From IMG/VR virus record IMGVR_UViG_3300044640_000597, positions 1 through 64,000 of that record: a stretch of 64,000 bases of DNA. One strand, given 5' to 3'. The notes below the pieces were generated by a model, which was not told the origin of the DNA, did not search any database, and was given only the letters and a program-made list of their open reading frames with translations. Positions 1 through 64,000 of the stretch are shown one piece after another (the first letter of the stretch is position 1; the number at the start of each line of letters is the position of its first letter). The position numbers were made by a program, and so were the translations under genes. Source of the DNA: a virus.

Positions 1-4
1 GCAA

Positions 5-1678
5 TTGAACAGGGTATTAAACAATGAGGATATCGTCAAGATATTCCACAATGCAAAGTTTGATTACAAGTTCATTAAGCACTATCTTAAGATAGATACT
101 GTAAACATTCATGATACATACCTATGCGAAAAGATTTTACACTGTGGGAAAACTGATTACGGATTTGGACTGGCTAAGCTTGTCAAGAGGTATCTTGATA
201 AAGAGTTAGATAAGTCTGTGCGTAATAGGTTCACTCAAACATCTTCAACACCATTTACTGATGAACAGATTATCTATGGTGCTAAGGACGTTGAATATCT
301 AATAGACATTTACTTTCAACAAGTAGATCTATTAAAGCTTCAGACTCTAACCAATGTAGCTAAGCTAGAGAATCAAGCTGTTGTTGTATTCTCTGAGATT
401 GAGTACAATGGATTAGAGATTGACACCATTCAATGGAAGAAACTAGCTGATAGGAATAAGCAAGAAAGTTTCCTTTTAGGGAAACAATTAGACACGAGTC
501 TTTTATCCTATTCAGAGTTCGAAATATACAGAGCGAAGAAACAGCTAGACTTATTCTTAGATGAGTCAGAGTTAAAGGATTCAACAGTTAACTGGGATAG
601 CCCAAGCCAAGTGCTTAAGATATTCCAGACTCTATTCCCTAAGATTGAGGATGTAAATGGTAAGAAGCTAGCTCCTTATCGTTACAAGCATCCATTGATT
701 GATGAGTATATCAAGTACAAGGAGAAGAGTAAACTAGCATCAGCATTCGGGACAAACTTTAACAGCTATATTAGTTGTGATGGTAAGGTGCATACTAACT
801 TTCAACAGATACTAGACACAGGTCGTGTGTCATCTAGTGAACCTAATATGCAGCAGATACCAGCAACTAATGAGTATCGTAATTGCTTTGTATGTCCAAC
901 AGGATGGGTGTTTGTATCCTCTGACTATAGCTCACAGGAGTTGAATGTAATTGCTTACGGTTCTGGAGATCCAGTCTTCCTCAAGTCACTACGTAATAAC
1001 GAAGACTTACACTCTGTATGTGCTGAGTTAGTATTCGGACCAGTGTGGAAGAATGCAGCAGAGCATGACTGTGCTTACTATCAGTATACACAGAAGTGTG
1101 AATGCAAGGAACACAAGAAGCTTAGGACACAGGTTAAGACAATCAACTTCGGATTGGCTTATGGAATGGGGCCTAAGAAGTTATCTGAGACTATTAACTG
1201 TTCAATGACTGAAGCAAAGGAATTGATTGATAAGTATTTCAAAGCTTTCCCTGCTATTAAAAGATTCCTTGAGGATCAGGGTGAGTTTGGAAAGAGGTAC
1301 GGGTTTGTTACTACGTTCTTCCCATTTTATAGGAAGAGATGGTTCGATACCTGGACCCCAAAAATGTACGGAGATAGAGACAGCTTTATGGAGCTTGGAT
1401 CTATTGAGAGAGCATCTAAGAATACCCCAATTCAGGGTAGTTCAGCAGATATGACTAAGTTAGCACTTGTTTATCTTTACAAGCGAATCAAGAAGCATAA
1501 CTATCCTGTTAAGATAGTAATGACTGTTCATGATCAGATAGATACCATTTGCCCTGAGTATTTTGCAGAGGAATGGAAAGTCTATATGACCGAAGAGATG
1601 GAGAATGCTGCTAATAAAATCATACGTAACGGACTACTAAAAGCAGAAACATCAATAACTAAAGTATGGAGTAAGTAA
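5..1678 (+). CDS. polA: Family A DNA polymerase (5'-truncated by window edge)
   Basis: 3'-5' exonuclease motifs FHNAKFD and YGAKDV; TGRVSSSEPNMQQIP; motif A DYSSQEL; motif B RTQVKTINFGLAYG; motif C VHDQ. Confidence 0.97.
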   Translation: MNRVLNNEDIVKIFHNAKFDYKFIKHYLKIDTVNIHDTYLCEKILHCGKTDYGFGLAKLVKRYLDKELDKSVRNRFTQTSSTPFTDEQIIYGAKDVEYLIDIYFQQVDLLKLQTLTNVAKLENQAVVVFSEIEYNGLEIDTIQWKKLADRNKQESFLLGKQLDTSLLSYSEFEIYRAKKQLDLFLDESELKDSTVNWDSPSQVLKIFQTLFPKIEDVNGKKLAPYRYKHPLIDEYIKYKEKSKLASAFGTNFNSYISCDGKVHTNFQQILDTGRVSSSEPNMQQIPATNEYRNCFVCPTGWVFVSSDYSSQELNVIAYGSGDPVFLKSLRNNEDLHSVCAELVFGPVWKNAAEHDCAYYQYTQKCECKEHKKLRTQVKTINFGLAYGMGPKKLSETINCSMTEAKELIDKYFKAFPAIKRFLEDQGEFGKRYGFVTTFFPFYRKRWFDTWTPKMYGDRDSFMELGSIERASKNTPIQGSSADMTKLALVYLYKRIKKHNYPVKIVMTVHDQIDTICPEYFAEEWKVYMTEEMENAANKIIRNGLLKAETSITKVWSK

Positions 1679-1679
1679 C

Positions 1680-2030
1680 ATGACACAACAAGAGCAAATC
1701 AAAGTACTTAACCTACTGATGTGGTTACAAGTATCAGTGTATGCGTCAGATGAATGTGAGCCAATCAAATGGTTCTTCAATCATAAGACTAAGCAATCAC
1801 TGAAACAAGCTGTTGATGCTATTAATAAGGAGCATGGTAATACTATTAAAGCTATATGGGATGCAGATGGAGTTCAAATGCCTTTGGTAACAGAGGTAAT
1901 GGACAAGTTTGCTAAACTAGTAGCTGATTTAGATTACTATAAACTCCCTGATATTGTCTTACTGCTACAACTATACAACGAGGGTAAACTAGACACATTA
2001 TTAAATCAAAAACTACAAGAACATGAGTAA
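1680..2030 (+). CDS. Hypothetical protein
   Basis: 116-aa ORF tightly packed after polA. Confidence 0.7.
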   Translation: MTQQEQIKVLNLLMWLQVSVYASDECEPIKWFFNHKTKQSLKQAVDAINKEHGNTIKAIWDADGVQMPLVTEVMDKFAKLVADLDYYKLPDIVLLLQLYNEGKLDTLLNQKLQEHE

Positions 2031-2307
2031 TTATCCGTTAGGGGCAGAGCATGACCCAAGAGCTCCCTGGAATGATAAAGGGATTAGTGGTATGTGTGTA
2101 AATTGTGATATTGACCAGCTAAAAGAGATTGCTAGAGATAGTGCTGATGAGAGAGCATACGAGTGGAATAAGTATAAGTCTAAGGATGAAGACGAAGCCA
2201 CTCAAGATGATTTCTATGATGAATGTCTTGAAAAGACTCTCAGTGAAGCTAGTGAATGTAGACAATGCTATTTTGAAAACTATGACGATTGGAGGGAAGA
2301 AGTATGA
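2023..2307 (+). CDS. Small acidic protein with two CxxC pairs (putative Zn finger)
   Basis: MSNYPLGAEHDPRAPWN N-terminus, CVNC and CRQC; overlaps both neighbours. Confidence 0.75.
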   Translation: MSNYPLGAEHDPRAPWNDKGISGMCVNCDIDQLKEIARDSADERAYEWNKYKSKDEDEATQDDFYDECLEKTLSEASECRQCYFENYDDWREEV

Positions 2308-2600
2308 TAGTAGATTCAAACAAAATAGTAAAGCATTTGATTAACAAGATGTTTGAGTATGCTCATATACCACAGACTTACGATGATATAAAAGATCGTA
2401 AAGATGAGTGGTATCAAGAGTATACAATGACTCAAGCACAATCAAATGCATTCAAGGATTATGCTATTCGTTATCTAAAGAGAGAACTTAAGTCAAGCTA
2501 TTACAAGGCTGACACAGAGTATCAATGGTTTGATCTCATGTGGGGACTTAAGATTTCAGATTTAGATAAGAATGATACCTTTGAAGATTTAGAAGAGTAA
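2304..2600 (+). CDS. Hypothetical protein
   Basis: ATG at 2304 in an ATGA overlap with the upstream stop; GGAGG at 2291. Confidence 0.75.
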   Translation: MIVDSNKIVKHLINKMFEYAHIPQTYDDIKDRKDEWYQEYTMTQAQSNAFKDYAIRYLKRELKSSYYKADTEYQWFDLMWGLKISDLDKNDTFEDLEE

Positions 2601-2606
2601 TTACAA

Positions 2607-2687
2607 TGTGTTGTTCCCTTGAGAAAGGATGGATGAGTGCGGTTCCTTTGGTTCTAAAACTCACAACACAGAGGGGTTCTCTCCCTC
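2607..2687 (+). ncRNA. Putative structured RNA (multi-stem, possible kissing loop)
   Basis: TGTGTTGT 2607-14/ACAACACA 2663-70; CCT/AGG hairpin with loop TGAGAA; GAGT/ACTC; GAGGG/CCCTC hairpin whose loop TTCTC complements GAGAA. Confidence 0.55.
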
Positions 2688-2693
2688 AAACAT

Positions 2694-2801
2694 AGTCAGG
2701 TGGCGAAATTGGTAGACGCATTGAGGAATCTAAACTTGGTAACATTTGTTAGATTTAATAGTAATCCTCCTTCCTTACAGGTTCGAATCCTGTCCTGACT
2801 G
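2694..2801 (+). ncRNA. tRNA-like element 1 (no canonical anticodon arm)
   Basis: Acceptor AGTCAGG/CCTGACT, Leu-type D arm GCGAAATTGGTAGACGC, T arm ACAGG-TTCGAAT-CCTGT; about 57-nt structured middle. Confidence 0.8.
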
Positions 2802-2822
2802 CAAACATTTAAATAAATCAAT

Positions 2823-3008
2823 ATGGGATTCTTTACAAATATTGTTAGTGCGACAATCAAAACAGCACTTACGCCAATAGCAATCGTAAAAGATGCAGTA
2901 AATATCGCGACAGGCAATGAGGTAGATTCCACTAAGGAACTTTTGCAATCAGCCACAGAAGATGTAGCTGATGCTTTTGACGAATTAGGTGACGGTGAAG
3001 TTCTTTAA
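2823..3008 (+). CDS. Small phage protein (61 aa) between two tRNA-like elements
   Basis: A-rich leader, amphipathic N-terminus MGFFTNIVSATIKTALTPIAIVKD, acidic tail. Confidence 0.75.
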   Translation: MGFFTNIVSATIKTALTPIAIVKDAVNIATGNEVDSTKELLQSATEDVADAFDELGDGEVL

Positions 3009-3013
3009 GGTAT

Positions 3014-3106
3014 AGTCAGGTGGCGGAATGGTAGACGCTATACGTAGGTAACAACCGTTAATAAAGAGGGCGTGTTATCGTACAGGTTCGATTCCTGTCC
3101 TGACTA
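3014..3106 (+). ncRNA. tRNA-like element 2 (no canonical anticodon arm)
   Basis: Acceptor AGTCAGG/CCTGACT, D arm GCGGAATGGTAGACGC, T arm ACAGG-TTCGATT-CCTGT; about 43-nt middle. Confidence 0.8.
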
Positions 3107-3113
3107 CAGAAGG

Positions 3114-3166
3114 TGTCAACCCGAAACATTGAAAGAAAAAGTTGATGACGGCTCGGAAAGACGAGC
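3114..3166 (+). ncRNA. Putative two-hairpin structured RNA
   Basis: TCAAC 3116-20/GTTGA 3141-45, then GCTCG-GAAAGA-CGAGC 3151-66; no U-tract; fills the gap between tRNA-like elements. Confidence 0.45.
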
Positions 3167-3171
3167 AACAT

Positions 3172-3281
3172 GGTCATATGGCAGAGTGGCTTAATGCTGA
3201 GCATACATAGAGTGGATGGGTGGTTTGTATGGAACCGACATTGTACCCATTTGCCCACAGGTTCGACTCCTGTTGTGACTA
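3172..3281 (+). ncRNA. tRNA-like element 3 (no canonical anticodon arm)
   Basis: Acceptor GGTCATA/TGTGACT, D arm GCAGAGTGGCTTAATGC, T arm ACAGG-TTCGACT-CCTGT; middle stem GTGGATGGGT/ACCCATTTGC. Confidence 0.75.
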
Positions 3282-3286
3282 CAAAT

Positions 3287-3360
3287 GCCCCCATAGCTCA
3301 GTTGGATAGAGCAACAGATTTCTAATCTGTGGGCCTCAGGTTCGAATCCTGATGGGGGTA
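3287..3360 (+). tRNA. tRNA-Arg(TCT)
   Basis: Full cloverleaf: GCCCCCA/TGGGGGT, GCTC/GAGC, ACAGA-TTTCTAA-TCTGT (anticodon 3321-3323), TCAGG-TTCGAAT-CCTGA; CCA not encoded. Confidence 0.96.
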
Positions 3361-3380
3361 CTAATCAAATTTAATTAACT

Positions 3381-3473
3381 ATGTTTACTTTATTAGCTAC
3401 AGTAGTGGGCTGCTTGATAGCACATGCCCTTTATGATCTTTACAAACAAACTAAAAACAATTCTAATTATTAA
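3381..3473 (+). CDS. 30-aa hydrophobic peptide (not in ORF track)
   Basis: MFTLLATVVGCLIAHALYDLYKQTKNNSNY after an A/T-rich leader; abuts the next ORF. Confidence 0.5.
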   Translation: MFTLLATVVGCLIAHALYDLYKQTKNNSNY

Positions 3474-3475
3474 CT

Positions 3476-3655
3476 ATGGAAGAACTAACTCTAGAACAAG
3501 AGATAGAAGTTATTGCCCTACGTGTAGAACGTAGAAGACTTCTAGCAGAAGAGCCAACAGATGACCCAGGAATGAAATCAAATCTAAAGAGACGTATTTG
3601 TGTCAGTGGAAGGCTTTTCGAATTAACACGTAATCCAATCTATATTCACTTTTAA
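3476..3655 (+). CDS. Hypothetical 59-aa protein (not in ORF track)
   Basis: MEELTLEQEIEVIALRVERRR...NPIYIHF; fills the gap and has an A/T-rich leader. Confidence 0.65.
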   Translation: MEELTLEQEIEVIALRVERRRLLAEEPTDDPGMKSNLKRRICVSGRLFELTRNPIYIHF

Positions 3656-3666
3656 ATTTTAATCAA

Positions 3667-3945
3667 ATGTTAGTAGCAAGTATTTTATCAGTAGGTGCAC
3701 TAGTTGCATTTTTCTTTTATCACAGGTACATAATCACAAAGCTTGAGTATTCGTTGCTGAATATCGAAGCTGAACTTGATTATATGGAAGATGTAATGCA
3801 AACTGTGAGACTCCACATTGCTGAGATAGAGGTTAACCAGATTCGTAGAAGCAAGACGGTTCCTGCTAAGATGTCTGGTAAAAAGCGTGGCCGTCCTGTT
3901 AATCCTAACAGTGTTCGTCAGAAGAAACTGAAGGGAGGTAAGTAA
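3667..3945 (+). CDS. Membrane-anchored coiled-coil protein with C-terminal AT-hook-like motif
   Basis: N-terminal hydrophobic helix; KKRGRPVNPNSVRQKK. Confidence 0.7.
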   Translation: MLVASILSVGALVAFFFYHRYIITKLEYSLLNIEAELDYMEDVMQTVRLHIAEIEVNQIRRSKTVPAKMSGKKRGRPVNPNSVRQKKLKGGK

Positions 3946-4385
3946 TGGAGAATGACGATGAGGTATCAGAAGCTCTGCTAAAAATAGTAGAGCTGAAGAC
4001 TGGTATTCCCAGAGCAGAAATCTTTGAGAGTAATCGTAAGAGAAAGTTTGTAATGGCTCGTTGTCTTTACGTCAATCTAATGCACATCTTCACAGACTTG
4101 TCTGAGACAGAGATAAGCAAGAAGATTGAAAAGGACAGAGCTACTGTGTATCACATGTATAAGGTTCATGATGACCTTATATCTGTTGATAAGAACTACA
4201 TTAAAATGTTTGAGGAATGCTCAGACAAGTATGTAGCTATGGTGTGTACTGCTAAGTACATGCTTATAGATCCTGCTATCCTTATGGAGAGGGTAAGAAG
4301 AGCTGAGCTAGAGATTAAAGAGCTCAAAGATTTATTAACTATGAGATTATCTATTCAATCTAATGACGAACTTGTTACAGGTTAA
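3945..4385 (+). CDS. DnaA C-terminal (domain IV) HTH-like DNA-binding protein
   Basis: SNRKRKFVMAR...TDLSETEISKKIEKDRATVYH matches the DnaA domain IV pattern (SRKRxxVxARQ...TxxSLxEIG...RDHTTV). Confidence 0.8.
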   Translation: MENDDEVSEALLKIVELKTGIPRAEIFESNRKRKFVMARCLYVNLMHIFTDLSETEISKKIEKDRATVYHMYKVHDDLISVDKNYIKMFEECSDKYVAMVCTAKYMLIDPAILMERVRRAELEIKELKDLLTMRLSIQSNDELVTG

Positions 4386-5556
4386 AGACACAGAACAACG
4401 TACAGCTTTAAGGTCATGGGCCAAAGCAGGGTATAGAGGTTCTGTTATTGCAGGTACAGGCTTCGGTAAGAGTAGAGTTGGAATCATGGCAGTCGGAGAG
4501 CTTCTTCGAAGGAATGAGGGTAAGGGACTAGTATTAGTCCCAACCAATCAGCTTCAAGATCAGTTCAAAGATGAGTTTGGGAAGTGGGGTTATGACGATG
4601 TACTTGATAGGGTAGATATTCTATGCTATCAGTCAGCATGTAAATTATCTGGGGAGACTTATACAGTAACCGTAGCAGATGAGGTACATCTTGGGCTCAG
4701 TCCTATCTATCGTACAATCTTCACTGACAACACTCATAAGATGCTGCTATGCATGACTGCTACTCTGCCAGAGGAACCTGATTATCGTACTCTCTTAGTT
4801 AACCTTGCTCCCCCAGTCTATACAATAACTCTTGACGAGTGTGTGGCCAAAGGATTGGTTGCCCCTTACAAGATTAATTGTATAGCTGTGGAGCTAACTG
4901 ACGAAGAGAGGAAGGACTACAAGACAGCTAATAACATGTTTGTACACTATAAGTACAAGCTTGGACAGTTTGATTCCTTTAACAGGGCTAATCAAATCTT
5001 AGCTAATCCTTCGACTTCTAGTCCTGAGGATAAGAAGAATGCTGCTATGTTCTACAAGGCTATCAGAGATCGTAAAGAGATAGTCCAAAAGGCTCATAAC
5101 AAAATTCTTTATACTGCTCAGATAGCTAAAGCTTTTCCTGATAAGAAGATACTAACCTTCGGGGGTAGTAATGAGTTTACTGATTCTATGCACGAGGCAA
5201 TTGCAAATGAAGGCATCCCTGCAGCTAGATATCATTCTAAACTCAAGAAGAAGGAAAAGGATGCAGCTCTCAAGGACTTTAAAGACAGTACTGTAAAGGT
5301 GCTGTGCTCTACAAAGGCCTTGAATCAAGGGTTTGATGTGCATGATGCTAACCTTGGTATTATCTGTGGCCTTGACTCAAAGGCACTGCAGATGATTCAA
5401 AGGGTCGGTCGTCTTCTCAGATTGTCTGATAAAGACAAGGTGGGTGAGGTGATTATTCTCTATGTGAAGGACAGTCAAGAGGAAAAATGGCTGCAAAATG
5501 CCATCAAAAATTTATCTAACATCAGTTGGATTGATGGAATTTCTTCTTATATTTGA
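4363..5556 (+). CDS. Superfamily 2 DExH helicase (XPB/UvsW-like)
   Basis: GTGFGKS, DEVH, MTAT, QGFD, QRVGRLLR. Confidence 0.93.
   Translation: MTNLLQVKDTEQRTALRSWAKAGYRGSVIAGTGFGKSRVGIMAVGELLRRNEGKGLVLVPTNQLQDQFKDEFGKWGYDDVLDRVDILCYQSACKLSGETYTVTVADEVHLGLSPIYRTIFTDNTHKMLLCMTATLPEEPDYRTLLVNLAPPVYTITLDECVAKGLVAPYKINCIAVELTDEERKDYKTANNMFVHYKYKLGQFDSFNRANQILANPSTSSPEDKKNAAMFYKAIRDRKEIVQKAHNKILYTAQIAKAFPDKKILTFGGSNEFTDSMHEAIANEGIPAARYHSKLKKKEKDAALKDFKDSTVKVLCSTKALNQGFDVHDANLGIICGLDSKALQMIQRVGRLLRLSDKDKVGEVIILYVKDSQEEKWLQNAIKNLSNISWIDGISSYI
5526..5555 (+). promoter_or_regulatory. Bacteroidota-type primary-sigma promoter
   Basis: -7 box TATATTTG 5548-55 (TAnnTTTG); TTG 19 nt upstream. Confidence 0.55.
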
Positions 5557-5592
5557 AAACGATTCAGTATAGACAGTATAACAGAAATCTTT

Positions 5593-6141
5593 ATGATCAT
5601 AGAACTTGATACTGAAAGGCTTGCTAATCTTGGGGTTTCCCCGAATGAGTATGTTTACTTGCTACTGCTGAGTCGTAAAGAAATTGATCCTAGTTTAAAG
5701 TTAAATGTTGATTTAGAGTTATTGCAAACCAATGGGTGGATCAAAATCGGGGAGGATGACGATGTTACATTAAGGGATAAGTTTGATAGTTCTACTATCT
5801 CAGACTTCGATCAGATGTGGCATGGTCTCCTCTCCCGATTCCCCCTAAAGGTTATCAATCAAGGGACAGTGAGAATGCTAAGGGCTAAAGATCCTGACTC
5901 TAAAGCTAATTCCAAATCCAAGGCTAAGTACAAGAAGATTGTGGGAACTGATAAGGAGAAGCACGATAGGATTATCGAGTGCCTTAACAGGGAACTAGAC
6001 TTTCGTAGGAAAGGTAATGGCCTAGGCTATATGCAGATGCTTGACACATGGATTAATAATCACAGTTGGGAAAAGTACACAGACACAAATGACACAACAG
6101 AGCCTGAATCAAACACAGGACGAATCACAAGATCACTCTAA
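5593..6141 (+). CDS. Putative replication initiator/helicase partner
   Basis: wHTH-like N-terminus; C-terminal TWINNHSWEKY resembles phage replisome organisers; directly before the DnaB-like gene. Confidence 0.5.
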   Translation: MIIELDTERLANLGVSPNEYVYLLLLSRKEIDPSLKLNVDLELLQTNGWIKIGEDDDVTLRDKFDSSTISDFDQMWHGLLSRFPLKVINQGTVRMLRAKDPDSKANSKSKAKYKKIVGTDKEKHDRIIECLNRELDFRRKGNGLGYMQMLDTWINNHSWEKYTDTNDTTEPESNTGRITRSL

Positions 6142-7063
6142 CAACTTAGACGAGACTTTAAAAGAGTTTCGTCACATTTCAAAATCAGTAGACAAATCAA
6201 TCGAAGAGATCAAGCTTGCTAAGCTTGGTAATAGGATTGTCTTCCCTACTGGATGGGATAGGTTGAATAAGAATCTTCTTGGGGGTTTGCAGCCTGGGAA
6301 AATGTATGTAATTGCTGGGAGACCAGGTGTAGGGAAATCAGCTTTCTCTAACCAATTGGTCTTCGATCTTCTAGACAAGAACAAGGACAAGAAAATGATT
6401 CTCCTTTATTGGAGTTTCGAGATGCCAGACTATCAACAGATTATGAGGGCAGCAGCTAACGATGTTAAGCTGCAGTTCTCAGAGCTGTATAGTATCGAGT
6501 CCCCAATCTCTGACGAGAAGGTCAACGACTATGAGAAGGCAGTAGATAAGTATCGTAAGTACCCGATATTCTTCTGCTCTATTCCTCAGAACATGGTTAA
6601 GATTAAAGAGGTGAACAACAGGGTGAATTTAAAATTCCCAAACCACACAATAATCAACCTCTTCGACCACTCTAGACTTATTCTAGGGTCTGAGGATACA
6701 GAACTACAGAAGCTTAATCAGATATCTAAAACTTGTATGTGGCTGCAGGCTAGACTTGGGGTAATCAATATCCTATTGTCTCAGCTAAACAGGAACATCG
6801 AGCAAGAGTATCGTGCTAAGCAGCAGTATCAGCCACAGCTAACTGACCTATTCGGGGGTGACTCAATAGGCCAGGATGCTCACGTGGTTATGATGCTTCA
6901 ACGTCCATATGATTTATACGGGATAACAGATGCATACTGTGGTGAGAACCCAGTAGGCTTGCTTGCATGCCACGTAGAAAAGAATAGGGATGGCCAGCTA
7001 GGCATGATTCCTTACGAATCAGATCTGTCTACCTTCTCGATTAAAGAGAGACCAAAAAAGTAA
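6089..7063 (+). CDS. dnaB: DnaB-like replicative helicase (ATPase domain only)
   Basis: Walker A GRPGVGKS, SFEM, LSQLNR, DSIGQDAH, EKNRDG; ATG at 6089 preferred over TTG at 6041. Confidence 0.92.
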   Translation: MTQQSLNQTQDESQDHSNNLDETLKEFRHISKSVDKSIEEIKLAKLGNRIVFPTGWDRLNKNLLGGLQPGKMYVIAGRPGVGKSAFSNQLVFDLLDKNKDKKMILLYWSFEMPDYQQIMRAAANDVKLQFSELYSIESPISDEKVNDYEKAVDKYRKYPIFFCSIPQNMVKIKEVNNRVNLKFPNHTIINLFDHSRLILGSEDTELQKLNQISKTCMWLQARLGVINILLSQLNRNIEQEYRAKQQYQPQLTDLFGGDSIGQDAHVVMMLQRPYDLYGITDAYCGENPVGLLACHVEKNRDGQLGMIPYESDLSTFSIKERPKK

Positions 7064-7076
7064 ATTATTATTAACT

Positions 7077-7781
7077 ATGGAATTAGTATTGCCAACAGAG
7101 AAAGTACCAGTTGGAAGGAAAAGCCCACGACATATGATTATGTACGGGCCCCCAAAGATTGGTAAGACTACTGCAATTGCTAAGCTTGATGGGTGTTTAA
7201 TCATAGACCTGGAACAAGGATCTGACATGGTTGAAGCACTAAAGATCAAGGTAGCAAATCTTGCAGAGTTATCACAGGTAGGTAAAGCCATCATGCAGGC
7301 TAAGAAACCCTACAAGTACATAGCCATTGACACTATAACTCAGCTCGAGGTATGGTGTGAGTCAGAGGCTAAAGAATTGTACAGACAAACACCAATGGGT
7401 AAGAACTTCGATGCAGATAACAAAGGGTTATCAGTATTGTCTCTTCCTCAGGGTGCAGGCTATCTGTATTTGAGAATGGCTATTAAGAAATGGATGGACA
7501 GATTGGAGATGCTCTCTGATCATATCATCTATATCGGCCACCTCAAGGATAAGATGCTTGAGAAGAAAGGTAAGGAGGTGTCTGCTAAAGATCTCGACTT
7601 GACTGGTAAGATTAGAAACATTGCTTGCTCTAACTCGGATGCCATAGGCTACGTTTATAGAGATGGAAACAAGACAATGATTTCATTCGATTCTAGTGAA
7701 GAGATCACTGCAGGCTCTCGTTGTGAGCATTTAAAGGGTCAAGTTATGGAACTTGATTGGAGTAAAATTTATATTGACTAA
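7077..7781 (+). CDS. AAA_24/Sak4-like ATPase
   Basis: YGPPKIGKT, IIDLEQG, IAIDTIT, IGH; typical crAss replication gene. Confidence 0.85.
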   Translation: MELVLPTEKVPVGRKSPRHMIMYGPPKIGKTTAIAKLDGCLIIDLEQGSDMVEALKIKVANLAELSQVGKAIMQAKKPYKYIAIDTITQLEVWCESEAKELYRQTPMGKNFDADNKGLSVLSLPQGAGYLYLRMAIKKWMDRLEMLSDHIIYIGHLKDKMLEKKGKEVSAKDLDLTGKIRNIACSNSDAIGYVYRDGNKTMISFDSSEEITAGSRCEHLKGQVMELDWSKIYID

Positions 7782-7795
7782 ACACATTAAATCAA

Positions 7796-8149
7796 ATGGC
7801 AATCGAAGCTACAGTTGCACAAGAAGTTGCAACACAACCTACCACCGTAATTACGGTGTCATCAGTTCTTGGGGATTTGAATAACGGCATGGACAGAAAT
7901 GCTATTGCTAGGAAGTATGGTCTATCTGCTGCAGAAATTGCAGAGGTATTCAAGCACCCAAAGCTCAAAGGTCTACGTGCTCGTCGTAAGATTACACGTA
8001 TCTCTATTGTAGATGACACAGTAGAAAACCCAGTAACTATTCCTACAGTTCCTCAAACTGGAATTAGATTAACAGATAGTGAGGTGGTTACAAATCCTAA
8101 CCAACTTGATCTGCTTGACTTGATTGTTGATGCAGAAGCATCAATCTGA
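7796..8149 (+). CDS. Small HTH protein
   Basis: GMDRNAIARKYGLSAAEIAEVF HTH-like segment followed by a basic patch. Confidence 0.6.
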   Translation: MAIEATVAQEVATQPTTVITVSSVLGDLNNGMDRNAIARKYGLSAAEIAEVFKHPKLKGLRARRKITRISIVDDTVENPVTIPTVPQTGIRLTDSEVVTNPNQLDLLDLIVDAEASI

Positions 8150-8199
8150 GAGGGAAGGGACATAGTTTACAAAATGTTTTACCGTTAAAAATTATTAAA

Positions 8200-8967
8200 A
8201 TGGCTATTCAATCGAATAATTCAGAAGAAGTTGTAGCAGGTGGTGGCATAACCCTATATACAGGTATTGCCCCAGTATCAGTAGTTGCAGTTAATCCTAG
8301 CTTAGATGAGCTATCAGATTTAGGTATTAATCTCAGAAACGAACCAGAGTATAAGGTGACTCTTAACGAGGAGGACTATAATAAGCTGGTATTCTGGCTT
8401 AAGTCTGACGTTCCTGGTCTGTCTTTTACTACTAGATTCGAGATTCTTATGCAGTCTAAGCACCGTGCATCTAAGGATGGAAGCAAGTTTATGTGGGCTA
8501 ACAACATTGGTCAGACTACATGGAGTGCAGATGTCCCTGCATATGACTGGTGGAAAAATAAAGATAAAACCAGAAAAGCTTATGTTGGTGAGGATACTTT
8601 GATTAACTTTACCAAGGCTTGGGCTAACGTGGCAGCAGGTGGAGAGGTATCATTTGATACTATCGATGCTATTGCTGAGGGAGATGTAAGAGAGTTGCAA
8701 GAGTATGTTAATGTACTCAGTGCTAACAAATTACGTGTCCTTGTAGGTGTTAAAGATGGCAAGTATCAGGCTGTCTACAACCGTCACTTTGGTCGTCTTA
8801 AGCCAATGAGAGATGATATGTTTATCAAGGCTTTGAATGAGGACTATGGTTCTTTCAATGCTGAGTATAACAAGGATCTCAAACTGCAGGTTTATTCCCC
8901 AACTATGATTGTGGCTGACCCTGTAGCAGTTCCAGCAGGTGATTCTGCTGATGCTTGGGATGTTTAA
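8200..8967 (+). CDS. Probable single-stranded DNA-binding protein
   Basis: Lies between the Sak4-like ATPase and primase; acidic/aromatic tail DSADAWDV; function inferred from synteny. Confidence 0.55.
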   Translation: MAIQSNNSEEVVAGGGITLYTGIAPVSVVAVNPSLDELSDLGINLRNEPEYKVTLNEEDYNKLVFWLKSDVPGLSFTTRFEILMQSKHRASKDGSKFMWANNIGQTTWSADVPAYDWWKNKDKTRKAYVGEDTLINFTKAWANVAAGGEVSFDTIDAIAEGDVRELQEYVNVLSANKLRVLVGVKDGKYQAVYNRHFGRLKPMRDDMFIKALNEDYGSFNAEYNKDLKLQVYSPTMIVADPVAVPAGDSADAWDV

Positions 8968-9006
8968 GTTGTTTAGTGTGTGTGTATATTGTTATTGATT
9001 AAGAGT

Positions 9007-9043
9007 GAGAATGGGGGGCGACGGCTCCCCATTTTCTATTTTT
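9007..9043 (+). terminator. Intrinsic terminator-like hairpin
   Basis: GAGAATGGGGGGC-GACG-GCTCCCCATTTTC then TATTTTT. Confidence 0.7.
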
Positions 9044-9044
9044 G
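9037..9044 (+). promoter_or_regulatory. Bacteroidota -7 promoter box, possibly leaderless transcript
   Basis: TATTTTTG-TAACT-ATG(9050). Confidence 0.45.
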
Positions 9045-9049
9045 TAACT

Positions 9050-10033
9050 ATGATTCAGATAAGGAACAGCGATGCTTACTTGGATAAAGATTCTGTTCTT
9101 TGTAAAATTTCAGAGTACGATATCTTCAAGTTCTATTGTCACAGTTTTAAGAAGAATGGTGACAAGTTTTGTAGTGAGCTCAGACAAGATAGATCCCCAA
9201 CTTGCTCGATAATCCAGTACAATGGTAAGCTATTGTATAAGGATTTCGGTAATGGGGAGAGCCATGATTGTTTTAGTTACGTGCAACGTAAGTATAATCT
9301 GACATTTATAGAAGCACTCAAGGTAATAGATGCTGACTTTGGGCTAGGACTCCACACAGGGACTATGACCAAGGCTGAGATGGCTATTACCTATGGGGAT
9401 CAAGTTATTGAGGAGAAAAGGCCCACTATGATTACTAAACGTAGTAGAAGGTGGACTGAAGAAGATGTTAAATTCTGGGGAAAGTTTGGGATAGACTTAG
9501 AGTTATTGACTAAATTTGCTGTAGAGCCGATCGATTACTTTTGGATCAATGAGGTTCGGTATAGCTGCCACACTCTGGCTTATGCATATAATATCAACGG
9601 GAGATATAAGATCTACAGGCCGTTGGAAACAGAGGGTAAGTGGTTCAGTAATACTACTAAAAATGATATCCAAGGCTATGGCCAATTGAAAGACAGTGGA
9701 GACATTGTCTTTCTTGCTTCATCACTAAAGGATGTTATGACTTTGAATGCTCTGGGATTCGAGGGAGTAGCAATGCAGAGTGAGATGCAGATGCCTAGTC
9801 AGAAGTTTATTGATCATCTCAAGACGAGATTTAACTTAGTGGTTGTGCTGTATGATAATGACTTTAATTCTGATACAAATCCAGGCCAGACTATGGCTAA
9901 CAAAATTTGTAATACGTATCAGTTAATCAATGTCATTATACCAGCCCATTATAAATCTAAGGATATATCAGATCTTGTTAGAGATCATGGAAAAGATTGT
10001 GCACAGAGAATAATTAACATTCAACTACCTTAA
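9050..10033 (+). CDS. DNA primase (crAss-type, Toprim)
   Basis: SELRQDRSPTCS and YKDFG N-terminal domain; SSLKDVM, QSE, YDND, KDISD motifs. Confidence 0.88.
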   Translation: MIQIRNSDAYLDKDSVLCKISEYDIFKFYCHSFKKNGDKFCSELRQDRSPTCSIIQYNGKLLYKDFGNGESHDCFSYVQRKYNLTFIEALKVIDADFGLGLHTGTMTKAEMAITYGDQVIEEKRPTMITKRSRRWTEEDVKFWGKFGIDLELLTKFAVEPIDYFWINEVRYSCHTLAYAYNINGRYKIYRPLETEGKWFSNTTKNDIQGYGQLKDSGDIVFLASSLKDVMTLNALGFEGVAMQSEMQMPSQKFIDHLKTRFNLVVVLYDNDFNSDTNPGQTMANKICNTYQLINVIIPAHYKSKDISDLVRDHGKDCAQRIINIQLP

Positions 10034-10261
10034 ATGACTGATTCTAAATACTATACAGACCCAGAGGTTAGAGAAAGAATTGACACTATACTAAAAAATT
10101 GTGCAAATCTGTTCAGCAACCTTGGTACTTACACTACTTTTGATGTACAAGACATCAGAATTGCAAAACAACTAGAACGACAATGGCTAAACGAAATACA
10201 AGAACTCGATCCAATACTGTTCGAAAAGCTGGTCCCAAGAAAGGAAGCCGAGGAAAAATAA
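10034..10261 (+). CDS. Hypothetical protein
   Basis: 75-aa ORF abutting the primase stop. Confidence 0.65.
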   Translation: MTDSKYYTDPEVRERIDTILKNCANLFSNLGTYTTFDVQDIRIAKQLERQWLNEIQELDPILFEKLVPRKEAEEK

Positions 10262-10677
10262 AAGCTACTCAAAAAGTAGTTGACGGCATACAGTTTAAGT
10301 CAATGTTGGAGGTGTTCACGTATCGTAAGCTATTAGAGTATGAGTTAAGATTTGAGTACGAACAACGTAAGTTCGTCATTATGCAAGGGTTTGATTACCC
10401 TCAGTGTTCTTGGGAGACTCTACCTAGTGGGGATTTTAAAGATAAAGGGAACGGAAAAGTTCGTGATATCACATACACCCCAGACTTTGTAGGGTATGAT
10501 TCTAAAGGAAAACTTAAATGGGTAATCGAGTGTAAAGGTTTTGCTAACGAAAGGTTCCCTAATACGTGGAAGCTATTCAAGCAGACTTTGATACGAGAAG
10601 GAACAGTAATCCCACTGTATCTCCCTAAAAATCAGAAGCAGGTCTTAGAGACAATCGAAAAGATACTAGCTTTATAA
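10183..10677 (+). CDS. PD-(D/E)xK endonuclease (T7 endonuclease I/DUF1064-like resolvase)
   Basis: DGIQFKSMLE, YTPDF, IECKG; basic N-terminal tail. Confidence 0.85.
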   Translation: MAKRNTRTRSNTVRKAGPKKGSRGKIKATQKVVDGIQFKSMLEVFTYRKLLEYELRFEYEQRKFVIMQGFDYPQCSWETLPSGDFKDKGNGKVRDITYTPDFVGYDSKGKLKWVIECKGFANERFPNTWKLFKQTLIREGTVIPLYLPKNQKQVLETIEKILAL

Positions 10678-10695
10678 TCAACAATTTAACTAACT

Positions 10696-10724
10696 AAAGG
10701 TCTGGAGAAATCTAGGCCTTTTTT
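10696..10724 (+). terminator. Intrinsic terminator
   Basis: AAAGGTCTGGA-GAAA-TCTAGGCCTTT plus T-tract. Confidence 0.8.
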
Positions 10725-10735
10725 ATTTTATCCTA

Positions 10736-13528
10736 ATGAGTATTAAAACTATTGAAGACAACTACATTGGGATGGACAAGGGTGTGGCTAAGAGGATTAA
10801 TAAGGGAGCTGAGAAGCTTGTCTTTGATATCTTGCAGGCTACTCAGTATTCCACCCCTATCCCTTCAACCGTCAGAGAGCTGGTAACAAATGCCTGCGAT
10901 GCTCAACGAGAGAAGGAGATTGCTATTGAGATTCTTACTGGGGTTAAACAAGCATCAGACTACTACATAACCAGAGATGGGGAGCAGTATTCTGATTCTA
11001 ACTTTGACCCTAGTTACTATTCTATCTCTAACCTTGATATTGTACGTAACCATATTGAGATAACTTATCAGCACAACGATGGCATTGGCTATTGTGATAA
11101 GCTATCTATCAAAGATTATGGCGTAGGTATCGGGGCTAAGAGACTAGAAGGTATCCTTGAGCTAGGCTATTCTACTAAACGTAACACAAGTCAGAACTTC
11201 GGTGCTTTCGGCTTGGGTGCTAAGGTAGCACTGTCAACTGGTGTAGACTTCTACACTATCGAGACGGTGTACAATGGCAAGAGATTCAAGGCTAATTGTT
11301 TTAACTATAAGACTGACTTTATCATCCCGAAGTTCAATCTTACGACAGGCCAGATTAACCCATCGATTACTTTGTCTGATGGATCTGTAGTATATTATGA
11401 GGATACTACTGATCTTAACTGGACTGAGGTAAGTCTTGGTGTTAAGTCCCACAACTCAGCTAGATTCAATGAGGCTATAGAAGAGCAGCTCAACTATCTT
11501 GATAATGTGCGTTTCTATGCAGTGATGAATGGTCACAAGATGGAGCAGAAGATTAAGAGTGAGATCATCTATAACTCTAAGAACCTGATTGTCTCTACTA
11601 ATAACTATTTAAGAAAGCCTCACATTGTTATTGTAAAGGAAGAGGGAGCTGAGACGGGTATTAACTATGGCTATGTAGACTTTAGAGAGTTAGAGATGCA
11701 GGATCTGTATGGTCCTGTAGGCTTGAAGTGCCCAATTAAACAATCTTACATCGATGATGAAGGGCAAGAGGTAATCATTCAGGATGGTGTCGAGGTAACT
11801 CCATCACGAGAGAAGGTTATTTGGAGTGATTCGACTAAGGCTTTCATTCAGAAGCTTATCGATGCAGCTGCAGATGAGGTAACAGAACTCGTGGAGAAAG
11901 AGTTGTTAGAGACAGACTTCCTTAAGTGGTTAGATACTTGCAGACAAATCACTGGTGGTAAGACAGGAAATAAATACTCAGATAATCCAAGTGAAAGAAC
12001 CCTTGCAATACTATCAAACATCATTGATACTAAGTCCATCAAGCCTAAGTATTCTCCTGATACGACTATTAAATTTACTAGTATTCCATCAACTCTTAAT
12101 GGTTTTAGCGTAAAAGCTCATACTCAAAAGATTGATCATCTTAGAATTACTGGTGATGTACGTGTGCAGGTTGAGTATGTAAGTAATAAGATAGACCACT
12201 GGGATCAGATTGGGGATAAGAAAGTATTCTATCGTATAGGTAATGCTAATAAGTATAAGGATTTCTATTTGTATCAGAAGTATGGTCCATTTGTAACTAT
12301 TAAGAAGACTAACCTTAGTTACTTGCAGGATCATATGGATAGTCCTGGTATACCTGATACAGATATAACTTATTACCAAGCAGAGTATACTAAGAAAAAA
12401 TCTAATCAAGATTTGATAGAGCCATTGATCAAAGCATCAGAACTTTATGAGAGTTATGATGACATTGTTCTTCCTGACGATATCAAAGAGCAGTATGATG
12501 GGGCTGAGGCTAGTGCTTCGATTGTTAGTACTGGAAATCTAACTCCAGAGGAGAGACGTAAACTTAACTCTCAGATTGTAGGCTACACTCTTCGTCCTGA
12601 TGATCATAGAACTGCTGGTAATTCTTACAAAGATTTTGTATGGGATAAGGTGGAGCCAACTCTACGTACAGTTATTAATAGTACAATTCCTACTTACTAT
12701 GGTACTGACGAAGATGCTGATAAGCTGAAGATGGCTGCTGCTATTCTAAAGAGTTTTAATATGAAGTTTAGTACTGGGATTAAGAATCATTATTCTTGGG
12801 TTCCTCACGGCAGTTCAAATGATACTTTATATTACTTTGATTGTCTTGCTACTAGATTTACTGATCGTAATGGTTACTTTTCAGTCAAACCAAATGTAGA
12901 TTACAGTGAGCAAACTCAGTTGCTAAAGCTTAGTGAGTCTAATGTTAAACATGTAAGAGACTTGGCTAATTACAAACACATTGATGAGTTCTTTAGAACT
13001 GTAGATGCTGAGGGTAATTATACTTGTCATCCAGCTGTTAACATGCTTGCTAATCATATGTGGGCTAAGCAGTTCCCAATTTGGGAAAGTTTTAGTGTTT
13101 ACAATGATTGCTTTAATCTTGATTTTATTGATGAGAAGTATCATGAGATATACAAGTATCTTCTAAACATTTATACTAAGTTTGATTCTATTGTATTCTA
13201 CAAAACACCAGGAGAAGAGCTACTTATAGATCTAAAGAGTGATCTTACTAATCTTACTGCTTTTGAATTGTTTTCTGCAGCTGACATATCTGATGATATG
13301 AGAGCTGAGTTATCTGCTAAGTTCTTTGTTCTATCTGATATCCCAGGAGTAAAAGTCTTGGATTATAAATTTATGGAGGTTATAAGATTTGCTGATGAGT
13401 TTGCAAAAGACACTAAGCATTTACTTCCACGTGTAAGCTCTTACAATATATCAGAGACTAATGAACAGATAACAATCTATCTGAAAGCCTTACAGGTGTT
13501 GGAAATTCCTATCCCTGAGCTCAATTAA
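10736..13528 (+). CDS. rIIA: RIIA-like protein (N-terminal GHKL ATPase)
   Basis: VRELVTNACDA, DYGVG, YSTK, GAFGLGAK, PSRE; followed by an rIIB-like gene. Confidence 0.88.
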   Translation: MSIKTIEDNYIGMDKGVAKRINKGAEKLVFDILQATQYSTPIPSTVRELVTNACDAQREKEIAIEILTGVKQASDYYITRDGEQYSDSNFDPSYYSISNLDIVRNHIEITYQHNDGIGYCDKLSIKDYGVGIGAKRLEGILELGYSTKRNTSQNFGAFGLGAKVALSTGVDFYTIETVYNGKRFKANCFNYKTDFIIPKFNLTTGQINPSITLSDGSVVYYEDTTDLNWTEVSLGVKSHNSARFNEAIEEQLNYLDNVRFYAVMNGHKMEQKIKSEIIYNSKNLIVSTNNYLRKPHIVIVKEEGAETGINYGYVDFRELEMQDLYGPVGLKCPIKQSYIDDEGQEVIIQDGVEVTPSREKVIWSDSTKAFIQKLIDAAADEVTELVEKELLETDFLKWLDTCRQITGGKTGNKYSDNPSERTLAILSNIIDTKSIKPKYSPDTTIKFTSIPSTLNGFSVKAHTQKIDHLRITGDVRVQVEYVSNKIDHWDQIGDKKVFYRIGNANKYKDFYLYQKYGPFVTIKKTNLSYLQDHMDSPGIPDTDITYYQAEYTKKKSNQDLIEPLIKASELYESYDDIVLPDDIKEQYDGAEASASIVSTGNLTPEERRKLNSQIVGYTLRPDDHRTAGNSYKDFVWDKVEPTLRTVINSTIPTYYGTDEDADKLKMAAAILKSFNMKFSTGIKNHYSWVPHGSSNDTLYYFDCLATRFTDRNGYFSVKPNVDYSEQTQLLKLSESNVKHVRDLANYKHIDEFFRTVDAEGNYTCHPAVNMLANHMWAKQFPIWESFSVYNDCFNLDFIDEKYHEIYKYLLNIYTKFDSIVFYKTPGEELLIDLKSDLTNLTAFELFSAADISDDMRAELSAKFFVLSDIPGVKVLDYKFMEVIRFADEFAKDTKHLLPRVSSYNISETNEQITIYLKALQVLEIPIPELN

Positions 13529-13533
13529 TTTCG

Positions 13534-13541
13534 TATCTTTA
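13534..13541 (+). promoter_or_regulatory. Variant -7 promoter box
   Basis: TATCTTTA in the rIIA-rIIB gap; same octamer upstream of 59079 on the - strand. Confidence 0.35.
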
Positions 13542-13557
13542 TAGTAAATAATTAAAC

Positions 13558-14727
13558 ATGATTTATATCAATGTAATTGACGATAGGATCTGCGGATCCT
13601 ATGGAGACACTCCGTTCTCTGTTCAGCATAGCCCTGAACTGTATGAGAAGCTGAGTAAACTTGCTGAACTTGCTAACGATGCCTCTACTATTGAGGAGTA
13701 TCGTAAGTTTCTTGATGAGTTTGGATTGAACACACAAGAAGATTACACTAAACTTATCCAAGATAAGTGTGAGTTTATCTTCGTAAACAGAGCTACTGGT
13801 GAGTTCTTTCTGAAGCATGGGGAGACTGTCTCTACTATCCCAATGCCTGAGGCTTTGGTAGAAAGAATCTATGAATCTATTGACAAAGGGATTGACTTCA
13901 ATCCACTTGTTAAGATGTGGACTAGATGGCTTCGTAACCCTATCCTCAGAAAGAAGATGAAGGATGGAAGAGGTAGAGAATTCTCTGAGAGATTCTTCAA
14001 CTTTGTAAATCTTAAGTATGTACACCCTGTACTATTTAAGAAATATACAGAAGAGATGGGTTTCTCTGATGAGAAGGCTATCGATGCTGCTACTATGTAT
14101 CAGATGAAGATTACTAAAGAGGGTCTCTTGAATGGTTACAAAGTATCCAAAGAGATTCTACATAAGTATGATCCTGAGACTGGTGAGGTTCATGACCGTT
14201 ACAAGAGAACTTTCAATGTAGACACTGGTGAGATTGAGTCAGAAGGATTGCCAGAGTTTGTAGAAGACAGATTGTTTGAGCCAGCAGTTATGGGGAGTGG
14301 CGGTGATGCATTCTATTGTGAGGGAGCTAATGGCTATGGAACCCCAGGCCACTTCATCAAGGTAGGTTGTGTTCATCGTCTTGATTCTTGGGATAAGGTA
14401 AACACAGACGATCATCTATCTTGTGTTCCAGGTTTGCACTTTGGTGGTCTGAAGTATATCTCTGGATACGGTGGTGAGATTCACAATGTGTTTGTTGACC
14501 CAATGCACATCGGTGCAGTTCCAGATGATTCAACAGGTGCTATTCGATGCTTGCAGTACTTCGTTCACTCAAGCTTGGCTGGAGTTAATGGCTCTATCTA
14601 TCACTCTTCTACTTATGCAGCTATGACAGATGCTGAGTGGGATAAGATGAGAGAGGAGGCTGTTGCTTTGTCAATAGAGAAAGCAAAGAAACTTAAAGAA
14701 GAGCAAGACGAACTAAATTCATTATAA
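13558..14727 (+). CDS. rIIB: RIIB-like protein
   Basis: ITKEGLLNGYK; SCVPGLHFG; VFVDPMHIGAVPDD; IRCLQY. Confidence 0.88.
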   Translation: MIYINVIDDRICGSYGDTPFSVQHSPELYEKLSKLAELANDASTIEEYRKFLDEFGLNTQEDYTKLIQDKCEFIFVNRATGEFFLKHGETVSTIPMPEALVERIYESIDKGIDFNPLVKMWTRWLRNPILRKKMKDGRGREFSERFFNFVNLKYVHPVLFKKYTEEMGFSDEKAIDAATMYQMKITKEGLLNGYKVSKEILHKYDPETGEVHDRYKRTFNVDTGEIESEGLPEFVEDRLFEPAVMGSGGDAFYCEGANGYGTPGHFIKVGCVHRLDSWDKVNTDDHLSCVPGLHFGGLKYISGYGGEIHNVFVDPMHIGAVPDDSTGAIRCLQYFVHSSLAGVNGSIYHSSTYAAMTDAEWDKMREEAVALSIEKAKKLKEEQDELNSL

Positions 14728-14730
14728 GCT

Positions 14731-15546
14731 ATGATCGACCCTATAGACACAGAAGGACAAGAGAGTACGATTTGTCTAATTGACGGGGATAGCTTATTAT
14801 ATTACGAGATGGATAAGCCTACTCTAGAGCAAGCCTTAAGTGGTATTGACTCTAGAGTAGAGACTATCCTGACTAATTGTAATGCTAATGCTTACGTTGG
14901 TTTTCTAACTGGGAAGAGTGGATATAGGTATCAAGTCTCCCCAACTTATAAAGCTAATCGTAAGTATCGTCCCAAACCAATTATCTTCTATGCACTCAGA
15001 GAGTACTTGAAGCAGAGGTATACGTTCAAAGAGTTCGATGGATTAGAGGCTGATGATCTTGTTGCTTACTATGGAGTAAACAACAATGATTGGAAGGTTG
15101 TAATCTGTTCTCCCGATAAGGATGTACTGCATCAGTGCATAGGCAAGCATTTTAATTATCAAAAAGTAGAGTTTGTGACAACTAGTGAAACAGATGCAGA
15201 GAAATTTTTATGGAAACAAGTCTTAATGGGGGATAGCACGGATAATATCCAAGGCATCCCAGGTGTAGGAATCAAGACAGCAGAGAATTGGCTGAAGGAT
15301 CGTGAGAAAGAAATCGAAGGGTTTGTGTTGAGAAAATACGTAGAAAAGTTTGGGGTAGTTGAAGGCTTGGAACAGTTCTTCATTAACTTTCGACTGGTGT
15401 ATCTCCTTAAGACTAAGGATGACATACTAAGAGAAGTTAAACTGGAACTACCTGAATTACAGTCTTTAATATGTATTAACTCTAAACCTGAAGAGAATGA
15501 GCCAACAGAATCTGCCCCTGAATCTCCCTCCTGGGAAACCTGGTAA
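14731..15546 (+). CDS. 5'-3' exonuclease/flap endonuclease (T7 gp6/PolI-like)
   Basis: LIDGD, YKANR, EADD, SPDKD, GDSTDNIQGIPGVG. Confidence 0.94.
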   Translation: MIDPIDTEGQESTICLIDGDSLLYYEMDKPTLEQALSGIDSRVETILTNCNANAYVGFLTGKSGYRYQVSPTYKANRKYRPKPIIFYALREYLKQRYTFKEFDGLEADDLVAYYGVNNNDWKVVICSPDKDVLHQCIGKHFNYQKVEFVTTSETDAEKFLWKQVLMGDSTDNIQGIPGVGIKTAENWLKDREKEIEGFVLRKYVEKFGVVEGLEQFFINFRLVYLLKTKDDILREVKLELPELQSLICINSKPEENEPTESAPESPSWETW

Positions 15547-16333
15547 ATCCTTTCTAACCATTGTCAATGCTAGAACAGTAAGACTGTCTGGGGATATAAA
15601 ACAATTCAAGCCAATCTATGATGAATATGAAAGTATTATCAAATTAGAAGGGCAAGAGTTGGATTATCATATCGGACAGGTAATTAGACCTAAGGTAAAA
15701 ACTCCTTACAAGATTAATGTGATTCATAAGTTAGCTGCAGGAGGAGATCCAAAGAATCCTGCTCAAGCCTATGACTTATCTATTGCAAGGCCAAATTTAT
15801 CTTCAATCTTTGCTGCCCCTTTGCTTGGGGGTAATAGAGAGTTATTCTTGTGGGATAAGTATTTTGTCAATGCCTTTGTAGAAACACCAGATGACAAAAA
15901 CATCATTGCAATGCTGTACAGATTTTCAGGGGATGTTTTGTTCTTAAAGTTCGAAGCTGCACTATGTGCATTCAGAACATTTAAGTACAAGATTGACACT
16001 GACTCGAGTCATGTACTGTTTGTATTTGAAGTTCCAGAGACATCACAGAGTGCCTACGAGCATTTGATGAATAGTGAGTATTCTAAGATTGATGACTTCT
16101 TGAAGTTAAAGATTCTAGATTACCACGGGTTTAATATGGATGGTCAAACAGCTAGAGTTTTATTCAAGTCTCAGATTCTAAGAGCTGAACTTGAAGAGAA
16201 GCTAGACTGCACTATTCCTGCAGAGAATGAGCTGCACTCAGCACTTGATATGTCTCAAGAAAGATTTGATCCAGAGTATTATTACACACCTAAATCTATT
16301 ATAGAAAGAAAATCAAATGTCAAAAGTACTTGA
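15497..16333 (+). CDS. Hypothetical protein
   Basis: 278-aa ORF overlapping both neighbours. Confidence 0.75.
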   Translation: MSQQNLPLNLPPGKPGKSFLTIVNARTVRLSGDIKQFKPIYDEYESIIKLEGQELDYHIGQVIRPKVKTPYKINVIHKLAAGGDPKNPAQAYDLSIARPNLSSIFAAPLLGGNRELFLWDKYFVNAFVETPDDKNIIAMLYRFSGDVLFLKFEAALCAFRTFKYKIDTDSSHVLFVFEVPETSQSAYEHLMNSEYSKIDDFLKLKILDYHGFNMDGQTARVLFKSQILRAELEEKLDCTIPAENELHSALDMSQERFDPEYYYTPKSIIERKSNVKST

Positions 16334-17012
16334 ACAATTAGGGGATTGGGCTCCAGTTTATCAGCAAGTAACTGAAGAGCTCGGTCTTGAATACGAAGTG
16401 CTCAAGTCAACTTTAAAAGCAGAGAGAACCTCTAGGATTGTTTACCCAAGCAGTCCAGAGGTTCTTCGAGCTTTTGAGCTGACACAACTCAAAGATTTAA
16501 AAGCAGTCATCATTGGCCAAGATCCGTATCACAATGGAGCTGCAACAGGTCTAGCCTTCGGGGTTAGAGAAGGGTTTAAGATTAACCCAAGTCTTAGAGT
16601 TATTTATAAAGAGCTATGTTTGGAACACGGAGAAGAAGAACTACCTAACTTTGACTTTAGCTTAGAGAGCTGGGCCAAACAAGGTGTACTCCTTCTCAAT
16701 ACAACATTAACTGTGGTAAAAGGTCATCCTAACTCTCATGAAAGTCTGTGGAGAGGCTTTGTAGATAAGATGGTAGGTAAGATGATTCAAGAAAAAGATA
16801 ATGTTGTATTTCTCTTATGGGGTAAATATGCACAGAACAGATTCGATGCTTTAGTTAAGTCTACGAATATGTACTATGGCAAATCCCATGTGTTAATTAC
16901 TGCACCACATCCTGCAGCTGAGGTATACGGAAGTATGAAAGCTGGATTTGTTGGCAGTAATTGTTTTATGAAAGCTAATGATAACTTATCAACACCTATT
17001 AATTGGATATGA
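16317..17012 (+). CDS. ung: Uracil-DNA glycosylase, family 1
   Basis: IIGQDPYH, GLAF, WAKQGVLLLN, FLLWG, HPAA. Confidence 0.95.
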   Translation: MSKVLEQLGDWAPVYQQVTEELGLEYEVLKSTLKAERTSRIVYPSSPEVLRAFELTQLKDLKAVIIGQDPYHNGAATGLAFGVREGFKINPSLRVIYKELCLEHGEEELPNFDFSLESWAKQGVLLLNTTLTVVKGHPNSHESLWRGFVDKMVGKMIQEKDNVVFLLWGKYAQNRFDALVKSTNMYYGKSHVLITAPHPAAEVYGSMKAGFVGSNCFMKANDNLSTPINWI

Positions 17013-17410
17013 CAATAGCACGGCAGTTAAAAATTACGACATTTCCTTTTGATATAAAGAATGAGCAAGGCAAATTAATCTATACTGAATTAAGCAATGG
17101 GTATTGGTGCATATGGGAATATGACCAAGATGGGAATGTAATCTATACCAAAGATAGCGATGGATACATCTTAGACAAACGCCCCAAGCCTAAACCCGAA
17201 CCTGTAAAAAAGCAGACAGCAGTAGAGTGGTATAGAAATACTTTTTTTAAAGCATTGCAAGAAGGTCTTACAATTTCAGAAAGTGAAATTTACAGCCAAG
17301 CCAAAGCAATGGAGGAGGAGCAGCATCAAAGGACGTATCACGCAAAATTAAATAAACATTATTTTGATTTTGACCACTACTACAACGAAACATACGGAGG
17401 TGACAAATGA
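17003..17410 (+). CDS. Modular hypothetical protein (cassette array member)
   Basis: Beta-hairpin repeats GKLIY/GNVIY, PKPKPEP linker, KQTAVEW...YYNETYGGDK module; start may be 17009. Confidence 0.7.
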   Translation: MDMTIARQLKITTFPFDIKNEQGKLIYTELSNGYWCIWEYDQDGNVIYTKDSDGYILDKRPKPKPEPVKKQTAVEWYRNTFFKALQEGLTISESEIYSQAKAMEEEQHQRTYHAKLNKHYFDFDHYYNETYGGDK

Positions 17411-17985
17411 AAAACATACACGTATTACCAACAGATAAACGAAGTATTTTATCGGACTGTGTAAATTACAAGCATGTCTACATCACTTCTGATGAACAAA
17501 TCGAAGACGTAAGACCACACAAAGGTAAGTGGCATTTAGAACAAGGGCAAATTTTAAATAAATTCCCTACCTATTTAACTGATTTGTCAGAATGTAAATT
17601 AGTAATAATGACAACAGACCAAGACTTAATTGCTGATGGTATACAAGCTATTGATCATGAGTTCCTTGAATGGTTTGTAGAGAATCCAAGTTGTGAGGAG
17701 GTTGAGGTTGAATTGCAAATAAAATCAGTTCAGCTACCTCAAAAACAATTATCTAAAAATAGTTATGATTTATCATTTAGATGGATAGATGTAACTTATT
17801 ACAAAATCATCATTCCACAAGAAGAACCTAAACAAGAAACACTTGAAGAGGCTGCTAAAAAGTATAGACTTTCAACTGTTAACAAAATGGGTATTGAAGA
17901 AGTAGCATTTATAACAGGTGCTAAATCAGAAGCGGCAAGAGATTATTGGTTTGAACAATTTAAAAAGAACGGAGGTGACGAATGA
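17407..17985 (+). CDS. Hypothetical protein (cassette array member)
   Basis: 192 aa, ATGA-coupled at both ends, ends GGDE. Confidence 0.75.
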   Translation: MKNIHVLPTDKRSILSDCVNYKHVYITSDEQIEDVRPHKGKWHLEQGQILNKFPTYLTDLSECKLVIMTTDQDLIADGIQAIDHEFLEWFVENPSCEEVEVELQIKSVQLPQKQLSKNSYDLSFRWIDVTYYKIIIPQEEPKQETLEEAAKKYRLSTVNKMGIEEVAFITGAKSEAARDYWFEQFKKNGGDE

Positions 17986-18113
17986 CAACAGAAAGAATTA
18001 AGGAAATCCAAAAAGAAACAGCCTACCCAAATAGTATAAGTGTTCAACAGGCTTTATTGAAAGTGTGGAATGAGTGTGAACAGGAATACAAATACAAAGG
18101 AGGTGACAAATGA
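17982..18113 (+). CDS. 43-aa hypothetical protein (not in ORF track)
   Basis: MTTERIKEIQKETAYPNSISVQQALLKVWNECEQEYKYKGGDK; ATGA-coupled at both ends. Confidence 0.75.
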   Translation: MTTERIKEIQKETAYPNSISVQQALLKVWNECEQEYKYKGGDK

Positions 18114-18328
18114 AAGAACCAAGTAACTTATTAGCATCAGTAATCATGGATCTGAAGATCCGTGAAGAAAGAGGATTAGCAACATACGGTACAACTATGG
18201 ATAGGAAGGACCTATCTAAACAAGAGTGGCTACAACATGCCTATGAAGAAGCTCTTGACTTAGCTCTGTACTTAAAGAAGTTAATGGAGGAGAATGATAA
18301 GCTCAAAATGAAAGAGCAAGAGCAATAA
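18110..18328 (+). CDS. Small all-alpha protein, possibly a MazG-like NTP pyrophosphohydrolase
   Basis: RGLATYGTT...WLQHAYEEALDLALY with EExxD acidic motif. Confidence 0.6.
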   Translation: MKEPSNLLASVIMDLKIREERGLATYGTTMDRKDLSKQEWLQHAYEEALDLALYLKKLMEENDKLKMKEQEQ

Positions 18329-18329
18329 G

Positions 18330-18352
18330 AAAGGGGCGAAAGCCCCTTTTTT
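18330..18352. terminator. Bidirectional intrinsic terminator between convergent modules
   Basis: AAAGGGGC-GAAA-GCCCCTTT-TTT at the +/- strand junction. Confidence 0.88.
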
Positions 18353-18361
18353 AAAGCCTTG

Positions 18362-21300
18362 TTATACAGTTCCTGGAGGAGCAATAAAGAACTTGAGTGC
18401 ATCCTCAGGATTAGTTGTCTTGTCAATACCTCTGAGGATTGGAGCTATGTCCCTAACTAATTTAGTTAGTTTCAAATCTCCTTTCTCATATGCTCCAGTT
18501 TTTCTTTCATAGTATATTCCATCTTCATCTCTGAATCCTATTCTGTATGGCAGCTCTTTGGTGAATAGGTGGTTAACCAATTCAAGTGAGTTGATTACAG
18601 GTTTTGACAGAGCTGTAGGTGATGCAGCAAATCTGTAGAATTCCATAGGGTTATAGAACTGGCTTAATTCTGACTTTATTCGAAGAGCCTGATAAGCTGC
18701 AAATGCTGCTGCATAATCATCATCGTCATCGTCCTCCATCATTCCAGCAAGTATTCCCCCAATAGCCGTCATGGTTACAAGCATTCCTAATTCCACAAAT
18801 GTTCTTTTAGCATTTGCTTTTTCCATTGGAGTAAGTACTTGGAATGTGCTTCCAAACTTTAGTCCTGACTTTACTGACTCCGTAGTATATCTTAAGAAGC
18901 TAGTATACATACCTTCTGAGATCCCCTCAACTTCACTGTCTATGTGTATACCATCTCCATATCCAAACCTACGTCTTAAACCTGGTTGGAAATATCTACG
19001 GTACATCAATAGAGCTTTACCATACCATCTTCTATTAATGATTGGATCATCTATAGCAGTCTTAATCTGGTTAGTCTTCTTATACAATCCAGATATTTTG
19101 TTAATCATCTGGATAGGCTTGAAGTTAGCTACCCTAGGATCAATCTTCCATTTCCCTTTATCATCCTTATTAAATACATCATAAAGGTTAGCTTCAGATC
19201 CATCTGCATTTTTGATTACCTCTCCGTTCTTATCTTTAAGCTTGCCCTTATATGTATCAGCAATAGCTAAGCCCCTGGTTACAGCTGTCTCGTGTTCAGC
19301 CATATGCTGCAAGAAGAATAAGCTTTGTGTATCAGCTGCTTTAACAACTCTATTCCCTGTACGTTTATCAGCAAATGACCCAAGCTCGGTACCCAAGAGA
19401 TCAAACTCTTGAATAAACCTTGATAGCTTAGTATCGTTATTATACTTACCTGCATCTGATATACTCTCACCAGACATCAAAGCTTTTGTGTATGCCCCTT
19501 TAGCCCATGAAAGATTCTTAGTGTTGAAGTATTGTCCAGCTACTGCTTCTTCTGCAAGCTTCTCATTATCTATTAAGAACTGGTTAGTAGCTTGAAGAGC
19601 ATTCAATGCAAGAGTATTAAGAGCTGAGAATGTGGCAAGCTTATTTACAATTTTGTTTGCACTAAGAACTCTTCCAAGTACTTCAAATTCTTCTTTTATC
19701 TCCCTCTCCCCAAAGAATTCCTTGTCTATAAATTCTGATAGATGTTGGAATGAGTTAGACGTCCCAGCTTTTCTAGTAGGTCTGTTTACCCCTTGTATTT
19801 TAGCAGCTGCAGATAGAACAGGATTACCATGTACGTTCTCTTCAAGAACTTCTCTTTGTTCTACAAGGTCTCTCATCATAATTACAGAGCCTAATATCTC
19901 AGATTTTCTTCTGAATGTATTAGCCATGCCTGCAAATAAAACTATTGTAGATCCTATGTCTCTACTTACAAATCTTGCATCAGTAGGAGTAATAAAAAAT
20001 ATTGGGACAAGCTTATTACGTTGCTCTCTGTTAGCATTGATTACTGCCCCATAAGAATCATCTGTAGATAAGAAACTAAACTCTCTTTGTACAAAATCTT
20101 TTGAGGACTTAAATACATTATAGTTATCAGACTGTAGTTTCTCTAATCCTTGTGCTTCATTCGATGGTAGGACGTATGATAAAGTATCCCAATCATTCTT
20201 ATGTGGGATCTGTGAACCACAAAACTTTTGATGGTCATGAAACACTTTAAGAAAAGCATTGTAGTATTTAGCAGCAGGAGAGTTGGGATTAGCCATCAAA
20301 GCATCATACTTTGGATTAGCATATTTAGAGTTAGGTCTAACTGCTACTCCCTTGTACTGTTGATTCTTGGCATCATACATTCTAGACTTCTGTTGTAGAA
20401 GGTCCAACCTATGGGCCTCATAACTAGCTAGCAGATCAGGGCTTGATGCTGCATTTTTAATTTTAGTATTAAGATCCTTAATTCTTTTATCAAGACTTGC
20501 TACAGCTTTTAATCCCTCCTCTGTTACAACTGTATTAGCTCTATACCATGCAGCTACTTCTGTAAAGAACTTAGCCCCATCATTACTTTTAGCCCAGTCC
20601 TTATACTCAGTAGTACCGTACTCAGGTTGTTTATACTTAGCTTTCAGATCTTTTTTCATCTGGTACTCAGCATCGTGATACTTAGTCACGTTGTAAGGCT
20701 GTATAAAAGAAAGCAACTCCATAGGCTTTCTTCTTCCAGTCTTCTCATCCCTGATATAGTAGGTATAAGTTTCTAGGACCTCGTCATTAAATGTAGTTGG
20801 ATTTACGTCAGCTCCTTTGTATTCAGCATACTCTCTGTATGCTGGGGCAAGTTCATCAACTACGTCTCTTGTGTCTGATGCAGCTTGGTAAAGTTTGTTC
20901 TTAACTAAAGAAGTAAACAATTGCAAGGATACCTGTGACGAATAGATCAAAGGATCCATGAACATAGAGTACTTACTCTTATCTAACTGTGCATCTCTTA
21001 ATTCTTTAATTAAAGTCTCACGTATAATTTTCTTATTCTGCAGTTGGGATACATTGAGATCAAGGAGACCTTGCTCATACTCGTCTTGAGTAATCTTCTT
21101 ATCCTTTAGATCTGCCTTAAGTTTATAGTATGTATCGTCTTTCTTCAGAGCTATAAGTCTTCTGTTTGTCTTGACGTTATCTATAACTCCCTGCACCTCA
21201 TCATTGATATCTTCATTGTAATATCCAAGAAGCAAATCTACTTGCAGTTCAAGTCCTACTTCTTTGTAGTACTTAGACTGTCTCCCAAGTTTCTTAAGTA

Positions 21301-22789
21301 GATCATCTACTTTTGCCTCCATAGTAGACAGCTTTGTCTCCTGGGCATTGGTAAGTCTTGATGATTCTTTCTTGTCTAAAATTACATCTTGTAGTTTAGC
21401 AGCAATACTATTCTCTCCACCACCAAAGAAATCTTGAATGTTATTCCCAATGTGGTGCAAGCTATTCATCAACTTGAATCTTTCCGACTCATCCATGTTT
21501 TTCAATGTCTGATCAGAAAACTTCAAGATATAATCAATACTTTCTTGATTGAGTTTAACTATCCTTCCCATGTAGTCTACAAAGCCCATAAAGTCTTCTA
21601 CCTTGGATACCTTCTCAAAGGCAGCAAGTTGAGCTTTAATCTGAACCATTATCTCATCACTCTTTACTGGGAGTGACTCAAGTCTCATTAACTGAGCTCT
21701 AAGAGTTTCAGATGTCTTACCTATTAGGTCTTTAAGGTCTTCTACTTTTTTATCAAGAACTTTACTATCGTATTCCTCATCTGTCAATACCCCTGTAAAT
21801 TCTCCAGTGTTTAGTCTTTTACTGAATAGCTTATCCAGAAGAGATTCTACTGCATCGTCTGTTATTCCGAAGAAATTCTTTATGGCTCGTATAAACTTAT
21901 TGACTGCAGTTTGGATCTTTGACTTACCCTTCTGTCTTTTAGCACCTGCTATCCCCATAGCTGTTATGAGTGTCTCTTTAAGTAATGCTTGAGGATTCAT
22001 GTCCTCTCCATACTTAAGTGCTACTTGTTCATACAGGTCAGTGTCCTTAACCATATTCATGGCTTGCTTAACCAAAGGGTTATCCTCACCAAGCAAGTCT
22101 ATAAGGATATGACTGAATTCATGGATGTGGGTATCCTCAGTCATAAGCAATGGGTTGAGGATTATAGTAGCTGTGTTGTCACTTTTAGTTATAGCCCTCC
22201 CTTTAGAGGTAATGGTATCATCATACTCAACATTAATTATAATACCAGCCGCAGCAAATGTGTCTGAAAGGTGTTTAACCTGTTCTGATATACCAGGTAC
22301 AGATACAAATGGAACATTCTTTCTTTCTACTGGCTTGTATAAAATAGGCTCTTCTACTGCAACCCTTGCTACAGGCATGCTTTTGAAAGCATCTTTGATA
22401 TCAGCATCTGATACTCTTTGTATATACACCTCCTTAGCAGAAGTCTGTATTGGGGAAAAGAAGTTGTCATTGATAGTAAGTCTGAACGTGTTGTTCCCTA
22501 CTCTTTTAGCTGTAAGGAACTTGTCAGCCACACCATTAGGCTTGAAGTATCTTGCAATTGTATTGTTTAGAGTATTTATAATATGCTTAGGGTCTTTTAA
22601 ATTACCCTTAGTTATAAGTTCTCCTTGACTGTCCACTGTAAAGTGTTCAGGGAAACCATCAAGCAGGTTATACTTCAAAGCTTTTTCTTTCTTTGGGGTA
22701 TCCTGTTCCAGAGTATCAAAAAGCATTTGATATCTTAGTGATGCTTCTGGATGATTATCGTCTGTAAATTCAAATACTCTACAAGCCAT
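18362..22789 (-). CDS. Large virion cargo/ejection protein with zincin-like HExxH domain
   Basis: 1475 aa; HEFSH (22109-22123); hydrophobic segment near the C-terminus; follows the RNAP as in crAss-like phages. Confidence 0.8.
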   Translation of the reverse strand: MACRVFEFTDDNHPEASLRYQMLFDTLEQDTPKKEKALKYNLLDGFPEHFTVDSQGELITKGNLKDPKHIINTLNNTIARYFKPNGVADKFLTAKRVGNNTFRLTINDNFFSPIQTSAKEVYIQRVSDADIKDAFKSMPVARVAVEEPILYKPVERKNVPFVSVPGISEQVKHLSDTFAAAGIIINVEYDDTITSKGRAITKSDNTATIILNPLLMTEDTHIHEFSHILIDLLGEDNPLVKQAMNMVKDTDLYEQVALKYGEDMNPQALLKETLITAMGIAGAKRQKGKSKIQTAVNKFIRAIKNFFGITDDAVESLLDKLFSKRLNTGEFTGVLTDEEYDSKVLDKKVEDLKDLIGKTSETLRAQLMRLESLPVKSDEIMVQIKAQLAAFEKVSKVEDFMGFVDYMGRIVKLNQESIDYILKFSDQTLKNMDESERFKLMNSLHHIGNNIQDFFGGGENSIAAKLQDVILDKKESSRLTNAQETKLSTMEAKVDDLLKKLGRQSKYYKEVGLELQVDLLLGYYNEDINDEVQGVIDNVKTNRRLIALKKDDTYYKLKADLKDKKITQDEYEQGLLDLNVSQLQNKKIIRETLIKELRDAQLDKSKYSMFMDPLIYSSQVSLQLFTSLVKNKLYQAASDTRDVVDELAPAYREYAEYKGADVNPTTFNDEVLETYTYYIRDEKTGRRKPMELLSFIQPYNVTKYHDAEYQMKKDLKAKYKQPEYGTTEYKDWAKSNDGAKFFTEVAAWYRANTVVTEEGLKAVASLDKRIKDLNTKIKNAASSPDLLASYEAHRLDLLQQKSRMYDAKNQQYKGVAVRPNSKYANPKYDALMANPNSPAAKYYNAFLKVFHDHQKFCGSQIPHKNDWDTLSYVLPSNEAQGLEKLQSDNYNVFKSSKDFVQREFSFLSTDDSYGAVINANREQRNKLVPIFFITPTDARFVSRDIGSTIVLFAGMANTFRRKSEILGSVIMMRDLVEQREVLEENVHGNPVLSAAAKIQGVNRPTRKAGTSNSFQHLSEFIDKEFFGEREIKEEFEVLGRVLSANKIVNKLATFSALNTLALNALQATNQFLIDNEKLAEEAVAGQYFNTKNLSWAKGAYTKALMSGESISDAGKYNNDTKLSRFIQEFDLLGTELGSFADKRTGNRVVKAADTQSLFFLQHMAEHETAVTRGLAIADTYKGKLKDKNGEVIKNADGSEANLYDVFNKDDKGKWKIDPRVANFKPIQMINKISGLYKKTNQIKTAIDDPIINRRWYGKALLMYRRYFQPGLRRRFGYGDGIHIDSEVEGISEGMYTSFLRYTTESVKSGLKFGSTFQVLTPMEKANAKRTFVELGMLVTMTAIGGILAGMMEDDDDDDYAAAFAAYQALRIKSELSQFYNPMEFYRFAASPTALSKPVINSLELVNHLFTKELPYRIGFRDEDGIYYERKTGAYEKGDLKLTKLVRDIAPILRGIDKTTNPEDALKFFIAPPGTV

Positions 22790-22800
22790 TGATTTCTATT

Positions 22801-25800
22801 TTATAACATACAAATTTGTGTAACATCTGATTGGGCAACCTTCGTAGAAGTTGCATCGTAATAAGCTTGAAGCATGCTCATTATGTTATTAGCATTCTCA
22901 GTACTATCCCCAAATGTTCTCTTGTTTAACCAGTCTCCCCCAACGATATGCTTCTTATTGTTAGTGGTTCCGAACATGCTCAAATATACGGTTTTATCCG
23001 TAGTCTCTGTAGGGTTAGCTTTAACATAAACACCAGACTCCCCTTTTGAAGTTCGGAATACCATTACACCAGGAGCTTCTTGATTACCCCCGAACTTCTT
23101 ATTAGATATTTTGTGTACCTTTTCTAGTTTAGTATACTCTGGTCCGAGTGAGTGTCTTTGGAGAAGGTTTCTTCCTCCTGGACGAATCTCTCCATACACT
23201 CTAAAGAATCTAGCTAAGTCCTCAGCATCAAAGTATTTACCTGTCTGCATCTTAGCAGACTCTCCGTGCATGTAATCAGCTACACTTATTGGCTTCAAAG
23301 TCTTACCAGTTATAGCTGTGTTTACTTCTCTGCTCATAGGGTTAAGCCAGAACTGAGGAGGGATCATAGACACATAGTTAAATGCAGACTTTCTAAATCC
23401 ATTAGAGATCAAAGCATGCATGCATAAGTCGAATCCTATCTGTCTAATCTTTTCTACATTCTTCTTATACTCCTCCAGATTGTCTGTCTTCTTTACATAA
23501 GCCTCTGGTTTGTATAGAAGGTTATGTAAGTCATCTTGAATTCTAGACTTTTCCTCTCTTGAGAACTGTTGAGTAGCATCGAAGTTAAAAGTCTTGAAGT
23601 TTTTAAACTTACTGTTATTCTCATCTTCAGTAAGCTTCATCAAGAACTCGTTACCTGTTAGGTTACCAAACTTTGATGCAGCCTCTTCAATCCTTTTCCA
23701 CAATGTAAGAGCAGGTTTACCCTTCTTAGTCTTTGGATCTATAGTAGCAGGATCTATATAACCTGGCTTGTACAATCTCTCACTGTACTCTACATTCATG
23801 TACTGTGCTATAGGAGATTCTTCTTTAGTTAGGATAGTAAACATGATAGCAGCATTTACGTCTCTGTGATGATCCGTAGTCATAGCATCAAGACTAGCAG
23901 CTGTTCTGATTGCTTCTTTAAACTTAAGAGAAGACTCAGATGTAGTCATAGGGAATAGAACACTGGATACCCCAGCCATCTCACTTAGCAGATTGTCATA
24001 TCCTCTTTCAAATCCATAAATAGAATTCTCATCAAAGAATTGAGTAAGTACGTTCTCATCTTTACCTCTTCCGTAGAATGCTATCGGGGCATTGTTTAAT
24101 TTACCACCTTTTGGATTGTCAAACTTTTTCTTCTTTCCCATATGCTCCTGAATTGCTTCAAGTCGGTTGATACCAGAGGTTGTATCTGGAGAGATAAGTC
24201 TGAATGCTTCTTTGAGTTGGCTACCTGCAGTGTACATCTTAAGGAAGTTTTGCAAAGCTCTTTCTTTATTGACAGTTAATGTCATTATAGATTGACGAGT
24301 CATTGCAGTTGTTTCAGAAATGTTCTTGTAGTTAGTAGGAAGGTCTTCACTACCCAATGTAATTCCGTTCTTATCAGCTACTTCTTTATAAGCTTCATTA
24401 ATCTTAGACAGGTCATCATTGAACTTGATAGCCATTGTATCTACAAAGTCTCTGATGATAGGCTGATTAAGGAAGTGATGTAGAAGCTCTGTATCCCCAT
24501 AGTATTGTATCCACAAAAGTTCTACAGGGAAAGTAACTGCATTATCATTTACTATATAATGGTACGGAGCTTTAGTAGCATCCACAGCTGCGTTAAGATA
24601 ACGAGACATTATTTTATCTGTAGGTTCTCCAGCATCATATGCGAATCCACTAGATGCAGGAATTATTTCTTGCATCTTAGTGTTAATCATCTCCCCTGCA
24701 ATCTTAACTGCAAACTCAGATTTAAGATTAAAGTTATCAGATACAGTAGCAATGTTTCTTCCAGCAAGTGCATTTGCCCATAGACCTCTCATCTTGTTTC
24801 CAAGCATGTTTCTAACAGCACTGGTAGTTTCATACATACCACCTGTAAACACTTTGCTTGGGGCCAACTCTCTATTCAATTCAATTATAGAAGTTCTTAT
24901 ATTTTTAAGTACTTCGTTATCCAAAGGTCTAAGTGTTTCTAAGTAATGCTCAGGAGAAGAGAACACAGCCTCGATTGTATCAAGTACAATATTGGTCAAC
25001 TCCTTATCAGATATCTTAGATACATCTTTAGTTTTAGCAAGAGTTTTATAATCAGGTCTTACTTTAGTACCATCCTCGTTTAGCTCAGGGAATAACAGGA
25101 ACATTTTATCTACGTCAAAGTCAGATCCCATAAGCTTTACAAGCTGTGGGGGAACTACTATTGCCTTTTCGTATCCAGCAGGAAGTACAGATTTAATCTT
25201 GAAGATAATGGTAGATGCTTTATCCTGGTTAGGGATACGGTAACCAATGATTCTTCTGAGTTCTTCTGGGATGTTATTAGCATCTAAGTCTGCACCTGGT
25301 TCGATTCCAAACTTTCTAAGTACATCCTCTCTGATCATGATCTCAGCATGAGCTAGTCTAGTACCTCTCCTTTTATTTGTAGGATGGTCCACAACCTCAA
25401 GGAATTTCAAAGAACGATCTACTTCGAATCCACCTAGAGCTGCAGTTTGTACAGCTTCGTACCCTGGTACATATTGTTTAAATACTCTGTTGTTATATAC
25501 ACTAAGCAATGCACTTTGGAAAGCAGTACCGTATACAGGGAAGTCCATTGGTATTGCGAACCTAGCAATACCAGTAACAGGATCAATAGTTATATCAAGA
25601 GCCTTAATGAAGTTATCACTTAACTCTCTTTCTATAGCCTGCTCCTCAATTAGGTTTCTGATATTCTTAAGTAGTCTGGCTTTTGCTTCTTTAAATTCTT
25701 GAGCACCTTTTATAGAGTCAACATTTGGTTTCTCAGACTTAAGTTTGTTTACTACCTTTCTGAATTCTGACAATCCAATCTCATTATTTACACTCTCGAG

Positions 25801-28800
25801 GTCTCTTCTGAGTCTCTCTTCGATAGCAGCATGGTAAAGAGCAGTCATGTCTGCCCCAGGAATAGCCGTCTCTCCAGCTATACCTGCATTATAGTAGTAT
25901 AATTCAGTAGACTTTACGTTAGCAATAGCATTCTTTTTAATCTGTCTTCCTAATATAGTCTCTGAATATTCTTTTGCTGCTGGAACAGTCTGTGGGAAAC
26001 CGAGAGCTGATGTAGAGTTTCTATTGATTTTTACATTTCTAAAGAAGCCTCCTTGAATACGAGACCACCCTTTCATATTAAATACATTTAACTGGACACC
26101 CTTCTTAGCAGATACGGCACTAGCTGTGTGTATCTTTTTCATTCCTGCATAAGGATTGTTTGCTTCATTAGGGTTGGCTTCCATCCTCATCCTCATATCA
26201 TCCATTACAGGGAATGCTTTAGTATACGACTTAAGCAATGGGAAGTAAGCTGTCTTAGTAAGGTCTACAGCAACAGTTCCTCCTATAGATTTAACTTCTT
26301 GTCCAAATGGTTTATAAGGTCTGATAGGGATATCCTGTCCAACCTTTGCTCCTCTTGGAAGATCTTTTACACCAGCAGGATATACAAACTTTCCTTCTGG
26401 ATCGTTTTTATAATTATTGTATGCTACCTCATGGTATTGAAACCATTCTCCTTCTCCCTGCATGATTTCCCTAAGCCAATCGATGGATATCAAAGTCAAA
26501 CCATCGTGCTCTTCAAAGCTACCTGCTTTGTACTCATCAGTGAATGCTGCTTCAGCTGCTGTGTATCCTGACTTAAGCAACATTTCTTTTGTACGATTGG
26601 CCCAATTGTTCATCTCTGTTGCTATGGCTGCAGTAACCTGACCCATAGGATCATCGAATACCATCTCGTTATATTCAGAGATAGCTCCATAACGCTCATC
26701 CATCCAAGGCACATAATTCCCTAATCCATCCTTTTTAGCTAGTGTGTTCTTTTCAGCAAGCTTAGTACGAGGAGTAGTCAGAAGTCTTTGACGTTTAGTA
26801 AAATCTTCAATGTTTTTAAACAAAGCTCTGTTACCTCTAGTCAGTTTAATGATTTCATTTCTCCCTAAGTCTTCATGTATAAGGAAGTCTTTAAGCAAAG
26901 GAATCATAGCCTGTACAAAAGGAGAGTTGCCTTGCTCGTCTTTCTTTCTTTTAGACAAATCTACCCCTGCGATATCAGCCCACTTCTTAAGCAGTTTAGA
27001 ATTTACATCATTCTTTCTGTCTGCCTCTTCTATTGTAGCAGCCATCTGCTTAGCTTGACCAGTGTAAAATAAAGACAGCCCACTAATCATTTCTGTAAGT
27101 TCATTTCTAAACTGCTGCAGCTCTTGAGATAATGGAAGATTGCTTTTTGTTTTTCTAATAAACTCTTCTGCAAGGTCAGACATTCTCATAACCCCTATAC
27201 TAGAGTTAATAGCTCTGTCTGTTACAATTCTGTTCCCTAGTTCATCTATACCATCAAACTGCATGAACTCATCACTTAGGCCTCTCATCTGACCAGTATG
27301 GTAATCTGGGATAAGAGTAACATTAGGATCTTCTTTAGATGCAGCTATTGTAGCCCTAGCTTGTTTGATTCTTAAAAGGTCTTGTAGGATTGCATCTCTA
27401 AATACATCACTAACACCGTTCTTCTTATTGAACTTAGTATCAAAGTGACCTTTAATCCTAGGCATAAGCATCATATCAAAACGAGCTCTATCTGCCTGAG
27501 CAGGTACAGCTACGTAATAATATTTCTCATTAAAGTTATTATTGTAGATCTCAAGTCTTGTTAGTACAGAGTCTACATTATTGAAGTCTTCATAATCCAA
27601 AGCATCATCTCCGTAGTCTCTGATACCTGCCAGTGGGGATGTCTTAAAGTCCCTTAGGAATTCTTCATTCTGTGTAAGATGGAAGAACAGATGACTAGGC
27701 ATCATGTCAGGTGGGAAGATAAACTTATCCTTTCTGTACAGAGGTAATGCCTGCTCTTTGTTTGCAGTTACATCCTTTCTAATTTGGAAAGGAAGTTCAG
27801 AAAGAGTTGTAGCCATATTAACAGGATACATTGCTGACCCTGTAGGAGTTACAAAGCTTTCAGCTACTCTGCTAGTAAACAATGGAGCTAAGCCTGCAAG
27901 GAACTTCATACCTTGCTTTTCTGTGTTGAAGTATAAAACTGGTTTTTCTTTTTTACTTTCTATACCTACCCCTTCTCTGCTAGTACTTACATTTGCTATA
28001 GCTTCAACCATTTTAGATAACCTAGCTCTTTCAAAGATTGCATCAAAAGCTTCTTTTCCTATAACAGTATGGTTTTTTACTTTACCAGCTTCGGTCTTAC
28101 TTATCTTGAAACCTTTGTTGATCAGATTCTGGACATTAATTATAGTGTCCATTTGATTCACATTGCTACCAAAGTTAAACCCTAGCTCCCATATGAGACT
28201 CCCTAATGCCCATGCAGGAGAATCTATGACAGGTTCTTTATTAAAGAACTCTGCATTTGGATCTTCATTAGGTTTAAACTGCATCCTATTGAAGCCGTAG
28301 GCTTTTTTAAAAGCCTCTTTAATTTTATTAAACTTAGCAGTCTTAACAACAAAGCCTGAAGCTTCGTCATCTTCTTCTGATAGTGTCTTTGCAAATACAG
28401 CTCTACTTGATCCTTCCTCTCCTTCTTCCTGACCATTGATTTCAACCATCTGCCCAGTCCACTGTTTAACAGCTTTCTGTTCAGTTGTAGAACTATTAGC
28501 ATTAAGTACCTTACCCTGACTCCCCAGAATTGCCATGTTAAACTCTGCTAGAGTTTGAGCAAATGTTTTATACAACAAGGCTCTCTCATTACCAGGCATA
28601 CTCATTATACGTTGGTTAATGGAAGAGTAGTCTGGTCTATACTTAGAAGCCTCTATAAGCTTCTCTTCCATCTCCTGAAAAGAACCTACGTCTGCCCATA
28701 ACTCTGAGAGTTGTTTGTAGACATACCTTAAAGACCAGTACTCTGTCTGATCAGTAAAAATGTCATTAGTTACTTGCTTGTATATTATTTTTTTATTGGC

Positions 28801-30294
28801 TTTATCAAAAGTTGCTTCTACTTTAGGTATGCGTCTTAGAATTGCTTTGGCTTTCTCAGATACTTTAGTCATTGGGGAATCGGCAAAGTGACTTCTTCCC
28901 TTGATATCTTTATCCTCTACCCCAGATTCCATTGCTTCGATCATATCAGCTTCTGCATCCCCTTCTTCATTTGTAGAAGCAATACTATCTTTTACAATGT
29001 TGTATTGATTAGCACGTAGCTCATCAACAATCATTTGCTTCCAAGATGGGACGGTAGTATTCCCTGTGGCAGAATCTTTCTTACCATTCCAGTTTAATAC
29101 TACGTGCTTAATGAGTTTACGTTTATTGTTGAGAGTAGCTGCTAGTGCTTTATCTCTAGGGGATGCATCTGTAGCAACTTTCCTAAAGTTATTAAGAGTG
29201 AATCCTTTGCTCTCCCTATAATCTGTAAAGTCTTTTAGTAATTTCTCTACCTCTGGTTTAAATGCAGCTGCTTCTTTCTTATTAGTTTTGAGTAATGCTG
29301 TGTACTTACGAGTAGCATTCTCAAACAATATCTCCATAGTAAGACCCTTCATAAATATAGGGATATCTTTCTTGGGATCCATAGGTCTCTTATCCAGGTA
29401 TTTATATATTTGATACAGCAGCCCATTAACTACTTTACCTCTTGTATTCTTTGTACCTAGAATCTCTCCTACCAGTGGTGTCTCCCATGCATCAATTTCA
29501 TTGATAACCATGTTAGTCAATCCCTCTACCATCTTATCTACAGTAGCACTAGGTATACCTTCTACAAGTCTGCTAGGATTGTAGGAGCTTTGCATAGCCT
29601 CTGGGTTTCTAAATACCCCTCTGCCTAGGAAAGTCTCATTAGACTTTGTGGTCTCCATAAGAGAATAGACATCTCTCAATCCAATCTTGTTAGAGATCAA
29701 ACCTTTTATCCAGCTAAACAAATCTCTAAACCACTTGGCAATGCTAGCTACTATTCCTCTGCTGCTCTCTTCTTCTGTAAGCATGTGCTCCATGAAACCG
29801 TCAGCCATCTTTTCTTCCAGCACCAAGTTGCTAGCCTCTTCATCTCCGATAGCTATATTGTACAGGTCTACTACTTCTTTCTTAATCTTTTCGATTTCTG
29901 CAGTAGTGGGTTTACCAAATTCTTTAGCTGCATCTTTGTACAAGGACTGACGTTGCTCCTCAGACAGCATTGTTCTGAACAGCAAGTGGTAAGCTTCGTG
30001 GTATTCAGTACCAGTTTCAGCCGATGTCCACATATTGATTGCCCCATTCTCAACGTATCCATGCTGAGTCTTATTCCCAATCTCTTTGGCAAAATCATAG
30101 AAGACCGTTTCCTTTCCAGGAAACAACTTTGACAAATAAGCTGTAGCTTTTTCCTGCCTATCGTTTGTTTTAGGATAGTAGTACTTACTAGGAACTTCTC
30201 CTTTGTACTTATTCCATAATTTATAGGCTCTTTCAGGTTGAGCTTCTTCTAGTGACTTCCATTCAGGAAGAGATTTATTTGGGCAAAATGTCAT
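22801..30294 (-). CDS. Virion-packaged single-chain RNA polymerase (phi14:2 gp66-like) with N-terminal zincin-like domain
   Basis: Catalytic GSDFDVDK (25108-25122), GYRIPNQ, SAKKG, AVDATK; HEAYH (29986-30000). Confidence 0.93.
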   Translation of the reverse strand: MTFCPNKSLPEWKSLEEAQPERAYKLWNKYKGEVPSKYYYPKTNDRQEKATAYLSKLFPGKETVFYDFAKEIGNKTQHGYVENGAINMWTSAETGTEYHEAYHLLFRTMLSEEQRQSLYKDAAKEFGKPTTAEIEKIKKEVVDLYNIAIGDEEASNLVLEEKMADGFMEHMLTEEESSRGIVASIAKWFRDLFSWIKGLISNKIGLRDVYSLMETTKSNETFLGRGVFRNPEAMQSSYNPSRLVEGIPSATVDKMVEGLTNMVINEIDAWETPLVGEILGTKNTRGKVVNGLLYQIYKYLDKRPMDPKKDIPIFMKGLTMEILFENATRKYTALLKTNKKEAAAFKPEVEKLLKDFTDYRESKGFTLNNFRKVATDASPRDKALAATLNNKRKLIKHVVLNWNGKKDSATGNTTVPSWKQMIVDELRANQYNIVKDSIASTNEEGDAEADMIEAMESGVEDKDIKGRSHFADSPMTKVSEKAKAILRRIPKVEATFDKANKKIIYKQVTNDIFTDQTEYWSLRYVYKQLSELWADVGSFQEMEEKLIEASKYRPDYSSINQRIMSMPGNERALLYKTFAQTLAEFNMAILGSQGKVLNANSSTTEQKAVKQWTGQMVEINGQEEGEEGSSRAVFAKTLSEEDDEASGFVVKTAKFNKIKEAFKKAYGFNRMQFKPNEDPNAEFFNKEPVIDSPAWALGSLIWELGFNFGSNVNQMDTIINVQNLINKGFKISKTEAGKVKNHTVIGKEAFDAIFERARLSKMVEAIANVSTSREGVGIESKKEKPVLYFNTEKQGMKFLAGLAPLFTSRVAESFVTPTGSAMYPVNMATTLSELPFQIRKDVTANKEQALPLYRKDKFIFPPDMMPSHLFFHLTQNEEFLRDFKTSPLAGIRDYGDDALDYEDFNNVDSVLTRLEIYNNNFNEKYYYVAVPAQADRARFDMMLMPRIKGHFDTKFNKKNGVSDVFRDAILQDLLRIKQARATIAASKEDPNVTLIPDYHTGQMRGLSDEFMQFDGIDELGNRIVTDRAINSSIGVMRMSDLAEEFIRKTKSNLPLSQELQQFRNELTEMISGLSLFYTGQAKQMAATIEEADRKNDVNSKLLKKWADIAGVDLSKRKKDEQGNSPFVQAMIPLLKDFLIHEDLGRNEIIKLTRGNRALFKNIEDFTKRQRLLTTPRTKLAEKNTLAKKDGLGNYVPWMDERYGAISEYNEMVFDDPMGQVTAAIATEMNNWANRTKEMLLKSGYTAAEAAFTDEYKAGSFEEHDGLTLISIDWLREIMQGEGEWFQYHEVAYNNYKNDPEGKFVYPAGVKDLPRGAKVGQDIPIRPYKPFGQEVKSIGGTVAVDLTKTAYFPLLKSYTKAFPVMDDMRMRMEANPNEANNPYAGMKKIHTASAVSAKKGVQLNVFNMKGWSRIQGGFFRNVKINRNSTSALGFPQTVPAAKEYSETILGRQIKKNAIANVKSTELYYYNAGIAGETAIPGADMTALYHAAIEERLRRDLESVNNEIGLSEFRKVVNKLKSEKPNVDSIKGAQEFKEAKARLLKNIRNLIEEQAIERELSDNFIKALDITIDPVTGIARFAIPMDFPVYGTAFQSALLSVYNNRVFKQYVPGYEAVQTAALGGFEVDRSLKFLEVVDHPTNKRRGTRLAHAEIMIREDVLRKFGIEPGADLDANNIPEELRRIIGYRIPNQDKASTIIFKIKSVLPAGYEKAIVVPPQLVKLMGSDFDVDKMFLLFPELNEDGTKVRPDYKTLAKTKDVSKISDKELTNIVLDTIEAVFSSPEHYLETLRPLDNEVLKNIRTSIIELNRELAPSKVFTGGMYETTSAVRNMLGNKMRGLWANALAGRNIATVSDNFNLKSEFAVKIAGEMINTKMQEIIPASSGFAYDAGEPTDKIMSRYLNAAVDATKAPYHYIVNDNAVTFPVELLWIQYYGDTELLHHFLNQPIIRDFVDTMAIKFNDDLSKINEAYKEVADKNGITLGSEDLPTNYKNISETTAMTRQSIMTLTVNKERALQNFLKMYTAGSQLKEAFRLISPDTTSGINRLEAIQEHMGKKKKFDNPKGGKLNNAPIAFYGRGKDENVLTQFFDENSIYGFERGYDNLLSEMAGVSSVLFPMTTSESSLKFKEAIRTAASLDAMTTDHHRDVNAAIMFTILTKEESPIAQYMNVEYSERLYKPGYIDPATIDPKTKKGKPALTLWKRIEEAASKFGNLTGNEFLMKLTEDENNSKFKNFKTFNFDATQQFSREEKSRIQDDLHNLLYKPEAYVKKTDNLEEYKKNVEKIRQIGFDLCMHALISNGFRKSAFNYVSMIPPQFWLNPMSREVNTAITGKTLKPISVADYMHGESAKMQTGKYFDAEDLARFFRVYGEIRPGGRNLLQRHSLGPEYTKLEKVHKISNKKFGGNQEAPGVMVFRTSKGESGVYVKANPTETTDKTVYLSMFGTTNNKKHIVGGDWLNKRTFGDSTENANNIMSMLQAYYDATSTKVAQSDVTQICML

Positions 30295-30307
30295 TGTCTG
30301 TATTTTA

Positions 30308-33300
30308 TTAACAAATTCCTTCTAGCACATTGTTCTGCAGCTTGTCAGATTCTTCTTCTGTGAGGGTGATGCCGAATGTATCTTTTACTATTTGTATAAA
30401 CATTGTGTCATCCATTCCTCCAGATTTAGTAATAGACTTTTTAAGGTCTGCTAATTGTTTATCTACCCCAGCTGCTGGCCCACCTTTAGATTCTCCAGCA
30501 TTTAATAAGTCAGATGCTAAAGATTCTTTAGTTACCTTACCCTGTTTCTTAACTCCTTTTTCTTCCTTATCAACTTCTTTACCTTTAGGGGCTGCGGATT
30601 TAGTAGTAGCTTTTGTGCTAGCTTTTTTCTTACCAGCATTATTAATGCTTGGATCTGAGCTGCTAACTGTTTTTTTCAGCTCGAAAGATACTTCACCTTT
30701 TAGCAACTCTTTAATATTATAACTAAGAGTGAATTTTTTCTCAGCCATTCCTGATACTTTTTCTATGTATCCCTCCGTGTTATAACGTATAGGAAGGTAC
30801 AGTACACTTGCTCCAGCTATGTTAGCAGGCTTAAGTTTACCTACACCAACCAAAGAGTAAGCATACATACTAAGTTGAGTACCATGCTGATCTCTTTTAC
30901 TTTTAGATACTTTTTTAGTCTGAGGATCAGTGTACCCTTTCTCATAGTTAGCAAGTCCACCTTCTGACCCAGTCTTAATATCGTAGATATAATACTGTGG
31001 GCCTACCCCTTGCTTATCCTTTCTCTTAACCAAGATGTCGAACTTGCCTGCATAGTCCCCATAGCTATCAGTATAAACGATCATCTCTGTAGCAATAACT
31101 GTCTCTCCTTTTGATTTAATCAATCTACGGATATCTCCTATTTGGTTGATCAATTCAAGGAATGCCACACGAGACATCTTATCCCCACGAGTATAATCTG
31201 TCTTCCCCATAAGAACAGATTCTACAATATCATGTACTGTATTACCTGCTCTGCTTGATGCTTGTTTTACTTCCTTAGTTCCATTAAATGGTTCAGAAGA
31301 TATACTTGTAATTCTTTGGAACTTCTTAGGTTCAGTCTCTCCCTTAGGCTGTATCTTATAGTGAGTTTCTTCTTTTGTAGCGGGATCTTCAAACATCCCC
31401 TTAAACTCATTCTCTTTGATGTCGATAAGTCTGTTGACCAGGGGATCGTTCAATCCTCTGTCTTCCTCATCCATTTCAGCTACCTTTGGCTCTTCAAACT
31501 CATCCTCTTCTTTTTTCTCTTGAGTCTTTGTCCCTCTTGACTTTGCTAAATCTTCAAAGCTTGTAGTAGAACCAGTTGTTTCATCTTGTGGGGTTTCCTC
31601 AATTGTATCCCCCATCATAGTGTCAAACAAGTTCTCATCAACTTGTTCCTGGTCGTCATCATCATTAGAGTGCTCATCACTCTCTTCAAACTCTTTAGGG
31701 TCAAGCTTAGCTTTAGCAGACTGAGGAGAAGCTGTTGAGTTATTATCATATAAAGGTTTTCCTTCTACGAGCAGTGGACCATAAGTAATTCCTACGTCAA
31801 AGTATGGGCTCCCATCTTGGTTAAGGAACATATCAGATCCAAGTATGCCTGTATGTGACTGTCCATCAGAATCTATATCAGGAATAGCATTTGGGTCAGC
31901 AAGGTATTCAGTATAGCTATTATACATCTTACCCTTGCCAGTTTCAGGATCTATATAAGGAGATTCAAATGCTTGATTACTTTGTAAGTTAGCTGCAGAT
32001 ACCTGATGTCTTCTTTGAAGAACAGCTTTCTCAAATGCATCTACAACTCCATTGTATACTTCTTTTATTTTATACAGTCCTTTTTTATCAGGATCTGGAT
32101 TAAAGTCTACCCCACCCTTTTCACCTATTTCTGCTTTAACAAATGAGAATTCAAATGTTTGGTTTGATAAAGCTTTGGCTAATTCAGCACTGCTTATACG
32201 TATGTAACTTTCAGCTTGAGGATGGTAAAAGGTATAAACATTTGTTATTGTTGTGTCACCGTTAACGTCTGTTCTTTCTAATGCATCTGAAAAGAGCATG
32301 TCAGTTTTCTCAAGGTTAACTGCTGCTTTAGCAACCTTATTAAAACCTATGAGCTCATTAAGCATCCCTGACCTACCTTGTAAGATAGCAAGTTTTGCAG
32401 CCTCTAGTCCACCTTTAGTTATTCTTTTAGTAGTTAGGAATAGATGTCTGAATCCTCCTATCGGAGTTCTTACAAGCATTGCTACTTTACCCAGCTCACT
32501 ATCGTAAGAAGTTATAGTAGGGATTACATCTTTTTCTGTAATATTATCCCCTACTAATGCTAATTGAAATCTAGGGAGACCACTTTCTCTTTCAATAGAC
32601 GATATCATAAGGGTAGGCATAGCCCCATCCTTAAATGGATTATAGAAGAATGGCTCTCCGTCTACAGTTACAGCATTTGCAATATTCTCAGTATTATATC
32701 TCTTACCTGCTATCGTGCTAGTTACCCTTTTACCCTTTAAGAAGTTTTCATATATATCCTTACGACTCTGGTTAAACTCAGTTTCTTTGTTAGGGTTAAA
32801 ACTTTCCAGTAACCCAACTCTCTTGTACTTACCATTAGCTTGCTTAATTGCAACAAATATTGGAACTGTTTTCCAATGATCACCTGCAGGAATTCCATCT
32901 TTATTTTCGTTCCAGAACTTAGTGTCTGTACGAACGTCAAAGAAAATTTCAGTATCATTAGGAGATAACAAACTAGATGATAAAAGCTCTGGGAATATTT
33001 TTATCAGATCCCCATTACTATCAAGTTGTTTTATTCCTAATTTAGATCCAGGTTGCCCTTTAGGGATACCATTACCATAGTAATCCTCATTGATAAGAGG
33101 AGTGCCATCTGAAGATACAATTACGTTATCAAAGTTGTCAGTAGTTCTGTATTCGTTCTTAACTAATCTGGCATCAATTTCTCCAGCATACTCAGCAGTA
33201 TTAGCTTTCTCCTCTTCTACTGTTTCTTTTGGAGTTTCTGGGGTGAAGCTATCCTCATCTTCATACTCCTCCTCTTCTTCCTCTTCTGCTGCCTGATAGT

Positions 33301-36300
33301 CAACCTGAATGGTTGTATCATCTGTACCTGTATCCTCATTCATGAAGTCACTACCTGCAAGACTGTTAAGAATTGCTTCTTCGTCTCCAGGCTCTCCTTC
33401 CATGTTGAGGTCTAGTTCTTCTGCTGAAGATACTTCAGTAGCTCCTTCACTCTGTCCTTGACCTCCTTGTTCCTCATTAGATCCCGTAGGTTCTTGGGCA
33501 TTTTGTACATCTTGATCAATTGAATCTGATTTTCTAGCTTCATCTAGTTGTTGTAGTTTAGTTATTTGATCTTGAATAAGTCCCTGCTCTGTTTTGGCAA
33601 GTCTAAGATTCTCTATATATCTTTTTATCAGGTTAGCAGCTGTAGGATTAGTCTCTGCCTCAGCTTGAAAGTGCTTCAATAATCTCTCATATCTTTTTAT
33701 TGTGGATTCTAAAGTGTCGAAATTTGCTTTAAGCTTTCCAATTTCACTAGCAAAGTCAACTCCTTCCTGTCTATTTACTTCTCCAGGCTTAGCATTAGGA
33801 TCTCCCTCAGTAGGTATCTTCTCTAGCTCCCGATACATCCTTTGAATCTCTTCTAGCTTCTTGGTATACTCTTCATGTAGCTCTCTAGCATCAATATAGT
33901 TTTGTAACTTATAGAGAGCTGTAAATTTTATATTACTTCTTTTGTAAGCTTGCTCTAGAATTGTTCTAACTTGTGAGAGCCCATCAAGAAACTTCTGGAG
34001 TTCTTTAGCAGCAATCATGTATATCTGAGGAGTAGGCTCTATTCCCTCTAGATCAATTCTATTATCTAAAATTTCCTTCCCCTTCTTTAATACATTAAGG
34101 ATATCAGCAGCTCTACTTTCACTTTCTTCTAGACTAAGATTTATTGTATCAGCTGTTGCTTCAGCTACATACCCAATCATCATTATCTCTGCAAGCTCAT
34201 CTACTAACTGAGGATTATCTTCAGCCTTAAACTTGACAACTTGCCCAGCTTCATTAGTAAGAGTAATAGATACTACGGGTACTTTTCCATCAGGTGTAAG
34301 CTGAGTCATGTCTGCCTGAATAGCATCCATAATGTTTACCTTATTATTTTTATAAGGTATACCATTTACTATAAGGTTTCTGTTATCACTTGTAGTAACT
34401 CTGATGTTATTGACATAAGTCTTCCCGTTAGGAGTGTTAGTATCAGAGCCCTTCATGTTATTGATAGATGCTTCAGCATCTGCCTTAGCCTTCTTCTGCT
34501 CTTCAGTAGGAGTACTGTTAACTCTAGCTTCTTTATCAGCTGTTGTCTCTCCTGCTCTGTCTGCTATAACTCGTAATAGAGCTGCAGCTTTTTGTGGATC
34601 TGCATCTTTAATCTCATCGATGCCTGCTATCAAATCTTTTAAATGTGCATCAGTAAGTATGTTAAAGTTCTCTGCATACTTATCTTCTACTTCCTTAAGC
34701 TCTTGATACTTCTTCAAAAGCTTTTCACGTAACTCAGGACTTAGAGAGTCATTGTTTATGAAGTGCTCAAGATCCAAAGTTGATCTAGCTTCATCTATTG
34801 TTACAGATGCTTCTTTGTTATCGTTTGTAATCTTGGCTTCTGCTTGAGCACTCTGTCTAGCAAGCATTTCGATATCCCTTCTCTCTGGGGATGTAACCAG
34901 TTCTTCAAATGCAGCAATAGATTCCTCTCTCATTTGAAGTCCAGTAAACAAGTTCTGCAACTCGTTATTAAACTTCATTTTATCTATAGGGTTAAGAGTG
35001 TCAGCATACCTGATGGCTTTCTCCATCCTGCTGATCATCTTATTATCATCATCATCTTCCTTTTTCTTTCTCTGTCCTTCAGGAGATTGCTCTTCAGCTT
35101 TAGCTTTAGCCTTTGCCTCTTCTGATGCAGTATCACTAAGTGTAGTACTTACTACAGATCTTGGGAATTGAATCTCTCCTGTTGGGGACACAGTAATCTT
35201 ATTCTTTTTTACAAGAGCAAGAAGGTCGTCTTTATTAATATTAGCAAAAGAGTCTGGTCCTTCTGGGGAAAGTCTTCTGAGCTCATCTATACTTTTATTG
35301 ATTTCCTCATCTCGAGTATCAATGCTAACCATATGACCCATAAGAATATTCTTAAGTCTCTGGTTATATAGTCTGTGTGTAGCATCAGCCTGCTTTCTTT
35401 CTTTACCCTGCAGCAGACCTGGTAATCCTGATTTGTTAGGATTAACTTGCTGTACAATATCATCTAAGTCTTTACTTAATTTAGATGCTTTTTTGTATTC
35501 TTCTCTGAGGTCTTGAATTACCTGCACATGGCTCTTACCTCCACTTTGCTCAGAGAATGTACTCTTTAGTGTTCCATCCTGTGTCTTTGTAGTATCATAG
35601 CCAGTACGTTTCATGAACTCTTCTTCTGACATCTTTTCAAGATCGTCGAATTCTTCAAGTCCAAGATCCTCTGCATCTAATCTCTGCAGTTTGTTTGCTC
35701 TTTGAGCAATCAACTGTTTTCTTAATTCATTAGCAAGTTTATAGTTACCAACGTCATTAGCAGCTGCAATTGCTGCCCCAGTACGTAGTATCTCCTGATT
35801 CATTTCTGCATCTGCAGCTAGATTCATGAATGTAGGACTGTTCTTAATAGCTAATAACTGTTCAGTATTAGCTGCCATGTTCTTTCTCTTAGAAGCTTCT
35901 GCCCCGAACGTAGTACTAGTAGCCCCCATACCACCACCAATGAGTGCTCCTAGAAGCATGCTTTCCATACCATCAGCACTTCCAAAGGTTTCACTCATCC
36001 CCTTACTGAAAGCTTGTATAAAGTCTCCACTTCCAGTATCAAACTTATTCTTAAAGTACTCACCTGCCCCAACACCAATTGCATACTGTGCTCCTTCCTG
36101 GAATGATTCATTAAGAGCATTCTTGTATATCGGACTGGTAAACTTATTAACCTTTTGAAGAGTTTTGCCAAATGCTGTATTAGGGGTTTTAAGAATGTAC
36201 TTACCTTCTTTCTTAACTATATCTTCTGTGAGATCCTCCCCAATTTTAAATCCTGCAAGTTTCTTTGATCCACCGATCATGCTCGCAAACGTGAACAAGT

Positions 36301-37342
36301 TTGTAGGCATGAGTATCCCCATATTAAGAGCAAACGTAGAATTCTCTACAGCCCTTGCACTGCTTAGGATTGCTTCCCTTTCTTCAGAAGTCATGTCCTG
36401 TTGAACAGACTTACCAGGATTATCTTCCTCCCACTCGTCAAATTTCTCTTGTATGAATTGCTTTGACTTCTCTCTAGCTTCCACAGATGACTCAGCAAGA
36501 GACATCATAGCTCCTACTTCAAGGTGTTTAACAGCATTAAGACCCCTAGCTATTTTAGCAGTTCTAGAAACATCATCAGCCAGCTTAGTTCCAGTCTTAA
36601 TCATCTTAGAAGCTTCATATATCTTCTTAAGCTTTTCACCTGTTGTTGCTACTTTAGCTACTGATGCTGCCTCCCCCATAGTGGCAATACCTTTGCCAGC
36701 TGCACCTATTCCCTTTGCTATCAGTCCCTCTCCACCAGTTAGCCACACAGTTGCAAGAGAACCTAATGAATATCCTAATCCATTAGCAAACTTATCAGTC
36801 CAGAAGTTAGCTGTCCCTAAAGATGCAAGGACACTACGGTCTGGATCCATTTCTTTCTGAGTGTAGTAGTGTGGAAGGTTTTCAGCCATCCACTCATTCA
36901 TCTCATCTACCGATCTACCTACAGCATTGTCTGCATATGTACCACCAGTAGCTAGAGATGCTAAGCCAGATACTACCCCAATGGTATTCTCTGCAATAGC
37001 ACCACCCATTGTGGTTCCCATTTTGAGAAGTCCTCTGCCTATCTTCTCTCCAACACCTTGGTTCTTTGCACGGATCTCATTCCAGTCTTCACCAAATGGA
37101 TTATAGCCTATATCATAGTTAGCATAATTTGCAAGAGAATCGCTATATCTATTAGTAACATTTATTGTACTAGAGGCCTGCTCCAGTCCAGACATAAATT
37201 TGTCTGGGGCAACTTTATATTCTAGAGGCTTCCCAGCATTAATCTGAGCTTGCTTGATATAAGGATTATCAGAATCTACAGCTTCTTTAGTAAGACCTGA
37301 GTTTTTAGCAATCTGTGCTAGGTATGGGTTTTCTTCAGCCAT
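30308..37342 (-). CDS. Giant virion cargo protein with N-terminal membrane segments and C-terminal PD-(D/E)xK nuclease domain
   Basis: 2344 aa; Gly-rich hydrophobic helices; GNTVH...TE...AGKFDIL...YDIKTG...QLSMYA. Confidence 0.82.
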   Translation of the reverse strand: MAEENPYLAQIAKNSGLTKEAVDSDNPYIKQAQINAGKPLEYKVAPDKFMSGLEQASSTINVTNRYSDSLANYANYDIGYNPFGEDWNEIRAKNQGVGEKIGRGLLKMGTTMGGAIAENTIGVVSGLASLATGGTYADNAVGRSVDEMNEWMAENLPHYYTQKEMDPDRSVLASLGTANFWTDKFANGLGYSLGSLATVWLTGGEGLIAKGIGAAGKGIATMGEAASVAKVATTGEKLKKIYEASKMIKTGTKLADDVSRTAKIARGLNAVKHLEVGAMMSLAESSVEAREKSKQFIQEKFDEWEEDNPGKSVQQDMTSEEREAILSSARAVENSTFALNMGILMPTNLFTFASMIGGSKKLAGFKIGEDLTEDIVKKEGKYILKTPNTAFGKTLQKVNKFTSPIYKNALNESFQEGAQYAIGVGAGEYFKNKFDTGSGDFIQAFSKGMSETFGSADGMESMLLGALIGGGMGATSTTFGAEASKRKNMAANTEQLLAIKNSPTFMNLAADAEMNQEILRTGAAIAAANDVGNYKLANELRKQLIAQRANKLQRLDAEDLGLEEFDDLEKMSEEEFMKRTGYDTTKTQDGTLKSTFSEQSGGKSHVQVIQDLREEYKKASKLSKDLDDIVQQVNPNKSGLPGLLQGKERKQADATHRLYNQRLKNILMGHMVSIDTRDEEINKSIDELRRLSPEGPDSFANINKDDLLALVKKNKITVSPTGEIQFPRSVVSTTLSDTASEEAKAKAKAEEQSPEGQRKKKEDDDDNKMISRMEKAIRYADTLNPIDKMKFNNELQNLFTGLQMREESIAAFEELVTSPERRDIEMLARQSAQAEAKITNDNKEASVTIDEARSTLDLEHFINNDSLSPELREKLLKKYQELKEVEDKYAENFNILTDAHLKDLIAGIDEIKDADPQKAAALLRVIADRAGETTADKEARVNSTPTEEQKKAKADAEASINNMKGSDTNTPNGKTYVNNIRVTTSDNRNLIVNGIPYKNNKVNIMDAIQADMTQLTPDGKVPVVSITLTNEAGQVVKFKAEDNPQLVDELAEIMMIGYVAEATADTINLSLEESESRAADILNVLKKGKEILDNRIDLEGIEPTPQIYMIAAKELQKFLDGLSQVRTILEQAYKRSNIKFTALYKLQNYIDARELHEEYTKKLEEIQRMYRELEKIPTEGDPNAKPGEVNRQEGVDFASEIGKLKANFDTLESTIKRYERLLKHFQAEAETNPTAANLIKRYIENLRLAKTEQGLIQDQITKLQQLDEARKSDSIDQDVQNAQEPTGSNEEQGGQGQSEGATEVSSAEELDLNMEGEPGDEEAILNSLAGSDFMNEDTGTDDTTIQVDYQAAEEEEEEEYEDEDSFTPETPKETVEEEKANTAEYAGEIDARLVKNEYRTTDNFDNVIVSSDGTPLINEDYYGNGIPKGQPGSKLGIKQLDSNGDLIKIFPELLSSSLLSPNDTEIFFDVRTDTKFWNENKDGIPAGDHWKTVPIFVAIKQANGKYKRVGLLESFNPNKETEFNQSRKDIYENFLKGKRVTSTIAGKRYNTENIANAVTVDGEPFFYNPFKDGAMPTLMISSIERESGLPRFQLALVGDNITEKDVIPTITSYDSELGKVAMLVRTPIGGFRHLFLTTKRITKGGLEAAKLAILQGRSGMLNELIGFNKVAKAAVNLEKTDMLFSDALERTDVNGDTTITNVYTFYHPQAESYIRISSAELAKALSNQTFEFSFVKAEIGEKGGVDFNPDPDKKGLYKIKEVYNGVVDAFEKAVLQRRHQVSAANLQSNQAFESPYIDPETGKGKMYNSYTEYLADPNAIPDIDSDGQSHTGILGSDMFLNQDGSPYFDVGITYGPLLVEGKPLYDNNSTASPQSAKAKLDPKEFEESDEHSNDDDDQEQVDENLFDTMMGDTIEETPQDETTGSTTSFEDLAKSRGTKTQEKKEEDEFEEPKVAEMDEEDRGLNDPLVNRLIDIKENEFKGMFEDPATKEETHYKIQPKGETEPKKFQRITSISSEPFNGTKEVKQASSRAGNTVHDIVESVLMGKTDYTRGDKMSRVAFLELINQIGDIRRLIKSKGETVIATEMIVYTDSYGDYAGKFDILVKRKDKQGVGPQYYIYDIKTGSEGGLANYEKGYTDPQTKKVSKSKRDQHGTQLSMYAYSLVGVGKLKPANIAGASVLYLPIRYNTEGYIEKVSGMAEKKFTLSYNIKELLKGEVSFELKKTVSSSDPSINNAGKKKASTKATTKSAAPKGKEVDKEEKGVKKQGKVTKESLASDLLNAGESKGGPAAGVDKQLADLKKSITKSGGMDDTMFIQIVKDTFGITLTEEESDKLQNNVLEGIC

Positions 37343-37362
37343 GCGTTGGTTCTATTCTAAAT

Positions 37363-39660
37363 TTAAAAGCCTGTTACAAGTCCACTACCAATAAGTCCTT
37401 TAATAGCAGGTTCATCTAAGTTATGTTTTGTAGCTGTACCTTTTTCTTTATCAGTTTTTAGGTAAGGAGTACCATCTGGATACGTGATTGAAATATACGG
37501 AGAGTCGTCCCCTCTACTATAGATATTAACCAACACTCTCTCCCCATTAATTTTAATAGTCTCTAGAGTTCTAGCTATTCCAGGTTGCATTGATCTTTGT
37601 TGCATAACTAGAGTACCAAATCTTACTTCAGGATTATTGATAGCGGCATTCAATCCTTCATTCTTAATTTGATTTCCATCGTATACAGCAGTCATTACTG
37701 TTGCCGTATCTCCTTCACCTTTAACTAGATTGAGCTTCCATGAATTGTTTCCTACTCTCCAACCAGACTCTTTAATTTTATATCCTGCTAGTTCTGGAGA
37801 GTTTCCATTAAGTTGTTTAACAGTACCATCTGGCATCATGACTGTTACAATTTCTTCTGGCATCACTGGTCTTCCATCTTTACCACCAAAGAAATCTTTT
37901 ACTGCATTAGTAGTTGCAATATCTGTCTTCTTACCCATACCAGTCTCAATCAATCCCATATTGTATGCAGCAGACTCTTTAATCTCTGCATATTTAGTAT
38001 TGACTTTAGTTTCGAGCTTTTCTCTAAATACTTCTGCAACATTAGTTGTCCCTCTTTGATACTGAGTAACAGGCCTGTCATATGCCATATTAATCTCTGC
38101 ACCTCTGTAGTCTGTGGGGGCATTTACTCCTGCATCTCCATATGCACTTACGTATTGTGCAAGAGCTCCTTGACCATATTGCTTATCAAAAGCTGATTGG
38201 AAATTCATATAATCCTGATCACCCGTGTTGTCAAATATTCTTTGGATTTCTGTATAGAGATCTCCAGTAGTATAGCTAGGGAACATAGCTTTAACTACTC
38301 CTGTTATTTTACTATCAACAGCATCAAGATCGGCCATGCTTACAGCTGAGTCAGCAGCTTCTTTAAGTTGGCTTTGTACTCTAGACTTTTCATTAACAAG
38401 AGTATTAAGTGTCATGTTCAGATTACTCTTAACCTCATCAGAGTATTCTGGATGGTCTGCTAATTCTTTAGTAAGGTTTGCAATCTTTTCATCAGTTGTA
38501 GCAAGATACTGCATCTTACTCTTATGGTCAATACCAGATACATCCATATCAGCTCTAACCATATCGTAGTTATAAAGTGCAACCATTGATGATGCTCCAC
38601 CTCCACCACTACCACTTCCATCTCCTCCAGCACCAGTAATTCCAGACTCTTCCTTGTAAGTGAAGAGACCAGCTTTCTTCATTGCATATTCTTCTACTGG
38701 GCTAAGTATCTCTGATCTATAACTTTCTCTCATCAAATCACTAGCAAGTGCTGGGTCTTTCATAGCAGCATCTATCTTAGCACTAGCATCTGTAAGAGCA
38801 GTTATAGCAGTTTGGTATTGAGCTTTCTTTGCCTCATCAGTTTCTAATCCAGCTTGAGTTTTTAACTCAGCCATCCTATCTTGATACTGCTGTTTTTGAG
38901 CTGCAAGAATTACAGGGGTCTGCCCACTCTTATCAGCTTCATAAGTTTTCATATCTGCCATCTGAGTAAGATAAGCAGCTACATCAGGCTCTTGAATTAC
39001 AGCATTGTATACCTGCATTACATCTGCTTCTGGTATCTCTTCTGTATATTCCCCTACTTTACGTTTGTATGTTCCGTTCTCATCTGTAACTACACTACCC
39101 TCTTCATAGCCTCTCTTCTTCATTTGAAGAATCTCAAGCCTTTTAGCAACGAGATCCATTATCTTAGGATCTCTAACAATGGTAGGAGCTGTGAACATTG
39201 TTCCACCCTTTACTCTTCCAGTGGCAGGATCTATCTCGTATCCTTTATATCCTTTAGTAATGTAAGATGCAGCTTTGTTGTACTGTTCAGAGTTAATGTC
39301 TCCCTTTTTATACTGCTCATCAATGCTAGTAAGGGCTGCCTGGTATCTTTCGTAGTTTTCTTTTATCGGGGAATAAGCTGTAGCAAACTCCTTAGATGCT
39401 CTATGAACAGCAAAGCCTAGGTTCTCATAGTCCCCTCTTGTAGATAGACTCTCTAGGGTAGTGTTAATCTGCTGTTGAAGCTCGTTCTTTTTTTTAACAT
39501 CGTTCTCAAAAGGAAGAGCAGCTTTCATCTGATCAACAGCTAAAGCTAACTCATCGTTAGCTTTAAAATTTTCTACAAACCTATTACGTAAAGTCTCAGA
39601 TATTTTTACTGATTGAGGATCTACGTAAGTACTTACATATTCATTAAATTTGTACGGCAT
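37363..39660 (-). CDS. Virion cargo protein
   Basis: 765 aa, helical, Cys-free, Gly linker; syntenic with the crAss cargo cluster. Confidence 0.7.
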   Translation of the reverse strand: MPYKFNEYVSTYVDPQSVKISETLRNRFVENFKANDELALAVDQMKAALPFENDVKKKNELQQQINTTLESLSTRGDYENLGFAVHRASKEFATAYSPIKENYERYQAALTSIDEQYKKGDINSEQYNKAASYITKGYKGYEIDPATGRVKGGTMFTAPTIVRDPKIMDLVAKRLEILQMKKRGYEEGSVVTDENGTYKRKVGEYTEEIPEADVMQVYNAVIQEPDVAAYLTQMADMKTYEADKSGQTPVILAAQKQQYQDRMAELKTQAGLETDEAKKAQYQTAITALTDASAKIDAAMKDPALASDLMRESYRSEILSPVEEYAMKKAGLFTYKEESGITGAGGDGSGSGGGGASSMVALYNYDMVRADMDVSGIDHKSKMQYLATTDEKIANLTKELADHPEYSDEVKSNLNMTLNTLVNEKSRVQSQLKEAADSAVSMADLDAVDSKITGVVKAMFPSYTTGDLYTEIQRIFDNTGDQDYMNFQSAFDKQYGQGALAQYVSAYGDAGVNAPTDYRGAEINMAYDRPVTQYQRGTTNVAEVFREKLETKVNTKYAEIKESAAYNMGLIETGMGKKTDIATTNAVKDFFGGKDGRPVMPEEIVTVMMPDGTVKQLNGNSPELAGYKIKESGWRVGNNSWKLNLVKGEGDTATVMTAVYDGNQIKNEGLNAAINNPEVRFGTLVMQQRSMQPGIARTLETIKINGERVLVNIYSRGDDSPYISITYPDGTPYLKTDKEKGTATKHNLDEPAIKGLIGSGLVTGF

Positions 39661-39665
39661 ACCTA

Positions 39666-42600
39666 CTAGATATTAAATGTTTTTTTACCTTTTGACAATT
39701 GACCTAAACGAGAAGTATACTTTCTAGTTGCTCTAAGTCCTCCAGTTTTTTTAGCAGTACCTATATACTGATTATACTGCTCAGCTGCATAGTCCTTAAG
39801 TTCTTTATCTGTTTTACCATAGAACTGAGAGTCTTTGTCTTTAGCTTGTTTCTTCAAGTCTTCGTAATACTGGAATCGTTGGTAAGAACCAGCATCATCC
39901 ATAGCTTTAGCTAATCTCTCCTGAGCCTTATAAGACCTGTCATCTTTATATATGCCAGCTATTCTTCCTGCTGCAGTGTCTAGTGCTCCTACAATTTCTT
40001 CTCTCTTATATCTCTTTTCATCAATCTTTAGCTTAGCTTCTTGTATACCAGTTTCAAGATTAGCTTGGTTAACTGCAAGTTGATTTTGCACATTAGCCAT
40101 GTTAGCTCTTTGAGCCATCTCTGCATTAGCCATAGATGCTTGCATTCCAAGTTTTGCTTCTTCTCCAGCTAACTCTCTGTTAGCTCGTTGTTCCTGGTTG
40201 GCGATATCAAGAGATTGCTGATTTTGTTTTGAGTTAGCAGCTAGCATAGCGGCTATACCTCCAGGACCAGCATTAGTATTTTGAATTGCATTTTTAATAG
40301 CAACTGTATTTCTTTCAGAAGCTGCTCTTTCAGCATTCATATTAACTCTAGGTAAGATAGCACCTTTAACACTGGTGGCTCCAACATTACCTGCTCCTTT
40401 CATTCTCTCAAGCTTACCCTCAGTCTTGTAACCTTTAAATAATGCGTATCCTACAGGAAGAAGTTGACCTAACCCTGCAAGTAGAGCACCATTAATATTT
40501 CTATTTCTTGGGGGTACTACTTTCTTCTCAGTTTTTTTGAGTCCAGTGTCTTTTGTAAGATCAGCTTCTACTGTTTTCTTAGTAGGTAGCAATCCAGCTT
40601 CTTTACTCTTGATTGGCTCAATAGTCTCACGGTATGGGAATGGTCCTTCTGTTCCTGGGTCTACTGCTGTACCATCTGCAGCTGGAGTTACAGTAAATGG
40701 AGTTGGAGTAAATCCAACAGCTTTTTGAGCAGTAGTATCTGGTGCACCTATATTAAACTGCTTGAACATTTGGTTATCTATCGAAGGAGTTTTATTCAAC
40801 CCAATTGTTCTTCCTTCTACATTGATGTAATTAGGATCAGTGTAGAATGGAGGTTGTCTTACCAGTCCAGTTTCTGTTTGTGGTCCAACTTTAACTGGAA
40901 CTGTTGGTTTTGCAGGACCAATGTTGCCAGTGAATCTTCCTACTTCTGTACTAGGTTTAGGTGGCTCCAATCTTAGTGGACCTCTACCAGCCATGCTAGG
41001 TGTAGGGGCGGCTGGTCTTGCAGCTGCTGTATTTGGAGCAGTTGCTGTTCCTGCAAATCCTTCCCAAGCTCCTCCTATGGCACCTACTAATCCACTAGCT
41101 CCACTAGAAATAGCTCTACCGATACCTAATAAGGCATAGTCAATAGGACTCATAGTAGATTCGGCAGTACCAGGTGCTCTCATCTGAGCATTATATTGAG
41201 CTTCAGTTAATGTTCTTCCATCAGCTGTGGTAAACATTTTTTCACCTTTAGACTGTGGAATACTTGCAGGTTTACCATCATCAGGTGCTACCCCAGGTAT
41301 TCCTAATTTACCAGATTGGTAATAAGTCTGCAATCTAGCTTGAGAAGTATCAGCATGCTCATTCCACTTATTAGTTTCCCAAAGCTGCTTTTCATTTGTA
41401 GCAACTTCTACTGCCTTTTGAGCTATCTGTGGATTCTTAGGTCTTAGTACCACAAAGTATCCACTGTCTGCTAGAATTCCATCTTTTAAAGACTTGCTTC
41501 TCTCAGCTACTGTATCAGGAGTATCTGGATTAACATTGTCAGGATCTACGTTACCCCCAATAGCGTAAACTTTATCTCCGTCTATCTTAGTTACAATGTC
41601 TCCATGTGAGAAACCAGAATAAGAATCTTGGCCAAACTTCTGTTTGTTTCCAGATCTGTTGTTTACAATAATGTCTCCAGGTTGAAGTTTTGTACTAGCA
41701 GGATCTAATTCCTCCCAGTCATCTCTACCTTTTAAGCCAGTTGCATATCCAGTATGTGTTGGGCTTTTAGGGAAGTTAGGATCTGCATTACTATATACAT
41801 AGGATATAAATGCCGAACTCCAAGGAGTACTGTCAATGTAGTTTAAAGATTTTGGGGGCAGTTGTTTTTTACCACCTTTTTCATATTCTCTAACCATACC
41901 ACTATTAGTAGTACGTTTGCCAGGAGCTGCAGATTGCTGGCTAGATGGAGCATTAGCAGCAGCTTGATTAACATCTCTAAGTGTTACGTTAGCTGCATCC
42001 ATGTTAGATTGAGCCATAGCTGATTGTTCTGGTCCAGCCATTTTGTATTGATGAATGCCACCGTACTTAGCTATCTGCTCAGGACCTCTATCTTTTTCTC
42101 CTTTTTTATTAGCTACAGCTTCTTGCATTTTAGCAAGATCTTGTATTTGCTTCTGGCTTCCACCAGCTTTTAAAATTTCTTTGTGTCTTCTAGCAAAGGA
42201 CTTACCACCTAGTTTAAGATAAGATGAGAAGAAGTAATCATTTGGCTTACCACCATTCATCATTACTTTATCCATAGTCTCACCACCTTCTACTTCAGTC
42301 TGTGGATCAATCTTAATTCCTCCCTCAGAGTGTTTCTTGCCTACAAACTCTACTGCATCAGAACCTTCGATAGGAACAACTTTCCCCCCTGGAACTCTAA
42401 CTCCACCAGTCTCTGCATAGAAAGAATTGGTAGGCTGCATGTTCATATTGGTTGATGTATTATACCCAAACCCAGTTTGCATACCAGTAAGCCTAGAGTT
42501 AGTAAATGCAGTATTATAATTTCTAGCTGCTTGCTGAGCTTGATCTGCAAGTTTAGCTTTACGTATTCTTTCTTCTTCTGCAAGTCTAGAGTTTTCAGCA

Positions 42601-43625
42601 GCATACTCTTCAGAATACTTCTTCATCTCTTTATTCTCTTTCATACCCTTAACTAGACCTACACCAAATCCTGCTAATCCTCCAGCAATACCACCTACTA
42701 CGTTTCCTACTCCAGGTAAGATAGTACCAGCGGTAGATCCCATCCCAAATCCAGTACCTGCACTTTTAAGTGCATCTCCAAACATATTTTGTCTTCCTTC
42801 TTTTTTATCAAACTTAGTTGGGTCAGTGTCCATCTTTCTTTGTACAAGCATTCCTGCTCCTGTTAATCCCAATCCAATTCCAGCTGAAGCTAAGCCAGAC
42901 ATGTTAGCTGCCATCAATCCAGTATTAGCAGCAGTGCTTGCTCCTGTTGCAGCTGCACTTCCTACACCAGCTCCTACATTAGCCCCTGTGTTAGCAGCTT
43001 GAGGCAATACTACAGCACCTGTATCATCAATCATACTACTAGCTACTCTAGCAGCCTCCATTCCAGACCCTCTAGCTGCTTGTGCGGTTATTGTTGGGGC
43101 TATTCCCTGTGCTACTGTATTTGCTGCACTACCAGAAGCTGCATTTGCCACACTATTTACAGCGGCAAGTCCTCTGACTGCAGGATTATTAGATCCTTGC
43201 TTAACTAGTTGGCTGGCGGCCTCCCCAGTTTCTTTAGCAGCTTTAGCTGCAGCTATTTCTGCCAATTTTTGTTTACCCACACTCAAAGCTTCATCCCCAG
43301 CTGCCTTTGCAAGCTCTTGAGTGTAAGCTTGAGTTTCTTGTTTCTTTGCTTCTTCTGTTTGAGTAATAGCATCTTTCTTAGCTTGCTCTCTTTCTTTAGC
43401 AGCTTGTTCAGCTGCGTTATTAGATACAGTAGCATACTCACCAAACCTATTAGCTTGGTCATAGTAATATCTTCTTTGCTGCTCAGCTTGTTTGGCAAAA
43501 GTCTCACCTGCGTAGTAAGGATTCTCTACTTGATTGTACATAGAGAGATTAGATCCAGCAAACTGATACTTTTTAAGTAGCGGTTTAGGTGCTGATTTAG
43601 ATTTAGTTATGGATTTTTTAGCCAT
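39666..43625 (-). CDS. Virion cargo protein (crAss001 gp45/C1-like) with glycine-zipper segments and a DUF2272/CHAP-like domain
   Basis: KHSEGGI...EVEGGET motif; GxxxG zippers; PWSSAFISY...PGDII...SHGDIV...IGGNV. Confidence 0.78.
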   Translation of the reverse strand: MAKKSITKSKSAPKPLLKKYQFAGSNLSMYNQVENPYYAGETFAKQAEQQRRYYYDQANRFGEYATVSNNAAEQAAKEREQAKKDAITQTEEAKKQETQAYTQELAKAAGDEALSVGKQKLAEIAAAKAAKETGEAASQLVKQGSNNPAVRGLAAVNSVANAASGSAANTVAQGIAPTITAQAARGSGMEAARVASSMIDDTGAVVLPQAANTGANVGAGVGSAAATGASTAANTGLMAANMSGLASAGIGLGLTGAGMLVQRKMDTDPTKFDKKEGRQNMFGDALKSAGTGFGMGSTAGTILPGVGNVVGGIAGGLAGFGVGLVKGMKENKEMKKYSEEYAAENSRLAEEERIRKAKLADQAQQAARNYNTAFTNSRLTGMQTGFGYNTSTNMNMQPTNSFYAETGGVRVPGGKVVPIEGSDAVEFVGKKHSEGGIKIDPQTEVEGGETMDKVMMNGGKPNDYFFSSYLKLGGKSFARRHKEILKAGGSQKQIQDLAKMQEAVANKKGEKDRGPEQIAKYGGIHQYKMAGPEQSAMAQSNMDAANVTLRDVNQAAANAPSSQQSAAPGKRTTNSGMVREYEKGGKKQLPPKSLNYIDSTPWSSAFISYVYSNADPNFPKSPTHTGYATGLKGRDDWEELDPASTKLQPGDIIVNNRSGNKQKFGQDSYSGFSHGDIVTKIDGDKVYAIGGNVDPDNVNPDTPDTVAERSKSLKDGILADSGYFVVLRPKNPQIAQKAVEVATNEKQLWETNKWNEHADTSQARLQTYYQSGKLGIPGVAPDDGKPASIPQSKGEKMFTTADGRTLTEAQYNAQMRAPGTAESTMSPIDYALLGIGRAISSGASGLVGAIGGAWEGFAGTATAPNTAAARPAAPTPSMAGRGPLRLEPPKPSTEVGRFTGNIGPAKPTVPVKVGPQTETGLVRQPPFYTDPNYINVEGRTIGLNKTPSIDNQMFKQFNIGAPDTTAQKAVGFTPTPFTVTPAADGTAVDPGTEGPFPYRETIEPIKSKEAGLLPTKKTVEADLTKDTGLKKTEKKVVPPRNRNINGALLAGLGQLLPVGYALFKGYKTEGKLERMKGAGNVGATSVKGAILPRVNMNAERAASERNTVAIKNAIQNTNAGPGGIAAMLAANSKQNQQSLDIANQEQRANRELAGEEAKLGMQASMANAEMAQRANMANVQNQLAVNQANLETGIQEAKLKIDEKRYKREEIVGALDTAAGRIAGIYKDDRSYKAQERLAKAMDDAGSYQRFQYYEDLKKQAKDKDSQFYGKTDKELKDYAAEQYNQYIGTAKKTGGLRATRKYTSRLGQLSKGKKTFNI

Positions 43626-43636
43626 TTAGTTAAAGG

Positions 43637-46600
43637 TTATCTAGGTGATACTCTTAGGGCAGCTGTCACAGTATACAAATTTATCAAATTTCTTGATAAG
43701 TTGTTAGCTATTAAACGAATTCCTAAAAATTTATCTACGAACTTTCTCTGTTCGTACCAAGGTTTGTTAGAGTTTATGTAATTAGAATTTATAATCCCCT
43801 CGTATAAGAACATAGGCTCAGTAGAAGTTGAAGCAAATGTACTAGTATAGGGAACTCCTTGCACGTTAATCTGTCCTACAGCTAACCCAGTATTGTTAGC
43901 AATGTTAGATAGGTCTCTAAATGCATTTATATTCCAAGTGTTATCTGTTTTTCTAATGTTGTTTAGATAAACAAAATCTATTTCTCCAGATATCTGAGTC
44001 GTATTATAGACATAGAAACTAGTAAAACCTGGATGGAACTGCTGCTCTACAGGTAAAGAATAATTTACTTTAGAAAACACATCAGCAGTATACTTAAATG
44101 AAGTGTAGATAGCATTTACTGGAGCAGTAAAGATGCAGTCTATTTCGAAGTTGTAAACTGTACCATAGAAGTTTCCAGGATTGCTTAAGTCACTGTGCTC
44201 GTACATGTAAGTATACTGTCCAACAAATGGAAGTATTTGGGTATCAAAGCTATATAGATACTTAGAGTTGTATGCATACAGAGGTGGTATGTAGGAGTGT
44301 CGGCTAGCCCATATGCTCATTCCATTTGAGAATGAAATTGTCCAGCCACCTCTTTCAAAGTAAACCCCTTCCTCAAGAGGAATGAAACTAGAAGTATTTG
44401 AATCATAGAATTGGTTTTTCTCATTTTGAAAAAAGATTCTATTTTGTTTAAACTCTTCTACAAAATATTGAGTTGGGATAAGCTCTCTTTTTGTAATAAT
44501 AGTCCGTTTAAATAACGGGTCATAGCTAACAAGGAATCCAAAGTCTGCTGTAGGGGAGTCCACATTATAAACGGCCGAATCCATAACTCTCGCTCCGTCT
44601 GGATCCCATCCATAAGCTTCTAAAGCAAATGGGATGTTCTCTCTAGCCCAAGCATTTATTCCAAGTTCTGTAAGATCTACAATTTCGTCTTTAACTAAGA
44701 ATATTTTTCTAGACTTTCTTGATACAAAAATGTACCCATCTTTGGTAACCAATGATCCCATCTTATTATAGAGACCATTGTAACCTTCAGTGCTTTGGAT
44801 AAATTCATCTGGCTCTTGAGCAAACAAATCCCCTGATCCAATGTAAGCCTGAGTAGCATCTGATAACTCAAGGTTTTGCTTACCCTTAGTTCTAAATAAA
44901 CTCTTCTCAGTGTGAATATAAAGAAGAGCCTTTAGGTTAAAGATGTTAGTAATCTGTCCTCTGTTTACTGCAAAGTCTTTATACTGTAGTCCGAGGAAGT
45001 ATCTATAAGTATCATTGAAGTTACCATCTTGTGCTGAAGATCGTATCACTCTATTAGGGAAGAATGGAGTGCTAATAGCTTCCTTAGGGAATGGGATTGT
45101 AACCCTAATATCTTGTGAAGCTGAGTAGTGGTCCTCGTAGAGAATGTTATCCATCTTGGTTAAATCCCCAAGAGGACTTCTCCAAAGAACATCAGCTGCT
45201 ACGTACTTATCAAAGTACATGCTGTTTAACTCACTAACTCCTGCTTCAGGATCTCCTGCATGTCGGTAGTTAATGTTGTCGTCAGACTCTACAATAAATT
45301 GATAAATAGTACTAAATGCTACATTACCATTCTTACTCCAGTTGTCATCAGTAGTAACAGCAGATCTCCTTAATCCTTCAATTTCATCACCACCTTGTGG
45401 GTAAGGTCCAGAGCCACCAAATCTTAAAACGTCATAGTCTGATGTAGTTCCAAATATGTTTGTTCCAAATGATGGAGTTCTACCTTCAGTTAAATCTATA
45501 GGAATATCACCAAACAAATAATCGTCTTGTGACCCAGTAGGATTTGAAAAATCTAAGTATCTATTAACACCTCTATTAAATCTTCCTAGCCCGTATAAGT
45601 TAGATGTGGTTCTATAGCTATACTTACATAAGTATGTATCTCCACCAAAGACTGGCTCTGACGAGGAAGTTGATCCTTGACCATAGTAGTAGTTATCATC
45701 CTCAGCATCGTATCCAGTGTCAATATTTACATTCAAAAGACTTTTGTAGTAGCCAGTCCATACTAGTTTTTGAGAATCGAATGGTTCGTAAACATCTGTT
45801 TTAGTAGCACATAAATTTACTAAGTATACATTAGGTCTGGTTCTAGGGTCATTAACTGGGGAGCCTTCTATTCCTCCTCTAGGATAGAAATTATAGCCAT
45901 TTATAGGATCTGTAATGAGTATGTTTTCTGTCAGAGTAATTATCCCTCCAGAGGCATCTAGAGATTCTATGTATACAGGTCCAGTTGTAGGTAGGTATCC
46001 AGCCCCAGATGTTACTAGCATTCCTACAAAAAGATTGTTGATATCTGGATCAAAAGTTGTAATTACAGGGAGTCCTGCAGTAGAGCCTCCTGTAATATTA
46101 ATAGAAGCAGGTACTCCAGATGTATCTGGGGTACGTATTGCATAAGGCTGTCGTAAGCTTCCATGTCCTCTAGACATTAAACCATACCATTCAGATAAAT
46201 CAGTTACAAAAGATGCACCTAACCCTCCATCATTTATATTGTTTGCTGGATAGAAGTCTGGGTTGATACCACTTATTAAGGGGTATAAAGTTCCTGCTGC
46301 GTATATAGGGAGAGACCACATTAGGTTTCCTAATCCTACATAGCTCCACTCATTACTTCTATATCCACCCAGCATTGGTAGGCCTGACTCTAAGCTAAGA
46401 GCAATTGCACTTTCTCCAAAGGTGTTGTGTAAATAAGTAGAACTTTTAAAGCTGTTAGCTGATGTAGATTTAAGTATGCTAAGACCTGCTAAATATGTAG
46501 CACCGTTAGGCTCTATCATAAATATAGACTGAGCATCACTTAACAGATTAGCTTGGTTTGGTAGAAATGTAGGTAGCCTAAGTAGACCCCCTAATTGTTC

Positions 46601-49327
46601 TGTAGAACCTGTAGCAGTATTGGTATAAGTAGACCCTACGTCTATTAGATTTCCAGTAGAATCAATTCTTGTTCCTGGGGCTGAATATCTAGAGGCAATG
46701 TAAACATTCCCCCAAAGTAGCCTTGGTCCAGGTAAATCCCAGTAAGGATCTTCTTCATCTGCAGCATCGAAGTTAATCATGTTACCAAGGTCAGGGTGCA
46801 CCCAAGAGAATGTATCTTCTCCAACTCCAGATCGAAATTGTCTATAAAATGTATTTATTGCATTGCCTCCTGTAGTCCCAGGAATGGCACTTGCAAGAGC
46901 ACCTTTATATCCACCTCTCCAGTTTTCCATCATTACAACGTACTGGATGTCTATGTGAGTAGCTGTAGCAAGAGTATACTTTTTTCTTAGTAGAGTAAAG
47001 TCGTGAAACTTAAGTACAGGGTTTCCCATGTAGTAAGCTTGAGGAGGAGCTGATGGGGGACCGACAACTTCGGGGGCCCATAGTGCATTAGCAATCATTA
47101 ACCCTCCATACTTCTGGTGACCATCCATAGCCCAGATGTTAAAGAATGGTCCAGTACCAGCACTTTTGTTGGTGTTAATTAAGTTAGATGCTAGATAAGA
47201 AGTTCCTGGATGAGCCCCACTTTGTCCTATAATAGTTTTATTTCCCTCAGTTCTTTTGGCATAGTATACTCTATATCCTTGTACTTGATTAAGTATAAAC
47301 TTTGGAATTTTTATATTATTTAGCTGTACTCCTAATATCCTTACAGTCTCTGAGAAATCTCTTGCACTTGCTTTAGTCAAGTATACAGAGTCAGCGGTAG
47401 ATATATCAGGGCTTCCGAAATACGTGTCTCTAACAACGTGGCTAAAAGAAGCGTTGTGGTTAGATGGCATTTTATGATGTCTTACAAAATTACTAGCTAA
47501 TGCATTTCCTAAATATATACTTTGCCCAGAAGAATCCACAGCCCAAGATGTAAAGTCATTGGTGTCTGGATATCTTTCATTTTGATTTCTCCAGAACCCC
47601 ATATTGTTAGTCGGATTAATAGTAGACATGTAACTAGTATCCAAATACTGATAAGGTAATGAGTCTGGTGAATAAGCTAATATTTCATCATACTTAAAAA
47701 TATCTCCATCAGGACCTATATTGTTTGGCAAGCTTGCCCAGTCTAATTCAAACCTATCTGCTATGTTCCTCCCAGGTATATGGTAAGCATAACTCTCACT
47801 TCCATCTTTTAAGATAAAAGAAATATAAAATGCATAAACTTCTCCACGTCTGTAGCCTTTTCTTTTAAATAAAATATTAGGATCCCGATAACCAGCTGAC
47901 GTCCCTCTTTGAATAGGAACAATAACATTACTAATGTAAGCATCAGTTACACCATCCATTCCTTCCAACTCTGCATACGGTATAGTACCAAATGTTCCTA
48001 CTGGATACCCCTCAGGGCTGCCACTTAAAGGGGGGTACAGACTTGTATTCGGATCTGGGTAGAATAGTTGAGAGTAGCCTTCATTTAAATTGTAGACATC
48101 ATAGTGCCTAGGATCAAATTGTGTTAGAGTGTCAGTTACAGCTTCTATTACAATTTCATTTGCAAATCTTTGATACCCTAGATCTGGTCTGCTAGTAAGA
48201 TTAGCAGCATACAACTTGTTATCTAGTTGAGTGATTGATTTAGCAGTTAAGTATCTTACTTTGTCTAGTACAGCTTCTTCAATAGCAGATGCTGCTGATT
48301 TTTCTAACCCACTATAAACTACCCCTGCAGTTGTACCTAAGATGTCTAGTTTTTCTAGCTTGTATACAAATCTAGCTTTACCACTATACTGTATTACGTA
48401 GGGGATAATGTAAGAGTACTCTCTGTTAATATCAGAGATGTTCCAAACAATAGACTTATTTGTCTGAGTATTGTTTGGGGCTCCACTAATAGACTCTCTA
48501 GGAATTGTAGTGTCGTCTCCTGGAACTATGTATACTGGATTTGATACTGTTAAAACATTTGTCTCTGTACCGTCTTGATCAGCATATGCTATGCCTATAT
48601 AGTATGCTCCTGTAACAACCCCACCACCTTTTAGAATTTCAATAGAATCAAATTTAGGTATTCTTCCTGCATCTAAAAAAATATTTAAGAATTCTACTCT
48701 CGAGTTATTTCCGTATAGATTAGAAGGATTTGATGTAGTAGTGAGAGAGTCTAGCTGCTTAGTTATGTTAAATACCCTAGGTGGATTGTATCTATTTATG
48801 TACTTAATATTACTAGCAGGATCTGTGATAAACTCATAGTTATTATCTGTAAAGTATACAAGTTCTTCTTGAGCTGGAGATACTCTAAACTCACCAGTAA
48901 CAGGATGCTCAGTATCAAAATTTAAATGTCCTAGTGGGTTAACTGCTCCAGTTAGAGTATTTTTATCTGTAGTATAATATAATACGTCAGCAATTTGAGT
49001 AGCTACGTTTACATAGAATATAGCAGAAATGTTTATTACACCATGTACTAAATCTGTATACTGACCTGAGCCAAATATGATAAAGTTATCATTTAATAAA
49101 GCAATCTGTCCTATTGGAGAAATAGCTACATTTTGAGTACCTCCTCCAGAGATAAGAATGCCTGAAATATTTAAGGTACCAACTTGTATGTTACCATATT
49201 CATTCAATACATTTAATTTCTGATCGTCTACGATAAGATTAACAGCATCTCTATAGCTACCATCAATCTGATCCATACGACCAGTATCTTTAATCATCCC
49301 CTTTAGAGGCTTAAATGTATCTGCCAT
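43637..49327 (-). CDS. Tail muzzle/stabilisation protein
   Basis: 1896 aa; YFTDN, GYRRGEVYAFYISFILKDGSESYAYHIPG, FGGDTY, WASRHSYIP; position after the ring protein. Confidence 0.85.
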   Translation of the reverse strand: MADTFKPLKGMIKDTGRMDQIDGSYRDAVNLIVDDQKLNVLNEYGNIQVGTLNISGILISGGGTQNVAISPIGQIALLNDNFIIFGSGQYTDLVHGVINISAIFYVNVATQIADVLYYTTDKNTLTGAVNPLGHLNFDTEHPVTGEFRVSPAQEELVYFTDNNYEFITDPASNIKYINRYNPPRVFNITKQLDSLTTTSNPSNLYGNNSRVEFLNIFLDAGRIPKFDSIEILKGGGVVTGAYYIGIAYADQDGTETNVLTVSNPVYIVPGDDTTIPRESISGAPNNTQTNKSIVWNISDINREYSYIIPYVIQYSGKARFVYKLEKLDILGTTAGVVYSGLEKSAASAIEEAVLDKVRYLTAKSITQLDNKLYAANLTSRPDLGYQRFANEIVIEAVTDTLTQFDPRHYDVYNLNEGYSQLFYPDPNTSLYPPLSGSPEGYPVGTFGTIPYAELEGMDGVTDAYISNVIVPIQRGTSAGYRDPNILFKRKGYRRGEVYAFYISFILKDGSESYAYHIPGRNIADRFELDWASLPNNIGPDGDIFKYDEILAYSPDSLPYQYLDTSYMSTINPTNNMGFWRNQNERYPDTNDFTSWAVDSSGQSIYLGNALASNFVRHHKMPSNHNASFSHVVRDTYFGSPDISTADSVYLTKASARDFSETVRILGVQLNNIKIPKFILNQVQGYRVYYAKRTEGNKTIIGQSGAHPGTSYLASNLINTNKSAGTGPFFNIWAMDGHQKYGGLMIANALWAPEVVGPPSAPPQAYYMGNPVLKFHDFTLLRKKYTLATATHIDIQYVVMMENWRGGYKGALASAIPGTTGGNAINTFYRQFRSGVGEDTFSWVHPDLGNMINFDAADEEDPYWDLPGPRLLWGNVYIASRYSAPGTRIDSTGNLIDVGSTYTNTATGSTEQLGGLLRLPTFLPNQANLLSDAQSIFMIEPNGATYLAGLSILKSTSANSFKSSTYLHNTFGESAIALSLESGLPMLGGYRSNEWSYVGLGNLMWSLPIYAAGTLYPLISGINPDFYPANNINDGGLGASFVTDLSEWYGLMSRGHGSLRQPYAIRTPDTSGVPASINITGGSTAGLPVITTFDPDINNLFVGMLVTSGAGYLPTTGPVYIESLDASGGIITLTENILITDPINGYNFYPRGGIEGSPVNDPRTRPNVYLVNLCATKTDVYEPFDSQKLVWTGYYKSLLNVNIDTGYDAEDDNYYYGQGSTSSSEPVFGGDTYLCKYSYRTTSNLYGLGRFNRGVNRYLDFSNPTGSQDDYLFGDIPIDLTEGRTPSFGTNIFGTTSDYDVLRFGGSGPYPQGGDEIEGLRRSAVTTDDNWSKNGNVAFSTIYQFIVESDDNINYRHAGDPEAGVSELNSMYFDKYVAADVLWRSPLGDLTKMDNILYEDHYSASQDIRVTIPFPKEAISTPFFPNRVIRSSAQDGNFNDTYRYFLGLQYKDFAVNRGQITNIFNLKALLYIHTEKSLFRTKGKQNLELSDATQAYIGSGDLFAQEPDEFIQSTEGYNGLYNKMGSLVTKDGYIFVSRKSRKIFLVKDEIVDLTELGINAWARENIPFALEAYGWDPDGARVMDSAVYNVDSPTADFGFLVSYDPLFKRTIITKRELIPTQYFVEEFKQNRIFFQNEKNQFYDSNTSSFIPLEEGVYFERGGWTISFSNGMSIWASRHSYIPPLYAYNSKYLYSFDTQILPFVGQYTYMYEHSDLSNPGNFYGTVYNFEIDCIFTAPVNAIYTSFKYTADVFSKVNYSLPVEQQFHPGFTSFYVYNTTQISGEIDFVYLNNIRKTDNTWNINAFRDLSNIANNTGLAVGQINVQGVPYTSTFASTSTEPMFLYEGIINSNYINSNKPWYEQRKFVDKFLGIRLIANNLSRNLINLYTVTAALRVSPR

Positions 49328-49329
49328 GT

Positions 49330-50226
49330 TTATAGAATTCCGTAGTTAGTGTATCTTCCTCTGTCTAAAGTCTCTCTTGTACCAAGGTTCTCAAAGAAGT
49401 TAGCATGTCTGTTCAGGTTAGGAACAAGACGAACCCACTGGTTCATGAATGACTCGTACTTATCAATGCTTGGGAAGTTAGATTGGTTTCTAGCTTGTGA
49501 GCAGTAGAACTTCCATTTGTTATCAGCAAAGTCATACCCGATACCGTTCATAGATGGGGTATAGCCTCCAAGCAACATCTGCTTGTATACATACCAGAAT
49601 AAAGCTTCTTTAAAGCTAACATCTTCTGGAATCATTGGGTAGCAGTCCTCATCAATTGGGAATGCAGTGTAGCTTACACATACAGCTCCATCCTCGAATG
49701 AAGTCTTAATGTAATCCCCATCAATAATATAGCTAGGTTTAACTACACCGTATAAGTTCTTACAATCCTCACAATCTAAGCTGTTAGGGAATGTAGTTGT
49801 TCCGTATTGTAGTGGAGTTAGTGGTTGACCTGTATTTAAATAGAGATTCTCGAGTACCACTATTCTAGCATTCAGTTCTCTTAACTGATTGTTGAATCCT
49901 ATTTTATCGTTTGGGTTAGATACGATTTGAGCATTCAGAGTTTTAACCTCTTCAAACAAAGCATCAAGTTCTACAGAAATAGATGGATTAACAGCACTGT
50001 TAACCCCAACTTGCTGGATATAGTAAAGGTCCATTGGAAGCAGAGCCCTAAAGTTCTTAATAGGCAAAACACAGCCCTTCTGACTGAGCTGTGGTGCAGA
50101 GCCTATGTGCTCTAATGCTTCCCCCATCCATTCTACAGCATCATCAATCCAGTTATCTCCAGGAGGTTTTAAGTCCCTCATAACTTTTCTGATAATGACC
50201 TTACTTGATATTAGTTTGTACAGCAT
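49330..50226 (-). CDS. Tail tubular/ring protein
   Basis: AVEWMGEALEHIG; YIKTSFEDG...YTAFPIDEDCYPMIP; lies between the IHF-like and muzzle genes. Confidence 0.82.
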   Translation of the reverse strand: MLYKLISSKVIIRKVMRDLKPPGDNWIDDAVEWMGEALEHIGSAPQLSQKGCVLPIKNFRALLPMDLYYIQQVGVNSAVNPSISVELDALFEEVKTLNAQIVSNPNDKIGFNNQLRELNARIVVLENLYLNTGQPLTPLQYGTTTFPNSLDCEDCKNLYGVVKPSYIIDGDYIKTSFEDGAVCVSYTAFPIDEDCYPMIPEDVSFKEALFWYVYKQMLLGGYTPSMNGIGYDFADNKWKFYCSQARNQSNFPSIDKYESFMNQWVRLVPNLNRHANFFENLGTRETLDRGRYTNYGIL

Positions 50227-50229
50227 CTT

Positions 50230-50736
50230 TTAATGTTTATGAAACCCAGGTACGTATTTCTTAAACCGTAAGTAGGCTAGCTCATCAGTGTGTAAAAGGG
50301 CAGTAAGCTTTTCCTTATTGCCCTTTACACCTCTAGTAGCATCAAACCTATATGCGGTTTTATTTTTAATCTTAGCACGGCTTTTAGTCCAGTGGAATTT
50401 ACAGTAGAATTTATCTGTATAGTAAATGTGCCACTTTTCCCCTTCCCCTGTTCGGCTATCATAAAGCTCTACACCTTTGTCAAGTAGTTCCTTTTTGTAT
50501 TTTGTAGTCTCTCCCCAGTCAATCTGTGGTTTTCTTGGGTCTCTTTCTACTCTTCTAACTGATACTGTACCTAGGTTATTCTGCAAATTGAATTCGTATC
50601 CGTTCAGTAACTCGTTAAATATTGCAATGTTAAACTCAGAACATATGTCAGCAAATACTCGGTAATCTATCTTGTCTTCAGTGTTTTCGTCGTAGTCTTT
50701 AAATATAGCTCTAATTGTATGTGATTTGGTTTGCAT
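50230..50736 (-). CDS. crAss IHF/HU-like DNA-binding protein
   Basis: ELLNGYEFNLQNNLGTVSVRR, IDWGET; conserved position. Confidence 0.75.
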   Translation of the reverse strand: MQTKSHTIRAIFKDYDENTEDKIDYRVFADICSEFNIAIFNELLNGYEFNLQNNLGTVSVRRVERDPRKPQIDWGETTKYKKELLDKGVELYDSRTGEGEKWHIYYTDKFYCKFHWTKSRAKIKNKTAYRFDATRGVKGNKEKLTALLHTDELAYLRFKKYVPGFHKH

Positions 50737-50784
50737 TATTAAATCATTTCAGGCCCTGTACAGTCTCCACTCCAGCATCCTGTT

Positions 50785-51501
50785 TTACCTTTTCTTTGTC
50801 TTCTTCTTGCTTTCCTCCATCATCTCCATACCAGCATCGTTAGAGCTAGTAGAGTCAGACATACCACCAAGACCTTTCTTGCCTTTAGCAGCCATTTCTT
50901 GGAACTTTTTCTTACCGTACTTATTTCTGCCGATAGTAGCAGCTATTGATTTGGCCGAGTCCTCAGACTTTCCTTTTTTTTTTAAACCTGCTACCATTGA
51001 AGCAAATCTTCCACCACCACCTGGCTCCATAGATTTACCACCAGTTTTCTTTGTCTGTCTGCCTGGGGTCATCATGTTTTCAATTTTTTCTTTTTTACCC
51101 TTAAGTTTTTTAACATAAGAGTCAGAAAGAGTTGATTCTGAAACACCAGATATTTTACTAGCAGCTTTATTTAGATATTCCTCTGAGTCAAGATTTTTTG
51201 AATTAGCAGTAATGTCCTCTATTTTTTTGTTAACTTTGGCAAGCTTTGCTTGATTTCTTTCTGCGGGAGTTTTAAACTTAAAAGGTTTTCCAGGATCAGC
51301 ACCCCCAGTTTTTTTCTTAGTGCCTTCCATTCCGTGCATCTTTTTCAATCTAGAGACGTTTTCAGATTTTTCAGCAGCAGAGTAAAGTCCACCGTAGCCT
51401 TTTTTCATTGGCTTGTTTCCAAAAGTAATTTCTTTTGATTCCTCCATGAAGGAACTTTTCTTCTTAGAGGCCTTGCCTCCTTTTTTATACATTGGTACCA
51501 T
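50785..51501 (-). CDS. Lys-rich basic protein with repeated KKxGG motifs
   Basis: 238 aa; GGGGRF...IGRNKYGKKKFQEMA module. Confidence 0.75.
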   Translation of the reverse strand: MVPMYKKGGKASKKKSSFMEESKEITFGNKPMKKGYGGLYSAAEKSENVSRLKKMHGMEGTKKKTGGADPGKPFKFKTPAERNQAKLAKVNKKIEDITANSKNLDSEEYLNKAASKISGVSESTLSDSYVKKLKGKKEKIENMMTPGRQTKKTGGKSMEPGGGGRFASMVAGLKKKGKSEDSAKSIAATIGRNKYGKKKFQEMAAKGKKGLGGMSDSTSSNDAGMEMMEESKKKTKKR

Positions 51502-51512
51502 CTTCTTTGTTA

Positions 51513-52322
51513 TTAACAGTTTTTACCACCCATTTTCTTTTTGCCACCAGTTTTTTTGCCATAGGTTTTAAGCTTTGACATAAACTCTGTTTTTTGTTCA
51601 GGAGTCATAGCAGGTTTTGGGGTTTTTCCAATAGCAGCTTGCCCTTGAGCAGCGGTCATCTTACCTTGAAACACTTGGCCTACAGCCTCTTTTGTTGACA
51701 TTGTAGGACCAGCAGTCTGGTATTTTTTAGAAGGTCCACCGAACTTAAGTTCTTTAGATTCTTCTAACCAGCTAGATTTTTTCTTTCCCCCAGTTTTTTG
51801 CATACCAGGTTCAGTTGCATACACTCTTTTAAAGTCGTATTGAACTTCAGGTTTAGGGGCAGTTGCCTCTTTAAATGCTGCTAAATTTGCTTCTCTTCTA
51901 GCTTGTCTATCTGCTTGATTAGCAGCCATTTTAGCTTGACGAGTGTCAATTACAGCTTGGTCTGCTGCTATTTGTTCTGCACTTTTTTTAACTACTCTAT
52001 CTGCATATTGCGGTTTAGAGCTAAGACCTGTAGCACCTGCACCAGTATAGTTACTTCCAGATACACCAGCATAGCTAGAGCCACCAGCAATTACATCTTT
52101 ACATCCTGCTCCAACACATTGTTTTCCAGGAGCAGCATTTGCTGACAGTCCTGTAACAGTAAATTTAGGACCTGCAGTTTGGTATTTTTTAGCTTTTATT
52201 TTCTTCTCTTGTTTAAGCATCTCTTTAGTTGGTTCTTTACCAGAGCCTTTGTTAGCTCTTATATTATCCCACAGACCTCTTCGACTAGTAGAGCCGTCGG
52301 CTCGTTTAAGCATTTTCTTCAT
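51513..52322 (-). CDS. Lys-rich basic protein with KKYQTAG/KTGG repeats
   Basis: 269 aa; KRADGSTSRRGLWDNIRANKGSGK N-terminal module. Confidence 0.75.
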   Translation of the reverse strand: MKKMLKRADGSTSRRGLWDNIRANKGSGKEPTKEMLKQEKKIKAKKYQTAGPKFTVTGLSANAAPGKQCVGAGCKDVIAGGSSYAGVSGSNYTGAGATGLSSKPQYADRVVKKSAEQIAADQAVIDTRQAKMAANQADRQARREANLAAFKEATAPKPEVQYDFKRVYATEPGMQKTGGKKKSSWLEESKELKFGGPSKKYQTAGPTMSTKEAVGQVFQGKMTAAQGQAAIGKTPKPAMTPEQKTEFMSKLKTYGKKTGGKKKMGGKNC

Positions 52323-52536
52323 TGTCTGTAAGTTTTTTATCGTACATGGCTCTCTGCTTTCTTGCAGTCAAAGCTCGTTCTATGTTAAACCAAATAAGGG
52401 TAATTGCCCCTACGATTCCTAGGCCCCAAGTGACTGCATTAGACATCATTGCCCAAGTCCATCCTGCCCATATTGCATTAAGTCCGATCCATTCAAGTTG
52501 GTGAGTCATATTATCGTCAAATTCAAAGTTTTTCAT
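52306..52536 (-). CDS. Small membrane protein, holin candidate
   Basis: Two hydrophobic helices and a charged C-terminal tail; ATG at 52536 preferred. Confidence 0.55.
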   Translation of the reverse strand: MKNFEFDDNMTHQLEWIGLNAIWAGWTWAMMSNAVTWGLGIVGAITLIWFNIERALTARKQRAMYDKKLTDNEENA

Positions 52537-52540
52537 TAGG

Positions 52541-52807
52541 TTACCAGTTTGAGCAGCTACCGCATCTCCAGACACGAAGCGATTTGTTTATTCTTGAATT
52601 TGGGTCGTTTGCAGTTTTACTTGATGTCAGCTTGGACTTCATCCCACACATCCTGCTACAGAATGAGTTACGTCGTTTTCCACCCTTAGGTTGTGGGGCT
52701 CCTAGTTTAGATCCAGGGTTAGCGGCACGGTAAGAAGCTCTGCCTTTTGCATTTAAGCCCCCTTTTGGGTTCTTACCTTCTGATCGTTGCCAAGCTGGTG
52801 ATGCCAT
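52541..52807 (-). CDS. Small basic phage protein (DUF6321-like; family name from recall)
   Basis: AWQRSEGKNPKGGLNAKGRASY...RRNSFCSRM...DPNSRINKSLRVWRC. Confidence 0.8.
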   Translation of the reverse strand: MASPAWQRSEGKNPKGGLNAKGRASYRAANPGSKLGAPQPKGGKRRNSFCSRMCGMKSKLTSSKTANDPNSRINKSLRVWRCGSCSNW

Positions 52808-52812
52808 CGTTA

Positions 52813-52820
52813 CAAAGTTA
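52813..52820 (-). promoter_or_regulatory. Bacteroidota -7 promoter box, possibly leaderless transcript
   Basis: Minus strand TAACTTTG-TAACG-ATG(52807). Confidence 0.5.
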
Positions 52821-52828
52821 GTTTAAAA

Positions 52829-53551
52829 CTATTGAGGTTGGTTATCGTAGTTAGAATTTTGTTGGGCAGTTTGCGGAGCTTGAGGAGTGATATCCTGAAG
52901 CCTATCTGCAGTGGTATCTGTGAATGTACCAGCAAGTAATCTTAGCTCCCCATTCATCATGCCCTGGGTAATGGCTTGCACCATGTCCATCGGCATAGGA
53001 AACGGGGTGTCATCAGTATAACAAGGCAAGCCATTACAATCACTAAATTTAGAAGCCTCTTCTGGATTTTCGAATATCCCTCTGATATTGACATAGTCTG
53101 CACCTTTGTTATTTAGAATGTATAAGTAGTCTTCAATCATGTAAGCTTTCATGTTGTTGCCAGTATACTTATCGGCAGATATAAAAGCTACTTCGTATGG
53201 CTTAATCATTTGTATCCTTCCAGTACCTGTGATATCCCCTACGTAGGTAATGGCTTCTTCAAAGTTAAACCTAACAGTTCTAGGGAGAGGTTTAATACTT
53301 CTCCAGGCTGGACAGTCTATATTTATGTTACAACACTTAGATAAGTCAACTCTCTCAAGTTGAACACATCTTAAGTCTTGTTCTAAATGTCTGGTTACTA
53401 AACCATTTCTTGCAAAGTCCCTACGAATGAATACAGCACGGTAATGCTTAATGTTAAACTTGATTTGCGACAATGAAATATTATCATCGTTCGAGGACCT
53501 ACCCCCACGAAAGGAATTTAGAAGGTTATATGCAATCTCATCTAAGGTCAT
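52829..53551 (-). CDS. Tail ring protein (crAss001 gp40-like)
   Basis: SNDDNIS...IRGIFENP...PFPMP pattern and synteny. Confidence 0.72.
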   Translation of the reverse strand: MTLDEIAYNLLNSFRGGRSSNDDNISLSQIKFNIKHYRAVFIRRDFARNGLVTRHLEQDLRCVQLERVDLSKCCNINIDCPAWRSIKPLPRTVRFNFEEAITYVGDITGTGRIQMIKPYEVAFISADKYTGNNMKAYMIEDYLYILNNKGADYVNIRGIFENPEEASKFSDCNGLPCYTDDTPFPMPMDMVQAITQGMMNGELRLLAGTFTDTTADRLQDITPQAPQTAQQNSNYDNQPQ

Positions 53552-53562
53552 CTATGAATGTA

Positions 53563-53862
53563 TTAGTTACTTATTTTATTAGTCATCTCTTGCTTAGCTT
53601 TTACTAAGTCTATGCATTTCTCGTATTCTTCGTTTTGTTCAAAATAACTTATCATAAGGTCTGCAACATTCAAAAAGTCCTCAAGCTTGCTAGGGTTAAA
53701 TGGAAAGATAACCACAAGCTTTTCAGTAGTTAACTCAGCCAATGTTTTTTTGGCTGTGATTAACTTATATCCATTATTGTAACAAGCATCAATTGATGCT
53801 ACTTTATCGAAGAACTCCTCCATATCCTGGTCGAATTCCTCGTCGTATTCATCTTCACTCAT
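53563..53862 (-). CDS. Small acidic protein with UVR-like C-terminal helix pair
   Basis: YFEQNEEYEKCIDL. Confidence 0.6.
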   Translation of the reverse strand: MSEDEYDEEFDQDMEEFFDKVASIDACYNNGYKLITAKKTLAELTTEKLVVIFPFNPSKLEDFLNVADLMISYFEQNEEYEKCIDLVKAKQEMTNKISN

Positions 53863-55010
53863 TTTACAATAGTTTGTAGATAACCCTCTAGCCCATTAGT
53901 CTTGCTCCATATATAAGCTTGACCTGTCCTAAGAGCTGAGTATCCCATTGTTCTGTGCCAGTCATCATTGGCACAAATGGAGGGGATAAATCTTACTTTA
54001 ATTCCACGGTACTCATTCACCATTTCCTTATGTAAGTGACCACAGTGTACCTCTCTAATCGGGCATCTGGCAAACATTTCTGGTTGCTCAGTTGCCATAA
54101 TCAGCGGCATTTCACTTGGCTTCTCTTTATCCCCGTGAGTAAACATTAACATGTTTACTCCGTACTCTACATACTTTCTACTTTCCATGCTGTTATCTAC
54201 AACGACATTTTTATCGTTACGATACCATCCTTTGATGACATCTCCAGCATAGAACATTCTTTCAAAATCATGATTCCCTGATACTACTATTACATGCACT
54301 GGAGCTTTAGTCTTTAAAAAGTCTATAGCTTTAGTCATCAAGTTGCAGTATCCCTGGAAGCTTTCTCTCCACCCAACTGCATCATGTTGAAAGGTTCCTT
54401 TCGTTGTAGTCAACCTCATCCCCTCGGAATTCATCCCGTCATTCCCGATAGGAAGAATAAACTTCTCAATATTTAATCCCTTTGCCTTGTCCACTAAATT
54501 GTAGACAGTGCTCATGAATTGCTCCTCTACTGCATCCATAGAAAGTTCAGTCAACTTTCCATAGTGTATATCAGGAAGAGAGATCTCATAGGCTACCCCG
54601 TCATCACCATCTTGAAATGGAGCAGACTGCTTGTATACAGTTGGACTGAATATAGCAGCAAACTCCTCAATCTCTATCTTTATCTCAGCCATTGAGATTC
54701 TGTCATTCTTTGTAACTACAGAGAACCGTTGTTCTCCTCCCATTGTCTGCCAGAATTTAACAGAAGATACATCGTCTCTATTAATTCCGTTCTCTAGTAG
54801 ATAGCTTTCAAACTCAGTTATTACACTGTCATTATCGTTAGAGTTATCAGCGAGGCCAAGTCTAGCTTGCTTAAGTAGTTTCTTAGCCTCTCTGATTGCC
54901 TCTAATGCTATCTCTTCTTTAACATCGAACGTAGTAGATACTCTGCTAGGACCACTCTTAAGGTAACCTGGTTTTAGCTTTAGTATGTCTACCAATTCTT
55001 TTAAACTCAC
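53859..55010 (-). CDS. Calcineurin-like metallophosphoesterase
   Basis: PDIHYG, GND, GNHD, THGD, GHLH. Confidence 0.9.
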   Translation of the reverse strand: MSLKELVDILKLKPGYLKSGPSRVSTTFDVKEEIALEAIREAKKLLKQARLGLADNSNDNDSVITEFESYLLENGINRDDVSSVKFWQTMGGEQRFSVVTKNDRISMAEIKIEIEEFAAIFSPTVYKQSAPFQDGDDGVAYEISLPDIHYGKLTELSMDAVEEQFMSTVYNLVDKAKGLNIEKFILPIGNDGMNSEGMRLTTTKGTFQHDAVGWRESFQGYCNLMTKAIDFLKTKAPVHVIVVSGNHDFERMFYAGDVIKGWYRNDKNVVVDNSMESRKYVEYGVNMLMFTHGDKEKPSEMPLIMATEQPEMFARCPIREVHCGHLHKEMVNEYRGIKVRFIPSICANDDWHRTMGYSALRTGQAYIWSKTNGLEGYLQTIVK

Positions 55011-55435
55011 TACTGTACGATTTTTATTAGAGCCTCTAATTGCTCAGCTGATAGATCTTCAGGAAGCAGCTTTTCGTTAATTGTTTTAAGCTCTAGAGTT
55101 GAAGCTGAATCAAGTTTAGCATTAACAGATTCAAGCTGTTCTTTTCTTTTATTGATTACTTCTATATTTTCCTCTTCAAATTTTCTCAATCCTTCTGCAT
55201 CTTCTGCTTCAATAAACCTTTGAGCTTCTATAGAAAGTTTCATAAACTCTTCTGATGGAATTGCTTCAGCTTCAATTGGGTCAAGATGGGCCTTTATTAC
55301 TCCAGTATTTATAATAACTGCTTTAGCATAGGCTACTCCCTTAACCGATCTTGTCTCGTTAAGAGTTTTGAAAATGTTCAAGAACTCTCTGTTTGTTGCT
55401 GTTACGTGTACTCCGTACTTCTCTGCGTTAATCAT
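55010..55435 (-). CDS. Probable tail-fibre chaperone/hypothetical protein
   Basis: Helical acidic 141-aa ORF directly downstream of the fibre gene. Confidence 0.5.
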   Translation of the reverse strand: MINAEKYGVHVTATNREFLNIFKTLNETRSVKGVAYAKAVIINTGVIKAHLDPIEAEAIPSEEFMKLSIEAQRFIEAEDAEGLRKFEEENIEVINKRKEQLESVNAKLDSASTLELKTINEKLLPEDLSAEQLEALIKIVQ

Positions 55436-55460
55436 TTGTATTTGGTTTTAAAAAGTTTGC

Positions 55461-56747
55461 TTATTCTGCAGTAGCGTATACTCTGATCCAAGCATCCACT
55501 CCGTTAATTTTAACTCTAATTGCTCCAGTCTTAGCACCAGCTGATGCTGATGAACTAGATATTGAGTTAGCACTAGCTGCTCCACTAGTTCCGACAAAGT
55601 TAGCAAAAGATTCGTCTGTGTCAAGCTGTTCTATTGTAACTACTGGAATATTTGCAGTTGTGCTGTTTTGTTTAACATGTAATGGTCCTGATGGAGTATC
55701 AGTACCAATACCTACATATCTACTTGCTCCTTTAATAGTTATAATTTTTTGTGCAACTGCTGATGAACTGTATCCCCAGAAAGTATAATCTCCTGATGAG
55801 CCAGTGCCATCATGATTACCTGGATAGAATTCTAGCTCACCACCTGCATTGGCTCCTTGAGAATTACCAGCTTTAATGTACAGAGCTCCACCTTTATTAG
55901 ATGCATTAGCATCTGCTGATTTAAATGTAAGAGCACCAGGGGCAGTAGCAGCAGTTAACACAGATCCAATAACTTGAGCTATGTTACCATTGACATAGAT
56001 ATTAGCACCTACGTTTAAGTCTCCAGTAAAGAAAGGAGTTGGAGAGCCACTGCCGATGAAGGTTTGACCAGTAGTGTTTACTTTAATACCTCTGTTACCA
56101 GTATCTCCACTAATCCAGTTTAGTCCATACAAGTTATACCCTGCACCATTTACTGTATTTGTAAATGCAGACAATGCAGCTGCAATAGTGATTGAGCCAG
56201 GACCATTTGTAATTGTTATATTGGCACCAGCTGTAAGATTAGCAAGTATTGGGGATAAACCAGTTCTTCCAATTGGAATCTGACCATTGGCCGCTGCTCC
56301 TAAAGCAGATAAGGCTGATCCACCATTTCCTATAAGTAGAGAGTTGGCTACCAAAGAAGAAGCCCCTGTACCACCGTTAGCAACTGGGAGTATACCACTT
56401 ATATAAGCAGCAGCTAGGTTTACTGCTGAAAGGAAAAGAGATGTTGTATTGTTGCAGTTAGCTAGATTGATATTAGCTTCATTAACTTGGAGAGTAATGT
56501 TGTTACTTGCAGTAGCAACAGTCAACAAATTATTAAGAGACCTAATACCTTTAAAGTTAAGTGCATTCTTATTAGTAATGCTAATAAACAAAGATTCACT
56601 CGTAGTCCCTAGAGTATTAACTGTTGGGAACAAGTCTTGAAGCAAAAACTTATTGTTAACAGGACCTACTGCATTTGAAGTCAGCAAGTAGTCATTTGCT
56701 CCTACACTTGTTTTAGCTAAAGCTGCTAGGCTGGTTATAGTTGCCAT
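55461..56747 (-). CDS. Tail fibre protein
   Basis: GILPVANGGTGA and LTAGANITITNG fibre motifs; VGIGTDTPSGPLHV; G/A/N/T/S-rich. Confidence 0.82.
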   Translation of the reverse strand: MATITSLAALAKTSVGANDYLLTSNAVGPVNNKFLLQDLFPTVNTLGTTSESLFISITNKNALNFKGIRSLNNLLTVATASNNITLQVNEANINLANCNNTTSLFLSAVNLAAAYISGILPVANGGTGASSLVANSLLIGNGGSALSALGAAANGQIPIGRTGLSPILANLTAGANITITNGPGSITIAAALSAFTNTVNGAGYNLYGLNWISGDTGNRGIKVNTTGQTFIGSGSPTPFFTGDLNVGANIYVNGNIAQVIGSVLTAATAPGALTFKSADANASNKGGALYIKAGNSQGANAGGELEFYPGNHDGTGSSGDYTFWGYSSSAVAQKIITIKGASRYVGIGTDTPSGPLHVKQNSTTANIPVVTIEQLDTDESFANFVGTSGAASANSISSSSASAGAKTGAIRVKINGVDAWIRVYATAE

Positions 56748-56748
56748 T

Positions 56749-58584
56749 TTATATAATAATTTTTTGATTAAACTCAGTGGTTAATGGTATTCCTGTTTCT
56801 CCTCCAAGTCCACTTGTTCTTAATCCAAGGCTCGGAGTAACAGGAGTAGTAGGAGTTGGAGCTGGACCTGTAACTATACAGTCTGCACAGAATCTATTTG
56901 CAAAATCTATAAATGTCTTTAAATAAGTATTATCGTTTTCAGATGCAAACTCTACTGCATAGGTAGCTGCCCCAATAGTTCCAGGCAGTGGATCTTGAAT
57001 GATAATAGTAGTTTTATTTGTAGTTGCATTATAAACAGCATCTACAATTGTAGTAGTAAAGTCTACTGGAATAGTAGAAGCAGTCACTGGTGCATACAAT
57101 GCCCAAGTTGTACCGTTAGCTACAGTGAATAAAGCAGGAGTACTAATAGTTCCAAATGGAATTACTGTGTTATTTAGTGGAGGTCCAGCTTGATTGTAAA
57201 GAATATTTGTAACGTAGTTACTACCTGAAGTTGCATAAGAGTCTCCAAGATTGTTAAGCAAGCTAAAAGTATAACCTGTTATTAGGAATGGTAATCCCCC
57301 TGGAGCTATGTAAAATGCTGAAACTGTTGTATTTATTAATACAGACCCTTCAAGTACTGCATAATCTGTAACAGCTTCAATATGAAAAATAAAAGTTTCA
57401 AATTGAGATAAATCTCCATTTACTACAATTGTGGTTTGCCCTTCAACTAGTACAGGTAGATTACCAGTAGGAAGATTAGGGTATATAGCAGTAATTATAT
57501 TTTCTCTATCGTATATGCAATCTAGAGCTCTGTCTTCATTTTTCTGACCTAAAAGCTCAATGATTAACTTAAGCTTTGAAAGTTCTCTATAATCACACTT
57601 AACTCCCCCAATAACTTTGTTATAGAATGTAGTGCCTTTTACTGCTAGACATTCTTGGTATTGTGACAGTTTGGTATTGTAGTCAACTCCGTTAACTTGA
57701 GCAGGAACCTCAGCTATATCTTTGTACTCAACAGATGGGAGGGGAGAATCTTCTCCAGTAGGGTCAGTAACAATTGTTGTTTTAACTGCACAGATATTGT
57801 CTATAGCCCTTCCCTTACTTCCAGTTATGGTACCGTAGCACTGATTGGGGTCAAATACTTCTACTTTTAAAGTAGTATTTCCCTCACAAGTAAGCTCTAC
57901 TTCTAAAAGATTAAAAGCTCCAGAAGTATCATCCAATGGATGTGTATATACTTTCGTACCTGCATATATTTTTATGTAGGCTTGATCAAGTTGTGTTGGT
58001 GTACAATATCCTGTTCGAGTACTTGTAGAATAGTCAAGACTTATAGTATAAGTTTCTCCTATAGTTAATACACTTGCTTGAGATAACGATCCTAAAAGAG
58101 CATTATCAAATATTATACATCCACTAAAAGTTCCACTCCAAGCACCATTTGTAACAGTCCATCCAGTAGAGTTTGAATCAAAAGTACCATTTGATACTGT
58201 ACATGCACCAGATGGGCCAGGAGCTGTGATGTAATCTACTCCTACACTTGTAAAGTATGCACCAAAACTTATATCAGACCAACCACTTGTTGGGGGGCAA
58301 GAATTGTTATTAACTCCTGTGGCAGAAGATGCCCATACTTTAACGCCATTTGCATCTAGGATTAGCCAGTTTGGAGCACTGTATACTACTGAAAATGTTT
58401 TTCCCCCAAAATCAAAGAGTATATCGTACCCTATTAAAGCTAAGGGATTGTCCTTAGTAACAGCAGTAGCAGTTTCTGTTCTGCCACCTGCATCAACTAA
58501 CGTAAAAGTCAACCCCTCACATGGAACGGTAGCTGCTGCTGGGGCTCTTACCCCAGCTTCTATACAGTCTTTACAAATTGCCAT
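56749..58584 (-). CDS. Structural protein (tail hub-like) with inserted beta-sandwich domains
   Basis: CxxC at the N-terminus and near the C-terminus; CBM-like NGTFD...GW...LTIGETYTISLDY; synteny. Confidence 0.6.
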   Translation of the reverse strand: MAICKDCIEAGVRAPAAATVPCEGLTFTLVDAGGRTETATAVTKDNPLALIGYDILFDFGGKTFSVVYSAPNWLILDANGVKVWASSATGVNNNSCPPTSGWSDISFGAYFTSVGVDYITAPGPSGACTVSNGTFDSNSTGWTVTNGAWSGTFSGCIIFDNALLGSLSQASVLTIGETYTISLDYSTSTRTGYCTPTQLDQAYIKIYAGTKVYTHPLDDTSGAFNLLEVELTCEGNTTLKVEVFDPNQCYGTITGSKGRAIDNICAVKTTIVTDPTGEDSPLPSVEYKDIAEVPAQVNGVDYNTKLSQYQECLAVKGTTFYNKVIGGVKCDYRELSKLKLIIELLGQKNEDRALDCIYDRENIITAIYPNLPTGNLPVLVEGQTTIVVNGDLSQFETFIFHIEAVTDYAVLEGSVLINTTVSAFYIAPGGLPFLITGYTFSLLNNLGDSYATSGSNYVTNILYNQAGPPLNNTVIPFGTISTPALFTVANGTTWALYAPVTASTIPVDFTTTIVDAVYNATTNKTTIIIQDPLPGTIGAATYAVEFASENDNTYLKTFIDFANRFCADCIVTGPAPTPTTPVTPSLGLRTSGLGGETGIPLTTEFNQKIII

Positions 58585-58593
58585 TGTATTTTA

Positions 58594-59079
58594 TTAACAA
58601 CCACATGCACATGTTTCAGTGCAGAAGTCTTTAGCTTTATTGTATTTGTTAATAGCGTCTGTAATATTTGTGTCTGAGTATGCAGAGTGCTGTGCTGATT
58701 TAATTAGTAGATCAATCTTTTCGGCCTTTCTTAGGTCTTCATCACATTTATCACAATGGCAGTGACAGTCGATGGCTGATTGAACAAGGGCTGCTATACA
58801 GCAATAAATCTCAGCAGCTCCTATTGTATAAACTGTAGGTTTAAGAGAGTCGACAGTATCTGTTATACTAATAACTCCATTAAATAACTCCCCAGCTGTT
58901 TCGTTATCTAATATCCAAGTAACATTCCCAGCTACTGCTGTCAATACCCCACTAGTTACAGTCGTCTCTGTAATGTAGTTATAGTAGGTAAAGTTAACAG
59001 TTGCAGGAACTCCAGATGCTACGACAGTTATCTTCTTGCAGTCAGGAGCTATAGTTACCGAGTTAATTACTGTAGCCAT
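58594..59079 (-). CDS. Cys-rich structural protein (tail hub-like)
   Basis: CHCHCDKC...CTETCACGC C-terminus; ATG at 59079 preferred. Confidence 0.65.
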   Translation of the reverse strand: MATVINSVTIAPDCKKITVVASGVPATVNFTYYNYITETTVTSGVLTAVAGNVTWILDNETAGELFNGVISITDTVDSLKPTVYTIGAAEIYCCIAALVQSAIDCHCHCDKCDEDLRKAEKIDLLIKSAQHSAYSDTNITDAINKYNKAKDFCTETCACGC

Positions 59080-59102
59080 TAGATAGTTTTTGTAAAGATA
59101 AT

Positions 59103-59132
59103 AAAAAGCAGGGGATTTCTCCCCCACTTTTT
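59103..59132 (-). terminator. Intrinsic terminator
   Basis: Minus strand AAAAAGTGGGGGA-GAAA-TCCCCTGCTTTTT. Confidence 0.8.
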
Positions 59133-59148
59133 AATGATTAATTTTAGA

Positions 59149-60171
59149 TTAGAATATCTGTTCAGAGTCAGTACCTCCAGTGAATCCAAATACTGTAGCA
59201 ACCTCAGTACCAGTAGACGCACCAGCATATGATAGTGCAGTGCTGCTACCTCCGAAGAAGATTTGAACAGTGTTTAGTTCCCCAGCACGAGCAATACCTG
59301 TAGATGAAGGCCAGTCGTGTGCGTACTGAATTTCAAGTACATCGTACTTATATCCAGCTTGAGCAAAAGTTGGGAAAGTAAATGGGAAGTACATACGGTT
59401 GAAGTTACCGTAACGTGCACGTTGGCTTTTCTCAGCAGAAAGAGCTTCTACATAATTAGAGGTAGCATCAGTTCTAGATGCAGTAACTGAACCTACAGGA
59501 CCTGACTTATCAGAGTACTGAGAGGTAACATCAAACTCAACTCCGTAGTGACGAGCAGTAAGGACAAGGCCTGAGGTACCGCTATCTGTAGCAGCAAACA
59601 AAGCATTAAAAGTAACATTATTTACAATTGCATTGTAAAGAGCAGTTACCAAGGCAGTTTCAGAACCACCATGAACAGATGCTGAAACTTCAATATTAAA
59701 GATCATACGACCAGCAGAGAAGTTACCGAGCAATGGGAATTGATATCCACCACCAGACAAATCTACTGCAGTACCATCTTGATAGTAGTTTGCATAAGTA
59801 GTTGGGGCAGTACGAAGTGCAATTCTGAGCATTACATCTTTAGTAGATGTTGGGGCTCCAGTGTCAATTGTTTGAGTTGCCCGTGTAGGAACTATTGAAG
59901 TCCACTCACGATAGTTAATTCTTTTGATAAGATCAGTATCAATGATTGGAGTAGCAATAGCTTGCCCAGAAGGCATGTTTTGAACAATTTGAATTCTCTT
60001 TTTGTTCCAAGCTCCAGAAGTACGAAGAGCTGTAACAAAGTTTGTAGAGCCATCTACATCCCAAACTGACATTGTAGACACGTTAGCAGCTGCATTAGTG
60101 CTAAATGCCGTAGTAGAAATCATATCAGGGTTATTTACAACAAATACCTGACTTAAGTTTTGAGGTGCCAT
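59149..60171 (-). CDS. Auxiliary capsid protein (crAss001 gp36-like)
   Basis: 340 aa, third gene after MCP, followed by a terminator; assignment from synteny. Confidence 0.65.
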   Translation of the reverse strand: MAPQNLSQVFVVNNPDMISTTAFSTNAAANVSTMSVWDVDGSTNFVTALRTSGAWNKKRIQIVQNMPSGQAIATPIIDTDLIKRINYREWTSIVPTRATQTIDTGAPTSTKDVMLRIALRTAPTTYANYYQDGTAVDLSGGGYQFPLLGNFSAGRMIFNIEVSASVHGGSETALVTALYNAIVNNVTFNALFAATDSGTSGLVLTARHYGVEFDVTSQYSDKSGPVGSVTASRTDATSNYVEALSAEKSQRARYGNFNRMYFPFTFPTFAQAGYKYDVLEIQYAHDWPSSTGIARAGELNTVQIFFGGSSTALSYAGASTGTEVATVFGFTGGTDSEQIF

Positions 60172-60207
60172 TTTTATAAAATTTAGGCGTTAAACACATT
60201 ATTTGAA

Positions 60208-61377
60208 TTATTCACTTTCGAGGTTTTCCATCGATTGCGAGTTATACCTTTGGGATTCGATACCCTCCAGTATGCTTTTAATAGTCATTTCTACAATTTC
60301 TTGGTGAGTATGCTCTGCTAATTCACAGCCTACTCCCCCAGTTATAGAAATAACTTTTGGTTTTCTTATATAAACAATATGTACCGTAGGTACAACAAAT
60401 GTGTTGTCTGAGTACAAATTGATGTAATTTTCTTTAATTGAGTATGGAACATAATCGTACCCAGTTCTGCTAAATGGATCCTTCATTACAGTTGGGATAT
60501 CATCACTTTGAGCAAACCAACATTGACTCAATCTTTTATCTGCACTTGGAGCAGTTCTTCTAGTTACAGAATAAGTTGATTTAATTGTTTCATATACTTG
60601 AATAGATGATTCTAATCCAAGAGTTGGTAATATCCATGTAGCTCTAATGAATCCCGCAGTAACAGGGTCTGCCTGTAGAACTGTAGTAGAATTACTTAAA
60701 TATATATGGTTACTGTCTACGGGAGGATCTAGTTGAGCTCCAGTATTGTTTAAGTTCTCTAGTACATTAGCATTATAAGAAGGTATGAAACCTCCTAGAT
60801 AATTAGTAGGTAGTATCAAATCATCACTAGTTATCTGCTGTCCTAATGGAAGGTTTACGGCCGATATCCAGTTTACCCCATCAAAGTATGATATACTTGT
60901 AAGTATGTAACCTGGCAATGGCGGGGTAAGACTCATCTTAACCCAATCCGTAGTAGTGACTTCGTTTACTAACTGAGTATCTACATTTATGGGTCCATTA
61001 CAATTGTAATGAACTTCAGCTGTAACTGATACTAGAAAAAGATAATCTAACGGAAGAGTAGCTTTTTCTATGTATATGTTTGTATTGCTAGTATTGTAGA
61101 TATACCAACCCAAAGCATCTAGTAGAAATCCCCCAGTAGAGAGTGTATTAGAGTTAGTAGTTACTACTAAGTTCCTTAGGTCATCTACTCTTTTTTGGGA
61201 TTGTTCAAACCCTCTACCCTGTCTGTTTGACATTGGATTGTACCGTTGCTTGATGAATCTCATCATAGCAATGTTTAACTCAAAGTCTATCTCTTGAGGT
61301 AAAAGGATGTCAGCCTGGAAGGATGCAATCTTTTGCACCCCCAGGTTGACAGCTATATGCATTTCGTTTACGGTCAT
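60208..61377 (-). CDS. Tail ring protein (crAss gene 74-like)
   Basis: GFEQSQKRVDDLRNLV; YIRKP...CELAEHTHQEIV. Confidence 0.8.
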   Translation of the reverse strand: MTVNEMHIAVNLGVQKIASFQADILLPQEIDFELNIAMMRFIKQRYNPMSNRQGRGFEQSQKRVDDLRNLVVTTNSNTLSTGGFLLDALGWYIYNTSNTNIYIEKATLPLDYLFLVSVTAEVHYNCNGPINVDTQLVNEVTTTDWVKMSLTPPLPGYILTSISYFDGVNWISAVNLPLGQQITSDDLILPTNYLGGFIPSYNANVLENLNNTGAQLDPPVDSNHIYLSNSTTVLQADPVTAGFIRATWILPTLGLESSIQVYETIKSTYSVTRRTAPSADKRLSQCWFAQSDDIPTVMKDPFSRTGYDYVPYSIKENYINLYSDNTFVVPTVHIVYIRKPKVISITGGVGCELAEHTHQEIVEMTIKSILEGIESQRYNSQSMENLESE

Positions 61378-61380
61378 CTA

Positions 61381-62187
61381 TTAAGATACTTCTTTGAGCC
61401 TTGCTCTCATTGTATTTACTTGACCAGAGTTTTTCTTGTTTTTAAAGTAAACAATTGCATCTTTCATATCCTCTCCGATTGTCTCGTCTTGGAAAATCAC
61501 TTGATTACCAATACGACGGAGAACATCTTTTGCAACCATTTCTTCAATTTCTGCCTGAACTTCTAAGTTGTCGTCCGTGCAGTATTTCAAGAACTTCTCT
61601 GGGCTATTTCCTTTATAATCGTACAAAGTATTCTCGATTTCCATGTCTGAGAGTCTTTCTGGATCTCCGTCCACAAGAACTCTAAGCAACATTTTCATCT
61701 TCTCGATGTTTCCAGTGAGTTTGATAAACTCTTTGTCTGCATCTTTTTTAACTTGTACTTTAGCATTCTTTTTAAGAAGATCTTTTTGTGGATCATAGAT
61801 GTAAAATCTTTTGTTTGCATCCACTTTCATTTCTTCTTCAGACATTGCAACATGTCTGTGCTTTAAGCACCATTTATAATAGATGTAATCCATTGTATTA
61901 ATTGGACTACCATCTTCATAAGTGCCGATCTCAAGTTCTGCTCCTTCAAAAGGAACTTTCAAATTAAGGCTAGCCCAAAAGTCTTTTGTTTTTGCAGGCC
62001 ATTCTTGGTGACCAGCTGGCACATCAATAAAATTTTTCAAGAGTGTTGCCTCTTCATCTCCATCAACTCCTTTGAGTGGGAGGCGATCTACAAACATAGA
62101 TCCGAGTTTAATCTTTGCTCCAGCTCTGATTTCCTTTGGTAGGTGATTCAGAACCTCTTTGCGTCTGATAATAACTTTACGTTCCAT
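61381..62187 (-). CDS. Conserved crAss capsid-module protein (gene 75-like)
   Basis: Directly downstream of MCP; assignment from synteny. Confidence 0.7.
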   Translation of the reverse strand: MERKVIIRRKEVLNHLPKEIRAGAKIKLGSMFVDRLPLKGVDGDEEATLLKNFIDVPAGHQEWPAKTKDFWASLNLKVPFEGAELEIGTYEDGSPINTMDYIYYKWCLKHRHVAMSEEEMKVDANKRFYIYDPQKDLLKKNAKVQVKKDADKEFIKLTGNIEKMKMLLRVLVDGDPERLSDMEIENTLYDYKGNSPEKFLKYCTDDNLEVQAEIEEMVAKDVLRRIGNQVIFQDETIGEDMKDAIVYFKNKKNSGQVNTMRARLKEVS

Positions 62188-62250
62188 AATTTTAGTTCTT
62201 TTTATTAGTTAAGCTTGGGGAAAGAATAACCCAAGGTTTTATATATTTTT

Positions 62251-62277
62251 AAAAGGGGGCTTTGACACCCCCTTTTT
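62251..62277 (-). terminator. Intrinsic terminator after MCP
   Basis: Minus strand AAAAGGGGG-TGTCAAAG-CCCCCTTTT. Confidence 0.78.
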
Positions 62278-62296
62278 ATTGCAAACCAAACACAAA

Positions 62297-63721
62297 TTAC
62301 GATGCAACACACTGTAGGTCCAAACTAGTATCAAAACGACGAAGCAAGATACCAGCGGTCTTCAGCATGTGAACAGATGCACCGTCAATGTCACTTGCAC
62401 GGGTGTCAGTTTCAGTGAATCCTTTTGGAACCACAGAACCTGCTACACACCAGCGAAGAAGTTCACGACCTTTCTTATTTACCATTTGAAGGTTGTTTTC
62501 ACCATCATAAGTAGACTGGTCAACAAACGTCATACGGTAAGACTCCAAAGGAAGACCAGATACTGGGTGCTTCTTAGAAGCTTGAGCCACAGGACCGTGA
62601 TCGAACAAAGGAGACTTAACTACGTTAACTCTGTGTCCATCTACGTGATCATAGCTAGTGAAGTAACCAGTAATACCAAGGTTACGACCGCTACCAGTGA
62701 TGAACGTAGGTTGAGTAGTCTGCAGGTAAGTGTTACCACCATAGTAAGTCTTGAGGGCACGGTCGAATTCACGAGCACCACCAATACCAGTATAGAGAGT
62801 AACTTGTTTGTCAGTAGCATCAGTCATACCATAGAACAAGTCTCCGATAGTTTCTTCAAGCTTAGCTTGAGTTAACTGAGAGTAAGTGTCTTTGTTGATG
62901 ATTTGCTCAAACAAACCAGGACCAGAGATTACAGGTTGACCGTTCTCATCGAGCATAGTGCTAACACCATTAGCATCGTGAGTCTTCTGGCCATACCAGT
63001 AGTACATTTCACATTCTTCTTTGAACTTAAGCATGTGACGGTACTCTTCGTAATCCATCCACAACTTAGTCTTAGAACCCTCTTTCAAAGGCAATTCGAA
63101 CTGAGCTACATAGTCTTTAGCATTTCCAGAGAAGTGGTAAGACTTACGTACAGTACCAATCTTAGAACGAACAAGACCTGGAGCAGTCCAGTTAGATGCA
63201 TTACCACGTGAGAAGTCAATACCCACGTTAGCATACAACATACCCCAAAGAGCACCTGGAGAAGCATCTGCAATAGATACTGAAGCAGTATCAGGAGATA
63301 CAATCTTCAAAGTGTACCTCCAATTTGAACCATCAGCAACTGGCTCACTCATAATACGAGCAAGAGCACCAGACTGAGATACCAAAGTGTAAGGGAAAAT
63401 GAACCACTTATCAGGGAAGGTAAGGGTGAATGGAGCACCACCTGCACCAACTACAGCAGCAGGTGCAGCAGAAACAACAGGACGAACATTGATTTCGTGT
63501 GTTTTAACACGATACTCATACTCGAAACGGTCGATAGAACGAGTATTGCCGACACCTTCAGTCAAGAAGGAGAGTGGGAATTTCTTTTCTTCACGACCTG
63601 CCAAGTGAGTGATAATCGGAGATAACTCCGCTGGACGTTCCATAAGTGCATTTGCCAACGAGTTACTGTCGGTCATCTGCGAGTCGTTATAGTACGTCTT
63701 AAGTACTTGCATTAATGACAT
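62297..63721 (-). CDS. Major capsid protein (crAss-like)
   Basis: 474 aa; EECEMYYWYG, GPGLFEQI, LYTGIGGAREF, GYFTSY, PLFD, HPVSGLPLESYRM. Confidence 0.9.
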   Translation of the reverse strand: MSLMQVLKTYYNDSQMTDSNSLANALMERPAELSPIITHLAGREEKKFPLSFLTEGVGNTRSIDRFEYEYRVKTHEINVRPVVSAAPAAVVGAGGAPFTLTFPDKWFIFPYTLVSQSGALARIMSEPVADGSNWRYTLKIVSPDTASVSIADASPGALWGMLYANVGIDFSRGNASNWTAPGLVRSKIGTVRKSYHFSGNAKDYVAQFELPLKEGSKTKLWMDYEEYRHMLKFKEECEMYYWYGQKTHDANGVSTMLDENGQPVISGPGLFEQIINKDTYSQLTQAKLEETIGDLFYGMTDATDKQVTLYTGIGGAREFDRALKTYYGGNTYLQTTQPTFITGSGRNLGITGYFTSYDHVDGHRVNVVKSPLFDHGPVAQASKKHPVSGLPLESYRMTFVDQSTYDGENNLQMVNKKGRELLRWCVAGSVVPKGFTETDTRASDIDGASVHMLKTAGILLRRFDTSLDLQCVAS

Positions 63722-63758
63722 GATTCTATAATTTTAAAAGTTAATTGTTGTTTAAATA

Positions 63759-64000
63759 TTATTCAAACAGCTTCTTCATATCCAGTTGATCTGGATCAAA
63801 TTTCTTAGCTCTGTTCTTTTCTACTTTTCCGTAGTTCTTAACTCTTTCTTCGTTACGTTGGATCTTATCTCTCAAGCTCTTTACACTTTCGGTCTTAGCC
63901 TTAGTAGTAATGATATCTTGAAGATTCATTCCTTTGTACATCAAGTAGTCAATAGCCAGTTTAACGTCGAGCTCTGAATTAGAATAATCCATATCTCTAC
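63759..64000 (-). CDS. C-terminus of the gene upstream of MCP (gene 77/scaffold-like), truncated
   Basis: Frame is open to the window edge; conserved position. Confidence 0.6.
   Translation of the reverse strand, partial: RDMDYSNSELDVKLAIDYLMYKGMNLQDIITTKAKTESVKSLRDKIQRNEERVKNYGKVEKNRAKKFDPDQLDMKKLFE

Follow-up and report, generated by a model that had tools for sequence, protein, structure and literature searches.

Facing terminal cysteines at gene breaks of the crAss-like phage cargo module support coupling of its giant proteins

Comparative analysis of the cargo genes of crAss-like phages supports a coupling of three giant proteins, A to B and B to C, by cysteines that face each other across the gene breaks, with the trio behaving like one polyprotein. 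An earlier note on this DNA had proposed that the three are chained by disulfides, or by shared metal sites, into a pseudo-polyprotein that is threaded in order and released in the reducing cytoplasm. The coupling by facing cysteines is borne out by positional enrichment and by the comparison of split with fused genes, while the disulfide bond, the ordered threading and the release by reduction stay at the level of a proposal. crAss phages are the most abundant human gut viruses, and for their delivery of ~700 kDa of protein, including a giant RNA polymerase, through a narrow tail, an order-wide rule of a Cys pair at gene breaks would provide a concrete, cheap and falsifiable mechanism.

Cargo genes of the window and their cysteines

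The window (64,000 nucleotides, positions 1 to 64,000 of IMG/VR record IMGVR_UViG_3300044640_000597) contains the cargo module of a crAss-like phage with a complete genome of 86 kb, in which A is gp47-like, B is gp50-like and C is gp49-like (Table 1). Positions of the cargo cysteines were taken from translations of six minus-strand genes. On translation, the tally in the earlier note proved exact: the five cargo proteins contain 6 Cys in 8400 aa, four of which lie where the termini of A, B and C face each other. The two outer ends of the trio are free of Cys, as are the 765- and 1319-aa proteins throughout. The limits of the span it had marked, 22781-30313, are the codon for Cys3 in the 1475-aa gene and that for the C-terminal Cys in the 2344-aa gene. 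Cysteine accounts for 0.07% of cargo residues, compared with 1.16% (135/11,661) in the other ORFs of the window, and by our own arithmetic the chance that four of six Cys fall within 4 residues of any of the 10 termini is ~8e-9 under uniform placement. The HEAYH motif of B lies just inside the A|B break. On the other side of this break, the C-terminal tail of A has a mean top-residue frequency of 0.39 (residues 2231-2330), compared with 0.59-0.65 in folded parts of the protein; residues 2023-2177 of A give a weak PD-(D/E)XK exonuclease-like match (phrog_298).

Table 1. Cargo genes, cysteine codons and associated features in the window.
Feature	Coordinates	Strand	Observation
1319-aa protein, 0 Cys	39666-43625	-	upstream of the trio, outside the Cys chain
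765-aa protein, 0 Cys	37363-39660	-	upstream of the trio, outside the Cys chain
Protein A, gp47-like giant cargo protein, 2344 aa	30308..37342	-	sole Cys is the last residue (...LEGIC)
A C-terminal tail, ~residues 2225-2343	30314..30670	-	K/S/G/T-rich, poorly conserved, then a short conserved segment ending in Cys
Cys2344 codon (TGT), C-terminal residue of A	30311..30313	-	invariant in alignments A3 and A4
Protein B, virion RNA polymerase, gp50-like, 2497 aa	22801..30294	-	Cys 4, 2291 and 2495
Cys4 codon of B (MTFCPN)	30283..30285	-	invariant column among 19 B homologues
HEAYH (HExxH, zincin-like), B residues 99-103	29986..30000	-	invariant in alignment A1
Catalytic DFDVD of RNA polymerase, D1725/D1727/D1729	25108..25122	-	invariant columns in alignment A2
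Internal Cys2291 of B (FDLCMHA)	23422..23424	-	semi-conserved, near relatives only
Cys2495 codon of B (...QICML)	22810..22812	-	invariant column in alignment A2
Protein C, gp49-like, 1475 aa	18362..22789	-	Cys 3 and 857; C-terminus without Cys
Cys3 codon of C (MACRV)	22781..22783	-	from translation and homologue comparison
Internal Cys857 of C (QKFCGSQ)	20219..20221	-	semi-conserved, near relatives only

B is homologous to gp50 of PhiCrAss001 (crAss001) and belongs to the same family as gp66 of Cellulophaga phage phi14:2, a crAss-like virion RNA polymerase (vRNAP; PDB 6VR4). A profile of B homologues matches 6VR4 with E 1.8e-211 over chain residues 121-2193 of 2194; the B sequence of the window alone gave no match to 6VR4 by phmmer. 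Using blastp, crAss001 gp47 was matched to A (E 1e-20) and gp49 to C (E 2e-29), and HMM mapping was concordant. Sequence similarity of the 765- and 1319-aa proteins to crAss001 gp45 or gp46 was not detectable, so that their assignment to gp46 and gp45 is purely positional; the corresponding proteins of relatives likewise lack Cys.

Mass spectrometry has located gp47, gp49 and gp50 in the crAss001 virion (Bayfield et al., Nature 2023, PMC10172136), and by homology A, B and C are presumably packaged and ejected as well. These three homologues carry the same terminal Cys as A, C and B: gp47 has its sole Cys at 2339 of 2341 residues, gp50 has Cys at 5 and 2404, and the sole Cys of gp49 is at 5. 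The crAss001 module differs from the window in two ways. Its gp47 gene is on the strand opposite to gp50 and gp49, with the rule still obeyed, and its A|B break follows the zincin domain, the counterpart of the HExxH region of window B being found at the C-terminal end of gp47. The break precedes this domain in the window, and in both phages Cys is placed at the actual break.

Terminal cysteines in homologues and at split or fused genes

Across Crassvirales, terminal Cys are enriched >100-fold, in line with the positional enrichment expected from the earlier note. Every A homologue (35/35) has a C-terminal Cys within its last 0-4 residues, in 33 of the 35 without any other Cys, and the internal Cys density of these proteins is 0.0025%; the densities across the A, B and C families span 0.003-0.06%. 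Among B homologues, an N-terminal Cys was found in 94/110 and a Cys in the last 10 residues in 108/110, most of the proteins without the N-terminal Cys being either fragments or fusion proteins with a long added N-terminal part. In C homologues, a Cys lies among the first 10 residues in 51/55 cases, at residue 3-6, and among the last 10 in 0/55. An alignment of 19 diverse B proteins (A2, 17-49% identity) has only 22 invariant columns, which consist of C4, C2495 and RNAP core residues, including the catalytic DxDxD. Short forms of A that end at A-profile position ~1875 are still terminated by Cys, and B forms that lack the zincin domain still start with it. The cysteines track termini, not homologous columns.

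The tight spacing of the A, B and C genes (11-13 nt in the window) is the sole point in favour of attributing the pattern to chance, mis-called start codons or constraints on junction sequence. Against such an origin stand the low chance expectation in the window alone and the retention of the pattern in ~200 homologues and 80 loci. The residues preceding the Cys vary while the Cys stays. Since the pattern holds with crAss001 gp47 on the other strand, and since junction Cys codons include both TGT and TGC, it is not a DNA-level effect. Conservation of the Cys in relatives rules out chance and start-codon or junction artefacts, and we assign this explanation a negligible probability.

Split and fused genes were compared in an unbiased set of 80 loci, collected with the RNAP catalytic motif alone as the search pattern. 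Split junctions carry Cys on both sides in 58/58 cases (58 clusters), the upstream Cys lying 0-9 residues from the C-terminus and the downstream Cys at position 3-7. The inner Cys pair is absent from A+B fusions: in AB|C forms (L018, L024, L027, L046, L055), exactly one Cys is present at the C-terminus of AB and one at the N-terminus of C. Likewise, A|BC forms (L060, L065) have exactly the C-terminal Cys of A and the N-terminal Cys of BC, and no Cys is left in the A+B+C polyproteins (L025, L026, L029, L031, L032, L039; 5,005-5,639 aa). Wherever genes are fused, junction Cys are lacking, which the earlier note had put forward as a test, and splits have Cys at their new termini. A tree of the B core places at least 6 changes of fusion state on AB and at least 5 on BC, at least 11 together. 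Cys is absent with fusion in all independent contrasts (5+4 well-supported, 6+5 in total). These contrasts come from a FastTree reconstruction of highly divergent, long-branched sequences, and with so few of them no single sign test reaches p<0.05. Two exceptions were found, one with a Cys-terminated upstream ORF and an overlapping downstream ORF that has no N-terminal Cys (L054), the other an interrupted B gene without junction Cys (L091); both may result from frameshift or insertion. Gut lineages tolerate 1-21 internal Cys, so the Cys freedom of the cargo is not absolute. The terminal-Cys signature provides a simple annotation aid for cargo chains in uncultured phages.

The same comparison bears on whether each terminal Cys might act singly, in homodimers (A-A, C-C), in attachment to another part of the virion, in lipidation or another modification, or in catalysis or ligation that yields a true peptide bond. 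An N-terminal C-P-N recurs on B in the clade of the window and on C in other lineages, and could mark a recognition site. However, every fusion lacks both Cys of the junction at once, and Cys never occurs at the outer ends of the module. A Pfam search of A and B at E<=0.01 yielded no domain, intein/HINT included, and the Cys at position 3-7 has no preceding signal peptide; we regard separate roles as very improbable. Split inteins and trans-splicing were also considered and rejected, as the same Pfam search gave no HINT match and Cys 0-9 residues from the ends leave no room for intein halves.

Proposed chemistry of the link and passage through the tail

A disulfide is suggested by analogy with cyanopodophage A4 (Anabaena phage A-4L), in which cryo-EM revealed a bond between gp27 Cys1715 and gp26 Cys5 in the pre-ejectosome (PNAS 2025, PMC12002296). 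In our check of the A4 proteins, gp27 (1717 aa, upstream) and gp26 (1114 aa, downstream) are encoded by consecutive genes, and Cys1715, 2 residues from the C-terminus, and Cys5 are their sole Cys. We consider it probable, from the sequence comparisons, that head-to-tail disulfides stand in for peptide bonds in the crAss cargo, with threading and release by reduction included. Each facing Cys pair would form a head-to-tail disulfide in the particle, giving A-S-S-B-S-S-C and restoring the covalent continuity of the polyprotein where the genes are split. Because the bonds would be at the extreme ends, the linked trio would remain an almost linear 6,316-residue thread of single polarity, and with Cys otherwise cleared from the cargo, wrong bonds and loops would not arise. 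The thread could be kept at 1:1:1 and driven or drawn along the narrow tail in a set order, and after entry the reducing cytoplasm could separate the three proteins. If true, such a device would also explain the free fusion and splitting of cargo genes.

crAss001 virions contain intermolecular disulfides in the tail, and the cargo is thought to cross the tail partly unfolded (PMC10172136). The cargo is unresolved in the crAss001 map, so the bond has no direct observation in any crAss phage, and the paper makes no mention of cysteines in the cargo (PMC10172136). The particles assemble in a reducing cytoplasm and the gut relatives live without oxygen, which counts against a disulfide. A thioredoxin-fold protein was not detectable in this genome with PF00085.

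The comparative rule demands pairing and is silent on chemistry, and neighbouring proteins could instead be coupled through a bridging metal ion or cluster, of the zinc-hook or zinc-clasp type, or through a non-covalent docking motif. Metal thiolates form readily in the reducing cytoplasm where the particle is built. However, each terminus has one Cys, with no His, Cys, Asp or Glu conserved beside it as a partner, and the flanks are variable (..EGIC, ..KENC, ..LRCNS, MTFC, MAC, MSKRC). Two thiolates make a weak site, and a disulfide is what has been seen in the one solved example of this signature (PMC12002296). We judge coupling by metal or docking to be quite unlikely.

A disulfide might alternatively serve assembly, fixing a 1:1:1 set in a pre-ejectosome-like body in the head instead of enabling ordered threading, in which case the proteins may exit independently or the bond may give way at firing. 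The gp27-gp26 bond of phage A4 occurs within a pre-ejectosome that is folded and symmetric, where it was read as stabilising (PMC12002296), and for crAss001 it was proposed that the order of ejection depends on packing and mutual interactions (PMC10172136). On the other hand, the fused polyproteins of 5,000-5,640 aa can exit only as a single chain, and the Cys pairs and the corresponding peptide bonds replace each other. The Cys are also always 0-9 residues from the chain ends, a placement that threading would demand but that a bond stabilising a folded body would not. A role confined to assembly is, in our assessment, unlikely, and disulfide-linked threading is the reading that we prefer.

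A broader formulation is put forward tentatively, as possible but with less than even confidence. The Cys pair of Crassvirales may be a portable covalent splice that forms a redox-gated injection train with a central RNAP, and the device may have arisen independently in phage A4. As a portable splice, it would allow an ejected polyprotein of >5,000 residues to be cut and rejoined at almost any point during evolution. As an injection train, the thread would enter with a single polarity and in a set order, then be cut into working enzymes by the reducing cytoplasm of the host.

Comparison with known systems

Two-chain translocated toxins carry one interchain disulfide during unfolded membrane translocation, which is reduced in the cytosol. 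The parallel goes no further than analogy: the cargo proteins are unrelated to the toxins, whose two chains are produced by proteolytic nicking of one precursor.

In Schitoviridae (N4 gp50, DEV gp71/gp72/gp73), the ejected proteins, including the giant vRNAP, are strongly Cys-depleted, which has been explained as avoiding unwanted disulfides in transit (PMC11445570). The Schitoviridae vRNAP is a single protein of ~3,400-3,500 aa with essentially 0 Cys, whereas the crAss module is split and has Cys at each internal end. The crAss cargo is Cys-depleted far below the phage proteome but is not completely free of Cys, complete absence being found only in the fully fused polyproteins.

The gp27 and gp26 proteins of phage A4 bear the same signature as each crAss junction, a lone C-terminal Cys facing a lone N-terminal Cys. 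They differ in having one link and no RNA polymerase, whereas the crAss module has two junctions, and no split/fusion rule was described for them (PMC12002296). Between gp27/gp26 and A, B or C, blastp gave no match better than E 1 and hmmsearch none at E<=1; as far as sequence can tell, the resemblance is one of device, not descent. The author of the earlier note knew of no description of such a chain. Our literature search found no paper on this linkage in crAss phages or as a general rule, although the C-to-N disulfide of phage A4 had been published (PMC12002296). With the crAss rule, that single disulfide becomes a candidate for a general principle among podophage ejection proteins.

The cargo module and its cysteines

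The parent virus record of the window comprises 85,965 bases and is rated 100% complete. On the minus strand of the window, six large genes are arranged head to tail, among them those for the cargo protein A, the virion RNA polymerase B and protein C. Megablast of phage records gave no match for the window, and searches of the five cargo proteins against PHROGs and Pfam found almost nothing. The genes are assigned, by homology, to a divergent crAss-like phage as its module for cargo and virion RNAP, because A, B and C gave blastp matches to PhiCrAss001 proteins (table below), tblastn with B matched solely Crassvirales (all below 33% identity), and a profile of B homologues matched the solved crAss-like virion RNA polymerase (PDB 6VR4) with E 1.8e-211. 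With B alone, phmmer gave no match in the PDB.

Features of the cargo module and of related loci
Feature	Positions	Strand	Description
1896-aa protein		-	weak similarity to crAss001 muzzle protein gp44
1319-aa and 765-aa proteins		-	no detectable relatives in crAss001
A, 2344 aa		-	blastp match to crAss001 gp47
B, 2497 aa		-	blastp match to crAss001 gp50
C, 1475 aa		-	blastp match to crAss001 gp49
A residues 2023-2177	window 30812-31276		PD-(D/E)XK exonuclease-like match, phrog_298, E 4e-8
xxCPN	window 30277-30285		Pro-Asn after N-terminal Cys of B
HExxH, B N-terminus	window 29986-30000		zincin-like
HExxH, gp47 C-terminal end	L012 16500-16800		zincin-like, in crAss001-like phages
Cys 2291 of B	window 23422-23424		internal; present in window, L001 and L002, missing in L003
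Cys 857 of C	window 20219-20221		internal; present in window, L001 and L002, missing in L003
A/B junction	L007 9995-10003		TAG stop of A in frame with ATG of B one codon on
ORF junction	L054 13900-14020		Cys on one side only
RNAP gene	L091 6578-15453		crAss001-like; two ORFs

The earlier note had proposed that facing terminal cysteines join A, B and C in a head-to-tail disulfide chain, and translation confirmed all of its cysteine numbers. The 1319-aa and 765-aa proteins have no Cys, A has one, B three and C two. A ends in its sole Cys, B has one at residue 4 and one at residue 2495 of 2497, and C has one at residue 3. The outer ends of the trio are without Cys, and the remaining two, one in B and one in C, are internal. 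Cys content is 0.07% in the cargo proteins versus 1.16% in the other ORFs of the window. By our arithmetic, four of six Cys would fall within 4 residues of a terminus with a probability of about 8e-9 under uniform placement.

Internal Cys counts in B and C tend to increase together across loci. This joint occurrence could reflect a second pair, or a lineage-wide relaxation.

Conservation of the terminal cysteines

All four terminal Cys are kept in six IMG/VR relatives (63-65% identity), in which the residues before the Cys of A differ (..EGIC, ..KKNC, ..KENC) and internal Cys come and go; more distant loci display the same terminal pattern. Database searches provided sets of 110 B, 35 A and 55 C homologues. 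Every A homologue has a Cys in the last 0-4 residues (35/35), 33/35 have no other Cys, and an N-terminal Cys occurs in 0/35. Among B homologues, a Cys is found in the first 10 residues in 94/110 and in the last 10 in 108/110, and 38/110 have none between these two end windows. The corresponding counts for C are 51/55 and 0/55. The terminal enrichment that the earlier note wished to see computed is thus present, with an internal density of 0.003-0.06% versus roughly 10% at each position of the terminal windows. When 19 B proteins (17-49% identity) were aligned, only 22 columns proved invariant, comprising polymerase core residues, including the catalytic D1725, D1727 and D1729, together with C4 and C2495.

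The rule extends to PhiCrAss001, which belongs to another family and whose gp47, gp50 and gp49 are the counterparts of A, B and C. The sole Cys of gp47 is residue 2339 of 2341, gp50 has Cys 5 and Cys 2404 of 2412, and the sole Cys of gp49 is residue 5. There gp47 lies on the strand opposite to gp50 and gp49 and still obeys the rule; because of this, and because both Cys codons are in use, explanations at the DNA level are removed. Chance and annotation artefacts are excluded. A lipoprotein or signal-peptide Cys was ruled out (Cys at residue 3-7, no signal peptide), as was a C-terminal prenylation box, given the variable spacing of 0-9 residues.

Pro-Asn follows the N-terminal Cys (xxCPN) in 16 of 91 non-redundant cases, including L009, L010, L037, L055, L058, L064 and L083. 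Within the clade of the window it belongs to B, but other lineages have it on their C-like protein, which gives the impression of a portable plug. Precomputed Pfam annotation places PF12705 on several homologues, for the PD-(D/E)XK exonuclease-like region in the C-terminal part; short A forms and A+B fusions are without this part. Some B and C homologues (P0049, P0058, P0061, P0067, P0159, P0176, P0178 and P0105/L044) carry further precomputed domains, namely an AAA_33/Zeta-toxin-like kinase (PF13671, PF06414), LysM (PF01476) or a helicase block (PF13604, PF13245 and others), apparently additional payloads riding on the chain.

Fused and split genes

Since the first profile-based search pattern, MTFCPNK, selects for Cys itself, the locus census was repeated with the catalytic motif GSD[FY]D[VI]DK alone. 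The best 80 of at least 493 relatives were kept and their ORFs mapped with A, B and C profiles, ten gut loci being read with TAG as Gln. Across these best 80 loci, the count of Cys pairs equals the count of gene breaks.

Gene arrangement and cysteines in related loci
Arrangement	Loci	Cysteines
A+B+C fused (5,005-5,639 aa)	L025, L026, L029, L031, L032, L039	none
B+C fused, 5'-truncated	L022, L028, L033, L041	none
AB/C split	L018, L024, L027, L046, L055	sole Cys at C-terminus of 3,743-4,528-aa protein and at residue 3-4 of the next
A/BC split	L060, L065	one at A C-terminus, one at BC residue 3-5; BC end bare
Extra break	L084, L010	extra Cys pair

The break point is mobile, and wherever it moves the Cys are found at the actual protein ends: short A forms stop at profile position ~1875 with the Cys still at the end, and the break of the window leaves the zincin (HExxH) domain with B, that of crAss001 with gp47. 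The zincin-like domain always adjoins the A/B break and is kept in fused polyproteins; some B forms lack it (P0065, P0068, P0072, P0075).

When the B cores of the best 80 of at least 493 loci were clustered at <90% identity (58 clusters), 58/58 split junctions had Cys on both sides. A B-core tree, built with FastTree, having long branches and leaving out L007, shows at least 6 changes of the A/B state and at least 5 of the B/C state. The predicted absence of junction Cys in fusions was seen in every independent contrast (5 for A/B and 4 for B/C where branches are well supported, 6 and 5 in all), although these are too few for either sign test alone to reach significance. Independent roles for each terminal Cys do not explain this pattern, leaving both the joint absence of the two Cys in fusions and the bare outer ends unaccounted for. 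An IMG/VR search for loci related to the fused database proteins P0069 and P0068 found none.

In gut lineages L049-L053, L056, L057, L061, L062, L069 and L076, each gene of the cargo module contains 17-71 in-frame TAG, here a sense codon. Translation with TAG=Q restores the giant ORFs and, with them, the terminal-Cys rule, up to 9 internal Cys being tolerated. Readthrough or frameshift was ruled out as the general route to fusion, A and B being in different frames in L001; in L007, TAG readthrough would fuse A and B.

One locus clearly breaks the rule. In L054, a 3068-aa ORF ends ..YTQC and the next ORF, a 1410-aa C-terminal half of B that starts within ATGTTAA and overlaps the stop, has no N-terminal Cys; this could be a genuine exception, or stem from a frameshift, a mobile insertion or a misassembly. 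A second exception is L091, where the two ORFs of the RNAP gene (1377 aa and 1138 aa) lie ~1.3 kb apart and their new ends are free of Cys. Insertion of an intron or mobile element seems a better description of this interruption than a true split, although it could also be a frameshift.

The proposed link and known systems

Judged from these comparisons, the peptide bond and the Cys pair are evolutionarily interchangeable at the A/B and B/C junctions; the chain is therefore most likely kept covalently continuous across gene breaks by the pair. The pseudo-polyprotein envisaged in the earlier note is supported to this extent, its disulfide chemistry resting on analogy. A disulfide is the simplest chemistry, because each terminus presents a lone thiol and no conserved ligand lies next to it, intermolecular disulfides are present in the tail of crAss001 virions (PMC10172136), and the one solved case with this terminal signature, in the cyanopodophage A4, is a disulfide. 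A metal clasp may instead join the facing Cys; it is compatible with the comparative data and is weak as chemistry. Alternatively, the link may be purely stabilising or serve co-packaging, as proposed for A4 (PMC12002296), which bears on its purpose and not on its existence. A phage-encoded thioredoxin was ruled out, as PF00085 matched nothing in the 86-kb genome.

With the Cys 0-9 residues from the C-terminus and 2-6 from the N-terminus, a disulfide-linked A-B-C would form a nearly linear chain of single polarity, suited to threading through a narrow channel. Such a trio may be threaded in order and separated by reduction in the cytoplasm, as the earlier note proposed. The purge of all other Cys from the cargo would also prevent wrong pairings. 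The C-terminal end of A consists of a poorly conserved K/S/G-rich tail of ~100 residues and a short conserved segment ending at the Cys. Complex prediction for the A tail (2150-2343) with the B head (1-330) scored 0.31 against a mark of 0.32, the partner's own fold being uncertain, and weighs neither in favour of binding nor against it.

Among the papers that could be searched, none ties crAss cargo proteins to terminal cysteines or disulfides, and the crAss001 structural atlas never mentions cysteine (PMC10172136). The earlier note knew of no description of such a link, which holds for crAss cargo within these papers and has to be amended for A4, where one such bond is published (PMC12002296).

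In A4, cryo-EM revealed one disulfide between gp27 Cys1715 and gp26 Cys5, with no general rule stated (PMC12002296). We found that gp27 (1717 aa) and gp26 (1114 aa) are encoded by consecutive genes and that these are the sole Cys of each, the same terminal signature as at crAss junctions. Neither protein has detectable sequence similarity to A, B or C. The C-terminal tail of A in the window is reminiscent of the C-terminal helix of gp27, which plugs into gp26. In N4-like phages, the ejected proteins are purged of Cys, which was explained as avoidance of stray disulfides (PMC11445570), and the cargo proteins of the window share this purge.
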